Made by a program: the position numbers and the translations under genes. The notes beneath the pieces are model-generated. The model was not told where the DNA came from. It saw nothing but the letters and a program-made list of their open reading frames with translations, and searched no databases. A stretch of 64,000 bases of DNA from Chrysomallon squamiferum (Eukaryota; Animalia; Mollusca). The stretch is taken from positions 11,222,001 to 11,286,000 of the forward strand of contig CM022677.1 in NCBI GenBank assembly GCA_012295275.1, read 5' to 3'. Of this stretch, positions 1 to 64,000 are shown one piece after another; position 1 is the stretch's first letter, and each line of letters starts with the position of its first letter.

Positions 1-319
1 TAATACCTGAAAGCTGATGTGACTGGAGACGACGCCTGCATCTGCAACGATATTAGAAGTATCTGAAATTACTTATACTTCGTAAATGAGGCAGTGAGCT
101 GTCAGTGAGAGTGAATGCATTTTGAATTGACTCATTGACAACCGCTAGTTATCACTTGGTTGAAACATCAAGCATTGTTTACTTAATTGGACTAATTAGA
201 AATTTCGACGTCGAAAATTCAAATTACCAAGCGCTTTTAAAGAAGAAAAAAAAACGGATTACGAACGAAATGATGGCCGTGCAGTTTACGTATCGTTGTT
301 GAAGTGCATTTCGTACTAT

Positions 320-1070
320 ACTCTCCCAGCATTTGCTAGTGCTAGTACTTTGTGACACACCAGCACAAAGAAATGCTAGCAGAGTGCTAACGATGTAGTC
401 GTCCTAAATAAATCTGACTGCTTTTGTGATCTGTTTGCGGAAACAGCATTACTTCGCTCAAAAGGTATCGTTGTTGAAGTGCATTTCGTACTATACTCTC
501 CCAGCATTTGCTAGTGCTAACAAGACGTGAAACGCCAGCACCAAGAAATACTAGCAAAGTATTAAGGACGTGATGGTCGTAAATAAATTTGAGTGGTGTC
601 TTCTGTGATCTGGTAGCGGTTTGAGCATAATTTAGCTAAAAAGGAAAGGCTTTCAACCAGATGGTCGGATGTCCCAAAAAACGCGAAGAATCACCGCAGG
701 ATTACCTCCCAGCATTTGCTAGTGCTAGCTCAGTTTACAAACAAGCACGTGGCGAATACTGAGAAAAAATATGCCTGCGATTACGTTTCGAAAGATGCGC
801 GTAGAAGAGTTGTGAAGTAAAGCTCATCCGATACTCTCCCAGCATTTGCTAGTGCTAACAGAACGTGAAACGCCAGCACAACCAAATACAAGCAAAGTAC
901 TGATGTTGTCTTTCTCTTAATGTACGTAATGCGTAACTTTTCGTCATTTCGTCGTCTACTTGCGACGGCGATGTTTCGGAAGCGTAGCTGTCTATTCGAT
1001 AAACCTCCAGCATTTGATAGTGCTAGTTGTGTTTTACGTCACGAGCACGAAACAAATACCAGAACGTTTA
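320..1070 (-). ncRNA. Putative microRNA cluster, five hairpins (minus-strand copy)
   Basis: The conserved 22-mer reads ctcccagcatttgctagtgcta on + at 323-344, 498-519, 706-727 and 836-857, with a variant at 1004-1025. Each is followed by a loop and a variable complementary arm. Hairpins lie at about 320-385, 494-561, 703-770, 832-899 and 1000-1070. Stem mismatches become G:U pairs only on the minus strand. Confidence 0.75.
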
Positions 1071-1273
1071 GAAATAACATATCAGGAAATTGTCTCGTAC
1101 AGTTTACACACAAGCACGTGGCGAATACTGAGAAAAAATATGCCTGCGATTACGTTTTTGGGACATCCGACCATCTGGTTGAAAGCCTTTCCCGTTTAGC
1201 TAAATTATGCTCAAACCGCTACCAGATCACAGAAGACACCACTCAAATTTATTTACGACCATCACGTCCTTAA

Positions 1274-2271
1274 TACTTTGCTAGTATTTCTTGGTGCTGG
1301 CGTTTCACGTCTTGTTAGCACTAGCAAATGCTGGGAGAGTATAGTACGAAATGCACTTCAACAACGATACCTTTTGAGCGAAGTAATGCTGTTTCCGCAA
1401 ACAGATCACAAAAGCAGTCAGATTTATTTAGGACGACTACATCGTTAGCACTCTGCTAGCATTTCTTTGTGCTGGTGTGTCACAAAGTACTAGCACTAGC
1501 AAATGCTGGGAGAGTATAGTACGAAATGCACTTCAACAACGATACGTAAACTGCACGGCCATCATTTCGTTCGTAATCCGTTTTTTTTTCTTCTTTAAAA
1601 GCGCTTGGTAATTTGAATTTTCGACGTCGAAATTTCTAATTAGTCCAATTAAGTAAACAATGCTTGATGTTTCAACCAAGTGATAACTAGCGGTTGTCAA
1701 TGAGTCAATTCAAAATTCATTCACTCTCACTGTCAGCTCACTGCCTCATTTACGAAGTATAAGTAATTTCAGATACTTCTAATATCGTTGCAGATGCAGG
1801 CGTCGTCTCCAGTCACATCAGCTTTCAGGTATTATTTGCTTTTCTTCACATTTAGTTTTCTTCAACAGAAACTGTACGAGACAATTTCCTGATATGTTAT
1901 TTCTAAACGTTCTGGTATTTGTTTCGTGCTCGTGACGTAAAACACAACTAGCACTAGCAAAAGCTGGAGGTTTATCGAATAGACAGCTACGCTTCCGAAA
2001 CATCGCCGTCGCAAGTAGACGACGAAATGACGAAAACTTACGCATTACGTACATTAAGAGAAAGACATAATCAGTACTTTGCTTGTATTTGGTTGTGCTG
2101 GCGTTTCACGTTCTGCTAGCACTAGCAAATGCTGGGAGAGTATCGGATGAGCTTTACTTCACAACTCTTCTACGCGCATCTTTCGAAACGTAATCTCAGG
2201 CATATTTTTTCTCAGTATTCGCCACGTGCTTGTGTGTAAACTGAGCTAGCACTAGCAAATGCTGGGAGGTA
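1274..2271 (+). ncRNA. Putative microRNA cluster, five hairpins (plus-strand copy)
   Basis: TAGCACTAGCAAATGCTGGGAG occurs at 1316-1337, 1491-1512, 2117-2138 and 2247-2268, with variant TAGCACTAGCAAAAGCTGGAGG at 1949-1970. Each is the 3' arm of a ~66-71-nt hairpin (1274-1341, 1450-1515, 1904-1974, 2075-2142, 2204-2271). CNNC starts 17-19 nt downstream of each 22-mer. Confidence 0.78.
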
Positions 2272-3089
2272 ATCCTGCGGTGATTCTTCGCGTTTTTGGG
2301 ACATCCGACCATCTGGTTGATTTTGCCAACTTTATATGTAAATAAATGTTAGCAGAGTTTGGAAGACACAGTTGACATATTATGAAACGAGCCTATAAAA
2401 CGTTTTCTTCAAAATGGCAATATTAAAAAATCCAAAACTTTGGAACAATTTGACTAACTATTTTAAATATTTTGTTTCTGAAATCAGGATAAAAAGTTAC
2501 TCAACCTTGTATTTCCTAAACTGAAAATCACTTTTCAGTACCTAACAACTCCTCCAACAACAAAAAGCAACAAGAACAATAATATAGATAAAGAAAAAGT
2601 AACATTGATAATAACAATACTTGAAATATAAACGTAAGTTTTAAAAGGTATGACACAATAAAACCCCAAAAATTCAAAATATATAAATAAAATAATAAAT
2701 TTCATAATATGAAATCACATAACATATAAACCTTAAATATGTGTGTGTGTGTGTTGATAATAGATTTTAATTTATTTTGAATGTATTTTTAAAATCACCA
2801 TCCACAAACAATTTAAACCCTGTACACCTGTCATTTTAGACGCGAAACTCACATTATGTAATAAAAAAAGTTCCAAGCTATTAGCTCTGGTTGTAAAATC
2901 CTTGTGCAAAGATTAACGTTAGTAAAACAAACAGATAAAACGTATAAGTGAAAAAAAAAAATGTACTGCCATTAAAAAATGAAATAAAAATAGAAATAAT
3001 TCTAACAACAGAAATAAAATTAATAGATATTTTTGGATTATATAAAATTTTGTTTTCTCCTACAATGTTATTGCAGTTATCAATACGAA

Positions 3090-3983
3090 ATGGGAAAAGT
3101 AAGAGCGTCCAAGAAAAGGAAAGCACAGGATGATGAGTGCCCTGAAAAGCCTCCAAAAGGGCGAAAGATTTCCGAACGTGGAGAAACATCACGTAGAGGA
3201 CCAGGGACAACAACATCTAGGAAACGGAAAGCACAGGATGATGGGTGCCCGAAGAAGCTTCCAAAAGGGCGAAAGATTTCCGAACGTGACCCTGGAGAAA
3301 CATCACGTAGAGGACCAGGGACATCAACATCTAGGAAACGGAAAGCACAGGATGATGGGTGCCCGAAGAAGCTTCCAAAAGGGCGAAAGATTTCCGAACG
3401 TGACCCTGGAGAAACATCACGTAGAGGACCAGGGACATCAACATCTAGGAAACGGAAAGCACAGGATGATGGGTGCCCAGAGAAGCCTCCAAAAGGGCGA
3501 AAGATTTCCGAACGTGACCCTGTAAAAGCAGCATGTGGAGAAAGACCAGGGATGTCAACATCACCATCACCCAGCACTGCTGAATCAACACAACAGCCTG
3601 AATCAGATAAGTCACCTACTTGTTCTTTGTGTTCAGAAGCATTTTTAGATAAGTGTCATGCAGACTCGTGTTTACATGAATTTTGTTTCAGCTGTTTGGA
3701 GAGGTGGTCTAGAAGCAGAAGAAATTGTCCAGTTTGCTCTGCAGGATTCACCGCCATCGTGTACAACTTAAGAGATGGAAACTGCGAGATGTACACATTG
3801 CCACCTCTCAGAGTCAAAAGAGTCAGAAGACATTCTGCAGCTGGATTCATCAGACGTATATTTGCGTATATCGGTCGTATATTTACGTATTTTAGTCGTA
3901 TATTTAGTTCTCTGTTGTGGAAAATCTTATTTGTTCTAATTGAATTTTGTCTTCTGATAGGTCGTTTACTAGGATTTGTGTAA
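3090..3983 (+). CDS. C3HC4 RING-finger protein (TOPORS/ICP0-like RING) with basic N-terminal repeats and hydrophobic C-terminus; probable E3 ubiquitin ligase
   Basis: The ORF is uninterrupted. The first ATG is at 3090, just after an acceptor-like pyrimidine tract ending ttgcag (3076). RING: CSLC..DSCLHEFCFSCLERWSRSRRNCPVC..F..I, whose C-L-H-x-F-C-F-x-C-xxx-W-S pattern matches TOPORS/ICP0-type RINGs. Confidence 0.85.
   Translation: MGKVRASKKRKAQDDECPEKPPKGRKISERGETSRRGPGTTTSRKRKAQDDGCPKKLPKGRKISERDPGETSRRGPGTSTSRKRKAQDDGCPKKLPKGRKISERDPGETSRRGPGTSTSRKRKAQDDGCPEKPPKGRKISERDPVKAACGERPGMSTSPSPSTAESTQQPESDKSPTCSLCSEAFLDKCHADSCLHEFCFSCLERWSRSRRNCPVCSAGFTAIVYNLRDGNCEMYTLPPLRVKRVRRHSAAGFIRRIFAYIGRIFTYFSRIFSSLLWKILFVLIEFCLLIGRLLGFV
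3111..3521 (+). repeat. Coding tandem repeat, 114-bp (38-aa) unit, about 3.6 copies
   Basis: Units start at 3111 (108 bp), 3219, 3333 and 3447 (partial). Peptide RKRKAQDDGCPKKLPKGRKISERDPGETSRRGPGTSTS. Confidence 0.95.
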
Positions 3984-4162
3984 TATTAGAAACCTTACAA
4001 CGTTACTCTAGGTGTATTGCTTTAACTTCAGCTGGCATCCTTCTGTCATTGTTTTATTTTATGATGATGATAGTAACAGTAATAGATACAGACATTTATT
4101 TGTAAAATATTTATTTGAAGTTGGTAATATCTGCAGTGATAATAACATTCTGTCCCTTTTGC

Positions 4163-4180
4163 CCCAGCATATCAGTGCTA
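4163..4180 (+). promoter_or_regulatory. Candidate target site for the neighbouring putative miRNA
   Basis: cccagcat-atc-agtgcta is complementary to nt 13-20 and nt 1-7 of UAGCACUAGCAAAUGCUGGGAG. It lies 180 nt after the RING stop codon with no AATAAA/ATTAAA in between. Confidence 0.5.
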
Positions 4181-4621
4181 TAGGAGATTGTGTTGATGAT
4201 GTTGACGTGAAGCTGGTTATGCTCCTTGCAGCTCTATAACCCTTGAGAGGTGGGCTCAGGTTTGTATTGTTTTTTAATTAATAAGTACTAACATACAACC
4301 AAAATACTAACAATTAACATGAATACTAACCATTAACCAGGTAGTAAACGTTATATAGAGACATACACATACATCCATACAGACACATACGAATATCCAT
4401 ACAGACAGAACACACACAGAACTACACTAACATATATAAAAACATATATACACTCACACACAGAAACATATTAACATTTAACAAATACTAACCTTAACCA
4501 ATTAGTTACAATTACTAATAATTACCACATACTTATCTGAATACGTGTATAAACACAAACACACACACACATCAACACACACACACATTCACATACGCAC
4601 ATATTATTTTATAATTAAAAC

Positions 4622-4993
4622 AAATTCTAACCATTAACCAAATACTAAAATTTAACAAATACTAACTATTAACCAAATACTAACATTTAACAAATACTAA
4701 CCATTAACCAAATACTAATGTTTAACAAATACTAACCATTAACAAAATATTAACAATTAACCAAATACTAACATTTAACAAATACTAACCATTAACCAAA
4801 TACTAACCATTAACCAAATACTAATATTTAACAAATACTAACTATTAACAAAATACTAACCATTAACCAAATACTAATTTTTAACAAATACTAACCATTA
4901 AGCAAATACTAACATTTAACAAATAGTAACTATTAACAAAATACTAACCATTAACAAAATACTAACATTTAACAAATACTAACCATTACTAAC
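4622..4993. repeat. 17-18-bp minisatellite (CCATTAACCAAATACTAA / CATTTAACAAATACTAA)
   Basis: About 20 tandem units. Stray copies at about 4295-4340, 4470-4530 and 34353-34403. Confidence 0.9.
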
Positions 4994-5916
4994 ATCCCCT
5001 ACGTGTACTGAACCTCACCATGGTGTAGGGGTGGCAACATTTCCAAAGGGAATGGCTAATTAGTACATTAATATAACATTTAATTGGTTAGAGAGATAGA
5101 CAGATTGATAGATTATGATAAATAGATTTACCTACATAGGGTATTGCTATTTTTTCTAATTTTGAATACAGTGCTCTTGCTTTGAAAGCCCTTTCTATAT
5201 ACAGACAGACAGACAGACCAACAGAGTATAGACAGAAGTGTATGTACTTAAGAATAAGTTATGTCACTCCCCAGATTACTCTAATTAGATGGATTATTTC
5301 ATTTTACCAGATATTAATTGATAATTAAGTATGACAGGTTCTGTAATTAATGTGCTCTTTAACACAAACTGTTACAGACAACTTTTTATCTTATCATATT
5401 TACTTCTTATCAATAGATGAATGACTATGTTTTCAGTGTAGATTTCCAGATTAATGTTCTCTTCATAAACAATACCAGAAATCTCTAGTCTCTCATTAAC
5501 AATTTATTGGTACCTCCAGTCATGCCTCCCTCCTAACTCCATATATTCCTCATTTATATTCCACAGTTTATATATTACGCCAAATTCCATTGATATATCA
5601 CTCAATCCATGGGCCTACAATGAGGACCTTATTTGTTAACAATTGATAATGTCTGAAAAGTAATTGCTTGTATAATTGAAAACCTTTCTGTCCACCATTC
5701 CATCCTTTTATCCATTTATTACTTTCCCAATTCTTCTTTGCACCAAAACTTTCATCCATCCCCCCATCTAACACTCCATCCATCCTTACCTACCTGCATG
5801 TGTCTATCTATCTATCTGTCTGTCTATATATTTGTTTCATTTCTTCATCAATTTCTCTGACTATTTGTCTATCTATCTGTCTGTTTGTTGGTCGCACCTG
5901 CTCACCGCTTTCTCTG

Positions 5917-5947
<31 letters not shown>

Positions 5948-7067
5948 ATCTATCTATCTCTATATCTATATCTATATCTGTATATATATATATATATATA
6001 TATATGGAGAGTGACAGAGAGAGTAAGAAAGCCAGAGGGAAATATTTATATGTCATAACTTATTCTTAACACGTGCACTTTTTTCATACACATTTATATA
6101 CCCGTTCTCTGTAAAACATACACATCAATGTATCTATGTTATCTGTGTATATCTGTCTATATATGTACCTAATTATTGCCTACCTAACCTATCAATATAT
6201 CTCACTTTCTTAGTTAAACATAGCACTGTCTTTCGTGCACACATACAAACACACACACACACACAAACGTACATATACACACTCCCTATTTACATCCTTT
6301 TTAATTGTTTAAATACACTCTTTCTATCTATTTATCTATCTATAAATATATGTATTTATCTATGTATTTATACCACATACATAAGCAACAGACTCAGTCT
6401 TTCCTATAGATGTGTAGGTATAAACTCAAGCCTCCTTTCATCTATCTATCTTTCTAGTAATCTATCTAGCTTTCTTCTGTCTATCAATTTACCTGTCTGT
6501 TATCATCTACCATCTGTCCACCCTTTTATATACATTATACAATCAACTATCACACACACACACACACACAGACACGTGTAGGTAATATATATATATATGC
6601 AGGCATGTGTGTTTGTATATTATACACACATACACAAACCCATTCCTTAACACACATATCTATCTATATATCTATCAGTCTGTCTAAATATCAATCTACC
6701 AAACTAGTAACATACATACCTATTATATTATCTCTCTAGCTTATATGCCTATTTTTTAAAAACAATCTATCAAACATATGTCCAGCTCCCTGAATATCTA
6801 ACTATATATTACTTCAAAGCTCACTATCTTGCTGTATATCTGTATAACCTATATGTATTTCTCTCTGGATATCTACCTATACTCTATCTGTATTTACCTC
6901 TGTATATTTATCTAAATGACCTACCTGTATTTATTTCTCTATATCTGTCTGAATAATCTATCAGTATTTATATTGTATAGCTACTTATAATCTATCAGTT
7001 CATCACTAACTCAATCCAAACACAGATCCTCTCCTCTATGTTTGTCTGCGTGTGTTTGAGTCTGGCG

Positions 7068-7118
<51 letters not shown>

Positions 7119-7534
7119 GTATATGTTATATTCTCTATCTTAACGCTATTTCTAACATAAACATTTTCTTACACATATACATCCTCAAATCTACTGCCAT
7201 CCACTTTACCATTATATAACCTATCTTGCTTCACACCTATCCTTCTATCTATCTTTCTGTCTATCTATTGAACCTACGCACCTGCCTATCTGTTTAGCTA
7301 TCTATATATCTCTCTGTCTATCCTCAAAATATATATATATAATTTGGTATTTCTCATATATATATATATATATATCTACATTACATTCCATCAATAACCA
7401 TCCATAAATCACCTATTCATCTTCCTAACTATCTCCCTAAATAATTATAACTACTTTCTATATCTATCTTTCTGTGATACTGTCCATTTATAACTCTCAT
7501 TCACAATTCCCATATTTAGCTATGCTTATCACTG

Positions 7535-7596
<62 letters not shown>

Positions 7597-9055
7597 TCAT
7601 TTGTGTATGCATATGCATGTGATATCACCTATCTACATACATCTCCATATTTATGTCTATCTACACACATTTCCATATGTATGTCTATCTACACATATTT
7701 CAATATGTATGTCTATCTAAATATTTTCTCATAATCAATCTACATAGCGGTTATATAATCTGTCTAATCTTGTCCATCCATTGAAATCAATAACCATCAA
7801 TAACAGCTCCTTATCTACATCTCCTCTATATCCACCTACATATCTCCCTATTTTTCTGTATGTTTGCACACATATACAGTCAGTATATTCACACTCTTCA
7901 AAAAACACAAGCAAATTTTCCTTCCCATACATATGTATATACTATTCTCTGCTCCAACTTATGCATACCTACACCTGCATATACATTCAGTCTTCCACAT
8001 TACCATCCATACTTGCCTACACCCACCTGTCTCTCTGTGTCTCTCTGTGTCTCTGCTGTGTATTAGTTAACTATCTACATATATCTACTGAAGTACTGAC
8101 CCACCTACCTGTCTGTATCTTTGAGTGTTTGATATCTGTCAGATGCCTGTCTATATAATCTACATATCAACCTACTGATCTACTCACCTACATACCTATC
8201 TGTTTATCTATCCACATTACAACAGATCAATAACCATTCATCAGTCATCTCTCCAACACCCTGTCAAACTACCTACATACACAACTAACTGTGCCTGCAT
8301 TACAACCTGTATGATTTATATATACATCTGTACGTCTACTCAGCCTGGCACACAAAACACACATGACAGAAAGAAGAATACACAGAATAGATAGATGGTC
8401 ATTGTCATGTTTACCTATCTACCTCAATTCATCTACATTTATCAATTCATTTGTTAACTTCTACTGATCTAGCTGTCTATCAATCTATCAATATATACTT
8501 CTTTTTCTTTGTATCTTCCTGTTTATCTCTTCACCTGTTAACCTTTCATCTGACAGTCAGTCTCATATCTCTGTCAATCATTTCTCCATTCCTTTAAATC
8601 ATTTACAGCTGCTCTCAAGTTAATTGCTAATAATCTTTATGAAAACAACATTAATCTGGAACCTGCTCTCTATTTAAAAATATCATTGCTCCACATATTT
8701 TCATTTCTTCTGCAATAATTTCTAATTTGCAGTGTAGAACCACACATAGCTTTTGTAGTGTCCTTAGTCATTATAGAGGAAGTTGTTAAGTCCTTTCCTG
8801 ATAAACCAAGAATCATCCACTGTTAACTTTTGGAGAATAATGAATGAATCAAACTGATATTGTTAATAACTTCTCTGTCTGGAAACTGCTTTGGAAAGAA
8901 AACTCCATAATTAGTCTCAATGTTTAAAGTAACCTCTATATTCTTCTCCATATTATTGTTACTGAAGCTGATTCCAGAATATTGTCGTTTCTGTAGATGC
9001 AATAATAAAATTTAATTGAATAATTATTTAAAAGTAATTTTCCATTGTGTTTAAT
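4960..9055 (+). repeat. Segmental duplication block A, copy 1 (paralog about 34355-37490)
   Basis: Colinear shared anchors, e.g. ctaacatcccctacgtgtactgaacctcacc (~4989/~34401), atgtccagctccctgaatatctaactatat (~6778/~35841), ctcagcctggcacacaaa (~8339/~37160), actgaagctgattccagaat (~8961/~37400). Confidence 0.9.
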
Positions 9056-9180
9056 TGTCTGATAAATAACAAATAATTTAAACAAAAATATAGATCTATA
9101 AAAAGGTATCAAAATTGTAAATTTTACATTCTGGTCAAAAAGTACAAAATCGGACATAGACTTGACAGTATCCACCTGTA
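8610..9180 (-). pseudogene. Possible decayed coding exon(s), product unknown
   Basis: Non-repetitive island with acceptor-like sites (ctacag ~8991, ttacag ~9176). It reads KRQYSGISFSNNNMEKNIEVTLNIETNYGVFFPKQFPDREVINN before stops and frameshifts. Related fragments at about 35076-35234 (inverted) and 37353-37459. Confidence 0.3.
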
Positions 9181-9741
9181 AATTGAAAATAATTAATTAT
9201 CTCCAGCCAATGAAAAATGTGAGGTATTTTAGTTAAATAACTAATTGACATTTTCTGTCATTTATTAATTGTTTGAGATAAGTCTCTTACGATATCACGA
9301 TTTCGAACAGTTTACAACAAACCTCATCTTACAAACTTCCCGTCCATAACTTTAATTACATGTTTCAGAACTCGAATGTTTTGGGTTTTAACGAAAAAGA
9401 GTGAAAAATTAATTTTTAAGTAATTTTTTAAACAGGCCGGTTGGCGGACCTTTAAATTATAATTTTTTAAATAAATTTTCTGTTGTAAAACCGGTATCAA
9501 GCATCATAATAAATGTGCCTAGGCAATCATTCAAGTAACACGCGATCAGTTTCCTTTTTTCACGTAAATACCACCTGTAATGTATTGAAAATGAAAACAA
9601 ATATTAAAATAAAAATATAATGGTTTCAAGTATTGTTTTACAACTACGTACTCAGCACTGTCCGCTGTGGAGTTTTAGCAGAGTAAGTGTTCACATTATG
9701 TGTCTAATGAGAATATTCATCCACCAGCGTCAGTGAAAACA

Positions 9742-9783
<42 letters not shown>

Positions 9784-10370
9784 TTTATTTTTTTTTATTT
9801 ACTTATTTGTTTCTGGCTGGCGACATCTAAATACTATCTGAAAAAAAAAAATCTAGTAAGAAATGGGTAAGAGATAGTATGACGTCAAAGTTACCAAAAA
9901 AATATAGTAAATAAATAAATTAAAAATTGGTTTCGACCTTTGAAGCAATTACTACTCAATAATAGACATCTATGTACAAACGGCATTACTTATATGATGT
10001 ATTTCCCCAAATTACTTTTAATAATCCATATAGACTTGATTGGATGTTTAAAAGTTTGTAAACACTGATCGGCGTTCGACGCTGCCATCTTCGATTTCAT
10101 TCGGAGGTTTCCGTGATCGCTCGGAAACCGTCTGATCGGGTTTTTGAACTTCTAATTTCAACTTTTTTACGTCTATTTTCTTAACTTTTTTATGATTTGT
10201 CAATTAGATTTGCGCTGATAAAGGTAATATATTACCAAACCATGATCTCCTGCGCTTTTCCTAAGTACTTTTTCAACTTAATCAAACTTTTATTTTTATG
10301 CAAATGCGTGCATAATAAACTGAAATTATAATTTGTTATAAGATTACTGTATTAACTTTTCCAGTTGGCA

Positions 10371-10553
10371 ATGTTCCCCAACAGAAACGAAGATTCAGGT
10401 TTAGTTTGTACCAATAAATCGGTGAAAGTCTGGAAGTATTTTGACTGCCTGACTTTTAGAAGTTTGTGGTCAACGGGAAATAACTCATTCGACGACAGAG
10501 ACATTCAGCCAATGGAGGTTGACCCATTTGAGGAACCCATGGATACATCATGA
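10371..10553 (+). CDS. Candidate 60-aa small ORF with acidic C-terminus (PMEVDPFEEPMDTS)
   Basis: Acceptor ttttccag at 10364, ATG at 10371, TGA ending 10553, then AATAAA/A-tract at about 10577-10620. Upstream are a donor-like aaag/gtaata at 10223 and a CpG-rich patch with GCCATCTT at about 10065-10140. Confidence 0.35.
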   Translation: MFPNRNEDSGLVCTNKSVKVWKYFDCLTFRSLWSTGNNSFDDRDIQPMEVDPFEEPMDTS

Positions 10554-10786
10554 GTATAAGGCAATTCTACTATCTTAATAAAAAAAAAAAAAAAAAGATA
10601 AAAAAAAAAAAAAAAAATAATACGCATTATTAAACGTTGATTCATTATTCAACTTGTTAGATTCGTTATACCTGTTAATGAAGAATTAAGCTTATTATTT
10701 ATTTATTTATTTATTATGCAAAATAAAATGATCTAATATTGTTAATTAAAAAACAATAACTCTGTTTTTCAATACACTGTGTTTTC

Positions 10787-11062
10787 AATACATAATATTA
10801 CCGCTACGCCTCTGTTTACAACATAAAACATGTAACATAAACAGTGATGGCGGTACTGAAGTTGTATCTTATTTTCATAACGTCGTGTAAAATTACTCCT
10901 ACTTAGTTGTTCTGTGAAACAAATTCTGTTAATAAAATATCACATTAGTATGGACGCGTTCTCGATATTCACACATAATTCTACTGTTGTTTATAAAACC
11001 ATTTTTGTTTACATAAAAATAAAAAGGTGGATCTGAGTCAGACATTTATTTTAGACGCTCAA

Positions 11063-11152
<90 letters not shown>

Positions 11153-11621
11153 ATACAAAATTATGGCTTACATTTATTCTAAGTTATTATGTAGGTCAGA
11201 GATGTATACTTAAAATATAAAAGTCACATTTTTCTACATTTAAAACTAAATCTCTGAAACTGAGAATTGAAAAAAACAAACATAAAATGCTGCAGGGAAA
11301 TAGAGAGTTGTGTACCCTTTTATCAACAGTAGCTGACGAGTTGATGCTTGGCTTATATTCTACTGGAATAATTTAGAAACTGAGAAATATAGCGAGTTAG
11401 ATTTCCAGATTCATGTTTTTAATACATACTATTACCACTACGCCTCTGTTAACAAACATAAAACATGTAACATAAATAGTGATGGCGGTTCTTATTTTCA
11501 TAACGTCGTGTAAAATTACTCGTTCTTAGCTTTTCAGTGAAACAAGTTCTGTTAATAAAATGTCACATTAGTATGGAAGCGTTCTCGATATTCACATATA
11601 ATTCTACTGTTGTTTATAAAA
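10787..11621 (+). repeat. Local direct duplication of about 200 bp (10787-10998 and 11421-11621)
   Basis: Shared ctacgcctctgtt...cttattttcataacgtcgtgtaaaattactc...gcgttctcgatattcaca...ctactgttgtttataaaa. Confidence 0.9.
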
Positions 11622-11949
11622 ACATGCTAACCTGGAAGCCCAATCTATATTTCTGAATGTACACAGAGTTTTCACGGTAAAAATCACACCAGTAATGTTT
11701 AGGCTAGAATACTGTTTTTTCGTGGGGTGTTTTCGTGTTGTTTTTTTCTCTTCCTGACAGAAGTGGTAATAGAAGAAAGTATCATTTTAAATTCCTGGCA
11801 AAGCGTTGGGTATATTTTACAAATATACTTTTTCTAAGCTGGAGTCAGTGAGGTGGAGAAAGATGAAGGTGATTTTCATTAATTACACCACAGATTGTGC
11901 TTTTAATTAGTGTTCTGCTAATTAATATTTATTAAGTATACTTTAAGAA

Positions 11950-12090
11950 ATGTGGTACTTGTTCGTCCTATACAACGGCGAGTGTTTTGTGAAGAAACGT
12001 TTGGGTGAAACTTGTGAAGACAAGTCGGGCTGTGCAGACGTGTAGCTGACTGTCTGGATAACATGTGTTTCGTCAAAAAAAAAATCTTTT
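11950..12090 (+). pseudogene. Frameshifted Cys-rich (EB/EGF-like module) exon remnant
   Basis: Reads YNGECFVKKRLGETCEDKSGCADV*, then in a shifted frame ADCLDNMCFVKKK. The CFVKK motif repeats with Cys spacing typical of extracellular EB-like modules. Confidence 0.3.
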
Positions 12091-12983
12091 TGACAGTTTT
12101 GTTCTTCCAAAATCAGTGTCGAGTCATGATAAAATTGGAATTGGAGTAATTACTGAAACACGAAATTTTGACGTACAGTGAAGTTTTGTAGACGTAATTT
12201 GTGACGTTGGACAGAGTTTATGTTCTATAAACAAATAAGATTTCAGTTTCATATGAAGAAACTGAGGTTCAATAAAAAATAGCATGATATAGTATAAAAA
12301 ATATATGCTGAAATAATCATTTCATTTCCTTTTTTCTTTTTCTTTTTCCCTTGTTTCAGTAGTCTTTCTTAATTATTATTTTATTTATCATTTTAATTAG
12401 TATTATTGTAGTTTTTGTTGTGTTTACAAAAATAAATAAATAAATCAGTTCAGACTGATATTTTAAAAGTTTCTGGTGAGATTTTATTGATAACCGGAGA
12501 AAAAACATTCTGATATTATTGTTATATTTTAATCGGATGAAACAAACGATATATTTCTTCAAGCTAAGTAAAAATATCCTCGTATCTCATAAAACACTAG
12601 TTCAGGAGGACAGGCATGTTTTCTATGATGTAACTTACAAATGTTAACTATATAAGATTTTTCCTAGTAGAATAAAATGTAACTAAGTGAAATTATCAGT
12701 ATTTTTTTATATTCATTTCAAAATGTTCACCTTTTCCTCTATTTTTTATTTAACATTATCTTTTATTTTTATTTTTTATTTAACCTTTTTATTTTCATAA
12801 ATAATAGAAAATTAATTGCAAAAGTAATTTAAAATAATTAATTTTAAAATGAACATATGACATTGAAACTAGTTTTATAGGAGATACACAGAAATTATAC
12901 AAACTGTTAGGGAGATGCACATAAAGAAATTGTTAAAGCTGTATAGAATGTATGGATTGGTAGAGAAACAGATGAACAGATGT

Positions 12984-13035
<52 letters not shown>

Positions 13036-15654
13036 AAGGAAATTTGTGTTTTGTATGTTTCCAGAGGGCACTGTAGGACAAATAGATGCAGGCACAGATA
13101 GACTGATGTGAATGTGAAAGGATGAGTTGGTACATACATGTTATTTGTGAGAAAGAGTTAATGTGTTTGTTGTCAAATAACTGCTGTATGTGAAAGTGTC
13201 CTTGTTTATGTATAAATAAATACAAGTTCCAAGTGTCTTGATTGTTGTTATTTTAATGATTTATTATTATATTATTGTCCCGATTTTAAATTGTTGTATT
13301 AACATTGAAAGATACTTGAAAATAGCTGAAATTGATCCATTAAAACAATTATTTTAGCAAAACCAAATATTTTTTAAAACAGATTTGCAGTAATTTTTAT
13401 TTTAAAGAAAATGAAAATGAAATTATCTATGTCTATATTAATAATGATAATAATAATAATAATAAAATTTAAAAGACTTAAAATTTAATTTGCTTGATTA
13501 TGGCTTCATTATGACAGTCTATGACATCAAATAAAACTGAAATGGGTTCATAAAAATTCTTACAGGCATATGTCATTATAATTCATTATCATAATGCATC
13601 GTTAGAAAAGTTCGAGATTTATAGTGTATATGTTGTATGAAAAATTCATTGTTTTTACTCAAGGGACAAATTGAAAAAAATGTTTTCTGCAAAATAGGAA
13701 TTTTACAGTAATTAATTAAGAAATAATAACAAACAAACCAGCTTTAATTTTCATTCTGCTTGGAAACATATTAAATACAAAATTGTACTTCATTTTCTAA
13801 AGAGATTAATATTATTTTCTTTTATTTATTTATTTATTTTTTTTTTTTTTTTTTAAATTCCTTATTGAAATAGTTATATTATTCTTTCTAAAATGGGAAA
13901 GGCAAATTATAAAAAGCAGCCAGAAATGTCTAAACGGAAATAACTGAGTATTTAAGTTTTTTTTATCTAGACAGGTTTTTAAGTAATTTCAACTTGAAGA
14001 TCATCATGTTTGTTCTAATTAAAAATAACAAAGTCATGGTTAATGCAAATAAAAGTTTAATTTAATTAACAGAAATATATTATTATTTTTTATCCAAAAA
14101 ATTCTAATTACCTCTAATTAGTAAAGCTTCAATTATATTTACACTAATTACCCCCATCAAACCCTTGATTTAGCCCTGTTTTAAATACTATAATGATTAC
14201 ATAATTTTAAATATATTTACAGTCATTTTTTACCCATGCAAAACCCTGAATTTCCCCTGAATTAAATAATATAAAAATAAGATGATTATAAAAATTAACA
14301 TGTCTATGCACTATCACATTAATTTTAGCTTGTTTACAAAAATGGCATTCCATAGCAATGATGAATCTCTATTCCTCTTTCAGCAATAAAAAGTTAAAAT
14401 AACCAAGCACAGATCAATGATAAAAACAGTGCAAGCTGCTATGAAGTACAATGTGTACACTGGATGTTCTGATCACATTGACAATGCAGTCTCTTGGAGA
14501 TCACTGAGTGTTTGAAATTCAAATTACATTTGTGACAGATTTTCTTTTGAAAGTGTTGTTCTTTCTCTGGACAGGGAAGACTGTGATGTAATAGCATTCT
14601 AGTGCTCTAGTGAACCTTGTCTGAAAATGGGTCTTACAGCATTTTCAACTGAAGTGCTGGCTGAGGCAGCTTGAATCTGTTGTCTAGGATCCTACAACAA
14701 AATATAATATTCATTAATAAACTAATCATAAAATAAAGCAGTATTTTTGTTGTCGGCTCTAACTGCATTTCACTGTCTTAGCAAGAAAAAGTTTAGTACA
14801 CATTTTTAGTTTTTCCATTCAATTTTTGATAATAAAAAAAATTATTAAACGATTTTCCAGTCTTAATTTCAATCAGTTTAATTTTATTTTTTAAATTTGA
14901 AATAAAAGGATTAAAATACTTCAGTAAAATATGTTTTAATATAATTGAATAATTCTATTAATTTGTTAAAATTTGATATTTACACTGTTTTAGTATTTTA
15001 GTCCAGTTTAAGATGACTGCCAGGAATATTAAGTAAATAAACATTTTACACCTATATAGTATTAGACAGTAAGAAAATGGTCTTCTAATACTGTTTCTAC
15101 TTGAAATATCTAGCATGATGGAAATACATTTGAGATTATTCTTACGATCTTTAATTAACCTTTAACAACCGTTACAGTTACATCATTTATAATAAAATAT
15201 TTGATTAATTAAAATCTTGAATTGTAACATTCTTTCCTGCCACTTTAATATAATTTAATTTTGCCACTAATGAATAAATCAATCACAATTATCCTGCTAA
15301 TAGTTACAATAATGATTCCTGTGTGTATTTAAAATGAAGTTAAAATGTATTTAAAACAAAGACAATGTTGTAAGACACGCGCTCTGTGTGTGTGTGTATA
15401 GTAACAAAAATAAATAATATAAATCTCAAAGATCATGCAAGCTTCTATTTTATTATTTTTTATTAAGAACTAACTATGGAAAATACAATTTATTACCTAA
15501 TGAGTTTCAAGCTCTTTAATTCAGAGTTTTGTCCCTTGGTAGTATAAACAAAGACTAAGGGCACCATCAGTTTCAATCTTAAATTTAAATAAAACAGGCC
15601 TGAGTATTTTGTACAAAGCATTTAAACATATAAACTGATAACCAAATATTTCTT

Positions 15655-15835
15655 AACACACACACACACACACACACTATTATCTGAGCAGTACTAATTA
15701 TCACTGTTGCTGATACACTCACACACACACACTATTATCTGATTAGGAATTATCACTATTGCTGATACACTCACACTCATACTCACACTCACACAGATTC
15801 ACACTATTACCTGAGTAGCAATTATCTCTAATGCT

Positions 15836-15872
<37 letters not shown>

Positions 15873-15925
15873 TATCTGAGTAGCTGCAATTACTGAGAAC
15901 TGATTGACTAGTTACTGACACACCC
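15655..15925. repeat. Degenerate minisatellite: (CA)n plus ctattatctga...attatcact.ttgctga
   Basis: About four related units separated by CA runs. Confidence 0.7.
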
Positions 15926-15927
15926 AC

Positions 15928-15993
15928 CTGATTGCTGCTGATATTAAGTTCAGTGAGAGAAGAATTTTCTGTGACTGCAGTACACAAATCTTT
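15928..15993 (-). pseudogene. Single RI-like leucine-rich-repeat exon fragment truncated by the LINE
   Basis: KDLCTAVTENSSLTELNISSNQ fits the RI-like LRR pattern L..A...N.SL..L.(L/I)S.N and ends at CAG/GTGGGT. Its other end abuts the LINE 5' truncation point. Confidence 0.4.
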
Positions 15994-18305
15994 AGACCGT
16001 CACTACCCAACAGCTACAGACCGATCACACTGACGTCACACATGTGCAAACACTGGAAACGATGATCAACACACGCCTGAGCCAGCATCTAAACAACAAC
16101 AATTTAATCAGCAAATATCAAAGTGGCTTCAGGAAGAAACACAGCACAAACAACCAGATCACCTGTCTGCAAACATCAATCAACCAATCTTTTAGGAAAT
16201 CAAAAAAAGTCATTGCAGTATTCCTAGACATTGAAAAAGCCTTCGACATGGTATGGAGGGAAGGATTGCTCGTCAAATTATTCAACAACAACATCAAAGG
16301 CAACAAGTTCAACTTCATTAAAGACTTCATCAACAACAGATCCACCAACTGAACTAATAAACACAGCACTCTTTACAGACAACTGCGCCTTTTGGCGTGC
16401 AGGCAGAAACAAATACAAAAAGACCTAAACAACATAAATGACTGGGTGTTGAAATGGGGCATAAAGATTTCTCTTTCCAAAACGACATGCCTCCTTTTCA
16501 ACAAAAAAACAGACAACAACAAAATCACACTAAACATCGACAACAACGTCATAACACTAACCAAAACATTCAAATTTCTAGCAAACATTCGACAGCCAAC
16601 TCAACTTTGGATGCCACATACACAACATAATTGCATCCTGCAGAAAAACACTCAATCTTCTAAAACTAATTTCCTGAACCAGTTGGGCAGCAAACGAGTC
16701 AATGCTAATTTTGATATACAAAACATGTATTCTCTCCAGGCTCGACTACAGAGCCACAGCTTAATTCAGTCCAGCGCCCTCAGAGTGATCAGCCACCTCC
16801 AAAACACAACACCACCCAACAGCCTCCTGTCAGAATACTGCATCCAACCACTGAAATACAGAAGAAATCTGCAGCTACTGAAATACAACCTGAGAATACA
16901 CACCCTCAACGCAGACCATCCCATCAAGGATCTGGTCCCCGACCAACAAAGAATAAGGCAACTCTTTAAATCGCATAGTCTACTTTTATCGAATTTCCTG
17001 ACAACAGCCAACAAAATCGAAAGGGAAACACGAATAGGGGTAATGCCACTGCTGGCATACCACAAAGAAACAAAACCAGCAATAAACACACCTTTCCTAA
17101 TAAAAACAGAAACAGACAAACCAGAGTTCCCACCGTTCAAAAAGGCCATATTTCTTGCAGCAGCAAACGACCACTACGAACAACACCCGCACATCTACAC
17201 CAATGGATCCAAAAACCCAGACAACTGGAGAGTAGGATTCGCCTTCATAGCCCAAGATCACACAGACAAACCCACATGCATACAATTCAGCAATATCAGA
17301 AATCACCTTTCAGTATACATGGCGAATTGGTCGCCATCATCAGAGCCATGCTGTGGTTGAAACACAACAACAACAAACATACAGTCATATTCTCAGACAG
17401 CCTAAGTTCCGTCATCTCAATACAATCCAGACATTCCAGCAGACCAGATCTACTCAGCAGAATACAACAACTACACCAGGACATACAACACAACAACAAA
17501 CAACTAATCATCAAGTGGCTCCCAGCACACGTCAACATCATCAGCAACGAACTTGCCGACCATTACACCAAAGAGTCACTCAGCATTAAAGACGAAGACA
17601 TCTGCACTGACATACACTATGGAATAAACGAAATTATCTCCATCGCAGCCAAATATTATGACAAACAGTGGCAAAACGAATGAAACAACACCAAAAACAA
17701 ATGGCACTTGAACATCAAACCACTCACCAAAACACCCAAAATCACACTTGCCAACAAACTACACAACAACAATCTCACCAAAGCCAGAATTGGTTACTCG
17801 ACCAACTTAAATGCAATCCGATACAAATATCACAACACCACATCACCAAACTGCAGCTGTGGACTCTCCGAAACCATGAAACACTACTTGTTTCACTGTC
17901 AAAATTCCGCCAAGGAAAGACAAGCACTACGCAACACATTGGAGGAACTAAAAATTGAGTTCACGCTCCGAAACATCTTGGCACCAAACACGAAAGACAG
18001 AGAGTTAGTCCTTGCTGCAGTAACAACATACATTCTGAACACAAAACACAAACTTTAGACTCTTTTTTTCTTCTTTTTTGACACAAAACCAAACAACAGT
18101 TGAATGAATTTATTGATTTACAGATTGGTTGGTTGAACAGCTGATGGATCGATGGATGGATCGGCTGACTGACGGATCAGTTTGAATAGCCAATTAAATT
18201 AATAATTGAAAACAAAACTATACGTACTATATGTACTTACATTCAGATTATACTAACCCGGTTATTGGTTTTTTTCTTTTTTTAAAACGTGCATAATAAA
18301 TAATT
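15994..18305 (+). mobile_element. 5'-truncated, decayed non-LTR retrotransposon with RT, RNase H and CCHC finger (I/Nimb/Ingi-like group)
   Basis: RT motifs SYRPITLTS, QSGFRKKHST, VFLDIEKAFDMVW, degenerate LFTDN (FADD) and KT..LLF. RNase H motifs IYTNGSK, ELVAI, IFSDSLS and WLPAHVNIISNELAD. C-terminal CSCG..ETMKHYLFHC. Multiple frameshifts; the QG-motif region is deleted near 16345. Confidence 0.92.
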
Positions 18306-18309
18306 AGGA

Positions 18310-19511
18310 GACCTTCAACAAGCCAGACAAGTGGCGGAAACAACAAGGAGCGGATAACGTTTACGAAACATGCTGGACACTCCCTTGTGTTCTGCAATTG
18401 TAATGAGAACCCACTCTCTTTCCTTACCCAAAACTCTTTTCTGCGAAGGACACTCCTGCTGTCCTGTCAGAAAGCGTGCCCATTGTAGACGTGCTTCACA
18501 ACAGTTTGCTCTGAACAGCATGCTAATTTTTTTCAAGTTCAAGTTTACTTGTATCTGAGTTACCTGAAAGGTCTTCCAAGCTGGTCAAGAAAATCCTCTG
18601 AAATGCTGGTTTGTGCTGGTGGTATGATAGCTATATTTAAACAACTATCTTGTTTGATGTGTGAGTCATTGTTTCCTACTGTTTGTTCATGATTTGGCAA
18701 TTTTGTTGATTTTGTACATTCCCCTTTTTTTAGCCAGATTTATCTAAATAAACAAATATAGAAAGAAAAATTAATAAAATAAAAATAAAATAACAATAAA
18801 TAAAATTAAAAATTAAATATAACTATTTTAGTTAGAGTGATGACAAACATGTCTAAAAAAAAACAATGCTAATGGAAGTATACTAAGTCACCTGCTGCTC
18901 AACTTCCAGGCTTTTGTCTTTGCCACTGTCACACACAGCAATCACAGTTGTCTGCCAAGTGTTTCATTTTAATGTTTTTCTTTGCCTGGTTTTAGCATGT
19001 TCAAGTTTTTAAAGCTTTTTCTCCCGATATTTGACTGTTGAGATTGGTGACCTGGTGTAAGACTCTCCAACTTAAGAACTGTTGTAGTCTGATGTGGTCA
19101 GTTTCAATGTCCAGGTCACCAAAATTGAGCTCTTCATCAGCAGAACTTTCAACAACTCCGAGTCAGAGTCACATTGGTGGGTGCACTGCCAAGTTTGAGT
19201 AAATAAATAAATAAATAAATATATAAAATAAGGTATAAAATATAAATATAATACTGCTACATTTACTGCAACACTTCTGGTACTAACTTTATTATCATCA
19301 TTACTATAACTAATATTTACTATTATTCCTTATTCAACTAGGGTTACTGTTATTGAAATAATACTCCTATTACTAAAATTATTATAATTATTACTGCAAG
19401 AACAACAACGACTACTATCACTCCTGTTAACCTACTTTTCTTGTTACATTTATCATAATAACAATTTCTCTAAATACAACTACTATTAGTAGTGCTACTA
19501 CTACTACTACT

Positions 19512-19585
<74 letters not shown>

Positions 19586-20767
19586 AAAAGATTTACAAAC
19601 ATTTATTTATCATATTCATAACCAAAAAAGAAAACCAGACATAATATTATAACATGAATTGTTTTGATTAACTAGTTATCCAGATTCATATAGTTTAAAA
19701 TTACCACCCGATTCATTATTTTATTTACAAACCATGAAAACTGAGACACTGCCGACAATAGAAACCAAAGACAACAGCTACAGTACATCCATCTCCAATG
19801 TATTTTAGTGTGGCTGTCATCCCAGGAACAGTGACACTGTGTGAAGGCTGACAGTTCCAGTCTGGTAACAGGAAAATTAAACATTTTAAAATACTCATAA
19901 AATATTATGCTTCTTCTTCTTTTATTTTGAAATATAGAAATTTACAACAAAATAATCAGGTTTATATGAATGGAACTGGTGTGTATGTGTGTGTGTGTGT
20001 TTGAGCGAGAGAGAGAGAGAAAGAAAACATGATATAAAATGCAGTTATGATACAAGATTCTAACGTGTTACAAAATCCAACTTCCTACATTAAATCAAAT
20101 TAAACTTCATTAGGTTTAGAATAATAAGAAAAGAAACTCAAATTCACATGTTCAGTATTTTTTCTCTTTTCCAATGGCAACAGTACAAACTTTATCCTCA
20201 GTGCTGGACAGCACCTTCTACTGAAACAACTTCACTAGTCAACATCAGCACATCAGTCAGAGCTGTATGTGTATTCTGAAAATAAAAGTACAAATGAAAT
20301 AATGAAAATAATAAAGTGTTATAAACAAATAACTAATATATTATTAAAATATATATGATATTATTAAAATGTAAATTGTACTGATACCATTTACTGGATT
20401 ATGAGATAATGATGATAATGGCAATATTTTAAAAAAGTAACAAAACAATAGCAAATAAATGATTATTATTATGCTATTTTACAATCAGTAAAGAGTTTTT
20501 ACTATAAAACTTATTTTACTTCATAAGAAGTAAAAATAAGATAAAAACTTACAACTTGGAATTGTGCAGTATGCAGTGTCTGTACAGCTGATTCATCCTT
20601 CTCCTTAATGTAAATTCCCTTTCTAGACAGCAACTGAACAATACTGCAATGACCTACATAAAATATTTAACATCAGTGGTAAAAAAAGTTTTTAGAAATT
20701 TCAATCACCATTTGTCTGATAAATGCATTTTTTGTTTTGCTTATTATTATGCAATATTTCTCTCTCT

Positions 20768-20861
<94 letters not shown>

Positions 20862-21851
20862 TAATAAAACATACCCTGCCACTGTTGAGAGGTTTCTGAA
20901 AACATTCTAACACAGGCCTGACACATCCCTTGACACCAGACTGTTGATTCACATTATCAATAGTCTCTTGTATCCATTCTCTGGAAAATGCATTTTTGTG
21001 ATGATGAAGTAGATGACAGGGACCTGGGTGCATTGGTACCACTCTTAATCAGGTACAGGACTAGCCCGGTCATTCAAACTATCAATGTGGCGAAACATCT
21101 CATGAATGTTGCCTTCCAGAGAATCATCTTGTTCTGCTGCAGCTACAGCCTTTGTTTTCTTCTCTCTGTTTTATTTATCTTCTCATCCAGCTTCATTATC
21201 AGAGCAGCAAGCTCAAATATCACCTGCTGCTCAACTTCCTGGTTGTTTTCTTTGCCACAGTCACGCACATGTCATCAGGCAGCATAGCAGATGAAGTGTT
21301 TTTACCAGCATCAGCTTGTTTTCACAAAACTGCAGAATTCAGTGGTGCTCTGCTCTTTCCTTCTTGTTCCTGTCCATGCTGAATGTAAACCATTGATATA
21401 TCCATATTATAGTATTCCAGCAGCACTTGCACTCTACAGTGTGGTTCTGGTCAGTGATTGTGTAGCTGGATGAGAAATTTATAAAATTCATTTGGAACAT
21501 TTTCTCCTTATACTTTCTGCAATATCTATGCCAATGATGATTTTAATTTGTCCTGGAAAACATCAAAAATAAATAAATATTGGTAATGATATGAAAAAGT
21601 AAACAGGTTTATAGGTTTAGGTTTATACTGTATGAGTTGAACATTTTGTAATACATACAGGTGTGTTGAAGCAATTATTGTCAACCAGGTACGTTATCTG
21701 TAGATACAGATGTAAATAGTTTTGGATGTCTTAGTATTAGTCATATTAACTGCATAAGACACCTACTTCAGAAAAGAATAATTTTAGTAGTGTTTCGTGC
21801 ATGAGAGTGTATTAATATCTTTTGTGATTATGATTACAAATTATCTCTGTG

Positions 21852-21904
<53 letters not shown>

Positions 21905-22595
21905 AAATATTATTATAACAAATAATTTTATTAATATTTTACAGATCTTCATATGAAATAACTTGGTCATATTTTTCTTAAATTTTTTGTTCATCTTTAT
22001 AGTTTATTAATTTGTCATGTTAACATAGAGCTATACAGTTATTTAGCTTTAATAATATGAAAGCACTTAGGGCCCCACCTATTATAAACTTTAATATGGT
22101 TAAACAAAATCATTTAATGGATTGAGGAAGTCAGCAATTTAACATAAACCTTTAAAAAAATAAATCTTAAATAAACTGACAGAAAACAACCTGCCAAACA
22201 AAATCAGTATATTTTCTTTTAATAGTTTTATTAGTATATTAAAAAACTAATAATAATAATAATATAAATTAATAATAATAGTAAATAAATAAATAAATAA
22301 TAAATAAATACAAATTCTCTGTGTGTTGACACATAGTTGTTGTGTGGTGTTTACTTTGTTTGGTGTGTGCTACACATGTCAATTTCATTTAAAACAAATT
22401 TAATTACTGGTCACACAAAATTTGCCCCTGATATATCATACAGGTGATTGGTAAAACAAAATTAAGACTAAACAATTCTTCTTTATGCTGTTCACATTAG
22501 AAAAAAAAAAAAAATAAAATAAAATAAAAATTGATAAAAAATATTAAAATCAATAAAATAAATAATAAATAGATAAATATTATTCCCTAATAAAA

Positions 22596-22647
<52 letters not shown>

Positions 22648-22900
22648 TAAATAAATAAATTAATTAATTAATTAATTAATTAATTAATAAAATAATAAAT
22701 ATTATTTCCGAGTAAGATGGCTACCATCAGGTGGCTGTGACGTTTAAATTATACTTAAATAAAATCCAAAAAATCCAAACTCATTAACAACTATAATAAT
22801 AAATAGTACTACCTGTCTGCTTCACAAAATGAAATACTTTAAGCAACTTTTTTGTTGCATGATAATGCGATTACACCAATTCTGTAGAAGATTCTTCGAA
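18310..22900 (-). pseudogene. Decayed multi-exon gene of unknown product, copy 1
   Basis: Complex-sequence islands bounded by minus-strand AG/GT at about 18310-18511, 18564-18742, 18890-19190, 20160-20276, 20553-20654 and 20875-21552, with a donor at 22813. Frames checked contain stops. A further exon at about 14520-14691 may belong to it. Confidence 0.45.
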
Positions 22901-23222
22901 CGTCAAACAAAAAATTAAATCCGTCAAGTCTCGACAATCATCCCGCATTTTTCCGAAAATACAATCCTAAAAAAAATAAAGAAAAAGAGTTCAAAATAAA
23001 TAAATAAAATAAAGGAATATAACAACTTTTATTAAAATATACTCGATGTGGTTCTTTTTTTATTATTATTATTATTTGTTGCTTTTTTTTAGCCAATCAT
23101 TGACGTAAACTTCAAAATAAACGGTGCTGTTCTTTTTTTTCCCCTACTTTTTCTTTCTTCTTTTTTATTTATTTATATTTATGCACCAAATAAAATCACA
23201 AAGCTTACAGTTCACACTACAA
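18552..23222 (+). repeat. Segmental duplication block B, copy 1 (paralog about 37849-42346)
   Basis: Anchors tgaaaggtcttccaagctggtcaagaaaatcctctgaaatgctgg (~18565/~37861), agcagatgaagtgtttttaccagcatcagcttg (~21286/~40638), ccaaataaaatcacaaa (~23186/~42311). Confidence 0.92.
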
Positions 23223-23256
23223 TAAAATGGTACAACATTTATTTCTCTTAAAACAA

Positions 23257-23314
<58 letters not shown>

Positions 23315-24717
23315 TCAATGTTTGAACCTGTTCTATCAGTTCTCTTATCAGTATCAAAGTGGAAACTAATCAAATGAAGGGTATATTTCACCTTTTCGGA
23401 CGACTTCTCCTGGTGTGCTGAAATGTTAAATAAAAACATGTGAAAGTAAATACAACAAACAGGAAAGTAAAAAAGATATGTACTTAAGAGAAAAAAGAGT
23501 GTGGCTGACTAGATTGATTTCGATGCCTATATTAATGTTCATAAATTGATAGATTTGATTAGTTTTGATTAGTTAAATAGAAAAAAAGTAGAAACATCTA
23601 GCAAAAAAAAAAAAAAAAAAAAGAAGTAAACCAGAAATAAATAAATCACACTTCACGTTCACAAGCAGGTACCTGCATTGTCTCTTGTATTGTTTTCCGT
23701 ATTTCCTAATTGCTTGTAAAGCAATGAAACGCATTTGATAAAAAAGCTATTAAAATAAGCTATAGTTTTCTTCAAAACAATTGCGTTTTTCAGCCATTGA
23801 CTTCAGTGTAAAAATGACGAAACAATTTTCAACAAAAGATTTCCAGTGAGGTAGAAGATCGGCGGGAAATATAAATATGTCGACTAGACATATCTCTTGA
23901 AAAAAGATCAAACCCAACGGTAGGCCTATAATTCCCACATTTCTAACTACTGCCAATGTTTTGCACGCACACGCACAGTCATATACAAATACTGTTTTAA
24001 GAAAGATTTATGTATATATACACAGATCATGATCATAATATCTGTATGTCAAATCAGTGAAAAGGTAGTACAATAATTCTTCTAGTACTTCAAATAGTAT
24101 ATTATTTGTTTTGAGATACTACTGCAGCTGTTATTTAAGAAGCTTTACAAGACAACTTAGAAATGTAATAGATCCGTAATTATCCGCATCATTTTTAATC
24201 AGCCTTAGAAAAAGAATGGGAATTAGTGAATGCAAAATGGGCTATAGACATAGAGATTTCAGCAGTTGTTATCTACATCAAAATATCCACACACACACAT
24301 TATTTATATATGTGATTGTTTTTTTATGTGTTTATGCATATACTTAGAATTAGAAAACGCGTTGGCTTAAGAATTTTATTGTCAAAAATAATCATTTTCT
24401 AATTTCATTCGAATTTAAGTCCAATTCGCTAGTTTTCCACTGTTTTTCACTAAACATTTATTCATCTGCATACAACTTTTTAAAATTGAAAACAGAAGCA
24501 TTCGGGATTGTACAGAAATAAACTTCTAGAACAATGCATTTATAAATGTTTTTGAAACATTTCAAAAACTGTTTACATAGCATCCTTTTTTCTTCTCTTT
24601 TTTTTTATTTGTAAATAAAAGTGTAACCTCTCAAAACATTATTTTACAAACACACTACCGTACTGGCTGCCACACCATCATATTTTGTATTTTATTTTGT
24701 ATAAACAAAAATGCATG

Positions 24718-25948
24718 TCGCCAAATATAACAATATCCTTATTAAATCTGCTTTTTTTTCTAACAAAAAGTTCGCATCATTGAATGATGTTGTATTGAAT
24801 GTTCTGTTACAGTTGTCCCCCTTCGCAAAAGTGCAATTTTTTTATATTTTATATATATATACTAGTGGTAATATAGGCAATATAGATGAACATTATTAAT
24901 TAATTAATGTATTCATTTATCATCATCATCATCATTATTATTAGTAGTATTATTATATTATTATTATTACTATTATTATTATATTAATTATTAAAATAAA
25001 TCATGTAGACTGTCTAAAACATTTGTATGAGGATGTTTATGATCTACCTTTTAGTTTTTATTTTGTCTTGGAAGTGAACACCGTCCAATCTTTCTTAAAT
25101 TTAATTTTTTTTTTTAATGCAGTAAAATTTGTAATTCACTTGCTATAACATGAACAGAAGTTTAAATGTTTAACAACAAATGTAAAGAAATCTAACAAAG
25201 AGTTGAGAAATGGAAAAATGATCAGTTAATTTTACTTGAATTATTTCAGTAGCTGTTTTTATTTGTCACCAGTAATCTATGTTTAATTACAACGGGAAGG
25301 TCTACGTTGTTCAAGGCCGCCGAGAGACGTCATGTCCGTCTCTTTACAATAATCTCTTACGTCTACAAATGGTGCTGGGGATGGGTATTGAAATTACTTC
25401 TTAATTTTATTACACTGTACAAAAGAAGGTGCTGAAAGGTAAGATTGATGTTCATCAAACACAGAGACATACACAGATACAGAGACCAGGATGAATTACA
25501 TTTAGCTGTAAACTGACGGACATTCTGGATGCAGGGAAAGGAATCCGAGATGATTTGATGCATTTTTGTTCAACGGATAGCTAGACCAAACAAGAGATTA
25601 TAGATTAATAGGAAGATAGATATGTATGTAGATAGATAGAAAGATAGATAGATAGGTATAAAATGAAAAAGGTTGATATGACCGTGTCATAGTTTGTATT
25701 CAGTTAATAAAACAATTTATCAGTCTAATCTCGCGCCCACTCAACTTTTTCTTTACAGTTTTAGAAAAGATTAGTAATCTGTATGTTTCTCTATACACTT
25801 ACCTTCTGCTAAAAGCCGAAAACGTTATCAGGTGCAACATTAACGTCATAAATTATATTACACTACAGATTAAAATGATAATTTCAAGTAAGAACATAGA
25901 TTATAGAGGATACCTGTATTTTGAGAGTACTTTCAGTTTATTTTAATT

Positions 25949-25989
<41 letters not shown>

Positions 25990-28575
25990 TATAAGAAAAT
26001 AGAAGAAAACTTAAATGATATTCCATTATGAATACAAAGCTAACACGTTTATTTTGTAAAACGAGCGCAGTTTACACTACAAATCATATAACATCACATA
26101 ATTTAAAACAAGTAAAAATAAGGTGTCAATTTTACTTAAGGATAACGCTATTTGCACTGTTCATTTTACCACTGAGTTATAAAAATAAATTTTAAAAACG
26201 TGTGCACTATTTATGAAGTAGTTTATACGGGATTTTAGTTACATTGTGTTACACAGAACATTCAAAGTTAGAGAGTAGCGGTGACACCAACTGTGTACAT
26301 TGTAAGAGAAGTCCGCCGATATCTTGAATAACTATGAATATCCTTCCAGACTAGCTACATTTTTTCTCAGTTTAGAAAAAAAGTTAAGTGTCTGCACTAC
26401 AAGTCTAATTATAAATATATTTTGTGCTATAATAAAAAAAAGTATATATATTTAATTTCCGATGAAACCTATTTAAATCGATGGTAATAAAAAAAATTCT
26501 AATTTTGATAATGCCTGTGAAAGAAATATATACCTAATAAAAGTAGTTTAATAAACCTCAAAATGTTGATGAATTTTAGATTAATGAAATAAAACTTCCA
26601 TTTAAATTTGATGATATTAACTTTTATTAAGCAAATTTGACAGACTTCAACTCAGAGTTTTTATTTTTATTTTAGATAATCCTTTAAAAAAATAATAACA
26701 TTGTCTTAACAAAAACACCACGTTACTTTTGCTGAGTAACAAATTATTCTGACATGATATAGTAAACACAACATAAATTACGTTGAGAAATATCACATTA
26801 ATATCACAGTTGCTAATGAATTAACATTTTTATCTGGTTGCGATATTTTATTCCTGAATATTCACTGTACTTCTCAACTAGAAATATCAAGATGAATATC
26901 ACTTCATATATAATAAATTATTTACTAATATTTAACAGAGAAACCTCAGCTTTTCAATACACACCTGTCTACAAAAAGAAAATCAATATTTAATTATCAT
27001 TTGAGATGCAACTAAAAACCAATGCTGATTTTGATAGTAACAGAGCAATTAGGAATTTGGAAACCTTCTTTATTTCTAAATTTTTCAACTATCCTTCGTG
27101 AATGAGATGATATTCAGTTAGTTATACGACAAAACACTGAAAATTACAGGTATGATTTCACTGTGAACGTTCAGAAATATAGATAGAACTTCCGTGTTGT
27201 AATTTTTTAAAATAATAGTAGCTTTGTATGTGACGTCAAAATATATCGAGAACATTGTGCAACTAAATTCAAATACCGCTTCTAAATGTCCGTTTTAGTA
27301 AAAGTAACGTGATATTTTACTTTGCTAATTCGAAATCATATAATAGAAAGGTGTAATTTTACTGTACGTGGAACTTAAATATTATGTACACTACAGAAAA
27401 TAACCACAGTTAATATAGTAGACATTACTAACAATTATAAATAATAATTATACATGGCGTTATGAAAATAAGCGGTTTAATTACTTATAAAAAAAAAAAT
27501 GAAAATTAATTATGAGCAATGATATTTACAGTTTGAAGGTTAATTATGTTGAGAAATGTTATTTTATTAATTATCGTATATTTATATCAGGTTATATTGA
27601 AAAATATCTGAATTAATTCCCTGGAATCACGACAGTTTGTACTGATTAGATGAGAAAAAGAAGGTGAACATGTCATTTTATTATGCGAAGTTTATTTTTT
27701 TCATTACATTCATTACAAGGTGTACATCAGCGCAAGTTGTATAGTGTAATATATTTTACATTTCTTATTATACCTTATTATTATTAGATATTGAAATAAC
27801 CACTCCACCAGTAAGTATCAATGAGTCAATGAAGCAGACACCATATCCTGCCTTTGTCAACAGCTAAATAACAACAACAACAACAACAACAATAATAACA
27901 CCTTAATATTTTTATTTTTTATTTTGTTTTTATTTTTCTGTAAAAACAGAAGGTTCCTACATATGTCTGACGCTATTCTCTTAGTTTCATTAGAACTGTT
28001 CTGAGTGCGGATATAAAAATTACTTCGAATTTTTTATTAGGCCTCGTAAAGTTATCAGAGAAATCAGATTTATTCTTAGTGTATTGTTTCTGTCGAGATA
28101 AAAAATAAATACTTCTTTTTTAAAAAAGTATATAATAATGATAATAATGATTTATTTATAATGTAATTACATGAGAAATCGTGAACTTTTCGTAAAGCCA
28201 CAGTTAACTAAAAATTATTGCTGTTTACACTGATAATGTTACCCATCGATAACAAAATAAGACACAAGTTTTGAAACGTATTAGTTTTATGAGAAATTAA
28301 AATTACATTAATTAGAGATTATCAGTTATATTATTGAATAAACATGGAATTTCATTCTAGATTAACTTACTTTTCTTAGTGTTTAAAAAAAATCTGATAT
28401 ATTCTTAATTACATAATTTGGTAAATTTGAATTTTAGATTTATCATGTAATTTCATGTAGGGAGAGATGTAAATTGTGTCGCGGAATGTCATGTTACTCC
28501 TGTCATAAAACAAAGTATCACATTGTGACACTGAAAGGTGCACAATTAATTTTCAGTAATATCAATACAATAGTA
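24718..28575 (+). repeat. Segmental duplication block C, copy 1 (paralog about 42602-46696)
   Basis: Colinear from tcgccaaatataac.atatccttattaaatctgc to gacactgaaaggtgcaca.ttaattttcagtaatatca.tacaata.ta. Confidence 0.95.
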
Positions 28576-29390
28576 CAGTGGTTCTCAACTTTTGTTTTGT
28601 CAGTGGCACACCTTAGAACACATGAAAAAATAGCGGCACACCTGCAGTGTTTTGAATTTCGTCAGTCAAATAGCTGGCTTCTTTAGTGAGAAATTTGTGT
28701 CTGGCTTTTTTTCATAATTTCCTCAATGTTTGGTCGAATATGAGACGGACACACCCTCATTTCTGCTTTCGTTGTAGTAATCTCTCGTGCTTCATGTTTT
28801 TGATGTTGCCTAATTCACATATATAAGGAGTTGAAAATTGTAATAAAATTGCTAAAACTCTTTTACATAATATGGGATACACCTCTTGTATTGAAATCCA
28901 AAATTAATCAATGGGCAGAGTCGAATGTTTTAATTTTAAGGTCATTAGAAAGGGCGGCCAATTCGTCTTCTTCCTGTAACTCAAGTTCAATGTGGGAAGA
29001 ATGATTTATGAAAGGATCTCTAATCCAATCATACTTTTCTCTCTTTAATGATGGAAATTTATTGTTGATGCTTTCGTCCAGGGCTGTCAGATGAGTAAAC
29101 ACAATAGGGATCACTTCTCTAATGCAGGTAGAACGCAGTAAAGGGAACATATAAAGGTGGACAGTGATTGCTCTTTTTTTCCCCAAATCACTATTTTCTT
29201 TTTGAGGGCAACTAACTTGTCTGTTGAAGTGAGAATATTTTCGTTTTTACCTTGCATTCTACTGTTTGTTTTATTTTGGGATCACGTGGTTTTTCGCATT
29301 TTCTTAGTGTGCCGTTCAAAATTTTGCGGCACGCATAGGAAGATCTCGTGGCACATCTGTGCGCCGCAGCACACTGGTTTAGAATCACTG
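28576..29390 (-). mobile_element. Internally deleted hAT (Buster/Charlie-type) DNA transposon
   Basis: Ends CAGTGGTTCTCAAC... and ...GGTTTAGAATCACTG form an imperfect TIR. The minus strand encodes a transposase C-terminal remnant (WIRDPF, FWISIQEVYPILCKRVLAILLQFSTPYMCE) resembling the hAT dimerisation domain. Confidence 0.88.
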
Positions 29391-29974
29391 AATTAATGTT
29401 ATACTAATCATGTTATAAGGCAGAATATTGATAAACATTACTTACACCTCAAAGTATTTGTGTAAACTGTTTAACAAATATAAATTGATTGACAAGATAA
29501 ATATATGTAATTATTTAAAATCATATTACAAAAATCATTTTTAAAATCTCTAATAATGCTTGCAGGAGGCACTGGATTGGAAAATGGATGAAAAACAAAT
29601 AAAAAATAAATAAAGAAATGCATAGCTTAATTTATGTGTTTGTTGTGTATGTGTGTTTTTGTATGCAAATGTGTGCACCAACACACACCAATGTAAACAC
29701 ACATCCATGGATTCATATATATTTTATTTATACTCGTCAATATTCAGTCGATTTTCAGAAGCTTACCTCTATCAGACATGTGTAAGTGCATGTGAATGTG
29801 TGTATGTGTGTGTGTATGCACGGATAGATAGATAGATAGATCAGATAGATCCTGAAGTCACTATCAGTAATTGCAATATATGATCACTAGATAAGTTTCT
29901 ATATTTTCAGTCAGTAAACAAAAACAATGTTACTTTTTTAAATATTTAATTATCAGTTTAATCTTAAAAGCCCC

Positions 29975-32640
29975 TAGTGCCTGTACAAACTTCAGCCTGT
30001 GTTTATCAGTAGCTCCACCCATATGCAGGACAGACAGTCGGTGTGTGGGTGACTAGGGCAGGGGGGTGGATAGGATAAAAACGGGTGAGCCAGGGGAAAG
30101 TCTGCCAGGGGAAAGTGTTCTCACCCATTTTTATCTCTCCGCCCCCTGCACACCGACTCTGTGCCCCCCTCAGACAGATTGTGAAGGTACAGAACCAAGT
30201 TGAAACTTTAAAACGATCGAATCTCGGCATTTTTCGAGGTTCCATTTATCCCATATGGATAATTAGCGTAGTAAGCTTAGTGAGTACATCTCACGTAAGG
30301 CTGAAGTTCCGAGCACATATCACTAAAGGGAGATAACTCTAATCGATATAATTTTTACTTTATTTAGTGAGTACATGCCACGTAAGGGAGATAACTGTAA
30401 TGGATACAATTTTCACTTTACTTAGTGAGTACATCTCACATAAGGGACATAACTCTAATCTATGTTTGTGAACACATATCACTAAAGGGAGATAAGTCTA
30501 ATCGATATAATTTTAAATTTGTTTACTGAGTACATCTCATGTAAGGGACCTAACTCTATTCTATGTTTGTGAGCACATGTCACTAAACTGTAATCAATAT
30601 AGCCTTTACTTCGCCGAGTAAACTCCTCCCACCTCTGGTGACACATCACGGGGTGTGACCCATGTTATATATAAAGAAAGTTATGTTTCCACAATAGATG
30701 AATCTGGAATCGGAAAGTACTGCTGATGTCTCCAAAAACGCTGAGATTCAATCCCACGATCTCACACACATGAACATGCTTACAAGAAACATTACTGGTT
30801 TCAACTTGGTTCTGTACCTTCACAAGCTGTGTCAGGGTGGGGTACTAGGGCAGGGGGGCAGGGGCCATGCGTTTTTATTAAACTATTTTTTGTATTGTTC
30901 TGCTGTTACAATCTTCTATTATGTGAATAATGTTTTTATTAGAATTATTTTTTCTTACCTTCGCTGAATAATTAAATAGCATTTCTTTAGCACTTAACTA
31001 AATGAATTAAATGATACAGAAATCTAAATTAGAAACTACATCATTATTCTTTTTTATTTCATTTTTCAAGATAACTCTAATCGATATAATTTTTACTTTA
31101 TTTAGTGAGTACATCTCACGTAAGGGAGATAACTCTAATCGATATAATTTCCACTTTGCTTAGTGAGTACATCTCACGATGTCACACATATGAACATGCT
31201 TACAACAAACATTAAAGTTTCAATTTGTTTCAGTACCTTCACAAGCTGTGAGGGTGAGGTACTAGGGCAGGGGGGTAGGGGCCATGCGTTTTTATTTCTT
31301 AAACTATTTTTTTTTATTATTGTTCTGCTGTTACTATCTTCTATATTGAATATCGTTTTCATGTTAAAGGGAGATAAATCTATAGAGGAATATGTTCGTT
31401 TTAACCTGAATAATCAAGGAGAAAAATGTAACAAAGGGGACATAACTCTATATAGGAATATGTTCGTTTTAACCTGAATAATCAAGAAGAAAAATGTACC
31501 AAAGGGGACATAACTCTATCCCAGAGGATATTCGTTTTAATGTTAAAGGGAGATAACTCTATATAGGAATATGTTCGTTTTAACCTGAATAATCAAGGAG
31601 AAAATGTAACAAAGGGGACATAACTCTATATAGGAATATGTTCGTTTTAACCTGAATAATCACGAAGAAAAATGTACCAAAGGGTACATAACTCTATCCG
31701 AGGTTATTCGTTTTCATGTTAAAGGGAGATAACTCTATATAGGAATATGTTCGGTTTAACCTGAATAATCAAGGAGAAAAATGTAACAAAGGGGACATAA
31801 CTCTATATAGGAATATGTTCATTTTAACCTGAATAAACACGAAGGAAAATGTACCAAAGGGGACATAACTCTATCCGAGGTTATTCGTTTTCATGTTAAA
31901 GGGAGATAAATCTATATAGGAATATGTTCGTTTTAACCTGAATAATCACGAAGGAAAATGTACCAAAGGGGACATAACTCTATCCGAGGTTATTCGTTTT
32001 CATGTTAAAGGGAGATAAATCTATATAGGAATATGTTCGTTTTAACCTGAATAATCAAGGAGAAAAATGTAAAAAAGTGGACATAACTCTATCCGAGAGG
32101 TTATTCGTTTCCATGTGAAAGGGAGATAACTCTATATAGGAATATGCAAGAATTGTGTTCTACAGTATAGTTTTGTCCGATGGTAAAAGGAGAAAGAAAT
32201 GAATATTTGTTATATTGAATAAAATAGTTCTCAATAATAGTTACCAGCGAATATATTCAGAAATAGTTATTTCTCTTTAATATGAAAACGAATACTTTCT
32301 CGGATGGAGTTATCTCCCCTTTCTTACATTAAAAAAGGGTTTATCAGAATTACTTGATATGAAATCAATTTGTGGAAATATGTGAATAGAAGATTCATCA
32401 AAGTTTGTGAAAATATTTAATGTAATAAAAAATGTATTATTAATTCATTATGCCACTATTTGTTATTTTTCGTTTAATATTATTATCAAAATTATCAAAC
32501 AATTATTTAATAATTTAATATATATTCTTGAAATATAATTTCATATCATTTCTTTAGCACTTAACTAAATGAATTAAATGAAACAGAAATCTAAATTACA
32601 AAATACATCATAATTTGTTTTGTATTTACTTTTTCAAAAT
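29975..32640. repeat. Composite repeat element built on an AAGGGAGATAACTCT core
   Basis: About 60-bp units ttagtgagtacatctcacgtaagggagataactctaatcgatataatttt at 30277-30610 and 31068-31178. Direct duplicates 30755-30920/31175-31345 and 30980-31068/32548-32636. Inverted pair 30179-30207/30798-30825. Confidence 0.8.
31361..32146. repeat. Higher-order minisatellite of 42- and 66-bp-class subunits sharing aaaggg(ag/gac)ataactctat
   Basis: Near-identical repeats of ataactctatataggaatatgttcgttttaacctgaataatca.gga.aaaaatgta.caaagggg interleaved with ccgaggttattcgttttcatgttaaaggg. Confidence 0.92.
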
Positions 32641-32766
32641 TTGTCTTGTTGTTGTTAATGTTGTTATCCATTATCATCGTTATATTCATTCCTATTAATA
32701 ATGGACAACAGTTATTTCCCTTAGACTACTTTGTCTATGAAATTGACTAATTATTATTATTATTAT

Positions 32767-32801
<35 letters not shown>

Positions 32802-33369
32802 TCTCTATTTGTGCATTCTTAGTTTATTTCATATATTTAAAATGTTTCTTTACTAAAAACTTAATATTTATTCATTCATAAGAATTTAAATTTATTACGA
32901 CATTCCATTTTGATACGTGAAAATTTGTATATATTATTTATTATGATTAGAGAAAGAGAGATTTGGGTTTCACTACGACTAAGATTGTACGTTTTCCTGA
33001 AAATTTCATTTCACTGTAAAAATGTAGCATAAATATTTCAATTACATATAAATACTTTTTTTCTGCCATTTCATACTGACACATTCAAAATTTCAGATAT
33101 AATGATTTCTAGAGCGCGGAATGTAACATCAATTCAGGTGTTTAAAAGTGTAATTAAGTGTGTTTGTGTGTGTGTCATCTTTCTTTCATTTTTGTTTGTT
33201 TTTATTTTTGTTTTTGATATTATTGCTAACACTGTTATTTTTTTTACTGTGGTACATAATTATTACTATTTTTATTATTGTTATTATTGCTAATATTGGT
33301 GTTATAGCTGTTGCTTTTGCTGTTGGTTAATTTTGCTTTAGGCAGAATTGATAAGTTTGTATGGAGAGA

Positions 33370-34352
33370 AGAAAGCGAGTTACAGAGAGAGTAAGAGAGA
33401 AAAACACAGAGAAAAACACACGGAGAGAGATACAGACAGACAGACAGATAGGCAGAGAAAGAGAGACAGAGACACAGAGAGAGTGTCAGAGAGACAGAAA
33501 ATGTGAGTCAGAGAGACATAGAGTCAGAGAGACAGAGAGAAATACAGTGAGAGACACAGAGAGATAAAGAGAGAGAGAGAGGGAGAAAGAGACAGGGACA
33601 TGGGGAGACAGAGGCATAGGGAGACAAAGAGAGATAGAGAGATAGAGACAGGGAGAGAGTCAGACAGAGAGAGATAGCAGAGAGAAAAAGAGAGATTCAG
33701 AGAGAGACATAGAGATATAGAGAGAGACCGAGTCAGAGAGTGGAACAGAGAGACAGAGATAGACAGAGAGAGAAAGAGAGATTCTGAGAGAGACAGAGAC
33801 AGAGGGAGAAAGAGAGATTCAGAGAGAGACAGAGAGATATAGAGAGAGACCGAGACAGAGAGAGAACAGAGAGACAGAGATAGACAGAGAGATATAGAGA
33901 GAGACCGAGTCAGAGAGAACAGGAGAGAGAGAGACAGAGACAGAGAGAGAAAGAGAGATTCAGAGAGAGACAGAGACAGAGAGAGAAAGAGAGATTCAGA
34001 GAGAGACAGAGAGATATAGAGAGAGACCGAGAAAGAAAGACTGAGAGAGACAGAGTCAGAGAGTGGAAGAGAGATTCTGAGAGACAGAGACAGAGGGAGA
34101 AAGAGAGATTCAGAGAGAGACAGAGAGATATAGAGAGAGACCGAGTCAGAGAGTGGAACAGAGAGACAGAGATAGACAGAGAGAGAAAGAGAGAAAAGAG
34201 AGAGACAGTGATAGATGGAAAGAGAGACAGAGAGAGCAAGTCAGACAGAGAGAGATAGACACAGAGGCTGAGAGAGTCGCACAGACAGAGATAGACAGAG
34301 AAAGAGAGAAAAGAGACAGTGATAGAGAGAAAGAGAGAGACAGAGAGAAAGA
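33370..34352. repeat. Purine-rich (GA/GACA) low-complexity tract with higher-order units
   Basis: Recurring gagagattcagagagagacagagagatatagagagagaccgag blocks. Confidence 0.9.
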
Positions 34353-34354
34353 GA

Positions 34355-34993
34355 CTAACCATTAAGAAAATACTAACCATTAACCAAATACTAACCATTA
34401 CTAACATCCCCTACGTGTACTGAACCTCACCGTGGTGTATGTGTGGCAACATTTCCAAAGGGAATGGCTAATTAGTACTTTAATATAATAACATTATTTT
34501 GGTTAGATAGATAGACAGATAGATAGATTATGATAGATAAATAGAAATACCTACATACAGATATAGTTACTGAAGATAGATGAACAGATGGATACATAGG
34601 GTATTGCTACTTTTTCTGATTTTGAATACAGTGTCATTACTTTGAAAGCTCTCTCTATATACGGATAGACAGACAGGCCAACAGAGCATAGACAGAAGTG
34701 TAAGTACTTAAGAATAAGTTATGACATATTAAATATCTCACTCTGGCTTTCACTGTCCAAATTACTCATCTTTACTTACCTGCATGTTTCTATCTATCTA
34801 CCTGTCTATCTATATATTTGTTTTTTTTCATCATCAATTTCTCTGGCTATTTGTCTATCTATGTACCTGTCTGTTTGTTGATCAACCTGTGGTGTAGCTT
34901 AATCTTATTACCTGTCTAGCTAACCATTCATTCATCACTATATCCATTTACCTATCTATCCTCTATCTGTCTGTTTATAACTATATCTATCTA

Positions 34994-35033
<40 letters not shown>

Positions 35034-35329
35034 AATATATATATATATATATATATATGGAAAAATAATTTTTATTTCTATTACATTTTATTATTGTATC
35101 TGCAGGAAAGACAAGATTCTGGAATCAGCTTCAGTTACAAGAATAGGGAAAAACATTTAAACAGATGAGGTGTCTACTGATATGGAACAATTATTATTCA
35201 CAAAAGATGGATTTTTCTTTCCAAAGCAGTTTCCTAACCTGTCAATCTATTTTTAAAGCGATCAATACGTCTAACTATCTCTACATCAAGCTATCTTACC
35301 CTCTCAGTTACAAATAGCACAGTCTATTT

Positions 35330-35360
<31 letters not shown>

Positions 35361-36581
35361 TTACGTATCCACTCTATTTATATCATATTTAATTATTTAA
35401 ATACATTCTTTTTATCTATTTATCTGTCTATAAATATATTTATTTATCTATCTATTTATCCCATATACATAAGCAACAGATTTGGTCTTTCTTACAGCTG
35501 GGAGAGTATATACTGATGCCTCCTTGCATCTATCTAGCTTTCTTCTGTCTATCAATTTACCTCTCTATCCACCCTTTTTTACACATGCACACACACACAC
35601 ACACACATATATACTAATCATCTTTAAACACACAAATAAATTATCATTACTATACACATTATGTATGTGTGTGTATACATCTATATATATATATACAGAC
35701 ATACCCATTTCTTAACACACGTCTATCTATATGTCTGTCTGTCTGTCTACAAATCAATCTACCAAACTAGTAACATACCTACATATCAGTTTATCTCTCT
35801 AGCTTATACGTCCATTTTTGAATAACCATTTATCAATAATATGTCCAGCTCCCTGAATATCTAACTATATACTACTTCAAACCTCACTATCTTGCTGAAT
35901 GTCTGTCTATGTAATCTATCTGTATTTATTTCTGTGTGTGTATTTATACAAAGATAAATAGTTACATCTTTCTGTATTTATATATAATCTATATCTATTA
36001 TCTATATAATCTATCTGTATTTATCTCTGTGTGTGTATTTATATATATATATATATATATATAAATATATAGACAGAGATAAATAGTTACATCTTTCTGT
36101 ATTTATCTCTTTTTATCTATCTATATAATCTATCTGTATTTATTTCTATAGATGTATCTATATATATATATAAAATCTATTTGTATTATTTCTATATATC
36201 TATATATAATCTATCTGTATTTAACACTGGATATCTAGCTCGATCCAAACACAGATCCAATCCTCTCTGTCTTCTGTCTGTCTCTGTGTGTATTTATCTA
36301 TGTACATATATATGATCATATCCACTTTACCATCATACATGCTTGCACCTATCTTTCTATCTATCTTTGTGTCTATCTGTATATCCATCCATCAAACTCT
36401 AAGGAAATGCCTCCCTATATATATATTTCTCTATCCATCAATAACAATCCCTTGAATCACCTATTCATCTTCCTGACTATCTCCCTAAATTATTATAACT
36501 ACTTTTTATATCTATCTTCCTGTTTTTCTGTCCATTAATAACTCTAATTCACAATTCCCATATTTAGCTATCCTTAACAAT

Positions 36582-36612
<31 letters not shown>

Positions 36613-36881
36613 TCTGTGTCCACCTATCTATGTTTCTCTATATGTATATCTATGTACACAATTTCTCATTCTATCTACATAATCAACCTACCTAACAGTT
36701 TATATATCAATAACATCTATCAGTCATTTAAACATCTTCTTGTCTACATACCTTCAAACCTCCCTATAGTTCTGTATGTTTGCACACATATTTACTCAAT
36801 ATATTCACTCTTCAAAAAAGACAAGCAACTTTTCCTTCTATATACTATTCTCTCCTCCAGCTTACATACCTACACCTGTAG

Positions 36882-36913
<32 letters not shown>

Positions 36914-39892
36914 TCCACATTACCATCATACCTGCCTACACCTATCTGTCTGTCTGCTACATAACTATCTACATATATCTACATATTAACCTACTGAACT
37001 ACTGACCTACATACCTATTTGTTTATTATCCACATTACATCAGATCAATAACCATCCATCAATCATATATCTAATTCCCTGTCAAACTACCTACATACAT
37101 AACTAACTATGCCTAGATAGCTACATTACAACCTATGTATTTTACTGTATGTCTACACTCTCAGCCTGGCACACAAACACACATGACAGAAAGAAGAGAA
37201 CACAGAATAGATAGATAGACACTGACATGTTTAACTATCTGCCTAAATTCATCTACATCTACCAATTTACTTGTTAACTTCTACTGATCTAACTGTCTAT
37301 CAGTCTATCAATAATATCTCCCTCTTTTCTTTTAATGTATCTCTTTACCAGTTATCAGTAGATACCTCATCTGTTTAAAATCTTCTCCCTATTCTTGTAA
37401 CTGAAGCTGATTCCAGAATCTTGTCTTTCCTGTAGATACAATAATAAAATTTAATAGAATAATAAGTATTTTTCGATTGTGTTTAATTACATCTGCTTCT
37501 TCCTGATTAATGGCAGTTTACAACATAATTACCACCAACTTGATGGCTGTGCATTTGTAACATTTTTCAGGAATATCGAGGAATTTTTATAAAACAGAAT
37601 CAAGAAATGAAGTACTGGTTTTGACAGGTTTTTGTTTTATTTTATTTTATTATTATTGTTGTTGTTGTTGTGGTGATGGTTGTTGTTATTGCTATTATTA
37701 CTGTTCATGTTGCTATTATATATTTTTAAATAATTTATTTAAAATGCTATTTGAGCTGATAAAGAAAAAAAAAAAGCAAACAAAAAAAAACATATTAATA
37801 TCCCTTCCCTGCAAACCACATAAGTATAAAATCCACCGATCTGTCTTGTATCTGATTACATGAAAGGTCTTCCAAGCTGGTCAAGAAAATCCTCTGAAAT
37901 GCTGGATCCAAAGTTTGTGCTGGTGGTATGATAGCTATATTTAAACAACTATCTTGTTTCATGTATGAGTCATTGTTTCCTACTATTTGTTCAAGATTGG
38001 GCAATTTTGTGGATTTTGTACATTCCCCTTTTTTTTAGCCAGATTTATCTAAATAAACAAATATAGAAAGAAAAATTAATAAAATAAAAATAAATTAACA
38101 ATAAAAAAAAAATGAGCATCAAGTTTATCATTCTAAATCTTAACATAAATTATTTAAATGATTATTTTTTTTACCTATTTCAGGCTAGGAGTATTTGATT
38201 AATTTGCCGATAAAATCTTTGGGAAGAAAAATTTCAGTCATGGAAAATTATTATAAATTATACTTTAACAATGTTTTAATACTGACTGGATATAATGGTA
38301 ACATTCAAGAAGCAGCAAAAACATATAGAAGAAAAAAAAAAGTATTACTATAAAAGATATCAAGACCACTTACTTCAGAACAGTTCTCTGTTTTATTGAT
38401 TTCCTCTGTCCGGCTAGTAACTGTATCAGATGAATTTGTCAGCTTCAGGTTTTTTTTCTCAAAATCACCTTCAAAACCAGAAATATTTATTTTCAGCTTG
38501 CACACGATTACTTATTTAGCAATTTTGGAAGTAAAGCTGGATTAGCCACAATTAACAAATTCAAAATGGTTTCCAGCTTACAGTTTGTTTTATCTGTATT
38601 CACTGAGTATATTTCTCTCTTTCATTTCCTCTTTCTTCTTGACCTTCTACAATGATCTAGCAGACTGTTCCGGCAGGCATCCCAGCTACTAATAATTATT
38701 TATGATGAGCCTAAAACTGTGTCAGGAATATATCTCATGGAGAAAAACAAAAAACAAATTCATAAATAAAAATTAAGAAAGACATTTAATCCCAAATCTA
38801 AACTAATTACTTCTGCTAGTTAGACTCTTTAAAGGAATGAAGGTCAGATCTATATCTGATGGATGCTATTAATTTAAATGTTTATGATCTACATGCAGAG
38901 AAGTTTTGAATGCCAGCATTTTCGAAAATACATATATAAAATAAAGTAAATATTAAAAATAAAATATTAATTAAATCTAAATAGATTAGAGAGATAACAA
39001 ATATGTCTAAAATAAAGATGAATTTGAATAACATAATTAAAGCTATAGAAGAATTTTTCATTCAGAAACACATTAAACAAAATTATGAACTGATTTCACA
39101 CATAACTGAATATTACTCCTTTATACAAATACAATGAAATGCAGTACTTCTTGGCTCAATTTTTGCTAATGGAACTTTACTAAGTCACCTGCTGCTGAAC
39201 TTCAAGCCTTTTGTCTTTGCCACGCACAGTGTTTTTCTTTCCCTGGTTTTAGCATGTTCAAGTTTTTCAAATTTTTTTTCTCCTGATATTTGACTGTTGA
39301 GATTGGTGACTGGTGTAAGACTCTCCAACTTAAGAATTGACGTGGTCGGCTTCAATGTCCATGTCTGAATCAGAGTCATGTCTGGTGGTGCACTGCCTAG
39401 TTTGAGTAAATAAATAAATAAATAAAATACTGTAAAAAATATAAAATAAATAAAACACTGCTACTACAACACTATATGCTACTGTTATTAACATCATTAC
39501 TGTAACTACAAATTACTATTATTCCTTATTCAACTAGGGTAACTGTTATTAAAATAATACTCCTATTACTAAAATTACGATCCATTAATAATAAAAGTGA
39601 TTTTTTTTACTCTCTTCACCATTACTCCTGTGCCTGTATTTCTTTACTCAAATATCAATTCTACAACGTTACTACAACAAGTAGTATTATTACTACAAGT
39701 ACTAATGATGTAACAACTACATTACTACAACAATGGCAATGACTAATACTACTACTGTAACAACAACCTCTATAGATCCTCCTGTTCTGCCATATTCTTT
39801 GATGATATTTCTACCCTGTGGTGACTCACTAAATTAGCTCTTCTTGTGTACAGAGCAGTTTCTGAAAAACAAGAGACCTACGAATATATCAT

Positions 39893-39985
<93 letters not shown>

Positions 39986-42735
39986 ATTGCAGTGGCAGCA
40001 AACTTTATCCTCAGTGCTGGACAGGATCTTCTACTGAAACAACTTCACTAGCCAACATCAGCACATCAATTAGAGCTGTATGTGTATTCTGAAAATAAAA
40101 ATAATAAACTGTTAAAAATAAATAACTAATGTTTCTGTATTATTTAAATTTTACTGTTATCAGTTACTGGATTATTAAGACACAAAGGGATGTGGGATAT
40201 TTTTGATATACTTTGCATAATCATTATAATGATAATGATAATAATGATAATAATTTAAATAATTAACAAAACAATAGCAAATAAATGATTATTATTATGT
40301 TAATTTACAATCAGTAAAGAGTTGTTACTATAAAACTTATTTTAAAAATAAGATAAAAAACTTTCAACTTGGAATTGTGTTGTCTGAATAAGGTATAGGA
40401 CTAGCTTGGTCCTTCGAACTATCAATATGGCGAGACATCACTCTCATGAATGCTGCCTTCCCGAGTCTCATCTTGTTCTGCTGCAGCTACAGCCTTTGTT
40501 TTCTTCTCTCTCTTTTCTTTATCTTCTCATGCAGCTTCATTCTCAGAGCGGCAAGCTCAGATGTTACCTGCTCTTCAACTTTCTGGCTGTTATTTTTGCC
40601 ATCACAGTCATCTGCCTAGTTTTTTGTTTCACAGCGTAGCAGATGAAGTGTTTTTACCAGCATCAGCTTGATTTCACAAAAAAGCAGACTTCAATGGTGC
40701 TCTGCCCTTTTCTTCTTGTTCCTGTTGATACATGTAAACCATCGATATATCATATTATAGTATTCCAGCAGCACTTGCACTCTACAGTATGCTACTGATC
40801 AATGGTTGTGTAGCTGGATGAGAAATTTATAAAATATTTCACTCACACCTGATTTTTAACAGAACCATTCTTTAAATTAATTTGGAACATTTTCTCCACA
40901 TGACCTAGAAAACATAAAAAATAAAAAATATTAGTAATGAAAAATAAAATGGATAATAATAATAAAGATCACAAAAATAATAATAATAAAAATAAAACAT
41001 AATAATAATAATAAAAAGTAGTAATAATAATAAGAGAAGAAGAAGATGAAAAAGAAGGAATTACAACAAAAGAAAACAAAATGTAAATAAATAAATTAAA
41101 ATTGACCATTAAGAAAAGAAGAGAAACAAAGAACAGGATAACAAATTATTTGAGTGTTTATTTGTGTGTTAAATATTTTTTTTATAAATAATTTTATTAA
41201 TATTTTATAGCATCATCTACATATAAAATAACCTGGTCATGTATTTCTTAAATTTGTATTCATCTTTATTTGTTTTTAGTGTTAACATAGAGCGATACAG
41301 GTATTTAGCTTAAATAATATGAAAGCATTTAGGGACCCACCCATTATAAAGTTTAATATGTTTAATAATTATAGAGCAAGTCAGCAATTTAACCTAAATC
41401 TTTAAAAATAATAAATCATAAATAAACTGACTGAAAACAACCTGTCAAACAAAATTAGCATATTTTCTTTTAATAGTTTTATTAGTTTATTTCAACAACA
41501 ACAACAAAAAAAAAATAATAATAAATAAAAAAAAAAAAATTAGAAAAATAAATAATAACAATAACAATAACAATAATAATAATAATAATTTTAAATTCTC
41601 TGTGACTTGTTGTGTGGTGTTTCTTTGGTGCTACATAAGTCAATTTATTTTAAAACAAATTTAATTACTGGCCACTCAAAATTTGCTGATACATCATGAC
41701 GTTGTTTATGTTGTTCACATTAGTACAACCACTGGTGAATGTTATTATTAATCGAGTGTCGTTATTTGAAAAAATTATAAATAAATAAATAAATAAATAT
41801 TGTTCTCAAATAATATGGCTGCCATCAGTTGTCTGTTACTTTTAAATTATAATTAAATAAAACGAAAAAAATCCAAACATATTAACATTTATAATAATAA
41901 ATAGTAATACCTGTCTCCTTCACAAAATGAAATACTTTAAACAACTGTTTTAATGCGATTACACCAATTCTGTAGAAAATTCTTCGAACATTAAATAAAA
42001 AAAGTAAATCCGTAAAGTCCGACAATCATCCCGCATTTTTCTGCATATACAATCCCGCACAAAAAAAAAAAAATAAATAAATAAAAAAAAAATTAAAATA
42101 ATGTTCAAAACAAATAAATAAAATAAAGGAACATCACAAACTTTATTAAAATATATTTATTTTATTTATTTATTTATATTTTTTTTATCTTATTATTAGC
42201 CAATCGTTGACCGTTAACTTCAAATAAACGGTGTTTTTAAAAAAAAATTTCCCCTACTTTTTCTTTCTTCTTCTTATTTATATTAATAAAATAAAATAAA
42301 ATAAAATAAACCAAATAAAATCACAAAACTTACAACTCACACTACAAGTTGCTTATTATTGTGCAGGAATTTACCAATGTTTGATATCCTATTCTAAAAT
42401 GTATTATACCATTTCTATCAATATCACCATCGTTCCCGTCGTAACGGCGTTGTTTCTAGCTTTCTAGAGTCCTTCTCATTATTCTTTAGCGGGCGAATCA
42501 CCTCTTCAAATACATTATTGTGATTTCTAGTAATGTCGCCGTCGTTCCAGTATTAACGTCTTGGTTAATATCACACGTCACTGTATAAACAAGAATGTAT
42601 ATCGCCAAATATAACCATATCCTTATTAAATCTGCTTTTTTTTCTATCAAAAAGTTCGCATCATTGAATGATGTTGTATCGATCGAATGTTCTGTTACAG
42701 TTGCCCCCCTTCGCAAAAGTGCAGTTTTTTTTTTT

Positions 42736-42772
<37 letters not shown>

Positions 42773-42809
42773 CAATATAGATGAACATTATTTATCATCA
42801 TCATCATCT

Positions 42810-42857
<48 letters not shown>

Positions 42858-43865
42858 TACTATTATTATTATATTACTTATTAAAATAAATCATGTAGAC
42901 TGTCTAAAACATTTTTATGAGGATGTTAATGATCTACCTTTTAGTTTTTATTTTGTCTTGGAAGTGAACAACTTCCAATATTTCTTATATTTAATGTATT
43001 TATTTTTAATGCAGGAACATTTGTAATTCACATGCTATAAATGTTTGACAACAAATGTAAAGTTTAAATGTTTGACAACAAATGTAAAGTTTAAATGTTT
43101 GACAACAAATGTAAAGAAAGCTATCAAAGGGTTGAGAAATGGAAAAATGATGAGTTAATTTTACTTGAATTCTTTCAGTAGCTGTTTTCATTTGTCACCA
43201 GTAATCTATGTTTAATTACAACGGGAAGGTCTACGTTGTTCAAGGCCACCGAGAGACGTCCTGTCCGTCTCTTTACAATAATCTCTTACGTCTACAAATC
43301 GTGCTGGGGATGAGTATTGATCTGCTTACACTGTACAAAAGAAGGTGTTGAAAGTTAAGATTGATGTTCATCAAACACAGAGACACACATAGATACAGAG
43401 ACCAGGATGAATTACATTTAGTTGTAAACTGACGGACATGCTGGATGCAGGGAAAGGAATCAGAGATGATTTGATGCATTTTTGTTCAACGGATAGATAG
43501 ACCAAACAAGAGATTATAGATTAATAGAAAGATAGATATGTATGTGGATAGATAGATAGATTGATAGACACAGAATAAAAAATGTTGATATGACCGTGTC
43601 ATATTTGTATTCAATTAATAAAACAATTTATCAGTCTAACCTCGCGCCCACTCAACTTTTCCTTTACATCTCAAACAGTTTTAGACAACATTATTGATGT
43701 GTACCTTTCTCTATATTCTTACCTTCTACTAAAACGCGAGAAGTCGCAATATTAACGTCATAAGTTAAAATGATAATTTCAAGTAAGAACATAGATTATA
43801 GAGGATACCTGTATTTTGGGAAATATAGAGCGTACTTTCAGTTTATTTTAATTTTATTATTATTA

Positions 43866-43910
<45 letters not shown>

Positions 43911-46696
43911 TATTATTATTATTATTATTTATAAGAAAATAGAAGAAAACTTAAATGATATTCCATTATGAATACAAAGCTATCACGTGTATTTTGTATA
44001 ACGAGAGCAGTTCACACTATAAATCATAAAACATCCCGTAATTATAAACAAGCAAGACATTTTTAATTAAGGATACCGATATTTTCACTAATAAATTATA
44101 CAAACATTACATAATTATAAACAAGTAAAAATAAGATATTTTTAATTAAGGATACAGCTATTTACAGGACAAACTTATACACACATTACATAATTATAAA
44201 CAAGTAAAAATAAGGGGTCAGTATTACTTAAGGATAACGCTATTTACATTGATAATTTTACCACTGAGTTATAAAAATAAATTTTAAAAACGTGTGCACT
44301 GTTTGTGTAGTAGTTTACGCGGGATTTTAGTTACATTGTGTTACACAGAACATTCATAGTTAGAGAGTAGCGGTGACACCAACCGTGTAAATTGTAAGAG
44401 AAGTCCGATATCTTGAATAACTTTGAATATCCTTCCAGACTAACAACCTTTTTTCTCAGTTTAGAAAAAAAGTTAAGTATCTGCACTACATCTTTAATTA
44501 TACACATGTTTATAATTAAAAGAAAGTATATATTTAATTTCCGATGAAACGCATATAAATCGATGGTGAGAAAAAAGTTCTAATTCTAAATAAACAAACA
44601 TATCCTAATAAAAGTACTTTAATAAACCTCAAAATGTTGATGAATTTCAGATTAATCAAATTATTTCTGGTAGTAAATAAAACGTCGATTTAAATTTGAT
44701 GATATTAACTTTTTTTGAGCAAATTTGACAGACTTCAACTAAGAGAGTTTTTTCGATTTTAGATATGTCTTAAAAAAATAATAATAAAAAGTATTGCCAT
44801 TTTTGCTGGATCACATGATGTAGTCAAGCAGAATGGCAAGACTATTAAAGAATTCACACATGTTATCTTTCAGGATACCACACAATATAATCTGTGGATC
44901 AAGCTTATAACATATAACACTATTTAAACAGTGCAAAAATTAAGCAGCGTAAAATTATCAATGTAAATAGTGTATTTTCTTAACAAAAATACTACGTTAC
45001 TTTTGCTGCCATGATGTAGAGAAAACAACACAAATTACGTTGAGAAAAATCACATTAATATCACAGTTGCTAATGAAATATCATTTTTATCTGGTTGCGA
45101 TATTTTATTCCTGAATGTTCACTTTACTTCTCAACTAGAAATATTAAAATGAATATGTAATTAATTATTTGCTAATGTCTAACAAATGTAACACCTGTCT
45201 AGAAAAAGAAAATCAGTATTTAATTATCAATACAATCTCAGGTGCTACTTAAAACTAATCCTGATTCTGATATAACACAGAATTGGAATCTGGAAGGCCC
45301 CTTTATCTCTGAAGTTCTCAACTATCCTTCGTGAATGAGATGATATTCAGTTAATTATACGACAAATCATACTGAAAATTACAGGTATGATTTCACTGTG
45401 AACATTCAGAAATATAGATGGAACTTCAGTGTTATAATGTTTTTATTAACAACAGTAGCTTTACATGTTACGTCAAATATATATCGAGATATAAAGAGAG
45501 CGCATCTAGTTTGACATATTATAACCACAGTTAATCTATTAGATATTACTGACAGTTATAAATGATAATTCTATATGGCGTTATGAAAATAAGCGGCTTA
45601 ATTACCTGTAAAAAGAAAAAAAATGAGAATTAATTATGAGCAGTAATATTTACAGTTTGCTAGTTAAGTATATTAAGAAATGTTAATCTCATATTTTATT
45701 AATATCGAATATTTATATCAAGTTATACTGAAAAATGTCGGAGTTCATTCCCTGGAATCACGACAATTTGTACTGATTAGCTGAGAACAAATAAGGTGAA
45801 CATGCTATTGTATTATGCGAAATTTAATTTTCTAATTACAGTCATTAAAAGGTGTACATCAGCGCAAGTTGTATAGTGTAATATACTTTACATTTCTTAT
45901 TATACCTGAAGTTCTCTTATTACATTAGATATTAATATAACCGCTTCACCAGTCATAATCTATATAACAATGAAGCAGACACCGTAGTTGTCACAGTCCT
46001 CTCTTTGTCAACAGCTACATAGCAACAACAACAACAGTAATAAAACGTTAATATTTTTATTTTTTATTTTGTTTTTATTTTTCTGTAAAAACGCACTCTT
46101 CCTATATATTTTGACGCTATTCTCTTAGTTTCATTAGAACTGTTCTGAGTGCGGATATAAAAATTACTTCGAATTTTTTGTTAGACCTCGTAAAGTTATC
46201 AGAGAAATCAGATTTATTCTTAGTGTATTTTTCTGTCGAGGTATTTTTCAAAAAAATATATAATAATGATAATAATAAAATAAAAAACCCGCTGATTTAT
46301 GAGAAATCGTGAACTTTTATAAAACCACAGTTAACTAAAGAATATCGCTGTTTTCACTGATAATGTTACCCATCGATAAGACGCAAGTTTTATAACGTAT
46401 TATTTATATGAGAAATTAAAATTACATTAATTAGAGATTGTCAGTTATATTATTGAATAAACATGGAATTTCATTCTAGATAAACTTACTTTTCTCAGTG
46501 TTTAAAAAAATAATCTGATATATTCTTAATTACATAATTTGATAAATTTGAATTTTAGATTAGTCATGTGATTTCATGTAGGGAAAGATGTAAATTGTGT
46601 CGCGGAATGTCATGTTACTGCGGTCATAAAACAAAGTATCACATTCTGACACTGAAAGGTGCACAGTTAATTTTCAGTAATATCAGTACAATAATA
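34355..46696 (+). repeat. Segmental duplication copy 2 (blocks A, B and C nearly contiguous)
   Basis: Same order and orientation as 4960-9055, 18552-23222 and 24718-28575. The intervening 9.5-kb and 1.5-kb segments of copy 1 are absent. Confidence 0.92.
37860..41950 (-). pseudogene. Decayed multi-exon gene, copy 2
   Basis: Paralogous exon-like islands at about 37860-38048, 39185-39400, 39990-40090 and 40390-40903, with different deletions from copy 1. Confidence 0.4.
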
Positions 46697-46778
46697 AATA
46701 CATTATTCATCTAGCACTTTACCCTTTCTGTATGTTCTTATTACTGTTAATAATAAAATGTGTGTGTGTGTGTGTGTA

Positions 46779-47290
46779 TACTGAGCCAAAAAAATGAGGA
46801 CAAAGTCATTAAAAATAAAAAGTGCTTAAAATGATTAAACAACTAGTTGAGATATTAGATAAAACTTGCTTTCAACTAATACTGAAGCCAAAGTTGTCAT
46901 TGTTTTGTTCACTTGACTGAAGTGAGGGTGTGAAATCAGACAAATGATGTAAGTTACAAGACGACGTTTTAATCCAGTAATACAATGAATAAACTGATTT
47001 AATGAGATGTATATTGATGTAGTTGGTGTGTTGTTGTATCTCAGTTCAGTGTAATTGAGAGATTTAAAAAAAAAATCACATATGATGTGGTAGTTTGGCA
47101 ATAAAGTTGTAACTTACGACATATGCAGAGTTCAACTTTTTTTGAGAAAGCAGTAATAACAAATGGCTTTTTCTTTTCCCATGTCGGTGATTGTTTCTGA
47201 ATCACAAAGAGATGCAAAGAAAAACTAGGAGTAAGCTTTTCAAATAATAAAGTTTAGCAGTATAATATGTCGTAAGTTACAAGACACCAA
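46779..47290. mobile_element. Probable DNA-transposon end remnant with subterminal inverted repeats
   Basis: Begins TA-CTGAGCCAAAAAAATGAGG next to a (TG)n run. Perfect 18-bp inverted pair ttgtaacttacgacatat (47107-47124) / atatgtcgtaagttacaa (47265-47282). Third copy gtaagttacaagac at 46949-46962. Confidence 0.4.
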
Positions 47291-48108
47291 AATGTCATCA
47301 TCCATAAAAATGAACAATATTTTGCAGAATTATAACAACAAAATGCGAGTCTTCAGTTTTATTTCAGTTTCACTTCTTTAATTAATCATATAAAAAAAAT
47401 ATTGTCGGCGGTCATTGATTGTTGGTGGCTTCAGTGCCTGAACATCTTTCAGCGAAACCCAGGACACGTCGTCAAGTTCAGGAAAGCTGTAATAGTTGCC
47501 CTTCTTCTTCAAAAACTGAACTTTCACTTCATATTTGTCAGTCTGAAGAACCTTAAAGAGATCAATCAGTTGTTATATTTTGGAATATCTTGAATTGGAC
47601 CATACACACACATTTCAGCTATTTATCAGAAACCATTTTTTTTTTTTTCAAATTCTCTATTCGAATGTAAATCGTGGAAATAAAAGCTGTGTAGAAGTAA
47701 ACAAACAAAGAAACGAAAATGAGGTACAAAGTTCGTGCTCATGTTGGACAACAATAGTAACGAGCAACAATGATTTTTAACTAATTCACTGTATAAACGT
47801 GATTGCATAAAAAATAATTACATAAACAATTACTGGCTCTTTCTTTATTACATTTTATTTTGATCTTTGTTTTCACTTGGTTTTGTGCTACGCCAGTTAA
47901 GTTAACCCATTGTTCATGTCCTCGTTTCCAGCGAATTTAACCAGAAAAACAATCATTAAAAATAAAATATTAAAAGAAACTAATTGCCAAACACTGTAAT
48001 TTAACCATATATATACTTTGATCTTCAAAATGGCGTCGTTTTGTAAGATTACGGAGTTGAATGCAAACACCCTTGCATTTTCCTTACTTGGCCAAATAGC
48101 GTGTCACT

Positions 48109-48155
<47 letters not shown>

Positions 48156-49319
48156 ATGTGTTTGTGTGTGTGCCTCCATGTATATCTGTCTGTGTAAAAA
48201 TGTAAAATTATTTAAATTTATTTTGTGAATATGAAAGTGTAAGAAAAATGACTTTTGTAAACTGCGAATGTGAAAAAGGACTCAATAAATGTATTGAAAT
48301 GTACGCAAACTAATAAAAACATGTTCCTTATATCAATTTAGGTATTTTCTTTTATGATTTACAGTCAGCGATCAAGTGGGTTAAGAGCATTTACATTATC
48401 CTCACTTGAAGAAATCACATTTGTTTTCACATCAGTGTTTACAATAATCATGTTCTATGAAAAAGGATACATCTTCAGAGATAGGTTTGATGCTGAAGTG
48501 TGCAGTTGTTTACCCAACACAGCATGTTTTTCTGAGACTATCGAGTTCAAGACTAATAAAGTGTAATGAAATTTATAAACAACATTCGCAAATTTTTTCA
48601 CTGGAATATTTTGATTACTGTTACGGAAATGTGTTCAAAGTTTTTGGTAGAGATGTTTATTGTATTCGTAACAGTTCATTCAAATGTATCTTAAAACTGC
48701 ATTAATAATGAAAAAACAAAACAGAACAAATTATATTTATTTTAAAAAATAACAGTAATAGTAATAAAAGTAAATAATAATAATAATAATTAAAAACAAT
48801 AAGAATAACATAAAACCACCACCAACAAAAACAACAATAACAATAATCCTAGGAAAAATATACTGATGGCATAAACAAACCCCCCACAAACGGAGTGAGG
48901 AAGATGATCAAAGAGGAAAAAACATGTATAAGTGAAACAAAAACATGAGGACAAAAAGAAAAAGTATAAAAACACCAACAACATTCTGGCTTTTGCCTGA
49001 GACACTACATAAACTGACACATTTCCGCACAGTCAGTCATTAATCATTCTGCAATAGTAACGCAAAACAAATATTTTAACAGTGAGTGCTATCATCCAAA
49101 TATTGAACTAACAGGCTTTGAGATCAAATCCCGGATTAGCCATTAGGTTAGAATACACCAAACCCATTAGCTAACCACCTCATCTTACAATTAAAATATC
49201 CCATAAAACAGTACAATTTGATTAATAAAGAAAAGATAATTATCAAATAAAATCAAGTAAAAAAATTAATGAATTACGGGCACAGGTATACTACAAAGTA
49301 ATTCTGTTGACTTACATTA

Positions 49320-51454
49320 GATCATCACTGCCACTTCCAAAGTGGAATTTACATGTCTTGATGTTGAGGGTTGTCAAGATTCTCATCATCATCTTCTAAG
49401 GTGAGTGAGATATCAGGAACTGATGGTGACGGTGGCAACATACCTGGGTGAGCAGTTGTTGAGGGCAGTGGATGTGCATATGATGAGGAGATCTCGGTGA
49501 GCAAATTGACGTCTTCTCTGTTACAGGCTTTGTAGCCAGTTTTATTTTAATATAACTGGCAAGCTGACCTGTTTCTTTTATTTTGGTCTTTCTTTGATTA
49601 GTTTATCGTCCAGCATGTAAATATACATTATGTCTTGCTCAGTTATAAAACTGCGCTGCTCTAAACCTTTTAGCAGTTCACCTGTCAGCTGAATTAACCG
49701 ATCAGTAGAAACTCTTTCTGCTGCATCATCCTCATTTCCATCACTACTTTCTCCTTCACTGGCTTGTTGCTCTGGACTTACAACCATTCGTACAATTTCT
49801 GAGTCCGTATAATGATTAACAACAGATGCATCGTCATCAACAGTCATCCTTTCTTCAGTGTTATCTTCATCCAGTTTATCCTTCGCAGCAGGATTGGTCA
49901 GATCACTCGCAAAAGACAACAGATCACTTGTATGCTGTTTGTCCTTTGAAGATTTCTATAAAGATTTTCATCAGGTGCTGTCTCATATGTTAATCCACAA
50001 TTTGTGCCATCCTTGTTTCAGTGTAGCAGGCTCTACAGATTTCCAAGCATTAGCAACACAGTAAACCACATCTCTCATTATATTCACGAATAAACTCACG
50101 TACAGGCTTCCCAGAGTTAACTTCACTCAGCAGGCGCCTCATAAAATGAGTGCAATACTTCGACTTTAATGAATGTAATATTCCACTGTCCAGGGGTTGA
50201 ATCAAGGAAGTGCAGTTAGGTGGAAGATAGATACCGAAAACATTGTTCTTTACCAGGAGTTCTGCTTTTGGATGAGCGGAGCAGTTATCCAAAATAAGCA
50301 TTATCTTACAATTACAGTCCAAGCCAACAGAGTCAGAATGAGCTCTTGCTTCGGGGACAAAACAGTTCTGAAACCAATCCAATAACAGTTCAGTTGTTAT
50401 CCAACCTTTTTTGTTGGCACGGTAATTTACAGGAATCTGTGTCATGCCTGTGAAAGCTCGAGGACGTAAACTTTCACCGATGACCAGTAACTTACACCTG
50501 CGTGTTCCTGCCGCATTGGAGCAGCCCAGCACAGTAACACGGTCTTTCGAAGCTATATAACCTGTCGGCGATTCTGTATCCTCCGATTTCAGTGTTCTTT
50601 TGGGCGTACATTTCCAAAAGAGTCTCATCTGCGTTATAAACCTGGTCAAGACTTAAATTTTCATCACTGACCAACTTGGTGAACTCGTCAACAAATTTTG
50701 TAGCTGCTTCATTGTCAGCTGATCTTTTTCGCCACACACTGCACGAAACTTTAAGCCATGTCGTTCCTTAAAACGTTGCAACCATCCTTCACTGATGTTC
50801 CAGTCCGAGTTCTTCATGAAATAGTTTTGCTTGTTGCTTCACAAGATCACCTGACAGTTCGACGTCTTCACTTTCACGCAACTTAAACCACCTCGTCATT
50901 ACTTGATCTAGTTCTGCATTTTTACCACGTTTCATTGTTTTCCTTTTAAACATCTGTTTTTTCGACTCACTGTCAACAAAAAATTTAAGTAACTTTTCTT
51001 TTTGTTTCTTTATGTCATAAAATTCACATAAACCTCTCACAGACACGCCATTGTCAAGTCTTTTCTGCTATGGACAATGTTCAGTGTTTGCGCTTAACAC
51101 CACAAGAAGCACTTCTATTATTCATTGAAGCCATGATTGGGGCTAAAAATGACCTTCTTACAATAACAAATGTCAAAAATCAAACCGGAAAAGCTTGCCT
51201 GTGTTTACAGCTGGTACCAGTTTGTTGCTGATAAAACAGCGCCTCCAGTCGTAGCGGCCAGTCAACTTAAAGAAAACATAACACAGCTTCTCTAACCCGA
51301 ACAGAGCGCACACACTGCACGAGGACAGTATCATACAGCACAAGAATCGATCACAGAATCGATAGTGCCGCGTGAGTCATCGCCTAGCATCCCCCTTCGC
51401 CTTAGTCAGTTTTAGTGCCGGATTACTGATTGCCGGACTAGTGATGTCAACCCG
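49320..51454 (-). mobile_element. Decayed Tigger/pogo-family transposon (CENP-B-type HTH plus DDD transposase)
   Basis: ATG at 51134 (MASMNNRSASCGVKRKH*TLSIAEK), HTH region ELDQVMTRWF..LSGDLVKQQA, and catalytic motifs VYNADET, LILDNCSAHP and LPPNCTSLIQPLDSGI, split by frameshifts. The 5' end reads TA-CGGGTTGACATCACTAGTCCGG. The other TIR was not found, so the left boundary is approximate. Confidence 0.92.
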
Positions 51455-51737
51455 TATCATAATCGAAGAGATATTTAGGATAATTCAATGCTGGGTTACG
51501 GCTATGACAGAGGTGTCTGTGTCCTATGTCGTCTGGAAGATCATCAGACTGGGTATCTGACAATGTTACAGTAGATGTTACATGTGGTAGCTCAGTAGTC
51601 ACTATATCTTTTGAATCCAATAGCTGTGGACATTTTTCTGAGATGCAATTAGTCACATCTTCTGACTGAAATATTTAAACAGTATTAAAATAACAATTTA
51701 TATTACAAACAGATTTCTTAATATAAGAGATAGTATG

Positions 51738-51860
51738 CAGGACTCAAAATGTCCAGTCACCAGGTCACCAAATGCGACCAAAGTTCGGTTTAGGCGACCG
51801 GCATGTTAGAAATATTATGGTTAGTCGCCCAAAAAATATTATTTGGGTGACCTGTTTTTT
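51738..51860 (+). mobile_element. Possible hAT-type terminal fragment
   Basis: CAGGACTCAAAAT followed by clustered GTCACC/GCGACC/GTCGCC motifs in both orientations. Confidence 0.3.
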
Positions 51861-51997
51861 TCTAAAAGTGTATAACACAAGATAATAATTTTATAATAAT
51901 TTTATCGAAATATTTATTTCACACAAAACAAGTACCCATAGTTCCATAAGTTGGACGTATCGGCTTACATAATTTGCTAACATCTATTTATAAAGAG

Positions 51998-52235
51998 TAC
52001 GTTAAAGGATTATCGGTTGGTTAACGGAACAAGTTATCATAGGAGATAACTTTGTAACTAATTGTTTGCTATTGTTTTTCCTTTTCAATTCCACCTTTAA
52101 TTGGCTAAAGTGAAGCCAACGAACAAATTCAGCGAACTTTTAGAGCTTTACGTTAATAATTATCGGTTGGTTAACGGAACAAGTTATCATGGAAGATAAC
52201 TCTATAACCTTGTATTTGCTACTGTTTTTCGTTTT
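51998..52235. repeat. Two copies of a ~150-bp unit containing AGTTATC-N6-GATAACT
   Basis: attatcggttggttaacggaacaagttatcat at 52009 and 52159. Confidence 0.8.
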
Positions 52236-53161
52236 CCCATGGGAAACTTTACTCAGTGTCATTTCACGTTGCTTTCCTTTAATTTTCATTTCTTTTGAAA
52301 AATCAAAGAGTATAATACTATAAATTCTTCTTCTTCTTCTTCTTATTATTATATAATTCCATTTTTGTCAAGGTTTGTTTTAATTATTATTATGTGTTTT
52401 CTGCATCATTATAAAAAGAATTTTAAAATTAATATTAGATAAAACTTCCGGCATGAAAGAGTAACATAGACATAAATGTTCTTGTTGTCATAGAGATGAA
52501 ACTTTTATTAATTAATTAATTTATTTATTTTAATAACCTTTTTTTTCTTTCTTTTCATCTTTTTATTTTCTTTATTTCTTTCTTTATTTTTTTAATAATT
52601 TCCTGAATTGTTCTTTTATTTTTAAATATTTCACTTTTAAATATTTGGCTTGTTTTTCAATTTTATCTTATTTGCTTCTATTCACTGACTACTTTTTTAT
52701 ATCTAGTCACTACTTTGTTCATTTACTACACAATTAAATCTGCTACAGCAGTCACTGTATTACCAATCCAGTTGTTATTAGTCCAAATTTGTGGCATCTG
52801 AAATTTTTCAAATATAGTACAACCTCTGTAAAACAGACACTCTTCTTTGGTGACTGCATTATGCAGGGTTTTTTCTATTTTTATCCAGTGTATTAAAAAA
52901 ATCTATGAAAACATCAACAAACCACCAAAAACGTTTAATAATAATGTTTATATGTCAGTTAATAGTTTGTACTTACATTTTTATTCCTGTCCATTATTTC
53001 GCTTTAACTTAACTAAATCATCATATTGTACTAAACAGCTCTTTGCTGATCTTCACAATAAACCATGTGACTTTGAACCCACTGCATGGTATTTTCCATT
53101 CGAATGTATGCAAGAATTGCTTGTTCAGAAGCTTATAAAAAACACACTGAAGTATTTATTA

Positions 53162-53239
<78 letters not shown>

Positions 53240-53501
53240 GTTATTATTATCACAAACAACACATTGTTATGGTTTGTGATCAGAAAACTTGACTAGTTCA
53301 AATGTTTATTTATATAAATATAAAACTGATATTCTAATAAGCACTGACAATATCAAGGAAGATGGTCTCTGGATTAGTGGTTAGCCCATACTGATAAACA
53401 GAATATACTGATTAGTAGAAAATGGATCAGTGATAATCACACATGGATTATTGGTTTCAGAAGGTGATTGACAGCTGGTTGGTTGCAGGAACACTGTCCT
53501 C

Positions 53502-53553
<52 letters not shown>

Positions 53554-54284
53554 AAATTTCTTTCTTTCTTTCTTTCTTTCATATTGTAAGACAATGAAAT
53601 TTTTTTTAGAGGCAGAATGAAAAGCAATGGGAAATTAACAATGTAAAAATGATTATTCATTTCCAGTGCATATGTAAACATTCTCATATTTATTTAAAAC
53701 TAACATCTAGTGTTTATCATTGCTACATAATAACAAAATTTAATTTATAGTTCTACATTTTCACCAGCCATGTTATTTTATATAACTTTTTTATTTATTT
53801 ATTTCTGTTGTTTTTTATGATGGATTTTTTTCTGTCAGTCACTATACCTTAATATTTATCTTTTTTTATTTACATAATTATTAATAATTTATTTATATAA
53901 GTAATTAATTTAATGATAATATTTGTTTTGGTTTTGTTTTAAGCATGAAGTAAAAAAAGAAATAAATATAAAATGATTTTAAGCATCTTCATCAGTAAAA
54001 AACAAACAAATGAATCCATTCTGTCATGTGACTTGAATAAATTTGGATCATTCCATTTCTGTTTGCAGGGAGATGAGATTCTGTGACTGCCCAGACATAC
54101 ATATGACAAACTGATTTGATTTGCAGTCTGAATGTGGCTGCTGATGGACCTAAGGTGGTTGTTGCTGCTGATGAAAGTTTACAACTTCTACTTGAACCTG
54201 GAGACGAACCTGCAGACAATTCATGATAATGATAATTGTATTAATTAATGTGATTTAGATTAGTTTTTTGGTAAGGTATGTACA

Positions 54285-54451
<167 letters not shown>

Positions 54452-54658
54452 GGTTATTCAGAAAGAAGGTAAGGTCTCACATAAAGAAAATCAGATTTGT
54501 ACTTACACTCAAATTTTAGAATTTTATATTTTATTGAAACAAAACCATGTTAAATCTGTAAGAAATGATGTCATGGAGTAAAAAATTTGGGGTAAATGTA
54601 GAGAAAAAAATAAAATAAAAGTCTAATATAAAAAAATGGGGTGTATGTAGAGATAAAA

Positions 54659-54691
<33 letters not shown>

Positions 54692-54798
54692 ATCTACATA
54701 TGTTGTTTTTTCTTTCATTATACATTTTATTTCATTACATTGGAATGTGGGTTTTTCTAACTTAATTTTATTTGTTTCTGCTTTTTGAGTTGTGAGAA

Positions 54799-54843
<45 letters not shown>

Positions 54844-56588
54844 GGGCTTCCATATTTATTTTATTTATTGTGTGTTTTGTATGTTAAAAGTGCGATCTAC
54901 TGTACCAGAGAAATTTATTTCTGTAAAATACTTTAAATTTGAACACAAAGATCTGTTGTTTTCTTTTATTATTATTATTATTTTAATTTCTTTGCAAATA
55001 TCTTCATCATTATAATAATTTATTTTCTGAGTGTCTTGTTTTAATAAAAATATTAATTAACAATAATTAATAATATGTCAAATATAATAAGAAAAAAAAT
55101 CACATTTATGAGTGAAATAAAAATAGATTGTAAAATAACAAATAAGTAATAGTTAAATCTAATATGTTTGGTTTGTTTCATGCTATATGCAGACTGCATA
55201 GATTAAATATTTTTTAAAATTAAATTGTCTTTTCCTTTCTGGTTTTGTTGTTGTTTTCTTTTTTTTTCTCCAGCCTAAAATTTAATTTTAGCGAAGTTAA
55301 TATTATAGAATGAAACTGGATTCACAATATTTTGAATTTAATTTTTTCATCTTTTTTATGTATATATATATTTCATTTTATTTATTTTATCATTATTTTA
55401 ATTTATTTTCCTTTACATATCCAAAAGTGATATACATCATCATCATAGGTTATTCCCCCTATCCTGATTTCCCCACCACTACTTTTTCTCACCATATTTT
55501 CATTCATAAAGCATTTTCACTGCATTTAATTGATTAAAACTGAACTTTTTTCTCTCCATTTTCATATGAATTCACTCTGATTCCAGTTATTGTTTTGCAT
55601 TGCATTTATATATATATATATATATATATATACATTTCACTTAATTTCATTTAATTTTCGTTATTATTTACAACCAACAGTTTTGAAATTTATGTCACAT
55701 ATTTTTATAATAAATGTAACAAAATAAAAAAAATAAAAAAATAAATAATAATAATAATTGCTTGTGTCAAATATAATTCATATGGCGTTTTCTATAAGCC
55801 TATAACATTATGCATAATTCTGTTTCTTTTCTTTTTGTGATTTTTGTTTCACGATGTCTTGTATTTGCTTTTTACACTTGAATATTGGCTGTGATACTGA
55901 TAGCCTTACCTTTTTCCTGTGAACAGGCAGATATCTGTATATAAAAATCTCAAAGCTTGTTTCAGATTTGTTGTGTTTTTATTTTTGTTACCTCACTATT
56001 AACTAAACTGTGAAGACTGAAAAAGTTCTTCATTACAAGTTAACACTCAAATAACACTCAAGCCAAAACTGAAACCAAAAGCTGAAGCAAACAAGCCTCA
56101 AGTTGTGGGTCTGTGGCTGGCACACTTTAAATGAAACATCAAAAGTCAGCTAGAAGATAAAGCATGCAATGCGGCAAATACATTTTGTGTCATACTTTTG
56201 CGTGTTTTATGTTTTATCTCTGTTATGTTTATCACTGTGTGTGCAACTATATAAGTATACATTGTTGTGTTTTTTATGTTTTCCTCCATAATATGTGTAA
56301 TATTATTTTTTATCTATTTAAGTAAACATTGTGTGTGTTTTATACGTTCATTGCTATGATTATATCTGTATCTATATAAGTATACTTTGTGTATATTTTG
56401 TATGTTTTCTTCTGTATGCTCTGTGTATCAAGGAATATATTGCTGTTGTCTTTTTCTTTTTGTGTTTTTGTGTTTTTTCTGTGTGATATCTGTATTGCTG
56501 TCTATATCAACAATGTCATTTGTAATAATAATAATAGTAGTAGTAGGTCGAAGTTTTAGTAGTAATAGAAGTAGTAGTAGTAGTAGTA

Positions 56589-56622
<34 letters not shown>

Positions 56623-57678
56623 GACGAAGAAGAAAAGCAAACATTAAGTAGTTTAATATATATGTGTGTGTGTATGTTTGCGCACGCCCGCTTCTATCTG
56701 TATATGAACATATTTGTGTGTAAATGTTACTAAACATATATTCGTATGTGTATTTATAAGGAATCAATATTCTGTTTTATTACGTTTAGACTGCACAATG
56801 AGAATAATCGGAATGCAGTGGTATGCAAGTACATCTGTGTATATACATATGTTTATAAATGTATATGAGGGTATCTATGTCGTATGTATGTGATTGTGTA
56901 TATAGATAAAATTATTACAGTTAATGTTCATATTCGTGCTATTATTGTTATTGTTGTAAAATAAATAAACTGATCCAAAAATAACAGCAACAAAAACAAC
57001 TTCAACAACAATAATAATAATATTCAAAAAATAAATAAATAAATACAAAAAAATTACTTCAGATCGAAGTTCCGCCCATGTGCCCCTGCTACGTGAATAT
57101 TGTGAATTGGTTCCCTAATCAAGCTAACTTGAACGTGCACACTAAATAAAGACGAAACATGAGCGCTAACATGAGTGTCTTTTTTCTTCTTTCTTTTTGT
57201 TTGTTTATTCATTTGTTTGCATTAAAAGAATAACTAACTAAATAATAATGAACAAATTAAACTTAATTTAATGTGTAAGACAGAATTTTATAAAATATCT
57301 CGAGCAGAATAGTTGAGAATGCTAATGATCGCCAAAACAATAATCCGTATTAGCCGTTAATAATAAATTTATAATAAATCTCAACAGTGAACTACTTTGT
57401 ACTACACTGATATTATACACATTAATTATATTTACAGTTATATTTACAGTCAGACATATATACAGTTAGTTGTCTATATAGGTAGCTAGCTATACTGACA
57501 AGAGATCAAGAAACAATGTAAAATAGTTTTAAAATTTAAATGAAATAATGACAGAAGAATTTTATTTGTTATCATATAAATATTTTGTTACAGTTTTGTT
57601 CGATTACACTTGAATATGTACAAATATATTTTAAATACAACATTCTTTTAAATAAAGTACTTTATAAAATAATAGAAT

Positions 57679-57753
<75 letters not shown>

Positions 57754-57945
57754 AGAGATTAAATGACAAAACTGGGTGAAAATTTCAAAAGTAATTCATA
57801 ATAAATAAATCTTATATTTAAAAACAAAAATAAATAAGATAAACAAATCAACTAAATTAATTACCTTACAATAAATAAATAACTGATTTTCAGTTTATTT
57901 ATCAGAAAGAAACAGTTAAGTGAAACTTAGCAGACAGTTTCAAAT

Positions 57946-59348
57946 TTACTGTTTACACCATGTAAATATTTTTATTTCATTGTTATCTTTCACATAGAGT
58001 TTGTTGTTATCACAACAGACAGACAAAGGTTGTGACAGGCCATCCTGGCGTGTGAGGATGTCACGTGTAATGTTACCATCTCGTGACAACTGAACAACAC
58101 AATTTCTATCTTCACTACAAACAAAAACATTTCCCTCCCTGTCACATGTAACACCTGTCAAGTCTGTCAGTTTGTCTGAATCACGTGACTTCCATTTGAC
58201 GTCACCTGATGACGTCACACAAACTACACTGTTTACAACTGACACAACAATCAGACATTGATCGTGAACTGTGAGACACGACGGTCTGGGGATCAAATCT
58301 GTTGAGATAGAATTAATGAGCTGACCACTGTCTGTCAGTATGTCCAAGCACTGACTAAAGTACCCAGTGACCGCGAGACGGTTGCCAGGTAACACAGCGA
58401 TAAACTGATACTTTTTAACAGTTTTAACCTTTTTTATCAGTTTGAAGTTTTCCAAATTTAAAAACAATATTTTACTTTCCCGTGGCAGAGCAACAACAAG
58501 AACAACATCACCCCGCAGATCACGTGATTCAGCAAGACCGCGTGGTTTAGAGGAAGTGTTGTATCTTTTTATCAGTGATTTTCTTTCTAAACAAAAACAT
58601 TTTACACATTCATTGTTATAATCACCAACAACAATTTTACTTTTGTCTGCACCTGACACCAGCAGGGAAACCAGAAAAGGATTCAATTTATCTTCTTGTG
58701 TTTTTATGTTAATGGTGTCTGTGTGTTTAAGTGTGTATGTCTGTCTGTCTATCTGTGTGTCTGTGTGTTGTGTTTTTGTGTTAGTGGTGTCTGTGTGTTT
58801 GAGTGTGTCTATATGTGTGTCTGTTTGGATGTTTGTGGATATTTCTCCAATGTGGATTGACATTTCTACCTTTTTATCAGATTTTATCAGATTTACTTTA
58901 AACTTTGCTTTTTCTATTTGGGAAAGAGATTTGGACAGAAACTCGGAAGTTTGGTTTTGAAGTTTGGTGAATTTTGAAATATTTATTTTTATCTCAGCCT
59001 CTGATTCACATTGTAACAAATCTTTACCTAGTGTAATCATTTTTTCGTTTTCTTCAATCAGATATTTATGTTCAGTAAACAGTTTTTCTATTTCTGAGTT
59101 TACAAAGTTCTGAGATTTTTCTATTTCTCTTATTAACCTGTCTTGTTCTTTGTGGACTGCGGCAGTAAAATCTGTGATTAGTGTGTTACCAATCCTTCTG
59201 ACCTCTTCTGTAGTGACCACGACGTTGATGTCGATGGCTTGGCGAAATTGCTCAATCTTATCATCCATCTCTGTCTGAAGAATTTCTTTAAAGGTTTTGA
59301 GACTTTCAGAAACAGAACTCAGAAGTGACATGTAATCTCCCTTTTGAG
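57946..59348 (-). CDS. TRIM-like E3 ligase, coding exon 2 (coiled coil, T/H/D-rich linker, NHL-like beta-propeller)
   Basis: Long open frame. Acceptor tatttcag/ at 59349-59350. A heptad-rich helical segment is followed by blade-like repeats (IVVGDYNNECVK, PRGL, PSCLTV, LTGVTCDREGNVFVC, PLSVCCD). Confidence 0.88.
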
Positions 59349-59620
59349 CTGAAATAAATAAATAAATAAATAATCAATCAGTGAATTAATTAATTAACTA
59401 GGACTACTTATTATTAATAAAGATATGTCTACAATGTGATGTTTTAGAATTTATTTTATCAACTACTTTAAAAATCTGAGTAGAGAAATGTCATAAATAA
59501 AATGTTCTCAATTGCTTTAGACTGTCATGATTAACACAAATATCTATAGTTAAACAATCACTAAATGTTTTTTTTTAGTATTTTATTGTAACGAATCTAA
59601 ACACAACACTGCTGACTCAC

Positions 59621-59906
59621 AAAACTTTGATTGTAGCCGATCATTAGCAGCGTCCTGTAGTGAATGGTTTATAGGGAATTGATCTGCCCATGTATTCACT
59701 GGTTTCGTGCTGTCTGGGATGTGGACATCCTGCCTGCAGAACGGGCAGGTGATTTGTGTGTCGTTGTTGTCGTAATTATGACTTATATAGTCCTGCAGGC
59801 ATTTGCTGCAGAACGAATGTCCACAGTTTAACATTCGCGGCTTCTTGAAAAGTTCCGTACAAATGTAGCACGAAAGTTTATCATCGGAGTTTGCAGCTGT
59901 TGCCAT
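59621..59906 (-). CDS. TRIM-like E3 ligase, coding exon 1 (RING-HC)
   Basis: MATA...CYICTELFKKPRMLNCGHSFCSKCL...ITCPFCR...FPINHSL is a TRIM-type RING with its FPxN motif. The donor T/GTGAGT at 59620 (phase 1) splices in frame to 59348 (..KF-S-QKGDYMSLL..), giving about 562 aa. Confidence 0.9.
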
Positions 59907-60505
59907 ATCTGTGAATAACAATAACAACAACAACAACAACAACAATAATAATAATAATAATAATAAATATTTAGAGATAACAAAGAACACGAGTTGAAAA
60001 CCACTGACTGTAGTAAGAAAACAACAAAATAAACATCTGAGTGCACAAGAATGCTGCAAGGTAATTTCGCTAGTCATGCTCCAACTCGTAGGTGTAAAGT
60101 AAAAGAAATGGAACCTTCAGCGAAGTAATGTATTCTGTGTAATAATTATAACGTCAGGTTTCAAAATCTCAGAATAAACAAATGACATTGCTACTGAATA
60201 ATAATAAAAAAAATAATAATAAATAAATAAATAAACATATACGATATAACAAAGTTTTAAATTTTATTTTAAAATTTGTTGTATCGTAAGCCCTGCAGGT
60301 AATTTCTCAGTAGTAGTGATGGTAAATAAATCTCTAAATCGATATTTTTTTCTTAATGAAAAATGTAATATCCGGAAATAGTTCTGTAGTCCTCTGCAAT
60401 TTCAACTTGTGACTGAAGTTGGTTTTGACAGACGACACACAGTGAGAAGAAGATACCAACTCAAAAAAGGAACGGTTGTAAGCTTCAGTGCTTATCTTTC
60501 TTTTG

Positions 60506-60537
<32 letters not shown>

Positions 60538-61148
60538 TTCTGAAAGATTTTTAATCTTGTGGTAAACAGCAATAAAAATCATAACTAACGTAGTATATAA
60601 TATCTGAAGATTAATTAAAATTACAATGGTTATCAGAGTATCTCATTCATGTACTAATAATAGACACAGCGATTCGTTTGTAGAAGGATACAGAAAAATA
60701 CTGTATTTAACCACTGGATAGAAATTGTTTGTAGTTTTCCTAGCTTTTAGTTATGTATTTATTTATTTGTTATTTCTTCTTCTTTTTTTCCTGTATTCCA
60801 AAACAAGAAGAACAGAAATATGTACATATCCATGTATGAATGTATGTGTGTATGTGTGTGTGTTTGTGCACATATACATACACATGCACATACTATCAAA
60901 CAGTAATTAAACATTCAGATAATATAGTGAATAAGAAAAAGATTGAAATGTGTGTGTGTGTTGTTCAAAAAATGATATGGATTTTTAAAAGGACTGTTAG
61001 AAAACTGTACAGTGTTTGATTAGATATAACGTTTACAGACATTTCTATCTGCACCTAATTAACTTAATAATCGATGTACGTGAAATAAATTGATTTATTT
61101 ATCATGAGGTCAAACTCAATACTAAAACTGATAACATCAACACAGCAA

Positions 61149-61204
<56 letters not shown>

Positions 61205-61297
61205 CAGTAATAATAAATAAATAAATAAATAAAAATATAAAAATACACATATCCAAGAAAACTAAAATTGGAAAGTATTCCATCAACATGAGTTCTC

Positions 61298-61449
<152 letters not shown>

Positions 61450-62344
61450 AATGCAACTTTCATAAAATAAAATGGAGTTCTTACTTGGATGGATATTTTC
61501 TAGCAAGGCGATGACAAAGAAGCTGTGTTGCCGTGGAAACCAGGTTTCAGTTCTATGAGACAAACAAAGAAATACGTGGTCTAATATACCCGCTTGAAGA
61601 GAACTTTGACCATCTCGTGATGGAGATAAAATTCAGGTGAGTATGACATTTGTAACTTTCTCACTGCTGTTAACTTGTATTACATTTTACTTAATAGAAC
61701 ATTTATTATTACTATTATTACTAGTACTATTATTACTAAAACTGCTAATAGTACTATTGCTGCTACAGCTTTACTGCCACTACTACTAACAATAGCACTA
61801 AACTAGTATTAGTACTTTACTTCAATTACTTTAACTACTGTTACTCTATTTGATAAAACTACTTCTAATTCTACGACTGTCAATACTTCTACTATTAGCT
61901 ACTACTGTTATTACTGTTATTACTACTACTACCACGCTGTTACCAGTGTTACTAATACTGCACGTGTTAATACTAGACCTGCTGCTACACCTTTATTACT
62001 ACAACTGCTACTACTACTGTAACTATTACAATAACAACTGCTATTTCTAATCTTGTAATTCAGATTTCTTTATGATCGCCTTTTTTAATTATATTAACAA
62101 TATCATTTGTTTAGTCTGTTTATATTTAGTTACGTATGTTCAACTCGTGTATAATTAATTTATTACTAAAACACGTGCCAGTGATAACATGACTTATTAA
62201 TCTGTCGTGTCAAGAGCAATGTTTACTTCTCTGTTCAGCTTGTTACTGAAACACGTGTTAGATATAACATGACCTACTAATCTGTTTTGCCAAGACTAAA
62301 GTTGATTAAATATAGATAAAGATTATTTCAGTACAAAGTCAACT

Positions 62345-62423
<79 letters not shown>

Positions 62424-62979
62424 AGTTCTTAATAAATAAAACATTTTAACGCCCGAATAGAAAAGATAAATAAGTAAATAAATGAGAAAAAAAACATTAA
62501 GACTAAATAAATAAACATTAATAAACAGCAAATAAAAAATAAACAAATAAACAAATACATAAATAAACAAGTTAACAAATAAATAAATAAATAAATAAAT
62601 AAGTAAATAAATAAATAAATAAGTAAATAAATAAATAAGTAACAACAATAATACTAAAAACAGTAAGAAAAGCAGAAATAGTAGTGCTGGCAGTACAAGG
62701 AAAAAGTAACAGCTCTGCCAAAAATAATAAAAGTACTGAATCACGTCAACTATCTAATTAAACTGAAAACACCTTATCTGTGTTCATAGACGCCACATTT
62801 AGTCAAAATGTATCAACAAGTTAAGAAAAAAAAATTAATAATAAAAGAATAATAAGAAAATGTTTTCTCGGTGTTCATTTCTCAAAATTTGCTCCAACCT
62901 GCAAGAAAAACAAATTTAAAAATCAGTATTTTAAGTAGTTCAAATGACTAAAAATTAAAATCTACCGCAGTAACCTTAA

Positions 62980-63710
62980 TAATAGTTTTAAGGTCAGGGT
63001 TAGAAATAGACTTTGCATAAGAATAAAAGTGAGGCTCTTCTTTAGGGCTTTAGGTTAGGGTTATGGTTCGGGCTTGGATTATGTAAATTGTATTATGAGT
63101 GTTATGATAAAGTGGAAAATAATTTTAGGCTCACGATTAGAAGTAGCGTTAGCATATGAATCAAGGATCGGGCCTTGAGTAAGATTAGGTTTAGAAGTTC
63201 GGCTATGGGTGAGGATTAGGCTTAGGATTAGGGTTAGTGTTAGGATTGTTCAAAATATATTATTGAGTCTTATGATAATCTGCAAAACCGTTTTATGATC
63301 AGAGTTAGTGTTGGCATTAGAATTAAACTTAACGACTGCGTTAGTGTTAGGAGTAGCGTTAACATAAGAATCCACGTTGTGGACTTGGGTAGGATTACGT
63401 TCAGAAGTTGAGCTAGGGTTAGGGTTAGATTAGGTTAGAGGTTAGATTAGGTTAGAGGTAAGATTAAGGGTTATTGTTTGGGTTAGGCTTAGGATTACGG
63501 TAGTGAGGAAAATAGTTTTAGTGTCAGAGTTAGAAATCGTCTTTGCATAAGAATGAAGGTTAGGTATTTCTTTAGCTTAGGGTTAAGGTTAGGGTTAGGG
63601 TATTGTAAATATTACTATAAATGTTATAATAATATGAAAAATAAGCTTAGAAAAACATTAGAAGTATCGTTTGTGTAAGAATTAAGGTTTGGGGTATTGG
63701 CATTAGAATT
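62980..63710 (+). repeat. Degenerate tandem repeat rich in TTAGG/TTAGGG motifs
   Basis: ggttagggttagg tracts interleaved with longer recurring blocks (aatagtttta..gtcag.gttagaaat...ctttgcataagaat at ~62981 and ~63511; ttag.agtagcgtta.cata.gaatc at ~63137 and ~63347). Confidence 0.75.
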
Positions 63711-64000
63711 ACCTTACGTCATTAGTTTTACACTATCAACAAATTCTACCGTGTATAAACAAAATTCTGAGACGAAGATGATGTAAAAATGACACTAACT
63801 TCGTCCTTCAGCAAGCATCATAATATTATTTTAGATGTCGTAATATGCGACAGTTTTGGCAGCCGGAAAATAACGATTATCCCAAATAAATCTTTCTTTG
63901 GAAAATGATTTAAATTGAGAATGATAAAAACGAATTATCAGATATTTTCTTTTTACGTGCAGCGTCACGTAAAATACCACACAAACAGAAAGATTCATTT

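Follow-up and report, generated by a model that had tools for sequence, protein, structure and literature searches.

A tandem array of predicted microRNA hairpins in a snail genome, very probably related to embryo-expressed oyster microRNAs

The window, by which we mean the whole 64-kb stretch of snail DNA that was analysed, carries at its left end ten hairpins that share a 22-nt 3' arm. The arm is matched ten times at three mismatches or fewer, where chance predicts 0.00 matches; eight copies are exact and both variants retain nt 1-8, as the original prediction had stated. A covariance model of the hairpins found no additional copy in the 64-kb window. The features are given below, with the evidence for each in brackets.

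1-1105 (-): inverted unit copy in the other phase (Y then X), truncated by the window start (inverted repeats of 99% and 98%)
323-1063 (-): five inverted predicted pre-miRNAs (22-mer matches, folds, covariance model)
323-344 (A), 498-519 (B), 706-727 (C), 836-857 (E) and 1004-1025 (D, one change at nt 9) (-): inverted mature arms
1100-1157 (-): inversion junction, a 58-bp copy of 2186-2243 with microhomologies of 6 nt and 5 nt at its two ends
1183-2320 (+): full 1138-bp tandem unit, forward copy; the block including a 28-bp overlap spans 1155-2320 (head-to-tail joint)
1280-1337 (+): predicted pre-miRNA type B, 58 nt, an E-like duplicate, with predicted mature arm 1316-1337 (fold, anatomy, grouping)
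1455-1512 (+): predicted pre-miRNA type A, 58 nt, an E-like duplicate, with predicted mature arm 1491-1512 (fold, anatomy, grouping)
1637-1790 (+): promoter-like block of putative function (alignment with the second-genome contig L001, motif places)
1827-1832 (+): splice-donor-like site (counterpart at the matching place in L001)
1911-1970 (+): predicted pre-miRNA type D, 60 nt, with predicted mature 3' arm 1949-1970 (fold, anatomy)
2081-2138 (+): predicted pre-miRNA type E, 58 nt, with predicted mature arm 2117-2138 (fold, anatomy)
2211-2268 (+): predicted pre-miRNA type C, 58 nt, with predicted mature arm 2247-2268 (fold, anatomy)
2318-2320 (+): right end of the array (3 nt shared with multi-copy flank, loose ends at 2318)

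Five of the 22-mer copies lie on the minus strand, between 323 and 1025, and the other five, between 1316 and 2268, on the plus strand, a split on which the original prediction was silent. In reverse complement, positions 1-680 match 1155-1834 at 99% and positions 674-1105 match 1869-2300 at 98%. The blocks run from Y to X on the minus strand and from X to Y on the plus strand, and this opposite order means that the two strands hold different phases of one 1138-bp tandem unit; forward and inverted copies differ at 13 of 1112 positions. Five hairpins per unit had been claimed at spacings of 130-210 bp. The number holds, and so does the spacing for four of the five intervals (168, 130, 207-208 and 175 bp), while the fifth is a gap of 458 bp. 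The copy at 1949 is a variant through an A at 1962, where the contigs of all four runs read T; thus, the A in the window is peculiar to this copy or stems from an error in the assembly.

The tandem arrangement is seen directly in the sequencing runs. In the DNA run X1, a joint leads from 2292 to 1155, a back-step of 1138, at a word depth of 1486, and the identical head-to-tail joint occurs in contigs of X2, X9 and X10, that is, in all four runs. The unit contigs of X1 have depths of 1418-1510, compared with about 33 for the shallowest long flank contigs among those listed, making them about 45 times deeper. Another X1 contig, of 535 bp and depth 8, joins diverged unit pieces (1630-1740 and 2178-2305) in a different order and is read as an orphan or older unit copy. 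There would be about 45 units if a depth of 33 represents a single copy, about 23 if it represents one allele and about 190 if a depth of 8 is single copy, with a hairpin total of roughly 100-900; all of these are orders of magnitude only, because the depth of a contig does not equal its copy number and the flank, too, is multi-copy. Indeed, the flank from 2335 to 15554 is multi-copy throughout in X1, with summed depths of 215-1339 in every bin and many joints; since this holds for the whole 14 kb, the array edge sits in a segmentally duplicated region. The right-edge flank has different upstream sequence in X1 and X9. Among the contigs listed for the four runs, none crosses 1100-1157; the inversion is likely a real template switch, which the microhomologies favour, and an assembly artefact is the alternative. 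Two further runs, X12 and X17, yielded near-identical unit pieces only, at depths of 2-4, and we rejected these as relatives, considering them likely traces of the same species. In X15, diverged hairpin contigs at depths of 557 and 95 carry changes in the E loop, and depths summed over the hairpin bins come near 8000-10000; these observations hint at a further high-copy relative.

The DNA around the array is of animal type and rich in AT; it contains microsatellites, RING genes, a LINE and a DDE transposase. An intronless C3HC4 RING ORF lies at 3090-3983 (+) and includes a 114-bp (38-aa) repeat, 3.6 times over; it is multi-copy in X1 and was found at a depth of about 305 in the RNA run X9 and not in X10. 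Homologue searches for two RING ORFs, including this one, gave no match. A TRIM-like gene at 57946-60116 (-) is split into two ORFs, a RING followed by a coiled coil and a propeller-like part; its ORF 57946-59373 had 18 matches, the named ones all from Gigantopelta aegis with 41% identity at best. The host is probably a gastropod akin to that snail, on the evidence of this one fast-evolving protein family. The window also holds a broken LINE with reverse transcriptase and RNase H (15996-18058, +), a broken DDE_1 transposase (49578-50652, -), an A/C-rich minisatellite of 17/18 bp (4548-5058) and, near its end, degenerate telomere-like repeats of the TTAGGG type (62990-63620). The unit at 1183-2320 has 41% GC and CpG at about 1.2 times expectation; the corresponding values for the rest of the window are 31% and 0.55.

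The arm recurs in a second genome, in L001, a contig of 1767 bp and the only metagenome contig matched. Its first 155 bp recur at its end, and this terminal redundancy indicates a 1614-bp tandem unit, which contains ten hairpins, all on one strand and with the shared arm; its CpG ratio is 0.27. The spacers of the window and of L001 are unalignable, the best local scores being 12-15 (four window against nine L001 spacers). The window types D, E and C correspond to a repeating triplet of L001 in equal order: D groups with hairpins 496/894/1287 through 5'-side matches, E with 625/1017/1410 and C with 756/1149/1542, the last on a long branch with support of 96/96 and as the sole group with starred support. 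As judged from sequence comparison, the combination of a conserved arm with an independent unit in a second genome supports a real array.

The anatomy of the hairpins was examined in 15 distinct hairpins, the five window types and the ten of L001, with ends predicted from the fold. In all 15, the precursor is 58-60 nt long, the predicted star 22-25 nt, and 18-20 of the 22 nt of the mature arm are paired. Folding on both strands, a check that the original prediction had suggested, gave the more stable structure in the sense orientation for all 15 hairpins and all ten window copies, with a sense z of -2.1 or lower in nine of the ten, in agreement with the proposed selection on one RNA strand. 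For the stem at 1274-1341, counted earlier by hand at 25 of 27 positions paired and seven G:U, RNAfold returns 27 pairs with eight G:U; across the 15 hairpins, G:U makes up 91 of 493 pairs. A CNNC motif starts 17-19 nt past the arm in 13 of the 15 (background 9-19%; the copies are related, not independent) and, as had been noted, in all five window types. UGUG, which the original prediction had placed at the start of two loops, straddles the border of 5' arm and loop in types A and C, and UGUG or UGU lies at the loop border in several of the 15, while a basal UG at -14 is present in just one.

Pairing is retained in 95.1% of cells, a value as high in none of 500 shuffles and falling to 28-58% when slid. 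Two-sided compensatory changes are found in 2 of 19 pairs, which 395 of 500 shuffles reach; few such changes are as expected when one arm is frozen. Mature nt 1-17 are invariant in 14 of the 15 hairpins, and in 15 of 15 with the read majority, leaving a single deviating cell, while loops and spacers vary freely. Two features of a canonical animal miRNA gene are present: an imperfect hairpin close to 60 nt long that pairs 16 nt or more and has a predicted 2-nt overhang geometry, and a mature arm that is better conserved than the star, the loop and the flanks. We have hardly any doubt that the hairpins are real miRNA genes.

Upstream of types D, E and C lies the promoter-like block, with a CCAAT at 1645, a forkhead-like site at 1653, TATAA at 1758-1762 and an initiator-like site near 1787. 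The alignment of 1637-1762 with L001 78-197 scores 59, whereas 1000 shuffles reach 34 at most; CCAAT, the forkhead-like site and TATAA are common to both genomes, and in the window the initiator-like site lies 29 nt further on. The donor-like site at 1827-1832 may mark the end of a short first exon, and each 1138-bp unit is likely a complete miRNA gene made of promoter, short first exon and five hairpins. The RNA runs X9 and X10 contain no spliced contig or splice joint; they cover the unit flatly, at depths of 23 and 5, running through promoter and joint, and flat cover of this kind is explicable by DNA carry-over and indistinguishable from DNA. There is no AATAAA in the window unit, and a sigma-70 promoter scan, irrelevant to the array, gave no match.

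Database comparisons place the arm outside the named families compared. Rfam gave no gathering match in the window and no mir-29 or mir-430 at E up to 10, so that the arm does not fall in the miR-430/427/302 family; the 25 sub-threshold matches of L001 include neither mir-29 nor mir-430, and a single mir-2012 match in the window was dismissed as being at chance level. A viral origin was likewise rejected. Viral contigs hold no match over 19 nt and 18 single 17-nt matches that look like chance, with a best model score of 18.7 bits against 66-99 for true hairpins; only one of the 18 had at least 18 nt paired, at -16.8 kcal/mol. Prokaryote genomes had no match to the arm. No mature sequence with the start of the window arm appears in the portions seen of the adult mollusc small-RNA tables of PMC11067994, a paper on Biomphalaria haemolymph has miR-29 only and no match to the window arm, and the parts consulted of PMC13544226, PMC12506671, PMC12261956 and PMC7488030 gave no match or were uninformative. 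MirGeneDB 3.0 is described, in the sections consulted, as holding one family for Mollusca, one for Conchifera, two for Gastropoda, three for Lophotrochozoa and seven oyster-only novel ones (PMC11701709). Judging by names only, the present family may already be there, for example as Mgi-NOVEL-2 to -8 or MIR-12588. In a literature search that covered subscription journals thinly, we found no paper that unites these sequences as a family or describes such a mollusc array, and the papers retrieved with the exact sequence were unrelated.

The Pacific oyster provides the closest relatives. The comparison used the precursor and read tables of PMC4138081 (supplement files 3 and 5, consulted in part), in which 11 precursors have the word AGCACU within their 3' arm: four of the 19 novel miRNAs (m0214, m0314, m0317 and m0347) and seven excluded candidates (m0215, m0316, m0338, m0341, m0342, m0345 and m0348). 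We left out m0324, which has the search word but an unrelated 5' arm and is read in adults. The 11 lie in clusters on scaffolds 1827 (two), 370 (three) and 392 (six), and the seed AGCACU stands at nt 2-7 in ten of them, the called arm of m0338 being truncated and unread. Identity to the window arm, counted by eye, is 18/22 for m0342 and m0316, 17 for m0214, 16 for m0317 and 15 for m0314. A single random 22-mer reaches 18/22 with P of about 7e-8, or with P of 2e-4 once its first seven nt are fixed; beyond the 7-nt start, 11 of 15 nt are identical in the best oyster arms.

The oyster reads show when such arms are made. According to the tables of PMC4138081, the ten 3' arms that are read have 0-3 reads in the egg, are present from blastula to D-larva, and have no reads from umbo larva to juvenile or in any of the eight adult organs. 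Two of them, m0314 and m0214, peak in the blastula at 741 and 107 RPM, while m0317 has 287 RPM in the blastula and 374 in the trochophore (PMC4138081). Star-arm reads exist too, and both arms have homogeneous 5' ends per those tables; identical arms share reads, some reads come from a mixed late-larval library, and the sampling was without male gonad (PMC4138081). That study labels the group oyster-specific, and the parts of its main text that were consulted do not mention m0214 or m0215 by name (PMC4138081). The oyster group agrees with the snail hairpins in having the mature sequence in the 3' arm, the seed at nt 2-7, similar 5' arms and a clustered arrangement. It differs in forming clusters of two, three and six hairpins over 1-4 kb of an old assembly, with no homogenised promoter-bearing array reported in the parts consulted, and its arms vary at the first base and at nt 8 (A or U), unlike the uniform snail arm. 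On balance, the snail arm is very probably homologous to the oyster family. Accordingly, of the lineage-specific, high-dosage array like miR-430/427 that the original prediction proposed, the array layout stands and the lineage specificity does not, since the family extends to the oyster and possibly to an annelid.

We consider the best overall explanation, and moderately the more probable one, to be a zygotic high-dose miRNA array resembling miR-430/427 in action with an unrelated seed. The seed of the snail arm differs from that of miR-430/427; the first bases of the arm (1316-1323) would be reverse-complementary to the seed region of miR-430, giving the two families mirror-image target sites, which may be coincidence. 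RNA polymerase II would start near 1787 in every unit, and Drosha and Dicer would free the 58-60-nt precursors and then the 3' arm with its 5' U. Argonaute would load this 22-nt arm, with seed AGCACU(A), onto AGUGCU(A) sites in 3' UTRs. With tens to a few hundred units, the miRNA could accumulate rapidly at genome activation, and maternal mRNAs would be cleared in the early embryo, as they are by miR-430 and miR-427. All hairpins would yield nearly one mature sequence, which means that the array multiplies dose and not targets. By analogy with the oyster, expression in the embryo or early larva of this species is probable. The zygotic onset in the oyster makes clearance through AGUGCU(A) sites the most likely role, and by the same analogy we lean slightly towards clearance as the main one; oyster reads extend into the trochophore, the D-larva and the mixed late-larval library, and so the role may postdate maternal clearance.

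The same reads bear on a different reading, in which the zygotic array is real and its main job is larval, in trochophore-to-veliger differentiation or timing. The oyster 3' arms are abundant in trochophore and D-larva, m0317 is higher in the trochophore than in the blastula, and the authors of the Capitella study, in the sections consulted, propose metamorphosis for early novel miRNAs (PMC8915122). However, m0314 and m0214 peak at the blastula, and the promoter-bearing, high-copy layout is tied in fish and frog to speed at genome activation, as far as those sources were consulted; a mainly larval job seems to us rather unlikely. We give still less weight to the possibility that real miRNAs were amplified for the germ line, for instance the testis, in the manner of rapidly evolving gonadal clusters, or that their copy number reflects neutral turnover of duplicated DNA rich in repeats. 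All 14 kb of the flank are multi-copy, the junction microhomology is typical of unstable regions, and the oyster sampling did not include the male gonad; but the oyster female gonad has no reads in the tables, two genomes have different units that are both tandem, and a mature arm with 17 nt invariant in 14 of 15 hairpins is frozen rather than fast-evolving.

On a last view, the locus is no miRNA gene and consists of a satellite or a piece of non-autonomous transposon, whose internal repeats form hairpins by chance or because they are palindromic DNA. High-copy tandem DNA in a repeat-rich window, the lack of an Rfam family, and RNA contigs in X9 and X10 that cannot be told from DNA would suit such an element. 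Against it stand the strand bias of folding in 15 of 15 hairpins with fixed precursor length and CNNC spacing, conservation of a single arm with free spacers across genomes, homologous oyster small RNAs sequenced together with their star arms (in the tables consulted), and the fact that just 1 of 18 chance viral 17-mer matches had at least 18 nt paired. We regard this view as very improbable, and the zygotic high-dose array remains our preferred reading.

In the literature we searched, no miRNA regulator of maternal clearance was found described for molluscs. The locus supplies a mollusc candidate, with a seed and a target site, that is linked to published embryo-restricted oyster reads, and the question of clearance can be addressed with existing oyster developmental transcriptomes. 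If the preferred reading is true, the tandem design of promoter plus triplet evolved anew in an animal that is no vertebrate, and a miRNA family conserved in molluscs was overlooked because adults do not express it.

Among the named families, MIR-29 resembles the snail arm at its start. Its mature 3' arm also begins UAGCAC, and its seed differs at nt 7 only. That position is U in all 15 hairpins, against the MIR-29 seed AGCACC, which places the arm outside MIR-29. The likeness to miR-29 noted in the original prediction is right about the one-base seed difference and stops at the seed region: by eye, 9/20 nt are identical to oyster miR-29-3p, for which the tables consulted give reads at every stage and in adult organs (PMC4138081).

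A tandem cluster of 3' arms on scaffold_488 of the annelid Capitella teleta is expressed in the embryo and was likened by its authors to miR-430 (PMC8915122, in the parts consulted); 8 of 13 confident rows among those listed start UAAGCAC (PMC8915122). It shares with the snail array the AGCAC core, the mature 3' arm, the tandem order and 5' arms that end alike, and differs in a seed shifted by one base and in 3' halves that are diverse among members. The best member among the rows listed agrees in 17/23 columns by eye, at edit distance 6 from the window arm, a distance reached by 20 of 300,000 random 22-mers (7e-5) and by 0.9% of those with the shifted seed; as homology, the annelid link is suggestive. 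Further novel AGCAC-core miRNAs lie on scaffolds 183, 6, 60 and 324, and one confident entry shares the first eight bases of the window arm and diverges further on (PMC8915122). It is conceivable, though we hold it only tentatively, that an old and overlooked AGCAC-core zygotic family of molluscs and annelids has the miR-430 role in spiral-cleaving embryos and that the snail evolved a miR-430-type promoter-dense array independently. Such an array would rank with the earliest transcribed loci and might nucleate a transcription body.

MiRNA-driven clearance of maternal mRNA is documented, in the parts consulted, in zebrafish, Xenopus and Drosophila, animals that employ unrelated miRNAs for it (PMC10368294). 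The vertebrate arrays differ from the present one in their hosts, here a protostome, and the clearance role and transcription body would extend to the snail by analogy. The sources were seen in part: in zebrafish, each miR-430 unit combines a promoter with two or three a/b/c triplets, with more than 300 promoters over 0.6 Mb (bioRxiv 10.1101/2021.08.09.455629), and miR-427 comprises 171 tandem precursors in both orientations in one Xenopus species (PMC10569791, PMC10368294). The multi-copy zinc-finger neighbour at 3090-3983 recalls the setting of zebrafish miR-430 (bioRxiv 10.1101/2021.08.09.455629). Tandem units with several hairpins and a promoter-like block, a putative promoter, are present in both genomes studied here, and the likeness to miR-430/427 lies in tandem units with a promoter-like region and repeated triplets, copy numbers in the tens to hundreds, blocks in both orientations in the window and early zygotic expression, the last seen here for the oyster homologues.
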